Of a stretch of 47,763 nt of DNA, positions 1-47,763 are shown piece after piece. Numbering within the stretch: the stretch's first letter is position 1; every line of letters begins with the position of its first letter. The notes below the pieces were generated by a model. The model had not been told where the DNA came from. It saw nothing but the letters and a program-made list of their open reading frames with translations, and ran no database searches. The position numbers and the translations under genes were made by a program. This stretch comes from Thermodesulfobacteriota bacterium (GTDB lineage Bacteria > Desulfobacterota > Desulfobulbia > Desulfobulbales > DAOVYS01), in assembly GCA_034659175.1 (NCBI GenBank), contig JAYEGR010000027.1, forward strand, positions 1 to 47,763, in the 5' to 3' direction.

Positions 1-614
1 GGCTCTAAGAACCTGTATGTGACCAGATTAATATTGGTATTAAGAAGCATTTCTCCTTCAACCATTGTCGGTCCTCCCATGCTGAGATTTGTAACCGAGA
101 CAATACGAGGCAGCTTGCTGACATGGTCAAGAAAAGTTCCCACATTGTGATACGGCCCCTTGACCTGAATATTTATCGGGATATTCGCGTAGAACTCTTT
201 ACGGGTTTCTCCCTTTGGTGTAAATGAGATAAAATCAAGGCCTGCGTTGGTACCTTCGCTTGAAATATTGGTCAGAAGAGAAGGAATCTCCTTTTGCTGG
301 GGCAGAAGGAGCGACGCCCGTTTGAATCGTTGCCGTGTGACCCCAAGTTCTTCCTTGTGTTTGTCGAGTTTGGCCACGGTTGCCTCGATTTGCCTGACTT
401 CCGCCTCAAGCTTGGTTCGATTCTTTTTCAGATTATTTATTTCTTTGTTCTTGGGCGTGAAAAGCAGAAAATAATAGGCTGCCAGGGGAATTATCAAGGC
501 CACGGCAACTATTCCGTATTTATGTTTGACCGGAAGATTGATGATCTTTGTCTCCAGAAAGGAGTCAAAGGCGGTCTTCAGTTTATCTAGGGCTAGGGAT
601 ATTTTTTTCTTCAA
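1..614 (-). CDS. pilO: Type IV pilus assembly protein PilO (partial; 3' end runs off the window)
   Basis: Not in the supplied track because it has no stop in the window. Reverse-strand translation from TTG at 614 (in-frame TAG at 629-627 just upstream) gives KKKISLALDKLKTAFDSFLETKIINLPVKHKYGIVAVALIIPLAAYYFLLF. That is one TM helix, followed by a coiled-coil segment and GPYHNVGTFLDHVSKLPRIVSV. It lies directly downstream of pilM-pilN on the same strand. Confidence 0.7.
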   Translation of the reverse strand, partial: MKKKISLALDKLKTAFDSFLETKIINLPVKHKYGIVAVALIIPLAAYYFLLFTPKNKEINNLKKNRTKLEAEVRQIEATVAKLDKHKEELGVTRQRFKRASLLLPQQKEIPSLLTNISSEGTNAGLDFISFTPKGETRKEFYANIPINIQVKGPYHNVGTFLDHVSKLPRIVSVTNLSMGGPTMVEGEMLLNTNINLVTYRFLE

Positions 615-679
615 TGCTTTCCCGCACTAATTGTAATTTTGTTGTAAACGTTTGCCATGTTGTAAAAAAAATTGAACCT

Positions 680-1231
680 TTACAGTCCAGGTGTTGTAAC
701 AACCAATGCCATTGAAAATGATTTTAATTTTCTGCCTGCAACTACCATTTGTGATGTTGTCTTGAGGTCAGCGCTCGCAAAAAAAGGCGAGGCAGTCAAT
801 TTTTTCATATATCCGGCAATAGTGGCATTATCCAGCGCCACGCCGCTGATCTGCAACTGTCTTGACGACTGCTGCAGGCTTTTCAACCAAACCCGCTTGG
901 ACGGTGTGTTTCTGGCTATCTCATCCAAGACCCGTACCGTGACCTGTGAATTCATTTTGAGTTTTTTTATTACATCGAGTTTGGTCTCCAGATTAAGTTT
1001 GGCCTGTTTTAATTCTTTTATCTGGTTCAGAATGTGCTGGTTATCGGCCTTTATTTTTTCGAATTCTTTGATCTGGCAGTTGATTTTGTCCGCTGTTTGG
1101 GCCATTGTCCACGTGTGTCCGCCCAAAACAGCGCCAAGAAGCGCCAGCATGAGTAAAAAGCCCACGACCTCGTTGCCGGCCTTGATCCGCTTTTTTATTT
1201 GCCTTACTGGAAAGAGATTTATCTGTATCAT
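680..1231 (-). CDS. pilN: Type IV pilus assembly protein PilN
   Basis: The 183-aa ORF starts MIQINLFPVRQ, the typical PilN N-terminus, followed by one TM helix and a coiled coil. It is positioned between pilM and pilO. Confidence 0.8.
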   Translation of the reverse strand: MIQINLFPVRQIKKRIKAGNEVVGFLLMLALLGAVLGGHTWTMAQTADKINCQIKEFEKIKADNQHILNQIKELKQAKLNLETKLDVIKKLKMNSQVTVRVLDEIARNTPSKRVWLKSLQQSSRQLQISGVALDNATIAGYMKKLTASPFFASADLKTTSQMVVAGRKLKSFSMALVVTTPGL

Positions 1232-1307
1232 ACGCGATTAGTAAACGTTCATGGTCATTTAACAAAAGGGTTGTACAATTCCTGCCCTGTAATCGTTTAA
1301 AGACGCC

Positions 1308-2375
1308 TTATAAGGCAACCGGTCTCGTTGCCAGTCCGGCACATATTGCCATTTCAGGGGCAATTTGCGCCAAGTAGTCAGGATCGATTGCACTACTGTC
1401 AATCGAGGCCTTGAAAAAAGGATTAAAGATTTCAACAGGTATTCCTGTTTCCTGTTGGAAAAACCGGGCCAGACCGTTTATTCTGGCGCCGCCGCCGCTC
1501 AAGATCAGTTTGCCGATGCTTTCATCAGGGTAATTGGAGAAATAAAAATCCAGGGCCCGCTTTATCTCAGTGATCCACTGTGTACATGCGTTAACAAAAA
1601 TTTCTTCCAGTCTCTCCTGCTTGTCTCCTGGTAAAATCATTCCGATCTTCAGTGCCTCGGCATCTTCATACGACATATCAAAGGCGGACTGGATTTGTTC
1701 CGTAACCTGCCGGCTTCCAAGAACAACGTCACGTGCCAGGATGGAAGTTCCCGATGAAATAATGTTGATATTCATCTTCGATGCCCCGATGTCTATAAGG
1801 GTCACGTTTTCGTCAAGGCTGAAGTTGGCATCATAGGCGTTTTCCAATGCAAAGGCATCGACATCAACGATCACTGTCTTTAAGCCCACGGAATCGAGCA
1901 GGGACAGATACTCGTCAACCACTTCTTTTTTTGCGGCAACAAGCATCACGTCAGTTCGGTCTTCATTTTCCGTATTTGTTTTTAAATCCTGGAAATCGAG
2001 GTAAACGTCATCGATATCAAAGGGGATATACTGTTCGGCTTCGGATTGGATGTGGGATTCCATTTCCTCCTGGGTCATGACTGCAAGATTAATTTTTTTG
2101 ACAATGACCGAGTATCCGGAAATCGAGAAGGCAATCTTCTTGCCCTTTACCCGGAGATTTTCGACAAGAGATGATATCGTTTCGGCTACAGCGGCAGGTT
2201 CCTGGAGTACCCCGTCTCTGACGGTGTCAGGTGGCAGAACAGAGCTTCCAAGGCTTACAAGTTTGCGGCCGCTGTCGGTCTCGGACATTTCGCACATCTT
2301 GACTGAATGCGAACCGATATCAAGGCCTATTGAAAGTTTCTGCTTTTTTAGAAATGGAAGTTTAAAACGGCCCAT
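1308..2375 (-). CDS. pilM: Type IV pilus assembly ATPase-fold protein PilM
   Basis: The 355-aa ORF has an actin/FtsA-like fold signature (IGLDIGSHSVK ... LSGGGARINGL). It is the first gene of the pilMNO order. Confidence 0.9.
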   Translation of the reverse strand: MGRFKLPFLKKQKLSIGLDIGSHSVKMCEMSETDSGRKLVSLGSSVLPPDTVRDGVLQEPAAVAETISSLVENLRVKGKKIAFSISGYSVIVKKINLAVMTQEEMESHIQSEAEQYIPFDIDDVYLDFQDLKTNTENEDRTDVMLVAAKKEVVDEYLSLLDSVGLKTVIVDVDAFALENAYDANFSLDENVTLIDIGASKMNINIISSGTSILARDVVLGSRQVTEQIQSAFDMSYEDAEALKIGMILPGDKQERLEEIFVNACTQWITEIKRALDFYFSNYPDESIGKLILSGGGARINGLARFFQQETGIPVEIFNPFFKASIDSSAIDPDYLAQIAPEMAICAGLATRPVAL

Positions 2376-2956
2376 AATGTAATAGCCCTTTAAGCGTCGT
2401 TCTGCGGAGATTATGATAAGGATTATTTTTATAATACCATATATTATATAGAAAAGTTTAAAAAAAGGAAGATGTCAAGAATATTTTTTTTCTTACTCTC
2501 CGAACCCTCCGATATTTCACAAAAAACAGACAAGATTTTAGTGAATCGAAACCGTTTTTGGAATCCATAAAACGTAATTTTGAGGTAAAGATGATGCTTT
2601 GATCCAACATGTTGTGTTTTTTCAGTTGCAGTAGCACAATATGTATTGGCTGGTTGGGCAAACATTCACCATGTATTAAAAAAGTTCTGATTATAACGAA
2701 TTTTGGGAGGCGCTGACAAAAAAACGATGCAAGGCTTTTATTCCCAAAATCTGTTATAATCAGAAAAAAAATGAAAATATTCCGCGCGTAAGCATTTACA
2801 AGCGCTGCATCTGTCTGCGATGGCGAACCCTTACGTTACCGGAAGCGGAGAGCTTGACAAGGATGTGATTTTTACCGGCAGGAAGGCAAACGTTCTTGAG
2901 TTTTTTGCTGTTTTAGTTTAATTTCTCCGGTGGTCTGTGTCTCAGGCTATACAGCC

Positions 2957-3622
2957 ATGTTAGAAAACGCATTAATTAAAGGAGATAGTCAGGTGTCATC
3001 CAACCAGCAGGAATCCAAGCGCATATCTACCTTAAGGGAATCAATAGAGGCTATATTCATTGCTTTGATTGTGGCCCTGTTTATCAGAACGTTCGTGGTA
3101 CAGGCATTTAAGATTCCATCCGGTTCCATGATTCCTACGCTTTTGATCGGTGACCACATTCTTGTCAACAAGTTTATCTACGGCATCAAGAATCCAATTA
3201 CCAGAAATACATTGATCTCAATCGGTGAGCCTGAACGAAATGATGTAATAGTGTTTAAATATCCGGTCAATCCAAAGCAGGATTTTATCAAAAGAGTAAT
3301 AGGCGTTGCCGGAGACCGGATCGAGATACTGGATAAGCGTGTATATGTAAACGGAAAGTTATTTGAAGTTAAGAACGCCATTCATCTTGACTCGAAAATT
3401 ATAAGCGGAGATCTTCAGCCGCGTGACAACTTGGGCACCATAATCGTTCCTGAAAACTCGTTGTTTGTGATGGGAGACAACAGGGACAACAGTCACGACA
3501 GCCGGTTCTGGAAATTTGTGGACATGGACGCGGTCAAGGGCAAGGCCTTTATTATGTATTGGTCATGGAACCGGGAAGATTTTTCAGTGCGGTGGAACCG
3601 TATCGGTGACATGATTCATTGA
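2957..3622 (+). CDS. lepB: Signal peptidase I (S26)
   Basis: Catalytic boxes are present: SGSMIPTL (Ser), KRVIGVAGD (Lys) and [13 protein letters not shown]. The start is uncertain. The track ORF begins at 2930, there is an ATG at 2957, and a GTG at 2993 is preceded by AAAGGAG. Confidence 0.9.
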
Positions 3623-3632
3623 AAGGAATGCG

Positions 3633-4559
3633 ATGGCAGCCAAGCAACATTTTGACCACAAGCACATTCTCAGCATGGAGGATCTCTCCAAAGCTGATAT
3701 CCGTCTGATTCTCCAAACTGCCGAGTCACTGAAAGAGATATCGGAACGTTCCATTAAAAAGGTGCCCACACTCCGCGGTAAAACCATGGTCAACTTTTTT
3801 TTTGAGCCAAGCACCAGAACCCGTATATCCTTTGAAATTGCCGCAAAACGGATGAGCGCCGACACTTTTAGCATCTCAGCCTCAACAAGTTCCATCCGGA
3901 AAGGGGAAACCCTGATCGACACGGCCAGAAATCTCATGGCCATGAATCCGGATGTAATCATAATCCGTCATTCCTGCGCAGGCGCTCCTCAAATGCTTGC
4001 GGATCATATTGATGCCTCGGTTATCAATGCCGGGGACGGGATACACGAACATCCCAGTCAGTGTTTATTGGACATGATGACGGTCAGGGAAAAAAAAGGG
4101 AAAATTGAAGGTCTGACTCTTGCGATTGTGGGCGACATCAGCCACAGCCGGGTTGCACATTCCAATATTATCGGATTTTCAAAAATGGGCGCAAAGGTCA
4201 GGGTGTGCGGCCCTTCCACCATGATTCCGATTGGGATTGAAGACATAGGGGCAGAGGTCTGCGGTTCGGTCGAGGAGGCGATTGACGGCGTGGACGTGGT
4301 GATGGCTTTGAGAATTCAAAAGGAACGGCAAAAAGATCCTCTGGTACCTTCGTTCAGAGAATATTCCACGTATTTTGGTATCACCAAGCGCAATATCGGA
4401 GCGGCTAAACCTGATGCGATGATCATGCATCCCGGGCCGATGAATCGTGGAGTGGAATTGGATTCCGACCTGGCGGACGGATCACGTTCCGTGATTCTTG
4501 ACCAGGTGACCAATGGTGTTGCCGTTAGAATGGCATTATTATATTTGATCCTGGGGTAA
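3633..4559 (+). CDS. pyrB: Aspartate carbamoyltransferase catalytic subunit
   Basis: Motifs [13 protein letters not shown] and HEHPSQ in a 308-aa ORF, followed by pyrC. Confidence 0.95.
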
Positions 4560-4733
4560 ATATTCGGCAGCGCTCCATCTGTTCACGATCAGGCCTTCCA
4601 GCATACTTATGTATCGCTGAAAGACCTGATCGTGAACACCTGGAGCGCCCCGCAGGAAGTGCCCTTGGGGTGCACTGTCAAACATTTACAGACTGAAATT
4701 TTTTGTAATTTTTCCACACAAGCCGAATATTTA
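4559..4733 (-). repeat. Family-1 modular intergenic repeat, copy A (long form, MITE/REP-like)
   Basis: Terminal inverted repeats AATATTCGGC (4559-4568) and GCCGAATATT (4722-4731). There is an internal ~21-bp stem (ctccatctgttcacgatcagg / cctgatcgtgaacacctggag). The core GGAAGTGCCCTTGGGGTGC lies at 4655-4673. About 90 percent identical by eye to the reverse complement of 12695-12871. Confidence 0.85.
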
Positions 4734-4751
4734 CATCCTGGGAGGTGATTA

Positions 4752-6125
4752 ATGATGACCGGTAGGGCTCCCATGACGGGTTTTCAGAAAATGAGAGGCC
4801 ATGATGCATCTTTTGACGCGCCTCTGCTTCTTGAAAACGGCAGAATCATTGATCCTGTGAACGGGCTGGACATGAAAGGCGACCTCCTTGTTGAGAATGG
4901 AAGGATTTCATGGGTGAGGCCGTCTGACCGGGAATCAGTCACAGCGCCTGACGATACGCGCACTGTCGATCTTGATGGCAAATGGATTCTGCCCGGTTTT
5001 ATTGACATGCACGTGCATCTGAGGGAACCCGGCGAAGAATATAAGGAGACTATTGAAAGCGGCACAAAAGCGGCTGCGGCAGGAGGTTTTTGCGCAGTGG
5101 CCTGCATGCCGAACACAATTCCGGTGAATGATTGTGAGGCAGTAACTTTATTTATCAAGGCCAGGGCGCGGATCGGTTATTGCCGGGTTTATCCCGTGGG
5201 CTCGATCAGCAAAGGCGGAAAGGGAGAGGCCCTTGCTGAATTCGGCGAAATGAGAGCAGCAGGCGCTGTTGCAGTCTCTGATGATGGACGTCCCGTCAGT
5301 GACGGTCAGTTAATGAGGAGGGCGCTTGAATACTGTGCCGACCATAACCTTCTGCTTATATCACATTCGGAAGAGCTTGATTTAAGTCGGAGCGGCGTCA
5401 TGAATGAAGGCCTTGTTTCCACGGAAATGGGTCTGCGAGGTATTCCGAAATCCGCCGAGGAGGTGATGATTTATCGCGACCTCTCTTTAGCTGAATTTAC
5501 AAATCGTCCGGTTCATATTGCTCACGTGAGCACCAGGGAGTCGGTGAGCCTGATACGAAGATCCAAGGCAAGAGGCTGCCCTGTGACTGCAGAGACAGCG
5601 CCTCATTATTTCACGCTTACCGAGGATGCCGTAAAAGGTTACAACACCAGGGCAAAAATGAACCCGCCCTTGAGAACAGACGATGATGTGGAGGCAATCC
5701 GGGAAGGACTCAGGGACGGAACAATTGATGCTATTGCAACTGATCATGCTCCGCACAGCGATTTTGAAAAGGACGTGGAGTTCGAATTTGCCGCAAACGG
5801 CATAATTGGACTGGAAACCGCGATACCGCTGGCTCTTGCCTTAGTAAGGGATGAAATATTCGACGTCGCGAGGCTGGTAGAACTTTTATCCGTTAATCCG
5901 GCCCGGATTCTGGGTGTTGAAGGCGGTTTTTTAAGCCCCGGTTCCAGCGCTGATATTACGGTCATAGATCCGGATCAGGAGTTTGTATACACCAAGGACA
6001 AAGTAGTATCAAAAAGCAAAAATTCTCCGTTTTTTGATTGCGAATTGAAGGGCACGGCGGTACTTACAGTTGTTGGGGGGAGGATCACCTTTTTTGATGA
6101 AGAATTAGCAGGGAATTCGGGATGA
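4752..6125 (+). CDS. pyrC: Dihydroorotase
   Basis: Motifs DMHVHLREPG and DHAPH. GGAGGTG lies 4 nt upstream of the ATG at 4752. Confidence 0.9.
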   Translation: MMTGRAPMTGFQKMRGHDASFDAPLLLENGRIIDPVNGLDMKGDLLVENGRISWVRPSDRESVTAPDDTRTVDLDGKWILPGFIDMHVHLREPGEEYKETIESGTKAAAAGGFCAVACMPNTIPVNDCEAVTLFIKARARIGYCRVYPVGSISKGGKGEALAEFGEMRAAGAVAVSDDGRPVSDGQLMRRALEYCADHNLLLISHSEELDLSRSGVMNEGLVSTEMGLRGIPKSAEEVMIYRDLSLAEFTNRPVHIAHVSTRESVSLIRRSKARGCPVTAETAPHYFTLTEDAVKGYNTRAKMNPPLRTDDDVEAIREGLRDGTIDAIATDHAPHSDFEKDVEFEFAANGIIGLETAIPLALALVRDEIFDVARLVELLSVNPARILGVEGGFLSPGSSADITVIDPDQEFVYTKDKVVSKSKNSPFFDCELKGTAVLTVVGGRITFFDEELAGNSG

Positions 6126-6134
6126 TAAAACGCC

Positions 6135-6488
6135 CTAACTTTTAATATCAAGAAGGCTGCCCAGCATCTCATCTTGAATTTGAATTGTTTTAATATTGGC
6201 CTGGAAGAAGCGTCTGCTCAACATCATGTTGGGGAGTTCGTAGGAAAGGTCAACATTGGATTTTTCCACCAGGGTCTTACCTTCAGATGTCTGTTCGTAG
6301 ACAAGCGGCCCAGGAGTCTCGATTCTCTCCACATTCGGCTTCACTCCCTGAGGTTTTGTGTCCTCAAGAGTCACCCTGGTTTTTTTAAATCCATCCGTAT
6401 TGATGTTTGCCGTGTTATTTGCCGAGGACTCGGCCTTTTTTTGAAAAGCGTTTAATCCGGTCAGCGCTGAGTATACTCCGGAGATCAT
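6135..6488 (-). CDS. Short flagellar basal-body rod family protein (FlgC/FlgG-like), orphan
   Basis: The N-terminal rod motif is SALTGLNAFQKKAESSANNTANINTDGFK. The C-terminal rod motif is SNVDLSYELPNMMLSRRFFQANIKTIQ. I moved the start to the ATG at 6488 (MISGV) because AAGGAGG lies 8 nt upstream; the track start is 6527. Confidence 0.6.
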   Translation of the reverse strand: MISGVYSALTGLNAFQKKAESSANNTANINTDGFKKTRVTLEDTKPQGVKPNVERIETPGPLVYEQTSEGKTLVEKSNVDLSYELPNMMLSRRFFQANIKTIQIQDEMLGSLLDIKS

Positions 6489-6725
6489 TTTGAAAGCCTC
6501 CTTCTTGTCCGGTTTTTTGCCGGCCATTACCTGAAATTATGTCCGGGTGAAAGATCGGCGATTTCCTGCTTATAATGTTATTTGTCGGCATTTTTTTCAG
6601 GAACTTTAATTTTTAAAATATATTAAATTTTTTATAGATTGAACCTTCACAGGTTCAGCCGTTATACATCATCACTGCAAACCTGTTGGAAACAGCCATG
6701 ATTATTTTTTTTCAGGAGATTTGTT

Positions 6726-7742
6726 ATGAAGGAAGCTGATTTTTATGAGGTGACAGACCAGACAAAACATCTCGTTCAGTGTCATTTGTGCAATCATCAC
6801 TGCTTGATAAAGGATGGCAGCCGGGGACGCTGCCGTGTGAGGGAAAACCAGGGAGGGAAACTTTTAAGCCTGGTATATGGCCGGATCATCAGCGAAAATG
6901 TGGATCCGATTGAGAAAAAGCCGATTTTTCACCTGAAACCGGGGTCGCTTTCATATTCCATTGCCACCGTGGGTTGCAATTTTAAATGCCTGCACTGCCA
7001 GAATTACGAGATATCACAGTATCCGTATATACATCCAGGTAAAATTCCAGGGACGATTCGTTCACCGGAATCAGTCGTAACCGTTGCCGCACAGCAGAAT
7101 TGTCAAAGCATCAGCTACACCTATGTTGAGCCCACGATTTTTTTTGAATTTGCATATGAGACCTCCAAACTGGCAAATGCAGCTGGAATAAAAAACGTAT
7201 TTGTCAGTAACGGCTATACAAGTCCCGATGCCGTAAGAAAAATCGCTCCTTATCTTGATGCAAACAATATTGACTTAAAAGCATTCAGTGAAAAATTTTA
7301 TCATGATGTATGCGGAGCAAGGCTTGCCCCTGTCCTGGAAACTATAAACCTTATGAAGGAACTGGGAGTCTGGGTGGAAGTAACGACCCTTATCATCCCC
7401 GGATGGAATGATTCAGACAAGGAACTTAAAAGTATTGCTGATTTTATTATGGGTATTGATTCCGATATTCCATGGCATGTAACCGGATATTATCCTACCT
7501 ATAAAATGACCGACCATCCGCCGACATCAGTGGCCGGCCTGTTTCGGGCGCGTGAGATCGGACTGGATGCAGGTCTGAAATATGTATATGCGGGAAACAT
7601 TCCGGGCCAAGGAGGCGAAGACACCTATTGCCCGAGCTGTAAAAAGGTTGTTATACAGCGAACCGGCTACCGAATCCATGCCGTAAACCTTGATAACGGC
7701 ACCTGCAGCTTCTGCGGCGAAATAATTGCCGGAATATTCTGA
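6726..7742 (+). CDS. Radical SAM enzyme, AmmeMemoRadiSam-system type (PFL-activase-like)
   Basis: CNFKCLHCQN is a CxxxCxxC radical SAM cluster. An N-terminal Cys-rich segment VQCHLCNHHCLIKDGSRGRCRVRENQGGKL and a C-terminal CPSC...CSFC are also present. Confidence 0.75.
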   Translation: MKEADFYEVTDQTKHLVQCHLCNHHCLIKDGSRGRCRVRENQGGKLLSLVYGRIISENVDPIEKKPIFHLKPGSLSYSIATVGCNFKCLHCQNYEISQYPYIHPGKIPGTIRSPESVVTVAAQQNCQSISYTYVEPTIFFEFAYETSKLANAAGIKNVFVSNGYTSPDAVRKIAPYLDANNIDLKAFSEKFYHDVCGARLAPVLETINLMKELGVWVEVTTLIIPGWNDSDKELKSIADFIMGIDSDIPWHVTGYYPTYKMTDHPPTSVAGLFRAREIGLDAGLKYVYAGNIPGQGGEDTYCPSCKKVVIQRTGYRIHAVNLDNGTCSFCGEIIAGIF

Positions 7743-7851
7743 TCCATCCGCCTACATGAAATTATCAACGCACTTTTTTTTATTTCATTAAGAATCAGTT
7801 GATGAATCCTGGGATTTACGTTATAAAACATCCATAATTCATAATTCAAAA

Positions 7852-7927
7852 GCGCCCGTAGCTCAACGGATAGAGTGCCGGACTACGAATCCGTAGGTTG
7901 CAGGTTCGAATCCTGCCGGGCGCGCCA
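7852..7927 (+). tRNA. tRNA-Arg (anticodon ACG), CCA encoded
   Basis: Hand-folded cloverleaf of 76 nt. Acceptor stem is GCGCCCG/CGGGCGC and the D arm is GCTC-AACGGATA-GAGT. The anticodon arm is CCGGA-CTACGAA-TCCGT and the T arm is GCAGG-TTCGAAT-CCTGC, with discriminator G and CCA. There is one C-U mismatch at the top of the anticodon stem. Confidence 0.9.
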
Positions 7928-7937
7928 GTTATATCAA

Positions 7938-7971
7938 GGGTTTCAGCTTTTTGGCTGAAACCCTTTTTTTT
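7938..7971 (+). terminator. Rho-independent terminator after tRNA-Arg
   Basis: The stem is GGGTTTCAGC (7938-7947) paired with GCTGAAACCC (7954-7963), with a 6-nt loop. A run of 8 T follows (7964-7971). Confidence 0.65.
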
Positions 7972-8463
7972 GTTCTCCGGTACTTCTCCGGTCCACCCAA
8001 CCTGGCTAATTGCTACCGCAATTTCATGGGGAGTCCCTTTAGTCACAAAAGATGAAAAAATATTGAAATATCCCCACGTACAAACAATTTGGTAAACCGT
8101 AGGTGATTGAAAGGTAATAGGAAATTGCTTTTTAACAATTTTACGGAAAGAACACAAATTTTGCTCCGCCCCTCTGCACCTTGTGTTGCACCTGTTCGTT
8201 AATAGCTACATACAAGGGAGTATGGGGCCGGATCTTCATAAATTATTTAAGGGTTGACAAGAGGGGTGAAAAGGATATCATTTGGTACGGCCCGTGTTGC
8301 AGTAGAACAATGAATAATTAGGTCACAAGGAACCGCAGAGTTTTTAAAGTGCGGTACTTCATCATTCAATGTTCCTGGTGACCTCGATATTCAATATGTT
8401 CAGGTTATTTGCGGACAGATTCTAACCACATCAAACCTTGTCACACTCTGAAAGGGGAAACTA

Positions 8464-8973
8464 ATGATAAAAAGAGTCGTTCTTCCAATAAGCATTGTTC
8501 TTATGTATATTATTTTCCTGGCCTGCGCAACTGATACGGCTCAATGCAAACAGAGAGACGCAACAGACTCCTTCCAGGTCTTTCCTGTAGGAAAAGTAAA
8601 AAAGGATTCAGGGACGACTACGATTGAGATTTACAACAAGTATGCCGACGCCCTTTCAGGGTTGAATCGGTTTTCCCATGTCGTGGTCCTTTACTGGTTT
8701 CACAAGAATGATACACCTAAAAGGAGGGGGATCTTGCGTGTTCATCCACGACATAATCCGGTTAACCCGTTAACAGGTGTATTTGCTACCCGTTCCCCGC
8801 GCAGGCCAAATCTCATCGGCCTGTCTGTATGTAAAATCCTGTCCATTGAAAAAAATGTCATCCGAATTGATTCCATTGATGCCTTTCATGATACCCCGGT
8901 ACTGGACCTCAAACCATACGTTCCCCGCATGGATATGGTAACAAGTCCACATGGCCCGCAGTGGGAGGAGTAA
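8464..8973 (+). CDS. TsaA/TrmO (YaeB, UPF0066)-like domain protein with an N-terminal signal/lipoprotein-type leader
   Basis: TsaA-like motifs are FSHVVVLYWFH, GVFATRSPRRPNLIGLS and DTPVLDLKPYVP. The N-terminus is MIKRVVLPISIVLMYIIFLAC. AAGGGGA lies 5 nt before the ATG at 8464. Confidence 0.7.
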   Translation: MIKRVVLPISIVLMYIIFLACATDTAQCKQRDATDSFQVFPVGKVKKDSGTTTIEIYNKYADALSGLNRFSHVVVLYWFHKNDTPKRRGILRVHPRHNPVNPLTGVFATRSPRRPNLIGLSVCKILSIEKNVIRIDSIDAFHDTPVLDLKPYVPRMDMVTSPHGPQWEE

Positions 8974-9029
8974 TGCCTCGACAGAGACCGGCCGATGACA
9001 AGAGGTGGTCATAACCTTGGGCGGCGGTA

Positions 9030-10205
9030 ATGTTTGAAAATAATAAAAAGAAAACGGTTGTTCGGGCATATCTTCTGACCTGTGCATGTGTTGTCATAAT
9101 TTTGAGCCTTGGTTCGGGAGCAAACGTTTTTGCCGGGGGCTGTGACAACAGCGGAGTGGGGCTAAAGGGTTTTTCTGCGGGATCTGCTTATACCGGCATT
9201 GCTGATGATGCCTCCGCGGTCTATTATAATCCCGGGGGGCTGGCATTTCTTGACAGCAACATCTGGTATGGTGAAGTATATGGGTATGTTGTCGGTACAA
9301 AATATGAACATACCGACGTCTCTCATAAAAACCAGAGTGATGAGAAATTTTTCATTCCAGGTCTTTTTATTGCTAAGGGAAATTCAAAATACGCGCTTGG
9401 CTTTGGCTTTTATGTGCCTTATGGCGGAGCATTAACAGAATATTCAGATTTCAACAAAACATCTTTTGACCATGAATGTAAATCAGCGCTTTCCGCCTTC
9501 ACCCTCTCCGCGGCTTACAGAGTTCTGCCTGATCTGTCTATCGGCGCAGGGGTCTCTGTGTATAACGGAATATTTGAAAGTAAAAACTCGGGGGTGGAAA
9601 GCGAATATGACAACATGCCTGCCGGTTACGGATACAATATCGGCATAATGTACAGGCCCGCACGGAAATGGAGTATGGGATTCTCGTTAAGAAGCGAGGT
9701 TGATGTAAAAATGGACGGTAAAATACGTGCGGCCGGACAGGAATTCGATTCCAGGGTTGAATTTACCCTGCCCTGGTATTACGAGTTTGGAGTGGGTTAT
9801 AGACCTGATTCCAGACTCACCCTTGGTTTTTCGTGCCGCTATATGTTGTGGGGCGATATGGATTTGATGAATTTTACAACCGCAGGCACAAAAACTGATT
9901 TGCCGACAAATTATAAAAATAGCTGGCTTGTAGGCTTGGGAATAGCCTATGAAACAGGCGGTGAATCAACGCTGATAGCAGGGGTAAAATATGCTCAAGG
10001 GGCAACAAAGGATAAAGGATTAGATGCGGCCACCAACGATGTGGACCTGTTGATTCTGTCTGTCGGTATTCTCTATGACTTGAACAAAGCCCTGGAAATA
10101 GGAATCACGGGGTTTTATGTTATCGGTTTTGAAGAAGAATACAATTCGCAGAAGTTTGATCAAGACCATGTTGTGTTGATGTGCGGGAGCACATTCAAGT
10201 ATTAA
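9030..10205 (+). CDS. Outer-membrane beta-barrel protein, FadL/TodX (OMPP1)-like
   Basis: It has a signal peptide and the FadL-type N-terminal motif GSAYTGIADDASAVYYNPGGLAF. Alternating beta-strand pattern throughout, with a C-terminal aromatic end (TFKY). Confidence 0.7.
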   Translation: MFENNKKKTVVRAYLLTCACVVIILSLGSGANVFAGGCDNSGVGLKGFSAGSAYTGIADDASAVYYNPGGLAFLDSNIWYGEVYGYVVGTKYEHTDVSHKNQSDEKFFIPGLFIAKGNSKYALGFGFYVPYGGALTEYSDFNKTSFDHECKSALSAFTLSAAYRVLPDLSIGAGVSVYNGIFESKNSGVESEYDNMPAGYGYNIGIMYRPARKWSMGFSLRSEVDVKMDGKIRAAGQEFDSRVEFTLPWYYEFGVGYRPDSRLTLGFSCRYMLWGDMDLMNFTTAGTKTDLPTNYKNSWLVGLGIAYETGGESTLIAGVKYAQGATKDKGLDAATNDVDLLILSVGILYDLNKALEIGITGFYVIGFEEEYNSQKFDQDHVVLMCGSTFKY

Positions 10206-10233
10206 AAACCAATTCTTTTCTATAATAAGTTAT

Positions 10234-12624
10234 TTATTTCCACATCCCTAATACCTGCTGCAGCGCATCGTCCAATTGTCTCATGTCGTACGGTTTGGCC
10301 ACCACACCGCAAAAGCCGTATTTTTTATAATCCGCCATGACCGGGTCAGTAGAATAGCCGCTTGAGACAATGGCTTTGACACCGGGGTCGATCTCAAGGA
10401 TTTTCCTGATGGCCTTTTTGCCCCCCATCCCTCCGGGAACAGTCAGGTCCATGATTACGCAAATAAAAGGATGACCCGCATCTCTTGCCTGCCGGTACAG
10501 TTCTACCGCCTTGTCGCCGTCTTCGGCAAACTTCACCTCATAACCAAGATGTCTGAGCATCTCGCCGGACGCTTCCAGTACCATCTTGTCATCATCCATC
10601 AATAATATTTTCCCGTTCCCTTTAACGGCCCTGCCTCTTTCTTTTTCCTTGACCTCCGATTTTTTATATGAGGCCGGCAGATAAACACAAAAGACGGTGC
10701 CCACGCCCACCTCGGATTCCACCGTCATGTCGCCGTGATGCCTTCTGATAATGGAATGAGCAGTAGCCAGCCCGAGTCCGCTCCCCTTCTGCTTGCTCGT
10801 AAAATAGGGGTCAAATACCTTGGAGAGGTGTTCCTTTGCTATTCCGATCCCATGATCTTTGATTGATATTATTACGTATTTTCCATCTGTTAACGGCAGC
10901 CCGCTTTTTTTGTTGACCATGGCATTTTCACTATGCACTTCAATGATCCCCCCCTCCGGCATGGACTGGTCAGCGTTGATAAGCAAATTATTAATCACCT
11001 GATTTATCTGCCCCTCGTCTGCTTCAACCGGCCAAAGGTTATCCGGAATAGAAACTTCGCAACTGACATTTGAACCACTCAATGCAAAAGAGACTGATTC
11101 CTTTACCATTCCGGCAATAGAAACGGTCTTCTTGATCGGCTTGCCGCCTTTTGAAAACGTAAGTAATTGCAGGGTCAAATCAGTTGCGCGCGAGCACGCC
11201 TTTCCCGCCGCATCCAGCCTTTCAAATAGCCTGCCTTCCGGGTTTGCCTGTATCTTTGCCAGGGTGATATTCCCAAGGATCCCTGTTAGAATATTGTTGA
11301 AATCATGAGCAATGCCGCCTGCCAGGACACCCACGGATTCGAGCTTGTCCGCCCTTACCAGTTTTTGCCTCAGTCTTTGTTTTGCAGTGACATCCCGAAA
11401 GACCAGAATTATACCGATGGTCTTGCCTTTCTTGTCCAGGATTGGAGCGCCGCTATCTGCAATAATTCTCTCTGTCCCATCCCTTGCTATGAGGACCGTA
11501 TTATTGGCCAGACCGACAACCCTGCCCGTCTCCATCACCTTCCTGGCAGGATTCTCACAGAGCTGGCGGGTTTTTTCATTGATGATGTGAAAAATCTTGT
11601 CTAGAAATTTGCCGATACTCTCTTTTTGACTCCAGCCGGTCAATTTTTCGGCCACTTTGTTGATCAAGACCACGGAGCCTTCTGCATCAGTTGCAATCAC
11701 TCCATCGCCGATGGACCGCAGCGTAACAGCGAGACGTTCCTTCTCTGCAATAAGGGCATCCTCCATCTGTCTGCGCAGGGTCATGTCCTTGACTGTTCCA
11801 AAGGCTGACAATCTGCCCTGGTAGTTGAGGAAACCAACGGTCATATTGACAATCGTCCGTGTGACTCCGTCCTTTTGCAGCGCCCGGAATTCGTATTCCT
11901 TTGGCACATCTTTTCCTGCCATCATTCGAACATAGCGATCCGCAACCATCTCCAGGTCCTCGGGCGCAACAAAATCCTTGAATTCTTTTCCTGTGATTTC
12001 TTTCACTGTGCTGCCGCCCATTCTTGCAAACGCCTCGTTGGCAAACAGGATCTTTCCATCCTGTATAATGAAGACACCGTCCTGAATATTTTCAATCAGG
12101 GTGCGATATTTTTCTTCTGATCGTCTGAGGGCCTCATGCATTCGCCTTTGCTCGGTTAGATCGCTGCAAATATATACTATTTCGCTAATGCGTCGCTGGT
12201 CGTCAAAAACAGGCATGCTCGTCCATGCGATCCAGGCCATTTCACCATCCCGGTGCATGATTTCATTTTCCTGGTTAACATATCGCTCCGGATGTTTTGT
12301 GATATCAGTGATTATTGTTTCCAGGTTATTTCTCCAGGTATCCGTCTTGGGAAAGATGGTGCCAACGACATTCCTGCCGATTATTTCATTCCTCGTGTAG
12401 CCAAAAAACTCCTCGGCAAAATCATTTAGATCAGTAACGCGTCCCTTTGTGTCCATACGCAAGATAATGGTCTTTCGCTTACCGACAAGCTCCCTGTAGT
12501 CGGCTTCGGTCCCGGGTGCGCTTTTGCATGTTGCTTTAAATTCGTCAACCCCATCGCTGATTTCAATCTTTAACGCCTCTACATCATCTTTGAATTGCCT
12601 TTTTCTCTCGTGCCTGGGGCTCAT
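10234..12624 (-). CDS. PAS-domain hybrid sensor histidine kinase with C-terminal receiver
   Basis: Several PAS-like blocks are followed by the H-box GGIAHDFNNIL. An HATPase N/G-box is present (NLLINADQSMPEGG, GSGLGLA). The receiver domain shows ILLMDDD...DLTVPGGMGG...SGY. Confidence 0.9.
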   Translation of the reverse strand: MSPRHERKRQFKDDVEALKIEISDGVDEFKATCKSAPGTEADYRELVGKRKTIILRMDTKGRVTDLNDFAEEFFGYTRNEIIGRNVVGTIFPKTDTWRNNLETIITDITKHPERYVNQENEIMHRDGEMAWIAWTSMPVFDDQRRISEIVYICSDLTEQRRMHEALRRSEEKYRTLIENIQDGVFIIQDGKILFANEAFARMGGSTVKEITGKEFKDFVAPEDLEMVADRYVRMMAGKDVPKEYEFRALQKDGVTRTIVNMTVGFLNYQGRLSAFGTVKDMTLRRQMEDALIAEKERLAVTLRSIGDGVIATDAEGSVVLINKVAEKLTGWSQKESIGKFLDKIFHIINEKTRQLCENPARKVMETGRVVGLANNTVLIARDGTERIIADSGAPILDKKGKTIGIILVFRDVTAKQRLRQKLVRADKLESVGVLAGGIAHDFNNILTGILGNITLAKIQANPEGRLFERLDAAGKACSRATDLTLQLLTFSKGGKPIKKTVSIAGMVKESVSFALSGSNVSCEVSIPDNLWPVEADEGQINQVINNLLINADQSMPEGGIIEVHSENAMVNKKSGLPLTDGKYVIISIKDHGIGIAKEHLSKVFDPYFTSKQKGSGLGLATAHSIIRRHHGDMTVESEVGVGTVFCVYLPASYKKSEVKEKERGRAVKGNGKILLMDDDKMVLEASGEMLRHLGYEVKFAEDGDKAVELYRQARDAGHPFICVIMDLTVPGGMGGKKAIRKILEIDPGVKAIVSSGYSTDPVMADYKKYGFCGVVAKPYDMRQLDDALQQVLGMWK

Positions 12625-12694
12625 CTAGGGTCTCCCGGTTCCTAAACATCGGCTTTTTAAAAAATATTATGAAATAAATACGCTTGATCAGAAT

Positions 12695-12871
12695 GTAATT
12701 ATTCGGCTTGTGTGGAAATATTACAAAAAACCTCAGTCTGTAAATGTTTGACAGTGCACCCCAAGGGCACTTCCTGCGGGGCGCTCCAGGTGTTCGCGAT
12801 CAGGCCTTTCAGCGATACATAAGTATGCTGGAAGGCTGATCGTGGACAGACGGAGTGCTGCTGAATATTTC
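12695..12871 (+). repeat. Family-1 modular intergenic repeat, copy B (long form, inverted relative to copy A)
   Basis: It has the same termini, internal long stem and core (GCACCCCAAGGGCACTTCC) as the reverse complement of 4559-4733. It sits in the divergent region between the kinase gene and the DUF401-like gene. Confidence 0.85.
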
Positions 12872-13201
12872 ATCAGAATAACATTTTCTTTGAAGATTTC
12901 AAGTAAATAGCGCTGATCTTATGCACAGTTCTTCTCGATGACCGATGCAACATATTGTATGTCAACCGCACCATACACACATTATGTTGCATCTTTACCC
13001 TTTACAAAAATGACTTGCTTTGCTATTTTTAATAAAATGTCATTAACTTAAGCCTTTTCTTCTGTTGCAGGAGTTCTGGTTCGTCATTCCGGATCACTAC
13101 ATCAACGGCCTTAAATTACGACATATTCTGTGTTTTCCGCAACGTAAACTTTATGCGATTGCCCCACCCCTAACCCATTCTAAAACCAAAAAAACCGTAT
13201 C

Positions 13202-14485
13202 ATGCTCTTTGCCGTTCCTGCGCTTGTCAAAATATCAGTGATTTTTGCCCTTGTCCTTGTTCTCAGCAGGTTCAAGGCGCCGCTTTATGCCTGTCTCTTT
13301 TCCGCCGCAGTTGCAACAGGACTCTGGACGGGCCATGCCCCTGTTGAAGTGGCCCGTCTTGTTCTAGTTCAATCACTGGCAAGTGAGAGCCTGTGGCTGA
13401 CCCTGATCATAGTGGAGATCATTGTCTTGAGCCATCTGCTTAAGGAAGGACGCCAGATGGAGCGGATTGTTGACACTTTTAAGGCAGTCTCTCCTGGGAA
13501 TCGCTTCACACTGGCGTCCCTGCCCGCGATTATCGGTCTTCTCCCCATGCCGGGAGGCGCGCTTTTTTCAGCGCCCATGGTGGAATCGAGCGCTGCCAAG
13601 AGCGGGCTTTCTCTGGAACTTAAAGCCGCAATAAACTACTGGTTCAGGCACCTATGGGAATACTGGTGGCCCCTGTACCCTGGTTTACTCCTGGCGATCA
13701 GCCTGTTGGGCGTGGAACCATGGAAGGTTATTCTGTTTCAGTTTCCTTTGTCTATCGGAGTGCTGATCAGCGGTATCATATTCCTGCTTTCCCGCTGTCC
13801 AAAAATAGAATCACACACAAGACCCGCCTGGAAGGACCTGAAAAGGTTTTTTTACGAGCTCACCCCTTTTTCGGTGGTTATTGTCACCATGTTCGGCCTG
13901 AACTACGCAGTGGAACTCATCCAGCCCCCATTTGCCTGGCCGAAGCAGCTCAATTTTCTGACAGGCCTCGTCCTGGCCCAGTACTGGGTCATAAAGACAA
14001 ACAAGCTTCCGATACGGTTTATAAAAAACGCCCTCTTCTGTCGTTCCACCGTGAATATGGCTATGATCATACTCGGCATCATGGCCTTCAAGGGGGTATT
14101 GATTGAGAGCGAAATCATAGGGGCAATCCAGCAGGATCTGATCCGTTATCATATACCTGCAACCCTTGTGGTCGCCCTCCTCCCTTTTATTTCCGGGCTG
14201 GTCACAGGTATCGCCGTGGGATTTGTCGGCAGTTCATACCCCCTGATTATCGCGATCCTTTCCGGCCAGGTCCACGGCAGCGAGATACTCGCCTATTCCG
14301 TGCTTGCCTACGGATTCGGCTACATGGGAATGATGATGAGCCCTGTCCACCTCTGCCTCCTTGTCAGCAAAGACTACTTCCATTCCGACCTGGCTGGAAT
14401 CTATAAACTGCTCCTTATGCCTATGTTATTTGTTCTCGCATGGACAGTGATTATGTTTGGCGCAGCAAAGATGATTGTGGGATAA
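13202..14485 (+). CDS. Polytopic inner-membrane protein, DUF401-like (function unknown)
   Basis: The 427-aa ORF is almost entirely hydrophobic helices. The family call rests on my recollection of the DUF401/TIGR00529 N-terminus and length, so the function is unassigned. Confidence 0.6.
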   Translation: MLFAVPALVKISVIFALVLVLSRFKAPLYACLFSAAVATGLWTGHAPVEVARLVLVQSLASESLWLTLIIVEIIVLSHLLKEGRQMERIVDTFKAVSPGNRFTLASLPAIIGLLPMPGGALFSAPMVESSAAKSGLSLELKAAINYWFRHLWEYWWPLYPGLLLAISLLGVEPWKVILFQFPLSIGVLISGIIFLLSRCPKIESHTRPAWKDLKRFFYELTPFSVVIVTMFGLNYAVELIQPPFAWPKQLNFLTGLVLAQYWVIKTNKLPIRFIKNALFCRSTVNMAMIILGIMAFKGVLIESEIIGAIQQDLIRYHIPATLVVALLPFISGLVTGIAVGFVGSSYPLIIAILSGQVHGSEILAYSVLAYGFGYMGMMMSPVHLCLLVSKDYFHSDLAGIYKLLLMPMLFVLAWTVIMFGAAKMIVG

Positions 14486-14528
14486 GAGATGTTATCTTAT
14501 CTCCTGCGAGGTAATCGTTCACAGGCGC

Positions 14529-15332
14529 CTAATCTCGTGTTCGATCAATTCTGAACGAAGCAACGAATGGAAGATGGTCCGAGACGGTCTCTCGAAACCG
14601 CTCCCGACCGATGTCCATACTCCAGTGCATTGGAAATATACGAAGGCTCCCGCGAATGTACTCGGTACTGTATGTCCGACTTATCGCAAAACCATCCAAT
14701 AGGTTTGCTCTACCAGCCTTCAAGATGTGTGAAAAACGTGCTTGAAGATCCCATGATGACAGAAAATTCATCAGGTCGTCGCCACCGAGATGGTGGAAAT
14801 TACTGACATCTTGACCAGGAATCATGTTGAAATCGCCGACTAATAAAATGTCTTCCCGGCTCTTTTCCCGAAGTTCCTTGATGAATTGCCCGATGACCTT
14901 TGCCTGATCGTCGCGAATCTTCTGTTCTTTGGCGCCCCGCCCCGACTTAAGGTGCACAACGATGAGCAGAAAGTCGAAATTGCCGATCTTCATGTCAACG
15001 ACGAAGGCTTTTCGTCTCCTGGTGTCACCGAGGTCGGAGCCATCTATGAATCGCGGATTTGTAGACGTAACCCCGGTTTTATGTAGCACGCCAATGTTTA
15101 AGTCATTTTCCTGTTTAAGAATGGTGTACTCGTAACTTACGCCTTTGTTTTGAAGTCCTTGTTTCAAAGTTTCAATCGCTGAAAGTGGGTTGATTTCGAC
15201 AAGCGCGACGATTTCTGCATCAAGCAGTGCAAGCCCGTCGACTTGTCGCTCCAGTCTATCAGCCGAAATCGGATCAAACCCGGAAAGGTTCCATGCAGCT
15301 ACGTTTGCGGTTGTGCGACCGAAATCAGTCAT
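14529..15332 (-). CDS. Endonuclease/exonuclease/phosphatase (EEP) family protein
   Basis: EEP motifs are NLSGF (N-terminal), VGDFN and SDHLPFVASF. I moved the start to the ATG at 15332 (MTDFG) because GGGAGGA lies 6 nt upstream; the track TTG at 15347 lies inside that SD. Confidence 0.8.
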   Translation of the reverse strand: MTDFGRTTANVAAWNLSGFDPISADRLERQVDGLALLDAEIVALVEINPLSAIETLKQGLQNKGVSYEYTILKQENDLNIGVLHKTGVTSTNPRFIDGSDLGDTRRRKAFVVDMKIGNFDFLLIVVHLKSGRGAKEQKIRDDQAKVIGQFIKELREKSREDILLVGDFNMIPGQDVSNFHHLGGDDLMNFLSSWDLQARFSHILKAGRANLLDGFAISRTYSTEYIRGSLRIFPMHWSMDIGRERFRETVSDHLPFVASFRIDRTRD

Positions 15333-15456
15333 TGTGTTTCCTCCCAAAGCTTTTGGCTCAAGCCAACCACCAATTTTACAATTGCAACATCCCCAATGTT
15401 GTTAATTTGCCAAGACATTAAATTTTTTCACAATATACCACTAAGATTTTTATGTG

Positions 15457-18279
15457 CAGACCATTCCGCACCGTTTTCAGGACAAATCCTAAAACACGTT
15501 TTTAGTACACCTCGTTCAGGTGTTCTCGGCATACTGATTTTCGAATTTTACCTTCAGTCCAAGACCTCCCCACCAGGCAACCCTGTTGAGTCCACGTTCA
15601 GAACGACTCTGCAGAAGACGACCAATCGCGGACTGGAGTTCTCCCTGTCCCGTGTCCAGATAGGTGAGTTCCAGATGGTCGCCACGTTGACGAACGTTAC
15701 AGTTGTGCCTTCCGAATAGCAAGTATCGAAAGGTCGATAATGTCCTCTTGTACCCTGCCGAATCTCTGACAAACCTTTCATCCAGGGACTGTAGAAAATT
15801 CTCATAGGCGAGTCTGGCCACCTGTACACAGTAGAAGTTGGTCTCTATCTTCTCTGGATCTTTACCCAGGATTTGATCTATGAAGTAGCTGTGGATCAAA
15901 TCCTTTAATCCGTTTTCGATGGGCCAGCGTAGCCTGTATCTATCCAAGACCTCTTGATTCGTGAGATCTTGAAAAGTAGTTCCGAAACAACGCACATCAC
16001 CTGTTTTCTTGTTCCTTTTGACCACCAAGTGGAGCACCTTGGCGAGATTGCTCAGGTCAAACCGTTTTCCCGCGATCTCGTATTCCTTCCCAAAAGCTTC
16101 CCATTGGGCTTCGGAGACCACTTCATATATCAGCTGATCAACTCGCTTGTTTCGTTTCAGGCACATGATCACATCGACTTGGGAGAACTCATCGACGACA
16201 AAATAGTCGATTACCGGAAAGCTCGCGTATTCGCTGTCCATGTAGATCTCACGCATCGCATCGCGCCCCAGGATCGGATAGAGGTTCTTTTCGCAGAACT
16301 CGCGGACAATCCTCGTTGCTCTGCTCGAACCGTTGCAGAATGCTATGTTGATTAAAACGTCCGTGTCGAGGTCCCAGATAACATGGGGCCGAAAGCCGGG
16401 ACAAATATCGCCGGCAAAGTTGGGTCCTTTGCCAATTTCCTCTGTGTCGGGCTGAAGGCCGTAGAACTCTTTGAAGTGAAAATCCTGTGCGATCTTATCG
16501 CCCCGGATCAAACCCAGATCCCGCGCCCTGGCGGCCACGTCATTTCGAAGAGCCTGGAGGTGCTTGAACTTCAGATCAGCAAACCCATCGTACAGGGCCG
16601 TCTTCCCCGGAAAGACACCCACGCCGGCCGCGACCGCCACAGAGCGATCACTGTTTCCATCGGGGTGTCCCACCGTCTCGTATCCAGCCAGGATTCGGCA
16701 GACGTTCAAGAGGACAAGATTGGTGATCTCACTGCCCTCGCCCCTTTTAGGACCGTAGGTATGGAGAGCCTCGCAGACCCCCAGATCATCAATAAACTGC
16801 GCAAGCACAATCGGACCAGGATCGCAGACCGCAAATGCCCGGCTCTTCATACGCTCCAAAAAATGTGCGAAGTGCGCGTTCAACTTTTTTGGAACCAGAA
16901 ACCGGCCTGCCTCGGCCGCCTCTTTTGCTGTCTTGAGAAGAGATCCCGGCTTCTCCGACACCTCTTCTCCCCAAAGACCACGCAATCGTACCGGCCTGCG
17001 TTTCTTCTCCAAGAGTTCCCAGTACCGCAGGACTTCGTAAAGCGCCGAGCGGGAACAGCGCAAGTCCATCCGCGCCATCAGCTCATCCAAGCTGAAACGC
17101 GGATGTTCCACCTTCTCCTCAATGATGCGCAGCTCCAATTCATCGGAGATTTTCCCCCGACCCCGACCCGGCTGTATCCAATCCACCAACCCCCACGCGC
17201 CGTAGTGCCGAAAGCGATGCAGGTACTTGTAAAAGGTTGGTCGCGACATACCATAGCGGCGTATTGTATCCCCTGACTTGCGCTTCTGCTTCAAGCCCAG
17301 TTCCCGAAATAACTCGAAGCGTAATTGCAGCGCCTCCTCAGGCCTGTAGAACGTACCCCTGCGGTCTGTCTTGCTTCGGGTCGGCCCTATTTGCGACGCT
17401 AACCGCCGAATCGCCCGCACGCTCTGCTGGATTCCATGCCAGTAGCGCCGGTCATTCTCATCGCGGTTATTCCCGATTCCATGGCAATGCAAAGCATGGC
17501 TGATCGTACGTAGCGTGGGGCTTGGTGTTAGACCAAGCGACTCGGCGAAGCGCAATATCATCGTTTCCGTGGCCTTGGGCCTGGACATCTTCACCATCAA
17601 AGCGAGACGTTCAAGCTTGTGGTTCTGCTTCTTTGCGCCCAACTCAGGGTAGAGAGCAGCGTTCCCGTGTTTGATGAATGCGGTCTCTATGCGGTAGAAG
17701 TCAGTTCTGAAACAACAAGCATCTTTGCAGGCTGCGGTGATGGAATTCCGTTCCATCCAAACACTACGAAGCATCTCGTAGTTGTGCACAACCGGATCGT
17801 CGATAAAAAAAGGCACATCAGGATTGGGCGCCTTCAGTAGCGCATGGGCGACCATTGAAGGAAGCTCGGCCAGATAGCTCATTTGTTTCCGGGTGAAGAT
17901 CATGGTCCATGATTGTAAATGCCTAATCTGGATAAGTCAAGCTTTTTTGTATACCCCCATACCGAACATGGAGAATCAGCCTCAATTTGAGATAACCCGT
18001 TGAGACAATAAACATAATGAACAATGGCCATGATCAGACAAGGCTGGAGTACAAAGTGGCCGCAGATAGGATTTCCATCACAGGGATAAAATTTCCTTAT
18101 CTATAGAGGGATTGGGGCTCAATCCGCCCGTTTTGCGACTATTCGATTAGGGGATTTACATTTTGTTCGGAATGGCTATTTACAGCACAGTAAAATATCC
18201 TGATTTTTCAACTGGTTGCACCGAAAACGCATTCAAAGCCACGACGAAAACTGTACCTAAGACGGTGCGGAATGGTCTG
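15457..18279 (-). mobile_element. Insertion sequence (~2.8 kb) with terminal inverted repeats
   Basis: CAGACCATTCCGCACCGT at 15457-15474 is the exact reverse complement of 18262-18279 (18/18). Weaker similarity continues ~12 nt inward. A single long transposase ORF lies inside. No convincing target-site duplication was seen. Confidence 0.8.
15516..17903 (-). CDS. DDE transposase (IS4-like superfamily), 795 aa with a long HTH-rich N-terminal region
   Basis: The C-terminal signature YRLRWPIENGLKD is Y-x2-R-x3-E-x3-K. Candidate DDE blocks are FIDDLG and IYMDSEYAS. The N-terminal half has HTH-like segments (RRYGMSRPTFYKYLHRF). Confidence 0.85.
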   Translation of the reverse strand: MIFTRKQMSYLAELPSMVAHALLKAPNPDVPFFIDDPVVHNYEMLRSVWMERNSITAACKDACCFRTDFYRIETAFIKHGNAALYPELGAKKQNHKLERLALMVKMSRPKATETMILRFAESLGLTPSPTLRTISHALHCHGIGNNRDENDRRYWHGIQQSVRAIRRLASQIGPTRSKTDRRGTFYRPEEALQLRFELFRELGLKQKRKSGDTIRRYGMSRPTFYKYLHRFRHYGAWGLVDWIQPGRGRGKISDELELRIIEEKVEHPRFSLDELMARMDLRCSRSALYEVLRYWELLEKKRRPVRLRGLWGEEVSEKPGSLLKTAKEAAEAGRFLVPKKLNAHFAHFLERMKSRAFAVCDPGPIVLAQFIDDLGVCEALHTYGPKRGEGSEITNLVLLNVCRILAGYETVGHPDGNSDRSVAVAAGVGVFPGKTALYDGFADLKFKHLQALRNDVAARARDLGLIRGDKIAQDFHFKEFYGLQPDTEEIGKGPNFAGDICPGFRPHVIWDLDTDVLINIAFCNGSSRATRIVREFCEKNLYPILGRDAMREIYMDSEYASFPVIDYFVVDEFSQVDVIMCLKRNKRVDQLIYEVVSEAQWEAFGKEYEIAGKRFDLSNLAKVLHLVVKRNKKTGDVRCFGTTFQDLTNQEVLDRYRLRWPIENGLKDLIHSYFIDQILGKDPEKIETNFYCVQVARLAYENFLQSLDERFVRDSAGYKRTLSTFRYLLFGRHNCNVRQRGDHLELTYLDTGQGELQSAIGRLLQSRSERGLNRVAWWGGLGLKVKFENQYAENT

Positions 18280-18531
18280 TCCTTATATAGACACCACAGG
18301 AGGATAGACCGGGCTTGTTCAACAACCGGATAAGATCGTGGCTCGCTTTGCTCACACGATCTATCCTTATTCGTTCGGCGTTTTTTACCGATTATGAACT
18401 TAACATTCCTTAAAAGTCCCATTTTTGGTGTAGAAATGGGCTTTCAAGATCGTTTTCACACATTTTTCAACGTGTTTTTACTATGATTTCAAATGTTTGG
18501 CTTGGTTTGACACCAGTTTGGTCGGTTTATT

Positions 18532-18750
18532 CTATGCCACCCGGTAAATAACAGGTCGATATTCCGGCGAAGGAATCGGTTTACCGTTTGCCTTTGCTGC
18601 TTCTAGCCAGCTTTTCTTGGCGGCCAATACTTCTTCCAGCGCTTGATCCGGTTTTTCAGCAAAGGCAGAGCATGCTTTTAAGTCTGGAATATCCGCGATA
18701 TATCCCTCATCTTCTTCACTGTAAAAAATATTGATATGATAATCTTTCAT
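18532..18750 (-). CDS. hicB: HicB-family antitoxin
   Basis: The 72-aa ORF MKDYHINIFYSEEDEGYIADIPDLKACSAFAEKPDQALEEV is a typical HicB/UPF0150 N-terminal fold. It lies immediately downstream of hicA. Confidence 0.8.
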   Translation of the reverse strand: MKDYHINIFYSEEDEGYIADIPDLKACSAFAEKPDQALEEVLAAKKSWLEAAKANGKPIPSPEYRPVIYRVA

Positions 18751-18788
18751 TATTCTTCCTCCATTTGGAGATTGTGGCTTTCTATCAA

Positions 18789-19001
18789 TTACAGAAATTG
18801 TTTGATTTGATATGGTTTTGCCTTTCCTTTGACATTTTGCAAGTTCAACAAGTCAGGAATGTCTTTGTGCGTAAGGATATGATGGCTTCCGTTTACCCTG
18901 TCCAACTGAAAACCGAATACCTCAGCACATGCCATCGCTTCCGAAAAACGAATATTTTTTGTTCCTGATAGTAATTTTTGAAGAAGCTTTCTCTTTTTCA
19001 T
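18789..19001 (-). CDS. hicA: HicA-family mRNA interferase toxin
   Basis: The 70-aa ORF has the YcfA/HicA pattern (KLLQKLLSG...GFQLDRVNGSHHILTH...KPYQIKQ). Confidence 0.8.
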   Translation of the reverse strand: MKKRKLLQKLLSGTKNIRFSEAMACAEVFGFQLDRVNGSHHILTHKDIPDLLNLQNVKGKAKPYQIKQFL

Positions 19002-19031
19002 TTAATTCTCAGGTTTTAACACTGATCTAAC

Positions 19032-19053
19032 GGGAGCATTCGCATTTTCTGAC
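19032..19053 (+). repeat. Solo terminal repeat of the family-2 element (identical to the left TIR of the MITE at 24812)
   Basis: GGGAGCATTCGCATTTTCTGAC matches 24812-24833 at 22/22. A start-less reverse-strand reading frame (about 19057-19209, ending ...YAKFYPEKG-stop) terminates 3 nt inside this repeat. Confidence 0.55.
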
Positions 19054-19383
19054 TAACCTTTCTCTGGGTAGAATTTGGCATAAATTTCTTTTCTATCGCT
19101 CTCTCTGTATCGCCCGATAACGCTGTCGTAGGTACCGTTATATTTTGTCAGCGGCCTTCTGAATATGCCCTTAATCTGACCATACGAAAATGCTGATATT
19201 TTCTTCTAAAAGGAAGGGAATTTAACAAATTTTCTTATATTTTCTTCCCATATTCTTCTAACTAGTTGAAATCCCGGCACTTTACATTCGACAAGAAGCA
19301 TAAATCATGCCAGTAAATGCCGTATTTACATATGGTCACATTTACTACAATTTCACGCGGTCGCTAACATATTTTGCACATCT

Positions 19384-19497
19384 GTAATAAATGGGGTAAT
19401 AAATGGGGTCAGAGTAAAGGTTAAAAACCTTGAATTAATGGTTTGATTTTACTCTGAACCCATTTATTTGGACCCCATTTATTCACACCATTTATTC
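19384..19497. repeat. Palindromic cluster of AATAAATGGGG / CCATTTATT motifs
   Basis: The left half has GTAATAAATGGGG, TAATAAATGGGG and TCAGAGTAAA. The right half has TTTACTCTGA followed by three CCATTTATT-containing units. The halves are inverted with respect to each other around a ~29-nt spacer. Confidence 0.6.
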
Positions 19498-19957
19498 ATA
19501 GACCTCTTTGGGCACCAGTGGTCGGATGGCCCACCTGTGGTCTTTAGGCTTTGCGGAAGGATCGTTTTTCTCTGCTTTCATTTCACCTTACCTTTACAAT
19601 TTGGTGGTTCCAGCCAGATGATAGGAAATTGCTTTTTTTGCGGTCGGATCGGAGGGAGAAAAAAGTGTCTCCGACCCCCTTCTAACGACTAAAATAATTT
19701 TTAATCGATTATATTTTATATTGTCAAGTGGGAAATCAGGTCTGAATATTTCAAAAAAGGGATGGGGGAAGTTGTTTTGTCCCTATCCCTTATATGAAAT
19801 ATCCAAGGGTCAGTTGTTAATTGTTGACATAATCATTACACCAAATTATTATATCGGATTTTCTAAAATATTGCTTATAACTGTCTGGGAGAAAGATTTT
19901 TCCTGGGGAAATATTCGAATTTTTGCATTTCCGGATGAGCGTCTCGATACAATCATA

Positions 19958-20612
19958 ATGTTTGAAAATCTGTCAGATCGTTTAAACGATGTCTTTTTTA
20001 AAAAGCTCAGGGGTCACGGTAAGCTTTCCGAGGAGAACATCAAGGAGGCCATGCGTGAAGTTCGTATGGCTCTACTTGAGGCTGACGTTAATTTCAAGGT
20101 TGTAAAGGAGTTCATTGCCGTTATAACGGAAAAGGCTGTCGGTCGGGATGTGCTGGAAAGCCTGTCTCCCGGACAGCAGGTTGTCAAGGTTGTCCATGAA
20201 AACCGTATCTTGTGCCGGCTGACGTTTATCGTCCCGCCGCTATCGAACATTCGCATTCTGGGCAAAAGCATTTCCGTGCCCGTACACCCGTCACAGACTG
20301 ATCAGAATCCCGTGTCGATCTGCGGTAGTGCGGTTACAGCTTAAGGAACAGGTCGTAAATAAATTGAACAAAATTCCATCTCATCTTCAGGCCATCTTTG
20401 GCTGGCTTTCAATCACAAAATCCTCAACGTAGCCCTGCTACGCCTGCGGTTTTGCTCAATCAAGCCAGCTAAATCTAACCTAAAGCTGAGCGTAATTTTG
20501 CTCAATTTATTTCCTCTCTGTTCCTAAGTTTGTTGGTACCGACGAAAATCTTGACGCACTTGAAATTTTTCATCCTGACCGACTGGCATCACGTATCCTG
20601 TGATATGGATGA
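19958..20612 (+). pseudogene. ffh: Decayed duplicate of the ffh 5' half (SRP GTPase pseudogene)
   Basis: About 95 percent nucleotide identity by eye to 25101-25339 (MFENLSDRLNDV...QQVVK). It has a 3-nt insertion and a ~150-bp deletion that removes the GLQGSGKTTT P-loop, plus a 2-nt indel. A MITE (20340-20528) replaces about 270 bp. Homology resumes at 20529-20612 (matching 25912-25995) and then stops. Confidence 0.85.
20340..20528. mobile_element. MITE-like element (family 3) inserted in the ffh pseudogene
   Basis: About 39-bp imperfect terminal inverted repeats: CTTAAGGAACAGgtcgtAAATAAATTGAACAAAATT versus the reverse complement CTTAGGAACAGagaggAAATAAATTGAGCAAAATT. The interior is itself palindromic (GCTGGCTTTCAATCACAAAATCCTCAACGTAG / CTACGCCTGCGGTTTTGCTCAATCAAGCCAGC). 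Confidence 0.7.
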
Positions 20613-20621
20613 TAGGTAATT

Positions 20622-22154
20622 ATGATGCAGATGAACACTACAAATGAAAAAGAGAGGAATATTATAATAAGAATACTTGTAAAAAAGTCATTTCTTTTAT
20701 GCCTGTTTATCTTTTGTGCTTGCATATTTTCAGACAAGTCTTTTGCAACGCCGGATTCAGCGCGCACTATCCCGCCGGAATATCAAAAGGAAACACCAAA
20801 AAAGAAACCACGACTCCCATCACAACGGCTCGGTATTACCATAAACCCTGCCTCAATATTGAAACTACCGCCGTTAGATACAGCGCCGCTTTTAGCAGAA
20901 GATGCTGCCCAAGGCCATGGGCCAGCCCGCATCGGGGTGCATCGAGATCTAAATGTTTCACCGGAGACCCATGGCGAATGGCATGATATTGACGGCCGAG
21001 GACGTATTTGGCTTTTTGGCATTCATGCCCCTGATGCTAAAGGTTTCAGGATTCATTTCTCACAATGCTATTTGCCGAAAGGCGCACACATTTATGTCTA
21101 TTCACCTTCAAGACTCGATAAATATGAGGGTCCTTATAGATACTGTAAATGGGTAGGTACTGTTTGGGATAATACAGTTATTGTTGAATTAGTGGTGCCG
21201 GTTTTAACAGACCCGTCCCCATCTTTTGTGATTGATAAAATTGGTCATATGTATCGCTCAGTAAATCAACAACTGCTACCAAGGAAAACGTTACGTCAGG
21301 ACGGGGGGCCATGCAGGGTAGATGCAGCCTGCTATCCGGAATGGGCAATCGACGGCGATGCTGTGGGTTTAGTGGAGTTTGAGAAAATGGGTCAATTTGC
21401 GGTATGCTCTGGTACTATGCTGGACAATCAGGCTGAAGATTATACTCCATACTTTCTCACTGCCGAACATTGTATTGCAAGCGACGCTGTCGCTGATACG
21501 GCGAGAATTTATTGGTTTTATGAAACTTCGGCCTGCAATGGCTCGCCTTCTGATCTAAATAGTGTTCCAAAGTCAGAGAATGCCATGCTTCTTGCAAGTA
21601 AAACAGACATTGATTTTAGTGTACTGGAGATACTCGGGTCTGTGCCGCGCTCTTTGAGTTGGGCAAAATGGTCACTAACAGAACCTGAAACAGGAGATAG
21701 CGGCGTGGGACTTCATCACCCAGGGGGCACATTCCTTGGTAACGACGATTATAGACGAATTCTCTTTGGTAATATTGCCAGTAGTTCTACCGATTATATG
21801 TGGTACATCGATCATTGTCTTGGTGGTACTGAAACAGGTTCCTCAGGCTCTCCATTTTTTAATTCTTCCCATCAAATAATTGGGCAACTCTCTGGCGGTA
21901 CCGGAGTACCGTGTAGTCCTGATGATCAATCAAAATACGGCAAATTCTCTTTATCATACCCGTACATGCAAACTCTTCTTCAGGGTGGATCAGATGATGA
22001 ATTAGAAGATAATGACCTTCGTTCATCGGCAACAGAGGTTGAGGATGAAGTTTATAAAAGTCAGGTTGTAAAAATCTATGATGAAGACTGGTGTAAAATC
22101 AGTGTTCCTGAAAACACAAAAATCTCCGTAGATCTTTCTTTCATACATACATAA
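20622..22154 (+). CDS. Secreted trypsin-fold (S1, lysyl-endopeptidase-like) serine protease; N-terminal part of a frameshifted gene
   Basis: It has a signal peptide. The catalytic triad contexts are FLTAEHCIAS (His), DFSVLEI (Asp) and GTETGSSGSPFF (Ser). The last ~45 aa begin a PPC (pre-peptidase C-terminal) domain that is cut by the stop at 22152-22154. Confidence 0.8.
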   Translation: MMQMNTTNEKERNIIIRILVKKSFLLCLFIFCACIFSDKSFATPDSARTIPPEYQKETPKKKPRLPSQRLGITINPASILKLPPLDTAPLLAEDAAQGHGPARIGVHRDLNVSPETHGEWHDIDGRGRIWLFGIHAPDAKGFRIHFSQCYLPKGAHIYVYSPSRLDKYEGPYRYCKWVGTVWDNTVIVELVVPVLTDPSPSFVIDKIGHMYRSVNQQLLPRKTLRQDGGPCRVDAACYPEWAIDGDAVGLVEFEKMGQFAVCSGTMLDNQAEDYTPYFLTAEHCIASDAVADTARIYWFYETSACNGSPSDLNSVPKSENAMLLASKTDIDFSVLEILGSVPRSLSWAKWSLTEPETGDSGVGLHHPGGTFLGNDDYRRILFGNIASSSTDYMWYIDHCLGGTETGSSGSPFFNSSHQIIGQLSGGTGVPCSPDDQSKYGKFSLSYPYMQTLLQGGSDDELEDNDLRSSATEVEDEVYKSQVVKIYDEDWCKISVPENTKISVDLSFIHT

Positions 22155-24603
22155 TCATGGCAATATCGATCTTCAATTATATCAAGGTTCTAATCCTAAT
22201 CCTATCAGCAGTTCCTCAGGAACAGGGGACTCTGAGCATGTGGAACATTTAAATGAAGGTGAAGCAACAGATTATTTTTTTCGAGTCTTTTTAGACGATG
22301 ATACCCGGAATACATATAACATGATAATAAAATTTGGTGAAGCTGATCCTGCACACTGGATAAAAACATACGGGCTTTATGATGGCACAGCGTATGCTGT
22401 TCAACAGACCTCTGATGATGGCTTTATAGTTAGTGGAATATATGATTACAGGAGTTGGGTATTTAAACTTGATGCAGGTGGGAATATTCAATGGCAAAAG
22501 AATTATGCAAGTGAGGAAAATGATTTTAAGCAGGCTACTCGCCGTATTTTACACCCGACTAAACTTGTATTATCCAAGCCAAAAATGACAATATCCTGGG
22601 CCGAACAATTCTCCATTCAGCAAACATCCGAAGGGGGATATGTAGTAACTGGTCAAAATGAAAATGATTATGATTATGATTATGATGCCTTGGTTTTTAA
22701 ACTCGATCTAAACGGAAATATCCAGTGGCAAAAGACATACGGCGGGAACAATTATGATTTTACTCATGCCATTAAACAGACTTCTGATGGCGGCTATATA
22801 GTTGTTGGGACAAGTTATTCTTTTGGCATGGGAAATGGTGACTGTTGGGTATTAAAACTTGATTCAAGCGGAGTAGTCCAGTGGCAGAAGACATATGGGG
22901 GGACCGAGAATGACGTAGCTTATTCAATCCAACAGACATTAGATAACGGCTATATAGTAGCTGGTGCGACCATGTCTTTTGGCGCTGGAAATGGTGATTT
23001 TTGGGTATTGAAATTAGATAATACCGGGAATGTAATTTGGCAGAGGGCCTATGGGGGTAATGATCAGGATGTTGCCCAGTTTGTTCAGCAAACTTTAGAT
23101 GGAGGGTATATAGTTGTAGGAGAGAGCTACTCATTTGGAGGTGTTTCTATTGACTTCTGGGTAGTAAAGCTTGCAAGTAATGGAGGTGTTGAGTGGCAAA
23201 AAGCTTATGATGTCGGCGCTGATTCAGCTTACTCTGTCAATCAAACAATTGATGGTGGCTATATTATAGCAGGTGATTCGCGTTCTTTTTCCGATTATGA
23301 CTATGATGCTTTGGCCTTAAAACTAGATACGAATGGGAATATTGAATGGCAGCACAGATATGGCGGCAGTGATGATGAGGCTATTTATTCCATCCAGCAG
23401 ACAAGAGAAGGTGAGTACATAGCCGCAGGTTATAGCTGGTCGTTTTTGTCTAATTATGGCTGGGTTTTGAATATTGACAGCACTGGAAATATAGCGGATT
23501 GTTCAGGTGTGGGGTCAGCAAGCGTCACCAATTATGATACAAATGCAATTATAAGCAATACTGAGGGGTTAGCCTTGAATAGTACAGCATCTGCACAACC
23601 GGCTGGTTTGCTGGCCATAGACCTGAGCGATCCTGCCATTGAAGTGTGTCAGGCAATTATGCCGGAGCCGGAACTTTTTGTTAACCGGGCATCTATAGAC
23701 TTCAATTACCTTGGAGTTAATGGCTTAGAAGTAAGGGATGTAAGAGTCTCTAATAAGGGTCAGGCTGATCTTGTGATAGATTCGATTGATATTACAGGCG
23801 CAAATGCAAACGAATTTAGCGAGTCAAATGACTGTTCAAATGTTGCCGTGCTTGATTATTGTACTATTCATGTATTGTGTTTGCCAACCGCTGCCGGACA
23901 AAAAACCGCCTCTCTCGATATTATATCCAATGATCCTCATACACCCAGCTTAAATATAGAATTGAATGGAAATGTAGGCAACCTAGTCACTATAACCAAA
24001 TCAGGTACAGGAGATGGCACAGTCACCAGCACAGCCGGCATAGATTGTGGATATGTCTGTGGAGAAGCCTATCAGAATGGGACTATTATTACATTGATTG
24101 CAACACCTGAGCCTAATTCAACATTTAGTAGCTGGACTGGCTGTGATAGCTCAATGGGGCTTACATGTTCACTGACCGTTAATTCAGACAGGATTGTGAC
24201 TGCTAACTTTATTGCTGAATCTCCAACTTATTACACACTCGATGTTACTAAGGATGGCACAGGAAGTGGGACAGTTCAGAATTGTCTCAAGGGCATTGAT
24301 TGTGGATTAGATTGCACAGAATTCTATATTGATGGAACTCTTACAGTTCTTACTGCTGTTCCTGCTGGTGGCTCAATTTTTGCTGGCTGGACAGGGGGGG
24401 GATGCGGTGGAACAGAGTCATGTGTAGCAACAATGGATGAAAATAAAACAATCACTGCTACATTTACAGATATTCCTAATGATCCAGATTTTGATGGCGA
24501 CGGGGATATAGATGGCACAGATTTATCTGCCTTTGCAATGGAAGTAGCAAGTGGAACAAATACAATCAGTATTGAGGATTTTGCATTCGGTTTTGGTCTA
24601 TGA
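22132..24603 (+). CDS. Continuation of the protease gene in the +1 frame: PPC remainder, 7-repeat beta-propeller, ASH/choice-of-anchor-D-like Ig domain, two InlB-B-repeat-like domains and a dockerin-like Ca-binding tail
   Basis: The frame is open from 22132; the track starts it at GTG 22240. HGNIDLQLYQGSNP...GEATDYFFRVFLDD...YNMIIKFG completes the PPC domain. Seven repeats of about 60 aa follow (consensus W-Q-K-T-Y-G-G ... QQT-DGGYIV-G ... D-WVLKLD). Later come GTGDGTVTS...IDCG..C and GTGSGTV...IDCGLDC repeats, and the tail DPDFDGDGDIDGTD. Confidence 0.8.
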   Translation: MFLSYIHNHGNIDLQLYQGSNPNPISSSSGTGDSEHVEHLNEGEATDYFFRVFLDDDTRNTYNMIIKFGEADPAHWIKTYGLYDGTAYAVQQTSDDGFIVSGIYDYRSWVFKLDAGGNIQWQKNYASEENDFKQATRRILHPTKLVLSKPKMTISWAEQFSIQQTSEGGYVVTGQNENDYDYDYDALVFKLDLNGNIQWQKTYGGNNYDFTHAIKQTSDGGYIVVGTSYSFGMGNGDCWVLKLDSSGVVQWQKTYGGTENDVAYSIQQTLDNGYIVAGATMSFGAGNGDFWVLKLDNTGNVIWQRAYGGNDQDVAQFVQQTLDGGYIVVGESYSFGGVSIDFWVVKLASNGGVEWQKAYDVGADSAYSVNQTIDGGYIIAGDSRSFSDYDYDALALKLDTNGNIEWQHRYGGSDDEAIYSIQQTREGEYIAAGYSWSFLSNYGWVLNIDSTGNIADCSGVGSASVTNYDTNAIISNTEGLALNSTASAQPAGLLAIDLSDPAIEVCQAIMPEPELFVNRASIDFNYLGVNGLEVRDVRVSNKGQADLVIDSIDITGANANEFSESNDCSNVAVLDYCTIHVLCLPTAAGQKTASLDIISNDPHTPSLNIELNGNVGNLVTITKSGTGDGTVTSTAGIDCGYVCGEAYQNGTIITLIATPEPNSTFSSWTGCDSSMGLTCSLTVNSDRIVTANFIAESPTYYTLDVTKDGTGSGTVQNCLKGIDCGLDCTEFYIDGTLTVLTAVPAGGSIFAGWTGGGCGGTESCVATMDENKTITATFTDIPNDPDFDGDGDIDGTDLSAFAMEVASGTNTISIEDFAFGFGL

Positions 24604-24811
24604 AGTAGTTGTACATTCGCTTATTACTTAAAGGTTACGCGAAACTGGAACGATTGGTGATAGAAAACTGCTTTTTTTGCGGTCGGATCGGAGGGAGAAA
24701 AAATTATCTCCGATCCTCTTCTAACGGCTAAAATCATCTTTAATTGATTATATTTTAATGTATCGGAAAAACAAAGTTTTTGAAATATTGATAATTGATC
24801 TTAATTGGGAT

Positions 24812-24971
24812 GGGAGCATTCGCATTTTCTGACAACAAGCTGAAAAATGAAAAAATGTTGCCTGTGACTTAAAATTTCAGGTGTTTTTACTCTCACCGAG
24901 TGCTGATTCTATCAAAAAAGAAGCATATGGTCTTGTGAATTCCTGTTCTGTCAGAAATTGCGAATGCACCC
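24812..24971. mobile_element. 160-bp MITE (family 2) with an 8-bp target-site duplication in the ffh upstream region
   Basis: The TIRs are GGGAGCATTCGCATTTTCTGAC (24812-24833) and the reverse complement of 24950-24971, GGGTGCATTCGCAATTTCTGAC (20/22). It is flanked by direct ATTGGGAT at 24804-24811 and 24972-24979. Confidence 0.8.
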
Positions 24972-25100
24972 ATTGGGATGCCCTTGCCCGAAGGGCATCA
25001 TGTTCCTGAAATATTGCTTATAACTCTCCGGGAGAAAGGTTTTTCCTGGGGAAATATTCGAATTTTTGCATTTCCGGATGAGCGTCTCGAGACAACCACA

Positions 25101-26453
25101 ATGTTTGAAAATCTGTCAGATCGTTTAAACGATGTTTTTAAAAAGCTCCGGGGTCACGGTAAGCTTTCCGAGGAGAACATCAAGGAGGCCATGCGTGAAG
25201 TCCGTATGGCCCTTCTTGAGGCTGATGTTAATTTCAAGGTTGTAAAGGAGTTCATTGCCGTTATAACGGAAAAGGCTGTCGGTCGGGATGTGCTGGAAAG
25301 CCTGTCTCCCGGCCAGCAGGTTGTCAAGATTGTCCATGAGGAATTAATTGAATTACTTGGAGGCCAGGGCGAAGGCCTGAAACTTACCGGACCGTCACCA
25401 GCCATTATCATGCTGGTTGGGTTACAGGGTTCCGGTAAGACGACAACTGCCGGCAAGCTGGCCGGATTCCTGAAATCAAAGGGACGAAGACCGTATCTTG
25501 TGCCGGCTGACGTTTATCGTCCCGCTGCTATTGAACAGCTTCGTATTCTGGGCAAAAGCATTTCCGTGCCCGTTCACCCGTCACAGACTGACCAGAATCC
25601 CGTGTCGATCTGCAGTAGTGCGGTTTCAGCGGCAAAGGAAAATCGGCATGACATCGTAATTCTTGACACTGCGGGACGACTCCATATTGACGAGGTCCTG
25701 ATGGAGGAACTCGCTCAGATCAAAACAGAGGTAAGGCCTGCCGAGATCCTGTTTGTCGCTGATGCGATGACCGGGCAGGACGCGGTCACGGTTGTTGAAA
25801 AATTTAACATTGGTCTTGAGATCACCGGCGTAATTCTCACCAAGATGGAGGGTGATGCCCGGGGTGGCGCGGCCCTGTCAATAAAAAAAGTAACTCAAAA
25901 ACCGATTAAGTTTGTTGGTACCGGCGAAAATCTTGACGCACTTGAAATTTTTCATCCTGACCGGTTGGCATCACGTATCCTGGGAATGGGTGATATTCTT
26001 ACGCTGATCGAGAAGGCTGAAGAGGTTGTTGATAAAAAAAAGGCGGAAAAACTCCTCAAGAAAATCAAGAAAAACGCCTTTACCCTGGAAGACTTTCTTG
26101 ATCAGATCCAACAGATAAAAAAGATGGGTAGCCTGAAACAGATCATGGGCATGATACCTGGTATAAACAAGATTAAGCAGCTTAAAAATATGCCGACACC
26201 GGATGAAAAAGAACTTGTCCGGGTGGAGGCGATTATCAAATCCATGACCCTTGATGAACGCCGCAGGTACCAGATTATCAATGCAAGCCGCAGGCAACGT
26301 ATTGCCAGGGGCAGCGGGACCACGGTTCAGGATGTAAATAAGGTACTTAGAAGCTATACTGAAATGCTCAAAATGATGAAAAAAATAGGAGGTCCGGGCA
26401 TGACGGGCGGCGGGAAAAAGAAGCGGAAAAGGCCCAAAGGTCTGTTCCGATAG
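25101..26453 (+). CDS. ffh: Signal recognition particle protein Ffh
   Basis: The N-terminus is MFENLSDRLNDVFKKLRG. The P-loop is GLQGSGKTTT, with DTAGRL and TKMEGDARGG boxes and a Met-rich M domain. I moved the start from the track value 24978 to the ATG at 25101, because the extension reads through the MITE flank. Confidence 0.95.
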   Translation: MFENLSDRLNDVFKKLRGHGKLSEENIKEAMREVRMALLEADVNFKVVKEFIAVITEKAVGRDVLESLSPGQQVVKIVHEELIELLGGQGEGLKLTGPSPAIIMLVGLQGSGKTTTAGKLAGFLKSKGRRPYLVPADVYRPAAIEQLRILGKSISVPVHPSQTDQNPVSICSSAVSAAKENRHDIVILDTAGRLHIDEVLMEELAQIKTEVRPAEILFVADAMTGQDAVTVVEKFNIGLEITGVILTKMEGDARGGAALSIKKVTQKPIKFVGTGENLDALEIFHPDRLASRILGMGDILTLIEKAEEVVDKKKAEKLLKKIKKNAFTLEDFLDQIQQIKKMGSLKQIMGMIPGINKIKQLKNMPTPDEKELVRVEAIIKSMTLDERRRYQIINASRRQRIARGSGTTVQDVNKVLRSYTEMLKMMKKIGGPGMTGGGKKKRKRPKGLFR

Positions 26454-26519
26454 CCCGCTCATTCAGTAAAATATTCGGGTTCACGCGAATCCATAACAAA
26501 TTAAAAGGAAACAGGAAAA

Positions 26520-26771
26520 ATGGCAGTAAAAATCCGTTTAAGTAGATTCGGGAAAAAGAAGCGACCCTTCTACCGTATCGTGGTTGCTAATTCCGAGGCA
26601 AAGCGGGATGGAAAATTTTTAGAGCAGGTAGGAACGTATGATCCGATGAAAGACCCGCTTGAGGTCAAGCTCAACCAGGAAAAACTTCAGGCCTGGCTTG
26701 ACAAAGGCGCCCTGCCTACCACAACCGTAAAAAACCTGATAAAAAAGGCGGCGGCAGCTCCTGCGGAATAA
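26520..26771 (+). CDS. rpsP: 30S ribosomal protein S16
   Basis: [23 protein letters not shown] is the canonical S16 N-terminus. Confidence 0.95.
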
Positions 26772-26873
26772 ATATGTGGCTTGATGCCGGAAAACAGCTT
26801 GAATCACCAAAAAAGTAAATGTTTGGCAGCGCACCCCAAGGGCACTTCCTGTGGAGTGCTGCCGAATATTTAC
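26768..26873 (+). repeat. Family-1 repeat, copy C (short form)
   Basis: It starts on the rpsP stop codon (aTAAatatgtggcttg). The core GCACCCCAAGGGCACTTCC is present. It ends GCCGAATATTTAC and lacks the long internal stem of copies A and B. Confidence 0.8.
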
Positions 26874-26901
26874 CTTGCGGAATAACAGGACTTTGATTCA
26901 T

Positions 26902-27132
26902 ATGAAGGATTTGGTTTCTTTTATTGCGACATTTCTTGTGGACCAGCCTGATGCGATTGACGTGGTTGAGTCTGAACAGGAAGACCAGATTATAGTGGAA
27001 TTGCGGGTTGCCAAGGAAGACCTTGGCAAGGTGATCGGTAAACAAGGCCGAACCGCACGGGCCATCCGGTCATTATTGACCGCAACAGCGGGGAAGAATA
27101 ACAAGCAGGCGAGGCTCGATATAATCGACTGA
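26902..27132 (+). CDS. KH-domain RNA-binding protein (UPF0109/YlqC-like)
   Basis: It has the GKVIGKQGRTARAIRSL GxxG KH motif. I moved the start to the ATG at 26902 (MKDLVSF), because the track start 26851 lies inside the repeat. Confidence 0.85.
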   Translation: MKDLVSFIATFLVDQPDAIDVVESEQEDQIIVELRVAKEDLGKVIGKQGRTARAIRSLLTATAGKNNKQARLDIID

Positions 27133-27247
27133 TTATACTATGCTGTTATGAATGTTTTTAGTGTTCATCCTGAAATCAAAATGTAACTGATCACGGGGGC
27201 AAGTTAACCATAATAACGGTTATTCCCGTGCCGTAAAGCAAACGCTC

Positions 27248-27850
27248 TTGTGGGTTTCAAGGTCGGGGAATGTCTGGATTTTGGCCGGAAAAAGTATTAA
27301 TCCCCTAAAAAAAACGGGTTGTGGCGCTGAACAGGATCAAGTCTTGGTCGGCAAGGTTGTAAAGGCCCACGGTATCAAGGGCGAGATAAAGGTATTTCCT
27401 TTCTCAAAATTCCCGGATGATTTTAAATCATACCCCGAGGTGATCATTACTGACGAGCCTGCCGGGGGAAAAATAGTTTACCGCGTCATCAAAAGCCGCA
27501 GTTGGAAGAAACTCGCCGTAATCCAGCTTGATGGAGTGGACAATCGAAACGATTCAGAGGAGTTACGCGGCAGGGAGGTCTGGATTCCGAGACAGTTCCT
27601 GCGGCAACCAGAGCCTGACGAGTACTGCCTGCATGAGATGAAAGGACTGCAAGTGGTCACGGACAACGGTCGCAAGCTTGGGACCGTCACGTCACTCATG
27701 GTAACCCCCGGGCATGATATACTGGTAGTTACAGGCCTTGACCGGGAATATTTGATTCCAGCCGTAAATGAATTGATTAGAGATATAGATAAGGAAACAG
27801 GCACCCTGATCATTTCCCCCACTCCCGGATTGCTGGAGATTAACGACTAA
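27248..27850 (+). CDS. rimM: 16S rRNA processing protein RimM
   Basis: VGKVVKAHGIKGEIKV is the N-terminal RimM motif, and a PRC-barrel C-terminus follows. The start codon is uncertain: TTG at 27248 or an internal TTG. Confidence 0.85.
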   Translation: MWVSRSGNVWILAGKSINPLKKTGCGAEQDQVLVGKVVKAHGIKGEIKVFPFSKFPDDFKSYPEVIITDEPAGGKIVYRVIKSRSWKKLAVIQLDGVDNRNDSEELRGREVWIPRQFLRQPEPDEYCLHEMKGLQVVTDNGRKLGTVTSLMVTPGHDILVVTGLDREYLIPAVNELIRDIDKETGTLIISPTPGLLEIND

Positions 27851-27853
27851 GGG

Positions 27854-28597
27854 ATGGGAATGAGATTTGACGTTCTCACTATTTTTCCTGATCTGCTTAA
27901 ATCCCCCTTGGAGGAAGGAATTATCCGACGGGCGGTGCAGGACGAAAAAATCAGGATAGAGATACACAACATCCGTGATTTTGCCCTTGATAAACACGCC
28001 ATGACGGATGACCGCCCTTTCGGCGGTGGCGAAGGCATGGTGATGAAGCCCGAACCCATTGCCGCGGCTCTTCAGCATGTGTGCAATCCGGCTTCTGCCG
28101 GCCATGTGATCCTGCTTAGCCCGCAGGGGCGGTTGTTTTCCCAGGAAGTAGCCGAGGAACTGGCCCGACTGGACCACTTAGTTTTGTTGTGCGGCAGATA
28201 CGAGGGCGTGGACGAACGAATCAGGACCGGGTTTGTTGACGATGAGATATCCGTTGGTAATTACGTCCTCACAGGCGGAGAACCGGCAGCCTTAATATTG
28301 ATTGATGCTATTACCAGGCTAATCCCAGGCGTACTTGGATGCGCTGATTCGGCTGAAAACGACACCTTCAGTCATGGACTGCTCAAGCACCCTCAATTCA
28401 CCAGGCCCAGGGTATTTAATTCAGTTAAGGTCCCGGAGGTCCTTTTGTCTGGAGACCATAAAGCTATCTTTGAATGGCGCTTTGCCGCCTCGGTGCGGCA
28501 GACATTGGAAAAGAGACCTGATTTGCTTGAGCATGTAAGCTTTACCAAAAGCGAAATTAAGATTCTGAAAAAGCACGGAGTGGATATAAAACTTTAG
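27854..28597 (+). CDS. trmD: tRNA (guanine37-N1)-methyltransferase TrmD
   Basis: Motifs are MRFDVLTIFPDL, CGRYEGVDERI and SVGNYVLTGGEPAALILIDA. Confidence 0.95.
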   Translation: MGMRFDVLTIFPDLLKSPLEEGIIRRAVQDEKIRIEIHNIRDFALDKHAMTDDRPFGGGEGMVMKPEPIAAALQHVCNPASAGHVILLSPQGRLFSQEVAEELARLDHLVLLCGRYEGVDERIRTGFVDDEISVGNYVLTGGEPAALILIDAITRLIPGVLGCADSAENDTFSHGLLKHPQFTRPRVFNSVKVPEVLLSGDHKAIFEWRFAASVRQTLEKRPDLLEHVSFTKSEIKILKKHGVDIKL

Positions 28598-28668
28598 CAT
28601 GTACCGAAATTCTTGATGTATCGGAAAAACAAAATTTCTGTACATTTGTTATAGACTATCAGCACAAT

Positions 28669-28724
28669 GTAGGGGCGAATCTTGTATTCACCCTGATTAG
28701 GGCGATCACAAGGATCGCTCCTAC
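28669..28724. repeat. GC-rich imperfect palindrome of the GTAGGGGCGAA type (REP-like)
   Basis: GTAGGGGCGAATCTTGTATTCACCCT is followed by the reverse-complement-like TAGGGCGATCACAAGGATCGCTCCTAC. It yields the GEYKIRPY peptide in the spurious ORF 28594-28788. Confidence 0.5.
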
Positions 28725-28782
28725 TCGCCCGTAGAGCGTTATGTGCAAGGGTTATTTGAGCGGACCCCCTTATGCTGTGAAA

Positions 28783-29346
28783 ATGCAAATCAGATTAGAT
28801 CTTGCCCTGGTTCATTATCCGGTATACAACAAAAACAGAGAGACTATCGGCTCCGCAGTCACTAACCTCGACCTGCACGACATTGCAAGGGCCGGTCGGA
28901 CATATGGTGTTGACACGCTATACATCGTGACCCCCTATCAGGACCAGCAGGAACTGGTCAGTGAGATAACCGCCCACTGGCGGAGCGGGCACGGTGCTCA
29001 ATACAACAGCACGAGAAAGGACGCTCTCTCGATTGTGCGCCTATGCAGCGATCTGGACGAATTATTTGCCCTGACGACCGAGAAATGGAAGGAACGCCCC
29101 ACAATCCTGGCCACCAGCGCAAAAGAGTACGCAACTACATGGTCTTACGATCTGACTCGGGAAAAGCTTTATTCCGGAGAGCGGTTCCTGATTTTATTCG
29201 GAACCGCATGGGGTTTGACGTTGGAAGTGCTAAACGCGGTTGACGGCGTATTGCCGCCCATTAAAGGTCAGCCAGAGTACAACCACCTATCAGTGAGATC
29301 CGCTGCAGCCATAGTGCTGGATCGGCTTTTAGGCGGCAGCTATTAG
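28783..29346 (+). CDS. Predicted SAM-dependent RNA methyltransferase (SPOUT-like, Methyltrn_RNA_4-type) inserted between trmD and rplS
   Basis: The sequence reads LALVHYPVYNKNRETIGSAVTNLDLHDIARAGRTYGV ... LILFGTAWGL ... NHLSVRSAAAIVLDRL. The family assignment is from memory. The start is set at ATG 28783 (MQIRLD). Confidence 0.55.
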   Translation: MQIRLDLALVHYPVYNKNRETIGSAVTNLDLHDIARAGRTYGVDTLYIVTPYQDQQELVSEITAHWRSGHGAQYNSTRKDALSIVRLCSDLDELFALTTEKWKERPTILATSAKEYATTWSYDLTREKLYSGERFLILFGTAWGLTLEVLNAVDGVLPPIKGQPEYNHLSVRSAAAIVLDRLLGGSY

Positions 29347-29464
29347 CTCAAGAAATCTATAAGAAACATGCAAGCTAAAAGCTAACCGCTAAAGGCTAAC
29401 AGCTTTTTTTATATATGTGATAAAAACCGGAAAAGTGCCGGTTGAACAAGTTGGAGAGAAAAAA

Positions 29465-29812
29465 ATGAATGTTCTTGAGCAAATCGAAAGAGAAAATATG
29501 CGTCATGACATCCCGGATTTCAGGGCAGGTGACACGGTCAGGGTTCATATCCGAATCATAGAGGGCAATAAAGAGAGATTGCAGGTCTTTCAAGGAGTTG
29601 TGATCCGCCGGAGAAGGGGAACCATGGACGCCGGTTTTACTGTAAGGAAAATTTCCCACGGTATTGGTGTTGAAAAAACCTTCCCCTTGCACTCGCCAAG
29701 GATTGAAAAGGTTGAAGTAATCACCCGCGGCAAGGTGCGTCGCTCCAGACTCTACTACCTCCGGAACCTGCGCGGAAAGGCGGCCCGTATCAAAGAAAAA
29801 GGTTATAACTAA
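29465..29812 (+). CDS. rplS: 50S ribosomal protein L19
   Basis: [31 protein letters not shown] is the canonical L19 core. The start is the ATG at 29465, after GGAGAG. Confidence 0.95.
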
Positions 29813-29966
29813 TCCGGATAAACTGGAAATTTTTAAAGGTACTGGACTATTTCCAGTACCCCCTCCGAGGGATATAAGTGCCTTAAAACATGTGCCACCG
29901 CAGGCTTAACATATAATTTTGGAGTTTTTCTGCCACAAAAAACAAAAAAATTACCACTAAGGCACT
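29813..29966 (+). repeat. Family-4 intergenic repeat, copy X
   Basis: It starts right after the rplS stop. CCGGATAAACTGGAAATTTTTAAAGGTACTGGACTATTTCCAGTACCCCCT contains a 9-bp hairpin (ACTGGAAAT/ATTTCCAGT). Next come AGTGCCTTA ... TAAGGCACT inverted repeats. It is homologous to the reverse complement of 39206-39323. Confidence 0.65.
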
Positions 29967-29976
29967 AAAAATTTAA

Positions 29977-30603
29977 GTGTTTGCGCAAAACGACACATTT
30001 TTCTTTGAACGAGACCTTGTCCGGCAGGGCTTTGTCTTGGTTGCCGGAGTGGATGAGGCCGGCCGGGGCCCATTGGCAGGCCCTGTCGTGGCAGCCAGTG
30101 TCATCCTGCCGCCTGACTGCGCTTACGAACAGTTTAAGGATTCTAAAAAGCTCACTCCCAGGGCTCGCGAAAAGCTGTATGCCGACCTTTGGGAGATAAA
30201 CGCGATGATCGGCGTGGGTATAGTTTCGGCTGCAAGGATCGACCGGATCAATATCCTTCAAGCGTCCCTGCTCGCTATGCGGAGAGCTACGCGCCTTCTT
30301 CCTTTAAGACCCGACTATCTTCTGGTGGACGGAAAATTTCCCGTTCCTATCACGATTCCACAACAAGCCCTTATCAAGGGTGAGACAAGAAGCGCGTCAA
30401 TTGCCGCGGCATCAATCATTGCCAAAGTGACAAGAGATGAATTGATGCAAAAGCTTCATCTCAAGTTCCCGGTATACAATTTTCATAAGCACAAGGGATA
30501 TCCAACCGTTATGCACCGCCGTGCCATACGAAACCACGGCCCGTGTGAAATTCACCGGAAGACCTTCAAAGGCGTCCGGGAATATATCTCCCGAGAATCA
30601 TGA
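29977..30603 (+). CDS. rnhB: Ribonuclease HII
   Basis: The motif is VAGVDEAGRGPLAGPVVAA. It has a GTG start and overlaps the next gene by 4 nt (ATGA). Confidence 0.9.
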   Translation: MFAQNDTFFFERDLVRQGFVLVAGVDEAGRGPLAGPVVAASVILPPDCAYEQFKDSKKLTPRAREKLYADLWEINAMIGVGIVSAARIDRINILQASLLAMRRATRLLPLRPDYLLVDGKFPVPITIPQQALIKGETRSASIAAASIIAKVTRDELMQKLHLKFPVYNFHKHKGYPTVMHRRAIRNHGPCEIHRKTFKGVREYISRES

Positions 30604-30977
30604 CAAAAAAGAGGAAGTCATTAGGAAAAATGGGGGAGGACCTTGTCATGGAGCATCTGAAAAAGTCAGGGTGCCTGATACTTGAACGGAATTACCGGGT
30701 GCGGATGGGTGAGATTGATCTCATAGTCAAAGATTCAGGCACACTTGTGTTTGTCGAGGTAAAGACCCGCTCTGATTCAACATATGGCAGCCCGTTTGAT
30801 GCCGTGACTCCAGCCAAACAGAAACAACTTTCCAAGGTGGCGCTTTTTTACCTGGGCAGACACGACATGCTCGACAGGCCTGCCCGTTTTGACGTTGTGT
30901 CAGTCCGGGTAAAAAAAGGCGCTCCTCCAAAACTTGAAATAATTAAAAATGCATTTGAACTCTGTTACGGCATATGA
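30600..30977 (+). CDS. YraN-family (UPF0102) endonuclease-like protein
   Basis: GEDLVMEHLKKSGCLILERNYRVRMGEIDLIVKD...VFVEVKTR is the typical YraN pattern. Confidence 0.85.
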   Translation: MTKKRKSLGKMGEDLVMEHLKKSGCLILERNYRVRMGEIDLIVKDSGTLVFVEVKTRSDSTYGSPFDAVTPAKQKQLSKVALFYLGRHDMLDRPARFDVVSVRVKKGAPPKLEIIKNAFELCYGI

Positions 30978-30978
30978 G

Positions 30979-31112
30979 GTAATCGTTCACAGGCCCTCCA
31001 TCTGAACGCGCCCAACGGAAGTGCCCTTGGGGTACGATCAGCCCGGCTCACATATTACTTATATAGTGAGCCGAACTGCTAGCGCCCATATGGAGCGCCT
31101 GAGAACGATTAC
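30979..31112 (-). repeat. Family-1 repeat, copy E (chimeric form with different termini)
   Basis: The termini are GTAATCGTTCACAGG (30979-) and CCTGAGAACGATTAC (-31112). The core GGAAGTGCCCTTGGGGT is present, together with an inner stem GGCTCACATATTACTTATATAGTGAGCC. Confidence 0.7.
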
Positions 31113-31134
31113 ATTCTTAAGGAGTCTGCAAAAT

Positions 31135-32181
31135 ATGGGGCAACCTCTGAACGGTTACCATATGAGTGATACAACCGGTCTTATCGGCATTACAATGGGT
31201 TGTCCCGTGGGGATCGGGCCGGAGTTGATACTGCGTTTCCTGTCCGGGCCGGCGGTTCCGGACGTGTTTACCCCTGTAGTTCTAGGTAATTTAGGAGTAC
31301 TTGAAAGGTGCGCACGCGACTTAGGTCTCAATCCGCAGCTTATGTCATGGCAACCGGGCCGACCGGTCACACCCGGTGTAATCCCGGTATTTGATCCGTC
31401 ACCCGAGACAACGCTGCCTGCCCCGGACAGACTTATCTGGGGAAACCCCACTATTGAGACCGGTCGGGCCATGGCCTCATACATTGAGAAGGCGGTAAAT
31501 CTGATCCTTAAACGGGAACTTGCCGCCATGGTCACATGCCCGATCGCCAAGTCGGCCCTTAATGCAGCCGGCTACGCTTTTCCCGGCCACACAGAGATGA
31601 TTGCCTCGATCTGTGGTTCATCTGATTACGCAATGATGATGGCCGGAGACAAACTCCGTGTCACCCTGGTGACTATTCATTCCCGCCTGTCGGATGTCCC
31701 GGACCTTCTTTCTATATCAGCCGTGACCAGGCTTATTCAGATAACCGGCGCATCCCTGCGCAATGATTTCGGAATACCTGAACCTAGAATCGCAGTGGCC
31801 GGACTTAATCCTCATGCCGGGGAGGAAGGACTGTTCGGGGATGAGGAGGTGCGGATTATCAAACCCGCGATCGACCATGCCCGCTCGGACGGTTGGCTGA
31901 CGTTCGGCCCATTTCCTCCTGACACGGTTTTTCTAAAAGCGGTTGCAGGCGAGTATGATGGTGTTGTCTGCATGTATCATGACCAGGGGCTCATCCCTTT
32001 TAAACTGCTTCACTTTTCCGATGGCGTGAATGTTACTATCGGCCTGCCGATTGTAAGGACATCAGTTGATCACGGCACTGCATACGATATTGCAGGCAAA
32101 GGAATCGCCGACATCGAAAGCCTTAAAGCCGCCTACAGGATGGCCGGGGAAATAGTCAGAAACCGACGGGCGAGCTATTGA
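31135..32181 (+). CDS. pdxA: 4-hydroxythreonine-4-phosphate dehydrogenase
   Basis: Motifs are FPGHTEM, GLNPHAGE and SVDHGTA. I moved the start from the track GTG at 31021 (inside the repeat) to the ATG at 31135, which lies 10 nt after GGAG. The ATG at 31162 is an alternative. Confidence 0.9.
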   Translation: MGQPLNGYHMSDTTGLIGITMGCPVGIGPELILRFLSGPAVPDVFTPVVLGNLGVLERCARDLGLNPQLMSWQPGRPVTPGVIPVFDPSPETTLPAPDRLIWGNPTIETGRAMASYIEKAVNLILKRELAAMVTCPIAKSALNAAGYAFPGHTEMIASICGSSDYAMMMAGDKLRVTLVTIHSRLSDVPDLLSISAVTRLIQITGASLRNDFGIPEPRIAVAGLNPHAGEEGLFGDEEVRIIKPAIDHARSDGWLTFGPFPPDTVFLKAVAGEYDGVVCMYHDQGLIPFKLLHFSDGVNVTIGLPIVRTSVDHGTAYDIAGKGIADIESLKAAYRMAGEIVRNRRASY

Positions 32182-32256
32182 GCTGTTAAGCCGTTAAGGG
32201 ATGGCTGATATGCTTCAGCCTTTAGCCTTCAACCTAAGTGATTACGAAGATTTATT

Positions 32257-32889
32257 ATGAAACAAGGGGAAAAAAACAACATAAGTCAGGAACGTCCGGG
32301 ACTGCTGATAGCGTTTGAAGGGATAGATGGAGTGGGCAAGACCTCGCAGGTCCGACTCCTGGCGGAAGCGCTGACTAAGATGGGTCATAATGTAGTTTCA
32401 ACCGAAGAGCCGACAAACGGCCGTTTCGGACAAAAAATCAGGCAGGTACTCGTGAACAGGAATAAGGTCTCCCCTGAAGAGGAACTCGAACTCTTTGTGG
32501 CGGACAGACGCGAACACGTGGAAAAGCTGATCGGCCCCAGTCTTTCTAAAGGAAAGATTGTCATCACAGACCGCTATTATTTTTCAACAGCCGCATATCA
32601 GGGGGCTGCGGGCCTGGATGAAGAATATATACTCAAACAAAATGAGGCCTTTGCGCCGATCCCGGATCTGGTTCTCCTGCTGGTTGGAGAACCATCCCTG
32701 GGCATCCATCGAATCAAGTCGCTTCGTCAGGAGGAACTTAATGATTTTGAACAGAAATCAAATTTAAGCAAGGTAGCAGCAGTCTTTGACCGGTTAAAAC
32801 GCGACTATATCAAAAGGGTTGACGCCGGGGGAGACATTGATGAAATTCACAACGCAATAATGGAGCATGTGAAAAGACTCTTGATCTAA
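32257..32889 (+). CDS. tmk: Thymidylate kinase
   Basis: The P-loop is FEGIDGVGKTSQ, with a DRYYFS motif. Confidence 0.9.
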   Translation: MKQGEKNNISQERPGLLIAFEGIDGVGKTSQVRLLAEALTKMGHNVVSTEEPTNGRFGQKIRQVLVNRNKVSPEEELELFVADRREHVEKLIGPSLSKGKIVITDRYYFSTAAYQGAAGLDEEYILKQNEAFAPIPDLVLLLVGEPSLGIHRIKSLRQEELNDFEQKSNLSKVAAVFDRLKRDYIKRVDAGGDIDEIHNAIMEHVKRLLI

Positions 32890-32923
32890 AAGTAAAAAAA
32901 AATTCCGCTCATGCCGGTTCAAT

Positions 32924-32970
32924 AAAAAAACCCCGGAAAACATTCTAAATTGTTTCCGGGGTTTTTTTTT
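32924..32970. terminator. Bidirectional intrinsic terminator between tmk and the cytochrome operon
   Basis: An A-run (32924-32930) precedes the stem CCCCGGAAA (32931-32939) paired with TTTCCGGGG (32953-32961), followed by a run of 9 T (32962-32970). The flanking genes are convergent. Confidence 0.65.
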
Positions 32971-33010
32971 ATTTACCAAGCCGTGCAATTAATGGCTGGT
33001 AATGCTTTTT

Positions 33011-33982
33011 TTATTGAACTTTTTCTCCAGGAAGATCATTCGGATAACTCAATTCATCTTCATGGCAGTCAACACAGCTCTTTACGGCAAAATTACGGTC
33101 GGTATGACAATCCGAACATTCCAGATCAACATGTTCTTCACCCAATATCAGCCCGGTAGACGCGTGTTTGAATGCGCCGACTTTCGCTGCATTGCCGTCA
33201 TGGCAGGAACCGCATGTGGAGCCGAAATCAAGCAAAGCAGATTCAGCTGATGGTTGTTTTGTCACATCATGACAGTCCTTACAGCTTCCACCAGCATGAC
33301 AGGCAACGCATTTCCCTGCGTACATTCCCGAGTGTCCTTTGTGATCAAAGGACACAACGCCTCCCACATAATCGGACTTGAATACGTAAGCGTTTTGAGC
33401 TTCGACTTTTTTATCCGGCAGGCTGCTCTTGTCAGCAACCCTTCCGGCTATTCCGTGACAGTATTGACAGGCATTTTTATGTGCCCAGTCCAGATGGCAG
33501 CCCATGCAGTTCAAATGGTAGACAGCCTTTAGCGAAGGCACTCTCATGTCCTCTCGCACGGGAGATGATTCATGGCACTCACCGCACGACGTTATAACGC
33601 CGTTGGGATCAACATGATGGCAATCAACACATCCGTTGCCAAGCTCGCACCATTTGGCATGTCCGATATGATCAAACTCGACCGGGCCGTAAATATTTGC
33701 CAACTGGTCAATGGTCAAAGTATCAGGACCGTCGCTAGGCGCATATTGGCCGGTAAAATTTCCTCCGAGCCGCGGGCAGACGTCCAGAAGATTTGGTTGA
33801 TTATTTGTCGGAAATTCCTCCTTGACATGACAAGTCCTGCAAAAACTGTTCAAGGGGCGAGTATCCAGTTGGGAACCGCCATGAACGGCAGCTTCCCCAT
33901 ACCCGCCGGCAAAGGAAGGAGTGACAGCGAATGCCGTCAGGGCAGACAATATCAATGATATACTTAATGTTTTTTTATTCAT
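33011..33982 (-). CDS. Periplasmic decahaem cytochrome c (cytochrome c3 superfamily)
   Basis: There are ten CxxCH motifs: CRTCH, CVDCH, CGECH, CMGCH, CQYCH, CVACH, CKDCH, CGSCH, CSDCH and CVDCH. It has a Sec signal peptide. The start is set at the second ATG (33982), 7 nt after GGGAGGA; the track start is 33988. Confidence 0.85.
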   Translation of the reverse strand: MNKKTLSISLILSALTAFAVTPSFAGGYGEAAVHGGSQLDTRPLNSFCRTCHVKEEFPTNNQPNLLDVCPRLGGNFTGQYAPSDGPDTLTIDQLANIYGPVEFDHIGHAKWCELGNGCVDCHHVDPNGVITSCGECHESSPVREDMRVPSLKAVYHLNCMGCHLDWAHKNACQYCHGIAGRVADKSSLPDKKVEAQNAYVFKSDYVGGVVSFDHKGHSGMYAGKCVACHAGGSCKDCHDVTKQPSAESALLDFGSTCGSCHDGNAAKVGAFKHASTGLILGEEHVDLECSDCHTDRNFAVKSCVDCHEDELSYPNDLPGEKVQ

Positions 33983-35183
33983 GGTCATGTCCTCCCTCTA
34001 ACGCGTGAATTACCGGGAAGTTCAGTATAATTAACCTGGCTAATAATGTCAGGATGCAGATACACCCGATTGTGACGCACCATTCCCAGCCTGTGGGGCT
34101 ATAACGGCCTGTCATATCCTGGTATGGAGAACTCACACCTATAATGAATACATTAACACGGTTTAACACTACCCCGGCAACGACCATTGCACCCGCTAAC
34201 CAGAGCCAGCCGAATGAATTACGCAGCCTTTCGCTGATAAAGATGCAGAAAGGCAGGATAATCCCGATAGTTACTTCCAGCATGAACATTTTGCCTTCAA
34301 AAGAGCCGTCGACCAGGTAGACCCAGGTCTCTCTGTTAAGCATATCAACAAGCTTGGCTGCAAAATAAACTGTCAGGAGGAACGGCAGTATCTTGGCATA
34401 TTTGGCAAGCGTCGGTGACTCGTAATGGTAAGGAATTTTGAATGACCTCATTGAGATGCCGGATTCAAAGATCACCATGCCGAGGCCCACGCAGAAGGCT
34501 GAAAGCAGGAACAGCATGGGCAGGATAGGCGTCCACCAGAGTGGATGAATCTTGGTAGCGGCAATAACATTCAGCGCTCCCAGGGATGACTGATGCATGC
34601 AGGAAAGCATAACCCCCAGGATGATGAAGACCCAGATGACCTTTTTCATTATCCTGTCAAGAAAATGAATGATGCCGTTGACTCCGGGCCAAGGTACTCT
34701 GTCCTTGAAACGCTCAAGCACTATGGGAAGAAATTCTATGTACAGAACGGTTATATAACAAGCTACACACATACCGACTTCAAACAGGGCTGAATTCGGC
34801 GACCACATCGAAGGAAGCAACATGTGCCAGATATTATAGGAACGTCCGATATCCACAAAGACCCCAAGTCCGACAAATGTATAGCCCAGCATGGCCGTAA
34901 GCAGAGCCGGGCGGACTATATCATGAAAGTCCTCTTTCATTAAAATTTCCGCTATAAAGGCGGAGGTAAAACCACCGGCCGCCAAAGCAACACCGCAGGC
35001 AACGTCTACCCCGATCCATAATCCCCATGGAAACTGATTGCTAAGGTTTGTGACATGCCCCAGCCCGAAGAGAAACCTGGCCCCTATGCCGGTAAGCCCT
35101 ATCAAGGCCATGATCGAGACTATAATTACCCCAGGTGTGAAAAAAGGGGGTTTTGCAACAGCAGGATGTGAATTGTTACTCAT
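33975..35183 (-). CDS. NrfD/PsrC-family polytopic membrane (quinone-interacting) subunit
   Basis: It has about 10 predicted TM helices and is placed between a Tat-exported FeS subunit and a cytochrome. The start ATG at 35183 overlaps the upstream stop (ATGAGTAA). Confidence 0.8.
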   Translation of the reverse strand: MSNNSHPAVAKPPFFTPGVIIVSIMALIGLTGIGARFLFGLGHVTNLSNQFPWGLWIGVDVACGVALAAGGFTSAFIAEILMKEDFHDIVRPALLTAMLGYTFVGLGVFVDIGRSYNIWHMLLPSMWSPNSALFEVGMCVACYITVLYIEFLPIVLERFKDRVPWPGVNGIIHFLDRIMKKVIWVFIILGVMLSCMHQSSLGALNVIAATKIHPLWWTPILPMLFLLSAFCVGLGMVIFESGISMRSFKIPYHYESPTLAKYAKILPFLLTVYFAAKLVDMLNRETWVYLVDGSFEGKMFMLEVTIGIILPFCIFISERLRNSFGWLWLAGAMVVAGVVLNRVNVFIIGVSSPYQDMTGRYSPTGWEWCVTIGCICILTLLARLIILNFPVIHALEGGHDHE

Positions 35184-36204
35184 GATCGGACCCCCCTTCT
35201 GTATCATCCTTATCTCCATGTTTAAAAAACCCGTTTACATGCATTAAGCCGGCACATGCGCCAAAAAGCATCACAGGAGCTGCAAATTTTTTGAAAATCC
35301 CATGCTGGATTGATTCCAGAAGCGCGGCCGGGCTTTCATCAGGCATATTTTTCGGGAAACCAATATCCTCGAACGGCTGATTGGAAATGTACATCCAGGC
35401 AGTCCCGCCCACTTCGTGCTCACCCAGCACGTGATCAATGTAGCGGTCCGGATGCTTTTTGATTCTTTCGTGCGCAATCTCAAGTAGTTCGCTGCGCTTG
35501 CCGAAGATCATTGCCTCTTGCGGGCATGCTGTGACACATGCCGGCGCCTTTCCGGTCGGTTTACCTTTCTCTTGAGGCGGAAGCCCCCGACCCGGAGTAA
35601 GAAAATTGCCTATCTTGATATCAGGTTTTGGATCATGCTCCGTGGTGGTGCGTGAAAAGCACATAGTGCATTTCATAACCCTGGGAGTTATACGATTATT
35701 ATACTCGTAAGCCGGGACCGCCCACGGACATGCCTGTATGCAGTAACGGCATCCAATGCATTTCCACGCATCGTATGTAACGGGTCCCCATGGATCCTTT
35801 TTAAGCGCTCCGACCAGGCAGGCTGATGCGCATGGGGGATAATCACAGTGCATGCACTGCACCTTGGCGAACATGTCGCCTCCGCCCAGGCCTTTGCCTT
35901 TAAAACGATTCACTACAGTGTAACGTACATCATCGGGACGTCTGAATTCATCAAAAACAGACTGATCCTCGAGGCTATCGATCGATTCGCTAGGGTGCAG
36001 TTTGTTTTCTTCATTGCACGCCCATTCACATTGACGACAGCCGACGCACTTTGTTAAGTCCGTTAAAATACCATAGCTTTCTTCATAAATTTCGGGACCA
36101 TGGTGTGCGCCATGGCCACCGGCCGAGACAGTGGCAGCACCGGCAGTGGCAGCAACGGCTGCAGTTGCCCCTAGACCCTTTAAAAAGTCGCGGCGTGTTG
36201 GCAT
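35176..36204 (-). CDS. Tat-exported 4x[4Fe-4S] ferredoxin-like subunit (PsrB/NrfC/HybA-like) with a C-terminal TM anchor
   Basis: The twin-arginine leader is MPTRRDFLKGLGATAAVAA. Cys clusters are CVGCRQCEWAC, CMHCDYPPCASAC, CIGCRYCIQACP and CVTACP. The C-terminal hydrophobic helix is FAAPVMLFGACAGLM. The start ATG at 36204 lies 7 nt after AGGAGG. Confidence 0.85.
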   Translation of the reverse strand: MPTRRDFLKGLGATAAVAATAGAATVSAGGHGAHHGPEIYEESYGILTDLTKCVGCRQCEWACNEENKLHPSESIDSLEDQSVFDEFRRPDDVRYTVVNRFKGKGLGGGDMFAKVQCMHCDYPPCASACLVGALKKDPWGPVTYDAWKCIGCRYCIQACPWAVPAYEYNNRITPRVMKCTMCFSRTTTEHDPKPDIKIGNFLTPGRGLPPQEKGKPTGKAPACVTACPQEAMIFGKRSELLEIAHERIKKHPDRYIDHVLGEHEVGGTAWMYISNQPFEDIGFPKNMPDESPAALLESIQHGIFKKFAAPVMLFGACAGLMHVNGFFKHGDKDDTEGGSDHE

Positions 36205-36472
36205 ATTCAACACCTCCTTCACATATGGTTTATAAAATACTTAGCCCTTCAATTCTCCGGGAGATCTTTACAGTACTGCAAAGATCATCTGAACTCAGAA
36301 AATTTCCAGGCGCTATTACTATTACTATAAGGCTTTAAGCTGACGCCTTTTACCAGCAAATTTTTGCTATGTCAAGGTTAAACTTCCCCGATATGCGGCC
36401 CGGTCATTGCTTCCAGGTAACATCGAAAAACCGGTTGAACTACCGATAATCCGTATGAAGCGGGCAATTCCG

Positions 36473-39136
36473 TCATGAGAGGGTGAGCTGAAGAGTTTCA
36501 TGATTATGCCATCTCTTCCTCTTCCACAACTTTTCTGTTTCTACTGCAAAAAATACCACACTTGACAGGGCCAGTGTCAACATCAATTCATACAGAGTCA
36601 GAGGCTCTGTATGAAAAACCGGATTTAAAAATGGTACATATACTGTGGACATCTGAAGGACAAAGGTTAAGAGAATGGCGCCCAACAGAGGTTTGTTGCC
36701 GGATATCCCGATTTTAAATAACGAATCCTGCTCAGAGCGAACCGCCATAGCAACAGCCATTCTGCCAATAACCAGCGATGTGAATATCATTGTCTGCCAG
36801 GGCATGTCCTCTTTCATGGCAAATGCTTGAAAAAACAGAGCGGTTATCCCGATAACCAGTCCGAATTTGATTATAAAAAAACCTCTGCCATGGGCAAATA
36901 CCCCCTCATCAGAATGCCTTGGAGGTCTGTTCATCGCATTTTTCTCGGGAGGTTCCGCGGTAAGGGCAAGTCCCGGGAGGCTGTCCGTAAGGAGATTCAT
37001 CCACAATATCTGGATCGGAATCAAGGGAAGAGGAAGTCCGAAAAACGGGGCAAGGAATATTGCCCATAATGTCCCTGCATTTGAGGTCATGGAGTATATG
37101 ATAAATTTCAGTATATTGTCATAAATGCGCCTTCCTTCTTTTACAGCATTGACAATGGTTGCAAAGTTATCATCAAGGAGTATCATGGAAGATGCCTCTT
37201 TTGCAACTTCCGTCCCGGTAATACCCATTGCTACGCCTATATTTGCCCTCTTAATCGCCGGCGCATCATTTACACCATCTCCTGTCATGGCAACAAACTG
37301 TCCTTTATCCTGAAGGGCCTTTACTATCTTTAATTTCTGCTCAGGGGCCACCCTTGCATATACTCTTATATGTTCAACCCTTTTTTTAAAATCTTCCAGC
37401 GACAATTTGTCAAGTTTTCTCCCAGTGGTTATTGCCTTTGAGTCATCATCTAAAATTCCGAGTCTTTTAGCTATGGTCCTTGCTGTAATAGGATGATCAC
37501 CGGTTATCATCACCGGCCTTATTCCTGCAGTTTTACAGAGGGCAACCGCCTTTTTCGCCTCTTCCCTGGGCGGGTCCATCATGCCTGCGAAACCTAAAAT
37601 AGTAAGCCCTGTTTCCACATTCTCAGGGGATATATCCTCGGGCAGGCTATCCCATTTTCTCATGGCCATGCCAAGAATTCTCAAACCATCAGCAGCCATT
37701 TTTTCATTTACTCTTGAGATATCACCTATATCAAAAGATATTAATCCGTCAGATGTCAAAACATCTTTTGATTTTTCAATCATTACCTCTATTGCTCCCT
37801 TTGTAACGGAAATAAATCCCCCTTCGCCCCCCTTTAGTAAAGGGGGGCGAAGGGGGATTTTATGAAAGGTGGTCATGCATTTCCTATCAGAATCAAAGGG
37901 AATCTCAGCAACACGCGGAAAGTCTTTTTCCAGTTCTTGTTTGTCAAAACCATTATTTTTTGCAATGTTATACAGAGCAATTTCAGTGGGATCACCAATA
38001 ATATCGCCTTCTGCATTTATCCGTGCGTCATTACTTAATGCCATAGCCTTGAATAACAAGGATTGAGGATGGGGCGGCTGCATATCCTTAACCCCTGACA
38101 CCTTTCCGTTTGCATAAATCTCCTCCACCGTCATCTTGTTTAAGGTCAGTGTGCCTGTCTTATCAGAACAAATGTACGAAACAGAGCCAAGGGTTTCCAC
38201 GGCAGGGAGTTTTCTAATGAGGGCATTTTGCCTTACCATGTTTTTTGCGCCAATGGCGAGGGCTATTGTTATAACTGCCGGCAATGCTTCCGGTATAGCA
38301 GCGACCGCAAGGCTTATGGCAGTTAAAAGCATCAGCGCAACAGGTTCGCCCCTCATCAGCCCTGCTACAAATACTATGGCGCATATGACCAGGATTGCTA
38401 TGGCAAGTCTTTTCCCAAATGCTGCAAGCCGTTGCTGAAGGGGAGTTTTTAAATTTTTTTCCTCCTGGAGCAGGGTTGCAATCTTTCCTATCTCTGTTTC
38501 CATACCGGTAGCAACAACTGCGCCTGATCCTCTCCCATATGTAACGATAGTTCCCTGATATGCCATATTTTTCCGGTCGCCAATGGGCAGATGTGAGTCG
38601 TGAAGCCTGTTTGTATGTTTTTCAACAGGGAGTGATTCCCCTGTCAGGGCAGCCTCTTCCACCTTGAGGTTTGCAGTTTCAAGCAATCGCATATCAGCAG
38701 GTATTATTTGACCGGCTTCAAGCAAAACAATATCTCCCGGCACAATCTCAGAGGCCTTGATGCCGGCAGGCATTCCAGCCCTCAACACGGTTGATACCGG
38801 GGCCGCCATTTTTTTAAGGGCTGCCATTGCCTCCTCTGCCCTGTACTCCTGAATAAATCCTATAATCGCATTCAAGATAACTATTGCGATAATTGCTGTC
38901 GCATCAACAGGCTTTCCTGCAATACCGGCAATTACGGCTGCAACAATGAGAACGATGATCATAAAGTCCTTGAACTGGTCAAGGAGCATCATAAAAGGAG
39001 TCTTTTTTTTCTTTTCCTTTAACTCATTGGGACCATATTGCCCAAGTCGCTTTTGTGCTTCTTCCAGAGAAAGGCCATGAAGAGATGATCCTATATCTTC
39101 AACAGCCTCCTTTACTCCCTTTTGATGCCAGCGCAT
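36473..39136 (-). CDS. P-type cation-transporting ATPase (P2, Ca2+/SERCA-PacL-like)
   Basis: Motifs are ICSDKTGTLT, MITGDHPITA, TGDGVNDAPA and PEALPAV (TM4 PEGL-like). 887 aa. Confidence 0.9.
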   Translation of the reverse strand: MRWHQKGVKEAVEDIGSSLHGLSLEEAQKRLGQYGPNELKEKKKKTPFMMLLDQFKDFMIIVLIVAAVIAGIAGKPVDATAIIAIVILNAIIGFIQEYRAEEAMAALKKMAAPVSTVLRAGMPAGIKASEIVPGDIVLLEAGQIIPADMRLLETANLKVEEAALTGESLPVEKHTNRLHDSHLPIGDRKNMAYQGTIVTYGRGSGAVVATGMETEIGKIATLLQEEKNLKTPLQQRLAAFGKRLAIAILVICAIVFVAGLMRGEPVALMLLTAISLAVAAIPEALPAVITIALAIGAKNMVRQNALIRKLPAVETLGSVSYICSDKTGTLTLNKMTVEEIYANGKVSGVKDMQPPHPQSLLFKAMALSNDARINAEGDIIGDPTEIALYNIAKNNGFDKQELEKDFPRVAEIPFDSDRKCMTTFHKIPLRPPLLKGGEGGFISVTKGAIEVMIEKSKDVLTSDGLISFDIGDISRVNEKMAADGLRILGMAMRKWDSLPEDISPENVETGLTILGFAGMMDPPREEAKKAVALCKTAGIRPVMITGDHPITARTIAKRLGILDDDSKAITTGRKLDKLSLEDFKKRVEHIRVYARVAPEQKLKIVKALQDKGQFVAMTGDGVNDAPAIKRANIGVAMGITGTEVAKEASSMILLDDNFATIVNAVKEGRRIYDNILKFIIYSMTSNAGTLWAIFLAPFFGLPLPLIPIQILWMNLLTDSLPGLALTAEPPEKNAMNRPPRHSDEGVFAHGRGFFIIKFGLVIGITALFFQAFAMKEDMPWQTMIFTSLVIGRMAVAMAVRSEQDSLFKIGISGNKPLLGAILLTFVLQMSTVYVPFLNPVFHTEPLTLYELMLTLALSSVVFFAVETEKLWKRKRWHNHETLQLTLS
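37814..37860. repeat. Perfect 47-bp palindrome inside the ATPase coding sequence
   Basis: AAATCCCCCTTCGCCCCCCTTTA-g-TAAAGGGGGGCGAAGGGGGATTT has 23-bp arms (37814-37836 and 37838-37860) that pair without mismatch around the G at 37837. It is translated on the minus strand as IPLRPPLLKGGEGGFI. Confidence 0.9.
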
Positions 39137-39205
39137 AAATTTTTCCCATACCCTTCTTCTTTTTCACCCTGCTTTTTTACTTTGACGGCAAAGGTCTCGT
39201 TTGTT

Positions 39206-39323
39206 AGTACCTTAGAAAATATTTTCTGCGCGTTTCTGGCAGAAAATATTTTCTAAGGTACTTATACCCAGGGGGTACTGAAAATAGTCCAGGACCTTTA
39301 AAGAATTCCAGTTTATCCGGGTT
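39206..39323 (-). repeat. Family-4 intergenic repeat, copy Y, including a perfect 24-bp inverted repeat
   Basis: AGTACCTTAGAAAATATTTTCTGC (39206-39229) is the exact reverse complement of 39239-39262, with a 9-nt spacer. Each arm holds the 12-bp palindrome GAAAATATTTTC. The remainder (39263-39323) matches the reverse complement of 29813-29878. Confidence 0.7.
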
Positions 39324-39328
39324 AGGCT

Positions 39329-39730
39329 TTAAATCTCAGAAACCACCCGGTTTTCATCCACCCATAATCCTATGATCTGCACATTAAGACCCCAGGATTT
39401 AACGGTTTTAATTGCAGAGATAATGTGTGTTGTTTGTGTTTCTTTGTCCGCAGGATTTCCTGCACAGTCATGATGTCCCACTATGGCAATCTGTTTTGAA
39501 TTATGGCGTTCAATCGAGATTTTAACTCTTTTTTTAATCGATTCAATCGTAGTTTTGTCCCCATTCTCAGCCAGGATCTTGTTAGGACCCGGCTCGGTAA
39601 CCATGTCCACGTAATCTAAACCATACCTGCTTTTCATATATTCAATTACAGGTAGCTGCACCCTGCCGTCCATACAGTTAATAGCCGTTACAAATATATT
39701 ACTTGCCCCCATTGCCTTAACGTTCTTCAT
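39329..39730 (-). CDS. Small beta-carbonic-anhydrase-like zinc-motif protein (function uncertain)
   Basis: CMDGRV (CxDxR) and IAIVGHHDCAG (HxxC) resemble the beta-CA zinc ligand motifs, but at ~133 aa it is shorter than typical beta-CAs. The start is set at ATG 39730, after GGAGAGGTGG. Confidence 0.5.
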   Translation of the reverse strand: MKNVKAMGASNIFVTAINCMDGRVQLPVIEYMKSRYGLDYVDMVTEPGPNKILAENGDKTTIESIKKRVKISIERHNSKQIAIVGHHDCAGNPADKETQTTHIISAIKTVKSWGLNVQIIGLWVDENRVVSEI

Positions 39731-39889
39731 GACGGAAACCACCTCTCCTGAAATTTATGTCGCCTGATGCATGTTGAGGGGCTTGCCTGGAGTAGAGCCG
39801 ACTAATAGGAGGCGTAGCGTAAGCAAGTCCCCTCAACGATTCGTTATGTTGTATTCAGGTTTACATTATTGCATACTGGATATCATGTT

Positions 39890-40096
39890 TTATTTCTCCT
39901 CGGCAGGCTCGGCGATTTCTTCGACTTTGACCTCGGATTCTTCGACGGCGACTGTCACGTCTTTAATTGTCTCCTGTGCTTTATCGACTGTCTCTGTTAA
40001 TGCATTCTTCGGTTCCTCTGCCTGTTCGCAGCCAACCAGACCTGTCAGTGACAGCATGCATACCAGTACCAGTATTGATCTAATAAAAGTCCTCAT
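39890..40096 (-). CDS. Small acidic lipoprotein (68 aa), unknown function
   Basis: The signal peptide has the lipobox LTGLVGC. The mature part is rich in Glu/Lys/Val (EESEVKVEEIAEPAEEK). Confidence 0.55.
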   Translation of the reverse strand: MRTFIRSILVLVCMLSLTGLVGCEQAEEPKNALTETVDKAQETIKDVTVAVEESEVKVEEIAEPAEEK

Positions 40097-40535
40097 TGTT
40101 TGTCTCCTTAATAATTAGAATTTTTTTTGGGCATCAATGCTTGCTCAAGGGATTCATTACCGCCTATTGTACTCAGGGCTCGGTCAAAAATAACTTGGCA
40201 TTTTTGACCGATCCATTATTGTGCCTCACCTCCTTTTTGAAACCTGATGTGAAGATTATTTTTCATATAAATCAGTAATGTCAACGTAGATTTCTACAAT
40301 TGGAATCAGAATTTTTTGATAATGTCGATTTTCCTTCCAACCCCGTTAATTCATCGTCTTCGAAATTTTGAGGCTTTGATAAAAATCGTACATCTGAAAA
40401 ATTTAACCACAATAGTATGAAACGAAAAAATATTCTAAAACAATGCCTTTGCAAAGGAAAATATAGTAAATAGTGGATAAATATCCAAACAGCTATCAGA
40501 AATTTTGCAAACTCAAAAAAACAACTTAAACATTA

Positions 40536-42299
40536 ATGACCTCTTCACGTGAAAATATTGTTCATGAAATCAAGGATCTGTCCGATATAGTTGAAATCAT
40601 CGGTGAATATGTCAGCCTTGTGAGAACCGGTGCAAATTTTAAGGGGCTTTGTCCCTTTCATTCGGAAAAAACACCCTCTTTCATCGTAAATCCGGGCAGG
40701 AGATCGTTTCACTGTTTCGGCTGCGGCGAGCACGGAGATGTTTTTACCTTTCTGCAGAAGTATCATAACCTCACATTCCCGGAGGCGCTTGACGAACTGG
40801 CAAGGCGCTGCCGGATTACACTACCTGAAAAGCCATATTCAAAAGAAGATCAGGCAAAGGTTGAAAAACGCGACAGAATTCATGATGCCAATGAAAAGGC
40901 CTCGGAGATTTATCACGACTTTCTTTTGAACAGTCCTGCAGGCAAGGCTGCCCGTGAATATCTTCAGGAAAGGGGAATGACCTCGGAGATTATAAGCTCT
41001 TACCGTCTGGGCTTTGCGCCGGAAAGCTGGGATTTTCTCAGTAAAGAGTTTCGCACGGCAGGGGTGGCGCTTGAGACTGCAAAAGAAGCCGGCCTTATCG
41101 TACCCAGAGACCGGGGAGGCCACTATGACAGGTTCAGGAAAAGGATATTGTTTCCGATTTACGGGCTTACCGGTCGAATCGTGGGCTTTGGGGGCCGTAT
41201 CCTTGGCGAAGGCCAGCCTAAATACCTGAATTCACCTGAAACCCTGGTTTTTGACAAGAGTCGGATATTATTCGGCCTTTATCAGAACCGAAAGTCTGTC
41301 CGAAAAAAAAAGAAGTGCATAATTGTTGAGGGCAATTTTGACCTCCTGGCGCTCCTGGCTTATGGAATCGGAAATGTAGCTGCTCCCATGGGCACGGCCC
41401 TTACCAGGTTTCATCTCCGGACGATCAAGAGATACACGGACGAGGCCGTCCTGCTTTTTGACGGTGATTCCGCGGGACTCAAGGCTGCACTGCGCGCAGT
41501 GCCCCTTTTTTTAAGCGAACAGATGACTGCCCGAATTGCGGTTCTTCCAGACAGCCATGACCCTGATACGTTTGTGCGAAAATATGGGAGTGATGAGCTT
41601 GAAAAATTGTTTGAGTCTGCCTTTTCTCTACCGGAATTCGTATTTGACAGGCTTGAAAAAAAACATGGATTAACAGTTCAAGGCAAGGGACGGATCCTGA
41701 ACGAACTCAAGCCCGTGGTTGATGCAATCAGCGACCGTCACATGCAGCGGACTCTCTTTGTTTCCCACTTTGCCGGCAAACTGGGATTAACGCAGGAACA
41801 GTTTGCAGGCGGGTTTCAACCAACAGCAACTCCACATGGACTTCCGGAAAAGGGGACAACCGACGGGAAAATTCAGATTCCGTTTAATCAACGACAGGTG
41901 GTTGAATTTCTGGTGGGTTATCCGGAGTATTTTAAACGTTTTTTTGATGCCGGCATGGAAGACATAATGACCGATGTCTTTTGCCGGACTTTCATAAACA
42001 ACCTGAAAAAAACCGACCATGACACTTCAACCTCCGGGCCGGAACGATTTCTGGAATTTTTTCCTTCCGGACCTGAAAGGACCTTTTTGTCCGGACTTCT
42101 GGTTTCACTTCCCACCTTTCCAGACGATGTAAAGGAAGCCATGGCCGAAGAAATGGAGGCATGGTTTAAAAAAAACAGCCTGAAAAAAGAAAAGGAACGG
42201 TTGACAAGAGAAATCAATGAAGCTCAGCAAGCCGATAACGAGGTACTGTGGATGGAGCTGATCCAGAAAAAAAAGCTGCTTGACGAGAGTCAGGCATGA
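40536..42299 (+). CDS. dnaG: DNA primase
   Basis: The zinc finger is CPFHSEKTPSFIVNPGRRSFHCFGCGEHGD. The TOPRIM region shows IIVEGNFDLL...LLFDGDSAG. Confidence 0.9.
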   Translation: MTSSRENIVHEIKDLSDIVEIIGEYVSLVRTGANFKGLCPFHSEKTPSFIVNPGRRSFHCFGCGEHGDVFTFLQKYHNLTFPEALDELARRCRITLPEKPYSKEDQAKVEKRDRIHDANEKASEIYHDFLLNSPAGKAAREYLQERGMTSEIISSYRLGFAPESWDFLSKEFRTAGVALETAKEAGLIVPRDRGGHYDRFRKRILFPIYGLTGRIVGFGGRILGEGQPKYLNSPETLVFDKSRILFGLYQNRKSVRKKKKCIIVEGNFDLLALLAYGIGNVAAPMGTALTRFHLRTIKRYTDEAVLLFDGDSAGLKAALRAVPLFLSEQMTARIAVLPDSHDPDTFVRKYGSDELEKLFESAFSLPEFVFDRLEKKHGLTVQGKGRILNELKPVVDAISDRHMQRTLFVSHFAGKLGLTQEQFAGGFQPTATPHGLPEKGTTDGKIQIPFNQRQVVEFLVGYPEYFKRFFDAGMEDIMTDVFCRTFINNLKKTDHDTSTSGPERFLEFFPSGPERTFLSGLLVSLPTFPDDVKEAMAEEMEAWFKKNSLKKEKERLTREINEAQQADNEVLWMELIQKKKLLDESQA

Positions 42300-42488
42300 T
42301 GCGGTTTTAAATGCGCTTCAGATACAGGCCGTCAAAAAAATTTTCAAAAAAGACATTTTTTCTTGCAACCATTTGGTTTTATTTTACTTTGACATGCCAT
42401 CCGTCACCCGGTATTATCGATATCCAATTTTGAACCCTGAACCGCAATCAACAGATCTTATCGGGATCTAAATACTCAAGCGCCCACA

Positions 42489-42635
42489 GTAAATATTCGG
42501 CTTGATGTCGGAAAACAGCTGGAAACACCAAAATGTAAATGTTTGGCAGCGCACCCCAAGGGCACTTCCTGCGGGGCGCTTCACAGGGAGTCAGCAGGCT
42601 GATCGCCTTACTGTTGAGTGCTTCCGAATATTTAC
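42489..42635 (+). repeat. Family-1 repeat, copy D (intermediate form)
   Basis: The 5' end is GTAAATATTCGGCTTGATG. The core GCACCCCAAGGGCACTTCCTGCGGGGCGCT is present, and it ends CCGAATATTTAC. The 5' half is nearly identical to copy C. Confidence 0.8.
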
Positions 42636-42650
42636 CGCCCACAAAAATAA

Positions 42651-44381
42651 TTGTCATATAATACTGGATCCTGGAGCAAAAGTTTGGCCGAAAAACGAGT
42701 AACCCCAAAAAGAAGAGCAGGCCGTCCCTCCAAACGCGTTCAACAGGGACTCAAGGCGCTTTATGCGAGTCAGGATCATCCGGATGACACCGGCGGCACG
42801 CTGTATGAAGACAAAGAGGATCGGCCTGACGACCTGACCGCCATATTTGGGGGAAACGCCCGCGGGGAAACGGGCAAGGTCGATTTTCCTGTAAAAAAAA
42901 TAGTAAGAGGATCGGGAAAGGGCCGAAAAGAAAAAAATGAAGATGAGACGAAATTCCGAAAGCGCACGTCCTCTATCTCCAGACTGAAAAGTGAGCCGGT
43001 CAATCTTGATCCTGTCAAGGTATATCTCCGAGAAATGGGCGAGGCATCCCTGCTCTCCACCAAAAAAGAGGTCAAAATCTCCAAAACAATAGAGCAGGGT
43101 GACAAACAGGTACAGAATGCCCTTCTTTCCCTTCCTGTGGCCCTCTCTTTTTTAAAGGACTTGACGCTCAAACTGAAGGCCTGCGAGATTTCCATTACTG
43201 CAATATTAAGAGGTTATGTTGACACTGATCCCTATGTTGCCGAAGCAAGGGAAAGATTTATGTGGCAGGTGGGTGAGGCGATCAGGATGGAAAAGGAAAG
43301 GGCGGCCTTTCGTTCAGACCTTCATCGCCAGGGAATTGATCAACACGAAACCGTCAAATTAATGATAAGGATTGATCGAACAACCTCCTCAATCGTCCGC
43401 CTTTTCCAGGAAGACAGGATTCAGACCAAGCATATTAAAAAAATCCTCTTAAAAACCAGAAAGCTTTTCCATAAAATGGAGGAACTACGGAATGAGTCCT
43501 TAACTAATGGGGGTTCTAACGACAGACGCATAATGCCAAGAACCGCGGGCGCTCCGCCGGAAATGATGCTGCGTCGTATGGAGGACGCTATGGGCACGGA
43601 CTATGAAGGGTTTAAACAGGCCCTTGATGCTGCGGCAGCCGGCGAAGCCTTTGCCAGAGAAGCAAAGAGTGAATTAATTCGGGGTAATCTCAGACTCGTA
43701 GTCAGTGTAGCCAAAAAATACTGCAACCGCGGATTACAGCTCCTTGACCTTATCCAGGAAGGGAATATCGGTCTCATGAGGGCCGTTGAAAAATTTGAGT
43801 ATCGGCGGGGACATAAATTCAGTACATATGCAACCTGGTGGATCAGGCAGGCCATCAACCGAGCCATCGCCGACCAGGGGCGGACCATACGCATTCCGGT
43901 TCACATGATTGAGACTATCAACCGGCTGCTCAAGGGTTCAAAAGATTTTGTCAGGCAGATGGGGCGGGAACCGACACCCGAGGAGATGTCGGAACGGCTT
44001 GAAATTGACCTTGAAAAAATTAGAAATGTCATAAAAATTTCTAAAGAACCACTCTCTCTCGATACCCCGATAGGTGAGGAGGAAGACTCAAGTCTTGGAG
44101 ATTTCATAGAAGATGTTGACACATTGTCTCCCTTTGACGCGACTATAAAGGATGATCTGCGAAAAAATCTACATAATGTCTTAACGACTCTCACACCAAG
44201 AGAAGAGCATATACTGCGCATGCGGTTCGGCATTGACACAAAAACGGATCTCACCTTGGAAGAGGTTGGAAAGGCCTTTTCAGTCACCAGGGAACGTATC
44301 CGCCAGATTGAAGGCAAGGCGCTTAAAAAATTGAAACATCCGAACAGGAAAAAAACACTTTCCTGTTTTATCAAGGATTGA
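42651..44381 (+). CDS. rpoD: RNA polymerase sigma factor RpoD (sigma-70)
   Basis: Region 2 is [37 protein letters not shown] and region 4 is [20 protein letters not shown]. The start is uncertain: ATG at 42651, or TTG at 42684, which lies 8 nt after GGAG. Confidence 0.9.
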
Positions 44382-44441
44382 TTTTTTGCCTTCCCAGCCC
44401 GCCCCCTTGAGTAATCGTGTCCTGTACAGGAGGATTTTCGC

Positions 44442-45563
44442 TTGGCCTCAGATGATCTTCAGGATTGGCTGACACTTTATTTTACTCCGGGGTTGGGCCC
44501 AGCCGGCTTAAAGCAACTGATTGATTATTTTGGAGGGCCCAGACAGATCCTTGATGCTGAATATGGTGACATTGTCACGGTTCCAGGGGTCAGAAAGGCG
44601 GCCGCAACAAAAATTTGCAGCGGCCAGGCCCTTGAAAAGGCTAAAAAAGAACTTGAACGTACTGAAAAGGCGAATATTTCAATCGTCACCTTGAATGACC
44701 CTGCCTATCCTGCAATCCTTCGTAATATTCATGACCCTCCATTTCTGCTCTATGTAAAGGGTGACCCGAAAGCCCTTGATTGCGCCGGGATCGGAGTAGT
44801 GGGTGCCAGAGCGGCAACGGAATACGGGAAGCATGTTTCTAAAAATTTGGCCGCTCGACTGGCACGGAAAGGGCTTACTGTAATCAGCGGGTTGGCCCTG
44901 GGAATTGACACGGCCGCGCACAAGGGCGCCCTTGCGGCAGGCGGTAAAACCATTGGGATCTTAGGCTGCGGGATCGACGTCGTTTACCCCAGGCAAAACA
45001 TCAGGCTCTTCAGGGAAGTCTCCGAATCAGGGGCTATTGCGACTGAATATCCAATGGGTACCAGGCCGGAGGGATATCATTTCCCGGCACGAAATAGAAT
45101 AATAAGCGGCCTTTCTCTTGGAGTAGCGGTAGTCGAGGCCGCACGCAAATCCGGCTCCCTGATCACGGCACAGCTTGCCCTGGACCAGGGCCGCGATGTC
45201 TTTGCCATTCCCGGACGAGTGGATTCCAGCAAAAGCGAAGGCGCTCACCGGCTGCTTCAGGATGGAGCAAAGCTCGTCCTTTCCGTGGATGATATTATTG
45301 AAGAGCTGAATCCGGGACTTTTGGGGAAATATTTTAAGCCTGCGGAAAACGGTTCAGACAATAAAAAAAATTTTCAGGGTCTTGACGCTGAGGCCAACCG
45401 GATCTATTCATTTCTTGATGTGTATCCCAAGAGCATTGATGAAATCATCCGAGGCACCGGCCTGACGGCTCAAAAAGTCTCTGAGCTGCTTCTTACAATG
45501 GAACTTAAAGGGATGGTAGCCGCCCTGCCCGGCAAGCAGTACCGGAAGGTAGTGGATATATAG
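44442..45563 (+). CDS. dprA: DNA-processing protein DprA
   Basis: It shows the Rossmann-like DprA core (GIGVVGARAATEYG...VISGLALGIDTAAHKGAL...VVEAARKSGSLITA). The TTG start lies 8 nt after AGGAGG. Confidence 0.85.
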   Translation: MASDDLQDWLTLYFTPGLGPAGLKQLIDYFGGPRQILDAEYGDIVTVPGVRKAAATKICSGQALEKAKKELERTEKANISIVTLNDPAYPAILRNIHDPPFLLYVKGDPKALDCAGIGVVGARAATEYGKHVSKNLAARLARKGLTVISGLALGIDTAAHKGALAAGGKTIGILGCGIDVVYPRQNIRLFREVSESGAIATEYPMGTRPEGYHFPARNRIISGLSLGVAVVEAARKSGSLITAQLALDQGRDVFAIPGRVDSSKSEGAHRLLQDGAKLVLSVDDIIEELNPGLLGKYFKPAENGSDNKKNFQGLDAEANRIYSFLDVYPKSIDEIIRGTGLTAQKVSELLLTMELKGMVAALPGKQYRKVVDI

Positions 45564-45628
45564 GGGTGCTGGGTTCAATAAATCACTCCTTAATCAGCAA
45601 TAATTTACAAGGTCTGTAATAATAAAAA

Positions 45629-47763
45629 ATGTCTAAATCACTGATCATAGTTGAGTCTCCCACCAAAGTCAGGACACTGAAAAAATACTTGGGCGGATCT
45701 TTTAACGTAAAGGCATCCGTCGGCCATATCCGGGACCTGCCGGTGAAAAGTCTGGGGGTTGACGTTGAACACGATTTTGCGCCTGACTATGTAACTATTC
45801 GCGGAAAGGGAAAGATCATCACCGAGTTGAAAAATGCTGCAAAAAGTGCTGACAAGATTTTTCTTGCCCCTGACCCGGACAGGGAGGGTGAGGCTATTGC
45901 CTTTCATATTGCCCACTGTCTCAGTTCCGCCAAGAAACCGGTTTCCAGAGTTCTGTTTCACGAGCTTACGAAAAAGGCGGTTTTGGCGGCCATTGACAAA
46001 TCTACAGAACTGAATCTTTATCTGTTTGAGGCTCAACAGGCCCGCAGAATCCTTGACAGACTCGTAGGCTATCAGATTTCTCCTCTCCTTTGGGAAAAGG
46101 TGCGGAGGGGCCTGAGCGCCGGGCGTGTCCAGTCCGTGGCGGTCAGGATGGTCTGTGAACGTGAACAGGAAATCGAAGCTTTTATAAGTGAAGAATACTG
46201 GACAATAGACACATATCTGAAAGGAATCTTGCCCCCGTCATTCATGGCCCGCCTGGACCGGATTGACGGAAAAAAGAAAAAAGTAGAGAACCAAACAACC
46301 GCAGACAAAATCACGGCTGATCTAAAGCAGGCGGATTTTGTGGTCGAAAAGGTCGAAAAAAAGGAGAAGAAACGCAACCCCGCCCCGCCATTTATTACAA
46401 GCACGCTCCAGATAGATGCAAACAGAAAACTGAGATTTTCCGCCAAAAAGACCATGTTAATCGCCCAAAAACTTTATGAGGGAATTGAACTCGGGACCGA
46501 AGGCCCGGTGGGGCTGATCACATATATGCGTACCGACTCAACCCGAATCAGCGGGGAGGCGCTTTCGGCCGCTCGGACGTACATAAAAAAAACCTTTGGC
46601 CCGGATTATCTTCCACCAAAACCAAGGGTCTTCAAGAGCAAAAAATCGGCCCAGGATGCCCATGAGGCTATCCGGCCTACCGACGTTTTTAACACTCCGG
46701 ACTCGGTAGCCCCTTATCTGGACAGGAACATGCTTTCCCTCTATACGCTCATCTGGAAACGATTTGTTGCAAGTCAGATGAATCCGGCCCTGTTCGACCA
46801 GACGACAATCCTGATCCATGCGGGCGGATACCGTCTCAAGGCCGTTGGCTCGATCATGCGTTTTCTCGGCTTTATGACCCTTTACGTTGAAGCGGCCGAG
46901 GAATCATCTCCCATTGCAGACAAAAAAAGCCATTCCGACAGGGACGTGACGCTTCCCGACGTGAATCAGGGGGACCGGCTGGAGTTACTGGAAATCCTTC
47001 CCAAACAACATTTCACACAGCCTCCCCCGCGATATACAGAGGCGACTTTAGTAAAGGCGCTGGAGGAAAACGGTGTTGGAAGACCAAGCACTTACGCGGC
47101 AATCCTTTCCACCATTCAGGACAAGGAATATGTCATCCTGGCTGAACGTAAATTCAGTCCCACGGATCTGGGCAAACTGGTTAACGAGCTTTTAGTTGAC
47201 AGCTTCCCCGGAATAATAAACGTTGAATTCACGGCATCCATGGAACAAAAACTGGATCAAGTGGAGGAGGGAAAGATTAAGTGGCTGGATGTGCTGACTG
47301 AATTCTACGGTCCTTTTAAGGAAAGGCTGATCCTTGCAAAAGAAAAGATGAAATCCGTAAAACGGGCCGGAGTACCCACGGATATCCCGTGCAGCCTGTG
47401 TGACGGCAAGATGGTGATCAAATGGGGCCGAATGGGCGAATTTCTTGCCTGTGAGAAATACCCGGAATGCAAGCATACCCAGAACTTTAAGAAGTTGGAA
47501 GATGGTAAAATTGTCCCGATTGAAAGGGAAGAGTCTGAAGAAACCGGGGAAGTATGTAAAAAATGCGGCCGGCCCATGGTTTATAAACACGGTCGCTACG
47601 GGAAATTCCAGGCATGCTCCGGTTACCCGGAATGTAAATATATCCCTGTAATCACAACCGGCGTGAAATGTCCACAGGATGGCTGCGACGGTGAAATAGT
47701 GCAGAAAAAATCAAAAAAGGGGAAAATTTTTTACAGTTGCAACCAGTATCCCAAATGTAATTT
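45629..47763 (+). CDS. topA: DNA topoisomerase I (partial; 3' end runs off the window)
   Basis: Not in the track because there is no stop in the window. Translation from ATG 45629 gives MSKSLIIVESPTKVRTLKKYLGGSFNVKASVGHIRDLP (TOPRIM). Later come the active-site region and C-terminal Cys4 zinc ribbons (CSLCDGKM...CEKYPEC, CKKCGRPM...CSGYPEC). Confidence 0.9.
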   Translation, partial: MSKSLIIVESPTKVRTLKKYLGGSFNVKASVGHIRDLPVKSLGVDVEHDFAPDYVTIRGKGKIITELKNAAKSADKIFLAPDPDREGEAIAFHIAHCLSSAKKPVSRVLFHELTKKAVLAAIDKSTELNLYLFEAQQARRILDRLVGYQISPLLWEKVRRGLSAGRVQSVAVRMVCEREQEIEAFISEEYWTIDTYLKGILPPSFMARLDRIDGKKKKVENQTTADKITADLKQADFVVEKVEKKEKKRNPAPPFITSTLQIDANRKLRFSAKKTMLIAQKLYEGIELGTEGPVGLITYMRTDSTRISGEALSAARTYIKKTFGPDYLPPKPRVFKSKKSAQDAHEAIRPTDVFNTPDSVAPYLDRNMLSLYTLIWKRFVASQMNPALFDQTTILIHAGGYRLKAVGSIMRFLGFMTLYVEAAEESSPIADKKSHSDRDVTLPDVNQGDRLELLEILPKQHFTQPPPRYTEATLVKALEENGVGRPSTYAAILSTIQDKEYVILAERKFSPTDLGKLVNELLVDSFPGIINVEFTASMEQKLDQVEEGKIKWLDVLTEFYGPFKERLILAKEKMKSVKRAGVPTDIPCSLCDGKMVIKWGRMGEFLACEKYPECKHTQNFKKLEDGKIVPIEREESEETGEVCKKCGRPMVYKHGRYGKFQACSGYPECKYIPVITTGVKCPQDGCDGEIVQKKSKKGKIFYSCNQYPKCN

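Follow-up and report, generated by a model that had tools for sequence, protein, structure and literature searches.

Prophage e14, which resides in icd of E. coli, is an integrative element that rebuilds its target gene. The SRP RNA gene, ffs, is an attachment site of phages (PMC12540744). Duplications around an insert can also arise by homology: in E. coli conjugation, single crossovers with circular molecules gave partial lacZ duplications of 109–950 bp flanking the insert, and such crossovers are far commoner there than true HFIR (homology-facilitated illegitimate recombination), the usual outcome of which is deletion of recipient DNA similar in size to the insert (PMC3240628). HFIR has been described in bacteria that are naturally transformable (de Vries & Wackernagel 2002; Prudhomme et al. 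2002, both as cited in PMC3240628 and PMC5361080), and a similar displacement of parts of resident genes has been proposed for T6SS effector–immunity arrays (PMC5361080).

The locus considered here lies in the window, that is, the whole 47,763-nt stretch of DNA analysed, which is one contig of a 157-contig MAG. It resembles Campbell-type insertion–duplication in having direct repeats around an insert, with one truncated and one intact copy, and in needing neither a dedicated recombinase nor an att core; it differs in being a natural event in an uncultured member of Desulfobulbales, in the diverged segment that seems to come from a sister lineage, and in its essential target, and the circle would here be a putative one. 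As in HFIR, one side appears anchored by homology (ffh and the sequence downstream), the other joint appears to lack homology, and genes that the recipient does not have would be imported; unlike in HFIR, 1.24 kb is duplicated, not deleted, at the ffh locus beside the insert. With e14 in icd and the ffs phages the locus shares an incoming gene end that keeps the target functional and a displaced pseudo-fragment left behind, ffs also being an SRP component used as a landing site. Those elements, however, work with an integrase and a core of short identical sequence, and what they replace is a short 3′ end; the ffh locus has neither integrase nor core, its 1.24-kb repeat takes in the promoter region together with the 5′ two-thirds of ffh, and its cargo is a single gene. 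On balance, we favor reading the locus as the scar of a one-sided homologous (Campbell-type) integration that joined DNA of two lineages. This mechanism of integration is already known, and the locus reveals no new one; ffh as a target is unusual.

BLASTN and repeat finding show that about 1.24 kb, comprising 341 bp of upstream sequence and ffh nucleotides 1–895, is present twice in direct orientation, as a decayed copy B1 and an intact copy B2 (Table 1). Four matches make up the repeat, namely, 19619–19718 with 24658–24757 (90% identity), 19860–20199 with 25003–25339 (94.7%), 20198–20340 with 25486–25630 (93.1%), and 20525–20614 with 25907–25995 (93.3%); all are collinear and direct, with E-values from 1e-33 to 1e-152, far above chance. 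The sequence-only reading, which had reported the ffh promoter region and 5′ part twice, is thus confirmed at 90–95% identity and with coordinates correct to within a few nucleotides. The upstream copy, said to stop at about nucleotide 890, loses homology at ffh nucleotide 895; the downstream copy is indeed intact ffh according to Pfam and the alignment; and the protease gene does begin next to the end of B1, at a distance of 7 nt (ATG at 20622) and not 10 nt as had been stated.

Table 1. Features of the ffh locus and its left flank (positions in the window).
Feature	Position	Strand	Evidence
795-aa DDE transposase of a single-copy IS	15516..17903	-	Pfam DDE_Tnp_1 and HTH
hicA/hicB-like toxin–antitoxin pair, accessory patch	18532..19001	-	Pfam HicA_toxin, HicB_lk_antitox
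Remnant of divergently transcribed left-flank gene, first 28 codons	19498..19581	-	tblastn
B1, decayed ffh upstream region and ffh nt 1–895	19619..20614	+	Repeat match, collinearity with ancestral left flank
Ancestral sigma-70-like ffh promoter, TTGACA-17-TATTAT, 11/12	19824..19852	+	Promoter scan, alignment
ffh-derived ORF, 128 codons	19958..20344	+	Pfam SRP54_N match, alignment
MITE-like repeat, ~187 bp	20340..20528	.	32-nt terminal inverted repeats; >20 genomic copies
Inserted cassette X, 4,043 bp, single-copy, 41.9% GC	20615..24657	+	Absent from three congeners
Cassette gene, part 1	20622..22154	+	Pfam Trypsin_2, homologues, translation
Cassette gene, part 2	22132..24603	+	Pfam PQQ_2, ASH, Flg_new_2; 156-nt repeats; translation
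(CATA)3 tract, frame shift splitting the cassette gene	22142..22153	+	Both frames in translation
B2, intact duplicate: upstream region and ffh nt 1–895	24658..25995	+	Repeat match, alignment
Small repeats in place of 141-bp ancestral promoter stretch	24758..25002	.	Repeat copies, alignment
Working ffh, 450 aa; SRP54 N, GTPase and M domains	25101..26453	+	Pfam

TGATA opens the duplicated segment (24658) and also closes it (25991–25995), and would be a candidate for the 3–10 bp of microhomology expected at an HFIR joint; it is the only sequence common to the repeat ends, with three differences in the final 18 nt. The longest exact match between B1 and B2, 86 nt, is internal, and differences extend as far as the seventh position from the left end and the sixth from the right. 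The repeat boundary at 24658 falls where variable sequence gives way to conserved sequence upstream of ffh, and the other end lies inside ffh, as expected if a donor with different accessory content recombined.

Alignment shows that B1 is broken by two insertions (3 and 1 bp), by two deletions (148 and 2 bp), and by the MITE, which takes the place of 276 bp of the ffh copy, with collinear ffh pieces on both of its sides; copies of this MITE, 85–97% identical, occur on more than 20 contigs. From the equivalent of the ffh start, at 19958, an open frame retains the intact N-domain, lacks the P-loop, loses the frame for 17 codons, regains it, and ends with TAA at the MITE edge. B1 is a pseudogene sitting in its ancestral left-flank context.

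The closest congener, G003, provides the empty site: its contig C215 carries the left-flank gene, the upstream region, ffh, and rpsP without interruption, collinear with 19499–20199 (91.4% over 711 bp) and 25003–26758 (96%), in single copy and without an insert. In G001–G003, neither a second ffh fragment, nor cassette genes, nor the two-copy layout without the cassette was seen. The left-flank gene of G003 encodes an ATPase-like protein of more than 602 aa, of which tblastn matches only residues 1–28 here (89% identity). Synteny is lost to the left of 19495, in a MITE-rich context, and the genome as a whole is rich in MITEs and rearrangements. The IS with the DDE transposase is part of this rearranged left flank, an accessory patch, and the explanation works without it. 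Our searches for a donor-type genome, in which the protease gene would precede ffh natively, found none.

The cassette consists of one gene of about 1,320 codons, split by a frameshift and encoding a predicted secreted multidomain protease. Its first part encodes a signal-peptide-like N-terminus, then a peptidase domain of trypsin fold (lysyl-endopeptidase-like) and the opening portion of a PPC domain; the homologues are at most 49% identical, several being named lysyl endopeptidase or trypsin-like. The second part holds the rest of the PPC domain and about six 52-aa propeller-like repeats (the 156-nt repeats in DNA), followed by one ASH/Ig-like domain, two InlB B-repeat domains, and an Asp-rich, dockerin-like tail. 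A read-through peptide across the (CATA)3 break restores a full-length PPC domain. An inserted cassette, as read earlier from the sequence, is thus upheld as a single-copy insert, and is one frameshifted gene, not a multi-gene island; its GC content is indeed lower (3.7th percentile of 4-kb genome windows), the contrast with the genome (46.2%) and ffh (48.3%) being far below the 33–43% versus 52% given before. The cassette carries neither its own promoter nor a mobility gene. Its ends were searched for the marks of a transposon- or MITE-borne cassette, namely, terminal inverted repeats with a target-site duplication, and show none: no inverted repeat links them, and the best 15-mer match is 9/15.

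Working ffh, 96% identical to the G003 orthologue, is followed by rpsP, rimM, and trmD; we place its start at ATG 25101, relatives aligning from residue ~38–41 of the 491-aa ORF. The ancestral ffh promoter, kept in G003 and G002, stands in this window in front of B1 only, and is the top promoter-like site in a scan of 19300–25300. In B2, the corresponding stretch has given way to a ~77-bp repeat family that carries a 160-bp MITE (24812–24971) flanked by an 8-bp target duplication, ATTGGGAT (24804–24811 and 24972–24979). The proposal of a replacement promoter supplied to the intact copy does not match the present sequence, in which the conserved promoter precedes the decayed copy. Having lost the ancestral promoter stretch, working ffh probably relies for its transcription on read-through or on a promoter within one of the repeats; the promoterless protease gene sits downstream of the ancestral ffh promoter and, judging from this order, would be transcribed from it.

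The divergence of the two copies is the principal new finding. B1, B2, and the G003 orthologue are approximately equidistant, with 16–17 differences per pair at 196 non-coding sites (8.7% between B1 and B2), which equals the genome-wide neutral level between this genome (G000) and G003 (pS 0.089 over 31 genes). Between B1 and B2, pS is 0.130 and pN 0.017 (omega ~0.13). In tests that are small (about 155 codons, 15 substitutions), 10 out of 15 B1-unique substitutions are synonymous, against 23.6% expected under neutral decay (P = 0.0005), and five non-synonymous changes are seen against at least 15.7 expected for drift since such a split, a deficit of about 3-fold (P = 0.0018). This synonymous excess and non-synonymous deficit indicate that most of the divergence arose in working genes of separate genomes; the substitution pattern makes B1 and B2 look like functional alleles of sister lineages. 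The neutral phase of B1 would have been short, about 0.002–0.007 substitutions per site (upper bound 0.028), and five indel events with few neutral substitutions are an odd ratio for such a phase. As the allele-like divergence reaches to within ~6 nt of both repeat ends, the event itself would have joined DNA of two lineages; differences so near both ends, beside a cassette that is unique, exclude the possibility that homologous recombination replaced one copy with another allele afterwards. At coding sites, B2 is nearer G003 than B1 is, with both values inside the normal range, and distance to G003 is no guide to which copy is resident.

These data bear directly on an origin within one genome, in which the 1.24-kb segment was long ago duplicated in tandem with TGATA as microhomology at the join, 4 kb of DNA was captured there by template switching or break repair, and the truncated copy has been decaying since. 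TGATA at the start and the end of the segment, the many lesions of B1, and a genome rich in MITEs and rearrangements all suit such an event; we consider it unlikely, however, given the ratio of synonymous to non-synonymous B1-specific changes (10:5), the shortage of non-synonymous changes for the non-coding divergence observed, and just one derived site shared by B1 and B2. Site-specific integration into ffh by an island that brings a replacement 5′ end, comparable to e14 in icd, with the integrase since lost or acting in trans, is improbable: the repeat is 1.24 kb long with no identical core at either boundary, and the insert is a single promoterless gene starting 7 nt from the junction. Profile searches found no match to PF00589 on the contig (C27) and none to PF00239 (serine recombinase) in the genome, so that the absence of an integrase noted earlier extends to the whole 47.8-kb contig. 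Six tyrosine recombinase genes do exist in the genome, all off this contig, and in favor of an island one can further cite the element-side copy that restores the target gene while the displaced fragment remains, as well as two other loci, C52 and C13, with gene-end repeats around small cassettes.

Two further explanations concern the contig itself and the direction of transfer. If the contig were a chimera of two co-occurring related populations, the ffh copies would lie on separate molecules; the MAG is in 157 contigs, the copies differ about as two related populations do, and no independent assembly of the cassette junctions was found. Against this, B1 is a true pseudogene, with the P-loop deleted and a MITE between collinear ffh pieces, and its genome must therefore hold another ffh; moreover, B1 passes into the unique, single-copy cassette and the cassette into B2 directly, with no shared repeat at the joints and no exact B1–B2 match beyond 86 nt, which leaves an assembly artefact very improbable. 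The polarity might instead be reversed, the protease gene and the ffh of B2 being resident and the left-flank remnant with B1 (19495–20614) being imported from a G003-like lineage into a variable upstream region. The closer position of B2 to G003 at coding sites would agree with this, both copies being within the normal range, and the MITE-rich context left of 19495 could supply portable homology; yet two joints without an evident homology anchor would be required, the end of the fragment exactly at the start of the cassette gene would be unexplained, and the cassette is absent from all congeners; we consider this scenario improbable.

Under one-sided homologous integration, DNA of a sister lineage, diverged roughly as G000 is from G003, would have carried the protease gene directly upstream of its own ffh upstream region and 5′ part. 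The donor DNA may have formed a circle that entered by a single Campbell-type crossover at resident ffh; alternatively, a linear fragment may have crossed over homologously within ffh or downstream of it, with an illegitimate joint forming at ffh nucleotide 895. Either route would yield the order left flank, resident B1, protease gene, incoming B2, and the rest of ffh. The gene would have been kept intact, B1 becoming a pseudogene that later gained deletions and a MITE. The main claim of the sequence-only reading, that an incoming ffh 5′ segment displaced a fragment now decaying, stands, given the empty site in G003, congeners that all lack the cassette, and copies that look like pre-diverged functional alleles. 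The Campbell-type crossover it offered as an alternative is the better-supported version; a dedicated ffh-targeting mobile element is not supported.

The locus would be a natural example of accessory-gene gain without mobile-element machinery, with homology to an essential, conserved gene as the landing pad and the displaced B1 fragment as the record of the event. The comparison of synonymous and non-synonymous changes can be applied to other pseudo-fragments beside islands. Expression of a gene acquired under the promoter of an essential gene could be tied to the ffh–rpsP–rimM–trmD operon.

Whether the same has happened repeatedly in this lineage is a more speculative matter. We find it conceivable, if doubtful, that it gains accessory genes without integrases, taking up gene-end pieces of sister lineages with their neighboring genes through one-sided homology and leaving displaced fragments behind. 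If so, the event at ffh would have pushed the promoterless protease gene in between the ancestral promoter and the working essential gene, and both ffh and the ribosomal operon behind it would depend for their transcription on reading through the acquired gene. On this view, the Ffh N-domain encoded by the 128-codon ORF of B1 might also still be produced. At least three loci fit this picture: ffh and the two with gene-end repeats bracketing small cassettes, where the genes concerned are type II topoisomerase B-subunit-like (C52) and BcrAD/BadFG-like (C13).

The duplication of the ffh upstream region and of the 5' half of the gene around the cassette, noticed in the sequence-only reading, was confirmed by repeat finding and BLASTN: the decayed upstream copy (B1) and the downstream copy (B2) share four collinear direct matches with 90-95% identity (BLASTN E-values as low as 1e-152). 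The duplicated segment consists of 341 bp of ancestral upstream sequence and nucleotides 1-895 of ffh, yielding a 1.24-kb repeat; the upstream part of B2 at present spans 443 bp. Since alignments of relatives begin at about residue 38-41 of the 491-aa open reading frame, we place the ffh start codon at the ATG at 25101, equivalent to 19958 in B1. B2 leads into an intact Ffh of 450 aa with the N, GTPase, and M domains, and rpsP, rimM, and trmD lie downstream of this working gene. The nearest Ffh relatives in a scan of a genome collection belong to Desulfobulbales-type MAGs (70-74%) and place the genome in the Desulfobulbales; no closer genomes were found in this collection. The window is one entire contig (C27) of a 2.65-Mb MAG comprising 157 contigs and being ~88% complete.

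Coordinates of features in the window and of similar direct repeats on other contigs
Feature	Coordinates	Description
tRNA	7852-7924	only Rfam match
MITE example	12700-12870	
IS	15516-17903 (-)	single-copy; GC 53% vs genome 46%
MITE example	19145-19369	
AATAAATGGGG units	19384-19497	cluster arranged as an inverted pair
ATPase-like gene, first 28 codons	19498-19581 (-)	
B1	19619-20614	
Distal ffh upstream block	19619-19718 / 24658-24757	
Promoter-like site	19824-19852	TTGACA-17-TATTAT
ffh remnant	19958-20344	128-codon ORF from the native start
MITE in B1	20340-20528	187 bp, >20 genomic copies
Cassette	20615-24657	4,043 bp, single-copy in the genome
Protease gene	20622-24603	~1,320 codons
(CATA)3 tract	22142-22153	+1 frame change
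B2	24658-25995	
MITE in B2	24812-24971	160 bp, 8-bp target duplication ATTGGGAT
C52 repeat	10452-10725 / 14326-14599	last ~250 nt of GyrB/ParE-like type II topoisomerase B-subunit-like gene; 98.9%
C13 repeat	16280-16545 / 18516-18782	last ~245 nt of BcrAD/BadFG-like ATPase gene; 94.8%
C59 repeat	4634-4835 / 9826-10025	5' part of NusG-like gene; 90.6%
C84 repeat	3280-3869 / 8349-8938	594-bp non-coding block bracketing two genes; 94.1%

The distal ffh upstream block contains a hairpin with a 9-bp stem (GGATCGGAG...CTCCGATCC). As relatives with ~80% identity occur on contigs C108, C4, and C69, the block is in its own right a small dispersed repeat, and its edge coincides with the left edge of the duplication. 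In the Rfam scan, the duplicated upstream block matched no RNA family.

Comparison with three congener genomes (G001-G003) points to the original arrangement of the locus. In the closest one, G003 (96.4% identity genome-wide, over 75 kb), a single contig carries, uninterrupted, a divergent ATPase-like gene of >602 aa, the ffh upstream region, ffh, and rpsP; this contig aligns to 19499-20199 at 91.4% and to 25003-26758 at 96%. The B1 side thus holds the ancestral left context, including the beginning of the ATPase-like gene, and B2 retains the right one, so that the G003 arrangement is the empty site. None of the congeners has a second ffh fragment or the cassette gene; two copies without the cassette, which the sequence-only reading had named as refuting integration, were not seen in these genomes. 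The difference from G003 is 2.7% vs. 4.4% on the two sides of the duplication boundary, which is not significant, and hence no breakpoint is visible there.

The cassette has a GC content of 41.9%, vs. 46.2% for the genome (3.7th percentile among 4-kb windows). Its two open reading frames constitute one gene encoding a secreted protease, with the following order of elements from the N- to the C-terminus: a signal-peptide-like N-terminus, a trypsin-fold peptidase domain, a PPC domain, about six 52-residue propeller-like repeats, an ASH/Ig-like domain, two InlB B-repeat domains, and a dockerin-like tail. The first frame ends at the (CATA)3 tract, inside the PPC domain; the second frame is open already from 22132, and the read-through peptide across the break matches the PPC domain over its full length, with a score exceeding the Pfam cut-off. 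As both halves are otherwise free of stops, the break may be recent, a short tetranucleotide-repeat switch, or a sequencing error. The best homologue of the protease has 49% identity, and most others, named lysyl endopeptidase or trypsin-like peptidase, 30-37%. The protease start codon lies 7 nt past the end of the ffh homology, with 54 nt between the end of the gene and B2.

We compared B1, B2, and the G003 orthologue using G001 and G002 as outgroups. The three sequences form a near-star, any pairing being united by only one or two shared derived sites. At 196 non-coding sites each pair has 16-17 differences (~8.5%), which is the neutral level between the studied genome and G003 (pS 0.089 and pN 0.015 for 31 pooled genes). 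In the codon comparison, a small sample of ~155 codons, pS and pN are 0.130 and 0.017 for B1-B2, and 0.063 and 0.0085 for B2-G003. Ten out of 15 changes unique to B1 are synonymous, compared to the neutral expectation of 23.6% (P=0.0005), and five non-synonymous changes are observed in B1, vs. at least 15.7 under neutral decay since an equally old split (P=0.0018). This synonymous excess and non-synonymous deficit indicate that B1 and B2 had diverged as functional alleles before being joined. For the neutral phase of B1, the estimate is ~0.002-0.007 substitutions per site (upper bound 0.028); the ratio of five indels to so few neutral substitutions is odd. Later homologous (allelic) replacement of one copy fails because the differences extend almost to the ends of the repeat (up to 7 nt from it on the left side and 6 nt on the right), and the cassette beyond these ends is unique.

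Hence, the event seems to have joined DNA of two sister lineages, and additive integration anchored on the ffh homology is the simplest route. In the donor, which would have supplied the cassette and B2, the protease gene would have lain immediately upstream of ffh; in that case, position 24658, the left repeat end, would mark the natural boundary of conserved and variable DNA in this donor. Either a donor circle could have integrated through a single crossover, or a linear donor piece could have been joined by one homologous joint and one illegitimate joint at ffh nucleotide 895. The distances to G003 do not discriminate which copy, B1 or B2, is resident. Protein look-ups, the homologue search, and the metagenome scan yielded no donor-type genome: neither the protease nor Ffh had an exact match on record among other assemblies, and the metagenome scan with the protease retrieved relatives of ~35% identity only and no second, independent instance of the locus. 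In Escherichia coli, single crossovers of circular molecules produce partial target-gene duplications of 109-950 bp, the same kind as seen at ffh, and are far more common than classical homology-facilitated illegitimate recombination (HFIR), in which recipient DNA is usually lost (PMC3240628). For arrays of T6SS effectors, too, a displacement resembling HFIR has been proposed (PMC5361080).

The sequence-only reading had offered two explanations, an element integrated in ffh with a replacement 5' part and a Campbell-type single crossover. Its layout logic is right, and of the two the Campbell-type crossover is favored. A dedicated integrative element targeting ffh is unlikely, given that the contig has no recombinase and the genome no serine recombinase, the repeat ends lack an identical core, the repeat is as long as 1.24 kb, and the cargo is one promoterless gene; the cassette has neither a promoter nor mobility genes nor terminal repeats. 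An assembly chimera is also unlikely, as B1 is a genuine pseudogene directly abutting the unique cassette sequence, which in turn directly abuts B2. A transposon was ruled out by cassette ends without inverted repeats or target duplication, and a laboratory construct, by the absence of vector, marker, and origin sequences. With additive integration through ffh as the favored reading, the locus adds a new case to a known class of recombination scars, unusual in having an essential SRP gene as the site and a clear two-allele signature.

The lesions of B1 are a 3-bp insertion, a 148-bp deletion removing the P-loop, a 2-bp deletion ~50 nt past it that restores the frame, replacement of 276 bp by a MITE, a 1-bp insertion, and a stop codon. 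The ffh remnant retains an intact Ffh N-domain, in which unique changes are five synonymous and no non-synonymous; this pattern is probably an effect of allele history, and translation of an N-domain peptide from the remnant is conceivable. The best sigma-70-like site in 19300-25300 lies ahead of the ffh part of B1 and is kept in G003 and G002. In B2, small repeats totaling 245 bp, a MITE among them, have taken the place of the promoter-bearing 141-bp stretch. The interval from the old promoter to the working ffh has no predicted intrinsic terminator. Transcription of the protease gene, and possibly also of ffh, may now start at the old promoter.

The ~14.5-19.5 kb part of the window contains an IS, a hicAB pair, and MITEs; the IS encodes an unusually long DDE transposase (795 aa) with N-terminal HTH domains. 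The left flank of ffh in G002 is unlike that in G003, hence the region left of ffh is variable. The left-side synteny search was dominated by MITE matches. The AATAAATGGGG cluster, partially copied on C97, lies exactly at the truncation of the ATPase-like gene and may mark the rearrangement that deleted the remainder of this gene. Several MITE families are abundant in the genome and its congeners (tens of copies each, 75-97% identity), which probably explains the fragmented assemblies across the genus.

Self-comparison of the genome revealed further low-copy direct repeats bracketing small gene blocks, the clearest being on contigs C52 and C13; both have one end just beyond a stop codon, and neither locus has a recombinase. 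On C52, the second copy lies 3.6 kb downstream, the copies being separated by a gene for a GNAT acetyltransferase and three others of unknown function, and this architecture matches that of the ffh locus. On C13, the second copy, with a 1-nt frameshift, lies 2.2 kb downstream, beyond two small genes without a Pfam match. The corresponding G003 contigs end close to the C52 and C13 genes. If these repeats share the origin of the ffh locus, the process would be recurrent in the lineage. The direct repeats on C59 and C84 have spacers of 4.5-5 kb.

What the first reader, a model, noticed from the sequence alone, without database searches (positions are those of the whole stretch)
20622..24603. Two adjacent ORFs are one ~1,320-codon secreted multidomain protease gene split at a (CATA)3 tract
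ORF 20622-22154 ends ...DEDWCKISVPENTKISVDLSFIHT-stop. The +1 frame is open from 22132 and continues HGNIDLQLYQGSNPNPISSSSGTGDSEHVEHLNEGEATDYFFRVFLDDDTRNTYNMIIKFG. Together these form a single pre-peptidase C-terminal (PPC) domain, so the break falls in the middle of a domain. The second ORF on its own would have no signal peptide and would begin with a GTG inside that domain. The overlap zone (22142-22153) is CATACATACATA. Removing one CATA unit gives ...LSFIHNHGNIDL... in frame. This could be a fresh inactivating mutation, an assembly error, slipped-strand on/off switching, or recoding. Three units is short for classical phase variation. The domain string is also unusual: S1 lysyl-endopeptidase-like, PPC, 7-blade propeller, ASH/choice-of-anchor-D-like, 2x InlB-B-repeat-like and a dockerin-like DxDxDG tail.
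Basis: partly seen in the sequence, partly recalled or inferred. Interest (0 to 1): 0.7.

Follow-up and report, generated by a model that had tools for sequence, protein, structure and literature searches.

The report
Protease gene broken by 4-base duplication
Two neighbouring reading frames are really one large secreted protease gene that a recent four-base CATA duplication has knocked out of frame; this is an ordinary, freshly broken accessory gene and not a new mechanism.

Summary
ORF 20622-22154 stops at TAA 22152-22154. The +1 frame is open from 22132 to 24603, and CATACATACATA sits at 22142-22153. Deleting one CATA gives a 1,325-aa protein with a complete PPC domain spanning the junction. 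Six metagenome contigs carry close orthologues (94-95.5% nt identity for the two alleles aligned, 1,321 and 1,322 aa). All encode a single ORF; the five whose DNA I read have (CATA)2, and all six proteins read ...LSFIHNHGNI.... The CATA unit is the only frame-breaking difference; every other indel is a multiple of 3. More distant homologues (44-49%) are also fused, with invariant spacing that fits a 4-nt repair and not a 1-nt repair. Downstream of the break there is no second lesion. The window's own branch still shows purifying selection (pN/pS 0.18), so the break is very recent or, less likely, an assembly or variant artefact. Phase variation and recoding are not supported. The protein is a lysyl-endopeptidase-family S1 protease: propeptide, catalytic domain, PPC, 7-blade propeller, choice-of-anchor-D Ig domain, two InlB-B-repeat-like domains. 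The dockerin call fails. The architecture recurs elsewhere. The public record holds two proteins (510 and 787 aa) here. Interest is low.

The parts
20622..22154 (+). ORF1 (510 aa): signal peptide, propeptide, complete S1 catalytic domain and the first 3 of 8 strands of the PPC domain, ending at a premature TAA
   Evidence: (Trypsin_2 27.9 bits against cut-off 27.6)
20622..20747 (+). Predicted Sec signal peptide (residues 1-42, K-rich n-region, hydrophobic core, SFA|TP). The cleavage site was inferred by eye
   Evidence: sequence; (helix 9-35, then a disordered linker)
20805..21266 (+). N-terminal propeptide domain homologous to the lysyl endopeptidase propeptide
   Evidence: 9omd_I, E 1.7e-7; beta-rich domain, residues about 62-215, pLDDT above 90
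21303..21986 (+). Lysyl-endopeptidase-like chymotrypsin-fold catalytic domain (residues about 228-455; His283 in TAEHC, Asp331, Ser408 in GSSGSP)
22032..22341 (+). PPC beta-sandwich domain (repaired residues about 471-572), split by the frameshift between strand 3 and strand 4
22132..22154 (+). Overlap zone in which both frames are open; the frame change must lie here
22142..22153 (+). (CATA)3 tract. All five orthologous contigs whose DNA was read have (CATA)2, so one unit is a 4-nt tandem duplication private to the window
22240..24603 (+). ORF2 as listed (787 aa from GTG). The GTG is an internal Val codon (..SEHVEHL..) of the fused protein. ORF2 has no signal peptide and starts inside the PPC domain
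22354..23475 (+). Seven-bladed beta-propeller (28 strands; the family is annotated 'delta-60 repeat' or DUF5122 in homologues)
22513..22611 (+). Basic insertion of about 26-33 aa in blade 2, absent from the repeat consensus, predicted disordered (pLDDT about 35), conserved in the close alleles
23665..23940 (+). Choice-of-anchor D / ASH-HYDIN-type Ig-like domain
   Evidence: 2e6j TMt 0.76
23980..24471 (+). Two divergent InlB B-repeat (Flg_new_2) domains
24472..24603 (+). C-terminal tail with one DxDxDG Ca-loop-like motif plus the stop codon; not a recognisable dockerin
19619..20613 (+). Decayed, internally deleted copy of the ffh upstream region plus the 5' two-thirds of ffh. It abuts the protease start. 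Its counterpart in relatives is an uninterrupted 310-aa N+G-only Ffh fragment

Best explanation
One gene for a secreted multidomain protease of about 1,321-1,325 codons was knocked out of frame in this lineage. The cause was a 4-nt tandem duplication, (CATA)2 to (CATA)3, of the kind produced by replication slippage. The protein belongs to the lysyl-endopeptidase (Achromobacter protease I / LysC) family. Translation from the native start now ends at TAA 22152-22154. The 510-aa product keeps the signal peptide, the propeptide and the whole catalytic domain, plus only 3 of the 8 PPC strands. The remaining 815 codons are no longer translated as part of a secreted protein. They cover the rest of PPC, the 7-blade propeller, the choice-of-anchor-D Ig domain, two InlB-B-repeat-like domains and the tail. 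The event is very recent, because the downstream part carries no second lesion and still shows purifying selection. Shown here: the gene is single in relatives, the lesion is exactly +4 nt in the CATA tract, and the domain identities hold. Inferred: the lesion is real in the organism and not an assembly or variant artefact; ORF2 is not expressed as a useful product; ORF1 may still yield an active but untargeted protease.
For: (1) Close orthologues are single ORFs. P0121 (1,321 aa) lies on four contigs, L081-L084. P0245 (1,322 aa) lies on L085. Partial P0243 reads through the junction in frame. (2) All five contigs whose DNA was read have ...TCTTTCATACATAATCATGG. The 3-way DNA alignment shows the CATA unit as the only indel that is not a multiple of 3; the others are 3, 6, 3, 6 and 6 nt. 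(3) 18 of 18 distant homologues, plus P0209, P0232 and P0234, have exactly 30 residues from DEDW to GD/NI-D/N. The 4-nt repair gives 30 and a 1-nt repair gives 31. P0234 (49% identity) even reads SVDLSFIHNHGD. (4) Pfam PPC covers the junction with the full profile above its cut-off. AlphaFold2 gives mean pLDDT 88.6, with 95-97 across the junction, which falls in the loop between strands 499-507 and 514-520 of an 8-strand sandwich. (5) Recency: on the window's terminal branch the ORF2 part has 27 synonymous and 17 non-synonymous changes. That gives pN/pS 0.18, different from neutrality at p = 2e-8, with no further stop or frameshift in 2.45 kb. (6) About 30 other genes in the window give full-length Pfam matches, so the assembly is not riddled with indel errors. 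(7) The adjacent ffh fragment carries several large lesions private to this lineage, which are not sequencing errors.
Against: No reads are available, so the extra CATA could be an assembly or polishing error or a minority variant picked by the assembler. A very recent break and an artefact look identical in sequence. Only one contig carries the (CATA)3 allele. Whether ORF1's product is active, or is degraded because of its partial PPC domain, is untested.
Confidence: 0.78

Rival explanations
1. The extra CATA is not in the organism's genome, or not in most cells. It would then be an assembly, polishing or consensus artefact, or a rare variant captured in the contig, and the gene would really be intact.
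For: The downstream 2.45 kb is otherwise flawless and still under purifying selection, which is what an intact gene would show. All six other contigs are in frame at the junction. Only one contig carries the allele.
Against: A clean 4-nt tandem duplication is not a typical error of short-read or long-read platforms (my own knowledge). None of about 30 other genes in the window is frameshifted. The same allele carries another private slippage-type change, an in-frame +6 ATGATT, so slippage variants do occur in this lineage.
Confidence: 0.15
2. The CATA tract is a slipped-strand contingency switch. It would toggle between a full-length multidomain protease (2 units) and a truncated, free catalytic fragment (3 units).
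For: The lesion is a gain of one repeat unit and is reversible in principle. The target is a secreted or surface-type protein, the usual class for phase variation. ORF1 retains a complete catalytic module, and family members occur with many different C-terminal modules.
Against: Two or three units is far below the tract lengths of known tetranucleotide contingency loci (my own knowledge). All five other contigs whose DNA was read, representing two diverged alleles, have exactly 2 units. The window shows no SSR enrichment: one x3 tetranucleotide tract against 0.6 expected. In the ON state the tract encodes conserved residues (FIHNHG) and not a spacer.
Confidence: 0.04
3. Programmed recoding. 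Ribosomes would shift +1, or hop +4 with tRNA-His re-pairing from CAT 22146 to CAT 22150, to make the full-length protein from the (CATA)3 mRNA.
For: The repeat geometry allows perfect +4 re-pairing, which would regenerate exactly the wild-type FIHNHG sequence (my reading). The shift window ends in a stop codon.
Against: The frameshift is absent from every orthologue and homologue, whereas programmed sites are conserved. I saw no Shine-Dalgarno-like stimulator and no known +1 slippery motif in 22110-22160. ACA-TAA offers no +1 re-pairing.
Confidence: 0.02
4. The two ORFs are genuinely separate genes, as the public protein records have them.
For: The public protein collection holds two proteins of 510 and 787 aa for this contig.
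Against: ORF2's GTG is an internal Val codon of all fused orthologues. ORF2 starts inside a domain and has no signal peptide. No homologue is split.
Confidence: 0.01

Closest known systems
Lysyl endopeptidase / Achromobacter protease I / Lysobacter LysC (S1 chymotrypsin-fold serine proteases; PDB 1ARB, 4NSY, 9OMD)
   Same: The catalytic domain is homologous (profile E 1e-52 to 2e-47; top Foldseek hits). The N-terminal propeptide is homologous to the LysC propeptide. The His/Asp/Ser motifs are conserved. The enzyme is secreted as a pre-pro-form with C-terminal extension domains. A conserved Lys precedes the predicted mature N-terminus.
   Different: Only about 24-26% identity in the structural alignments. 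There is a much longer C-terminal train (PPC, propeller, Ig, 2x B-repeat). Lys specificity is untested. In this window the gene is frameshifted.
Uncharacterised metagenomic orthologues P0121 and P0245 (fused, 1,321 and 1,322 aa), and paralogue-level relatives P0209, P0234 and P0232
   Same: The domain order is the same from end to end. P0121 is 91% identical in protein over the full length, P0245 is the closer allele (95.5% nt), and the more distant set is 47-49% identical. The junction sequence LSFIHNHG is identical in P0121, P0245 and P0234.
   Different: They are intact single ORFs with (CATA)2. The more distant ones end in other C-terminal modules, such as CARDB.
Frameshifted pseudogenes created by short tandem-duplication (slippage) indels
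   Same: One repeat unit is gained in a pre-existing two-unit direct repeat. This creates a premature stop and an apparent split gene that is annotated as two proteins.
   Different: Nothing substantive. The only nuance is that the upstream fragment keeps a complete catalytic module.
Tetranucleotide-repeat phase-variable (contingency) genes of Haemophilus and Neisseria
   Same: A tetranucleotide unit change inside the coding region of a secreted or surface protein shifts the frame.
   Different: The tract is only 2-3 units. It encodes conserved residues. There is no length polymorphism among the other alleles and no SSR enrichment.

Membership tests
Lysyl endopeptidase family (S1, API/LysC-like) | Catalytic domain homologous to solved lysyl endopeptidases | tested here: met
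   9omd_A E 1.3e-52, 4nsy 7e-49, 1arb 2e-47. Foldseek top hits are 4NSV, 4NSY and 1ARB, E about 1e-14, TMt 0.69.
Lysyl endopeptidase family (S1, API/LysC-like) | Catalytic His/Asp/Ser triad present | tested here: met
   H283 (TAEHC) is nearly invariant, D331 is invariant, and S407/S408 (GSSGSP) are nearly invariant across 55 family members. All are present in ORF1.
Lysyl endopeptidase family (S1, API/LysC-like) | N-terminal propeptide of the LysC type | tested here: met
   9omd_I (lysyl endopeptidase propeptide), E 1.7e-7, profile positions 93-214.
Lysyl endopeptidase family (S1, API/LysC-like) | Lysine specificity (S1-pocket Asp correctly placed; cleavage after Lys) | tested here: inconclusive
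   the loop before the YG motif varies in length. The window and P0245 read DDQSKYG, P0121 reads DDLYG, and several members lack the Asp. Enzymology is needed.
PPC domain (PF04151) | HMM match above the gathering score with full profile coverage, contiguous across the junction | tested here: met
   30.6 bits against 25.9 on the junction piece, profile 1-69/70. In the full-length protein it scores 24.5 bits, just under the cut-off; an 8-strand beta-sandwich, pLDDT 95-97.
SSR-mediated phase-variable (contingency) locus | Long repeat tract with length polymorphism among strains and SSR enrichment | tested here: not met
   3 units here; 2 units in all five other contigs whose DNA was read. One x3 tetranucleotide tract in 47.7 kb against 0.6 expected.
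Programmed ribosomal frameshift gene | Frameshift conserved in orthologues, with a slippery site and a stimulator | tested here: not met
   Orthologues and homologues are all in frame. No known motif is seen in 22110-22160 (by inspection).
Dockerin type I (PF00404) | HMM match at the gathering score; duplicated Ca-binding loop-helix | tested here: not met
   13.4 bits against 22.9, profile positions 3-17/57 only; tail pLDDT 33-45.
Choice-of-anchor D (NF012200) | HMM match above the curated cut-off | tested here: met
   60.1 bits against 45, residues 1014-1105.
Divergent InlB B-repeat (Flg_new_2, PF18998) | HMM match above the gathering score | tested here: met
   63.2 bits against 23.6, two stretches.
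Delta-60 repeat / DUF5122 seven-bladed beta-propeller | Repeat HMM above cut-off; 7-blade propeller fold | tested here: inconclusive
   The HMMs fall below their cut-offs: TIGR02608 scores 28.8 against 76.5 and DUF5122 has E 1.7. However, the AF2 model has 28 strands in 7 blades, the CylK propeller is the top Foldseek hit at E 6e-16, and homologues are named delta-60 repeat proteins.

The most novel reading that the evidence does not exclude
The short CATA tract might work as a low-frequency, reversible toggle, or as a leaky +4 tRNA re-pairing site. A population could then produce both a free, truncated catalytic fragment and the full-length protease with its propeller, Ig and B-repeat binding train.
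Probability: 0.04. Interest if true: 0.5.

Novelty: new member of a known kind. Interest (0 to 1): 0.15.

Why it matters
The main value is annotation. The public protein collection holds two separate proteins (510 and 787 aa) for what is a single, recently frameshifted gene, and fused orthologues now exist to correct this. The analysis also defines a small family of very large lysyl-endopeptidase-like secreted proteases with a conserved PPC, propeller, Ig and B-repeat train. Members occur in a Desulfobulbales-related genome, in unassigned metagenome contigs and in a Nitrospirae MAG. It gives a clean example of dating a break as recent from branch-specific pN/pS. It does not reveal a new mechanism.

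Tried and rejected
(1) The first protein search, with the N-terminal 707 aa, returned nothing closer than 44% identity. It missed P0121, P0245, P0209 and P0234, which surfaced only with the C-terminal query. So 'no close orthologue' would have been a false negative of the word-indexed search.

(2) Exact look-ups of ORF1, ORF2 and Ffh in the contig index found nothing.

(3) A metagenome scan with a variable-gap pattern across the tract found nothing. My right flank carried a G where the L081-L084 allele has an A, and the fused alleles come from ENA or Logan assemblies, which that collection may not cover.

(4) The genome-contig scan with Ffh gave only relatives at 74% aa identity or less, all Desulfobulbales and allies. 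None has a protease homologue within 10 kb of ffh, so synteny with named genomes was uninformative for the split.

(5) A 1-nt repair in the T-runs or after ACA was rejected, because it gives a 31-residue spacing where 21 of 21 homologues have 30.

(6) I suspected that the N-terminal oddities of the window allele (RYCK-WVG and DDQSKYG) were extra decay. This was rejected because the intact allele P0245 shares them.

(7) I tested for a recombination breakpoint at the frameshift. This was rejected because the maximum chi-square break is at about 21404.

(8) A paper search for the sample accessions found nothing.
Full report
OBSERVATION. ORF1 runs from ATG 20622 to TAA 22152-22154 (510 aa) and ends ...ISVDLSFIHT*. 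The +1 frame has TAG at 22129-22131, reads IFLSYIHNHGNIDLQLYQGS... from 22132, and stays open to 24603. Its first possible start is GTG 22240, giving 787 aa. The third frame is closed. CATACATACATA occupies 22142-22153. It is the only tetranucleotide x3 tract in the window, and about 0.6 such tracts of any unit are expected by chance. The tract is therefore not remarkable in itself; its location at the frame break is. Removing one CATA gives an uninterrupted 1,325-aa protein.

ONE GENE, NOT TWO. Pfam's PPC model (PF04151) aligns over repaired residues 487-555, covering profile positions 1-69 of 70. It scores 30.6 bits against a cut-off of 25.9 on a 122-aa junction piece. ORF1 alone gives no PPC hit. 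An AlphaFold2 model of repaired residues 1-580, built with 54 homologues, has mean pLDDT 88.6 and pTM 0.85. It shows an 8-stranded beta-sandwich at residues 477-572 with pLDDT 95-97. The junction falls in the loop between strand 3 (499-507) and strand 4 (514-520).

The decisive evidence is comparative. The C-terminal query retrieved P0121, a single 1,321-aa protein. P0121 is encoded on four independent metagenome contigs, L081-L084, from three ENA assemblies and one Logan assembly. Its 90% cluster also holds P0245, a 1,322-aa protein on L085, and the partial P0243, which reads through the junction. All five contigs whose DNA I read have TCTTTCATACATAATCATGG, that is (CATA)2, encoding ...LSFIHNHGNI....

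In the three-way DNA alignment the window is 95.5% identical to L085 and 93.9% identical to L081. The CATA unit is the only indel that is not a multiple of three; the others are 3, 6, 3, 6 and 6 nt. More distant homologues agree. In 18 of 18 family members, and in P0209, P0232 and P0234, the span from DEDW to GD/NI-D/N is exactly 30 residues. The 4-nt repair gives 30 and any 1-nt repair gives 31. P0234, at 49% identity, even reads SVDLSFIHNHGD. The GTG 'start' of ORF2 is the internal Val of ...SEHVEHL... in the fused proteins.

WHAT KIND OF EVENT. The mutation is a tandem duplication of one 4-nt unit in a pre-existing two-unit repeat, the classic product of replication slippage. It is recent. 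The 2.45 kb downstream carries no second stop or frameshift. Changes private to the window's terminal branch in the ORF2 part are 27 synonymous and 17 non-synonymous. That gives pN/pS 0.18, where neutrality would predict 78% non-synonymous (binomial p = 2e-8). The pairwise dN/dS against L081 is 0.26 upstream and 0.32 downstream of the break.

The same signature would arise if the extra CATA were an assembly artefact or a minority variant, and I cannot exclude that without reads. Three points argue against an artefact. About 30 other genes in the window give full-length domain matches with no other split gene. A clean 4-nt duplication is not a typical platform error (my own knowledge). The allele also has a private in-frame +6 expansion of an ATGATT repeat. 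I put a real mutation at about 0.78 and an artefact or variant at about 0.15.

Phase variation is unlikely, at about 0.04. The tract has two or three units, two diverged alleles both have exactly two, the tract encodes conserved residues, and the window shows no SSR enrichment. Recoding is unlikely, at about 0.02. The shift is absent from every relative, and no slippery or stimulatory motif is visible. I note only that a +4 re-pairing of tRNA-His, from CAT 22146 to CAT 22150, would regenerate the wild-type sequence. This is geometry, not evidence.

CONSEQUENCE. ORF1 keeps the signal peptide (residues 1-42, inferred by eye), the propeptide, the complete catalytic domain and 3 of the 8 PPC strands. 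The propeller, Ig and B-repeat train is lost. Family members combine the same catalytic module with many different C-terminal modules: sorting-signal-like tails, a T9SS-type tail, a dockerin, or almost nothing. An active but untargeted fragment is therefore conceivable. This is inference, and the partial PPC could equally compromise folding.

WHAT THE PROTEIN IS. A profile of the family matches solved lysyl endopeptidases: 9omd_A at E 1.3e-52, 4nsy at 7e-49 and 1arb at 2e-47. It also matches the LysC propeptide, 9omd_I, at 1.7e-7. Foldseek ranks LysC and Achromobacter protease I first. The His283, Asp331 and Ser408 motifs are conserved. Lys specificity is untested, because the loop carrying the candidate S1 Asp varies in length.

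The C-terminal model has mean pLDDT 85.6. It shows 28 strands forming 7 blades, a disordered insert of about 30 aa in blade 2, an Ig-like domain, two small beta domains, and an unstructured tail. The best structural match for the propeller is CylK at E 6e-16, and for the Ig domain the HYDIN PapD-like domain. Choice-of-anchor D (60 bits against 45) and Flg_new_2 (63 bits, two stretches) pass their cut-offs. Dockerin_1 does not: it scores 13.4 against 22.9 and covers one Ca-loop only. The architecture is not unique. P0209 (1,261 aa), P0234 (1,269 aa) and P0232 (1,307 aa; a Nitrospirae MAG protein named 'choice-of-anchor D domain-containing') share it at 47-49% identity.

CONTEXT. Ffh relatives place the window in or near Desulfobulbales, with a best match of 70-74% aa identity. 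None of the 80 related ffh loci has a protease homologue within 10 kb. Synteny is conserved downstream of ffh and not upstream.

The protease is immediately preceded by a decayed copy (19619-20613) of the ffh upstream region and the first two-thirds of ffh. This copy is 90-97% identical to the intact gene at 24658-25995. It has a 148-nt deletion, small indels, and a 182-bp segment flanked by 32-nt inverted repeats. In L081 the same junction exists, but there the fragment is an uninterrupted 310-aa ORF with complete SRP54_N and GTPase domains and no M domain. Homology between the window and both relatives stops at 24705, in the loop of a hairpin. After that point the L081/L082 contigs carry alanine racemase, L085 diverges in the same way, and the window carries ffh. 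An IS transposase and a hicAB-like pair lie just upstream. The gene is therefore lineage-specific cargo in a rearranging, mobile-element-rich spot, which fits dispensability.

VERDICT. The finding is an ordinary, very recent frameshift, or less likely an assembly or variant artefact, in an accessory protease gene. The practical outcome is an annotation correction, since the public protein collection holds two proteins for this gene. Novelty: a new member of a known kind. Interest: low.

Noticed in passing
window 19619-20613 versus 24658-25995; L081 330-1262: The protease gene is sandwiched between a decayed partial copy of ffh (upstream region plus the 5' two-thirds, 90-97% nt identity, several deletions) and the intact ffh. 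In a related metagenome contig the same ffh-fragment/protease junction exists, but the fragment is an uninterrupted 310-aa N+G-only Ffh ORF overlapping the protease start. So the 'ffh fragment + protease' unit predates the split of these lineages.
   Followed up: partly
window 24647-24705 and 19613-19671; L081 5240-5298: A short shared hairpin-containing element marks the right edge of homology with the relatives. Beyond it the relatives' contigs diverge from the window (L081 and L082 carry alanine racemase there), whereas the window has the ffh upstream region and ffh. A copy also sits left of the ffh fragment, which suggests recombination between copies moved the module.
   Followed up: partly
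window 20344-20525: A 182-bp segment bounded by 32-nt imperfect inverted repeats (84% complementary) replaces part of the ffh fragment. It looks like a MITE. A 78% match over 116 nt exists in an unrelated Thermodesulfobacteriota MAG locus (L006 12300-12415).
   Followed up: partly
window 15516-17903 (-), 18532-19001 (-): A 795-aa DDE transposase (an IS element) and a hicA/hicB-like toxin-antitoxin pair lie just upstream of the ffh fragment, so this is a mobile-element-rich spot next to the conserved ffh-rimM-trmD-rplS cluster.
   Followed up: partly
window 21025-21424 (propeptide / start of the catalytic domain): Divergence between alleles is mosaic: about 17-20% nt difference here against 2-4% in the 3' two-thirds. 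dS is 0.28 in the ORF1 part and 0.07 in the ORF2 part. Which allele is closest to the window changes along the gene. This suggests recombination among alleles or paralogues.
   Followed up: partly
window 22513-22611: A basic insertion in propeller blade 2 (within ..KQATRRILHPTKLVLSKPKMTISW..) breaks the 52-aa repeat period. It is predicted disordered and is conserved in the close alleles. Its function is unknown.
   Followed up: no
window 22664-22686: The hexanucleotide repeat ATGATT x3 (encoding DYDYDYD) has one more unit than in both intact alleles. This is an in-frame slippage polymorphism private to the window allele.
   Followed up: yes
window 19824-19852: The best sigma-70-like promoter match in the region (TTGACA-17-TATTAT, 11/12) lies upstream of the ffh fragment. 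That stretch is conserved with the head of L081 but not with the intact ffh upstream region, so it may drive the fragment-protease unit.
   Followed up: no
tool behaviour: The word-indexed protein search with the N-terminal 707 aa missed orthologues at 91% identity and homologues at 47-49% identity. The C-terminal query found them. A negative result from a single query should not be trusted.
   Followed up: yes
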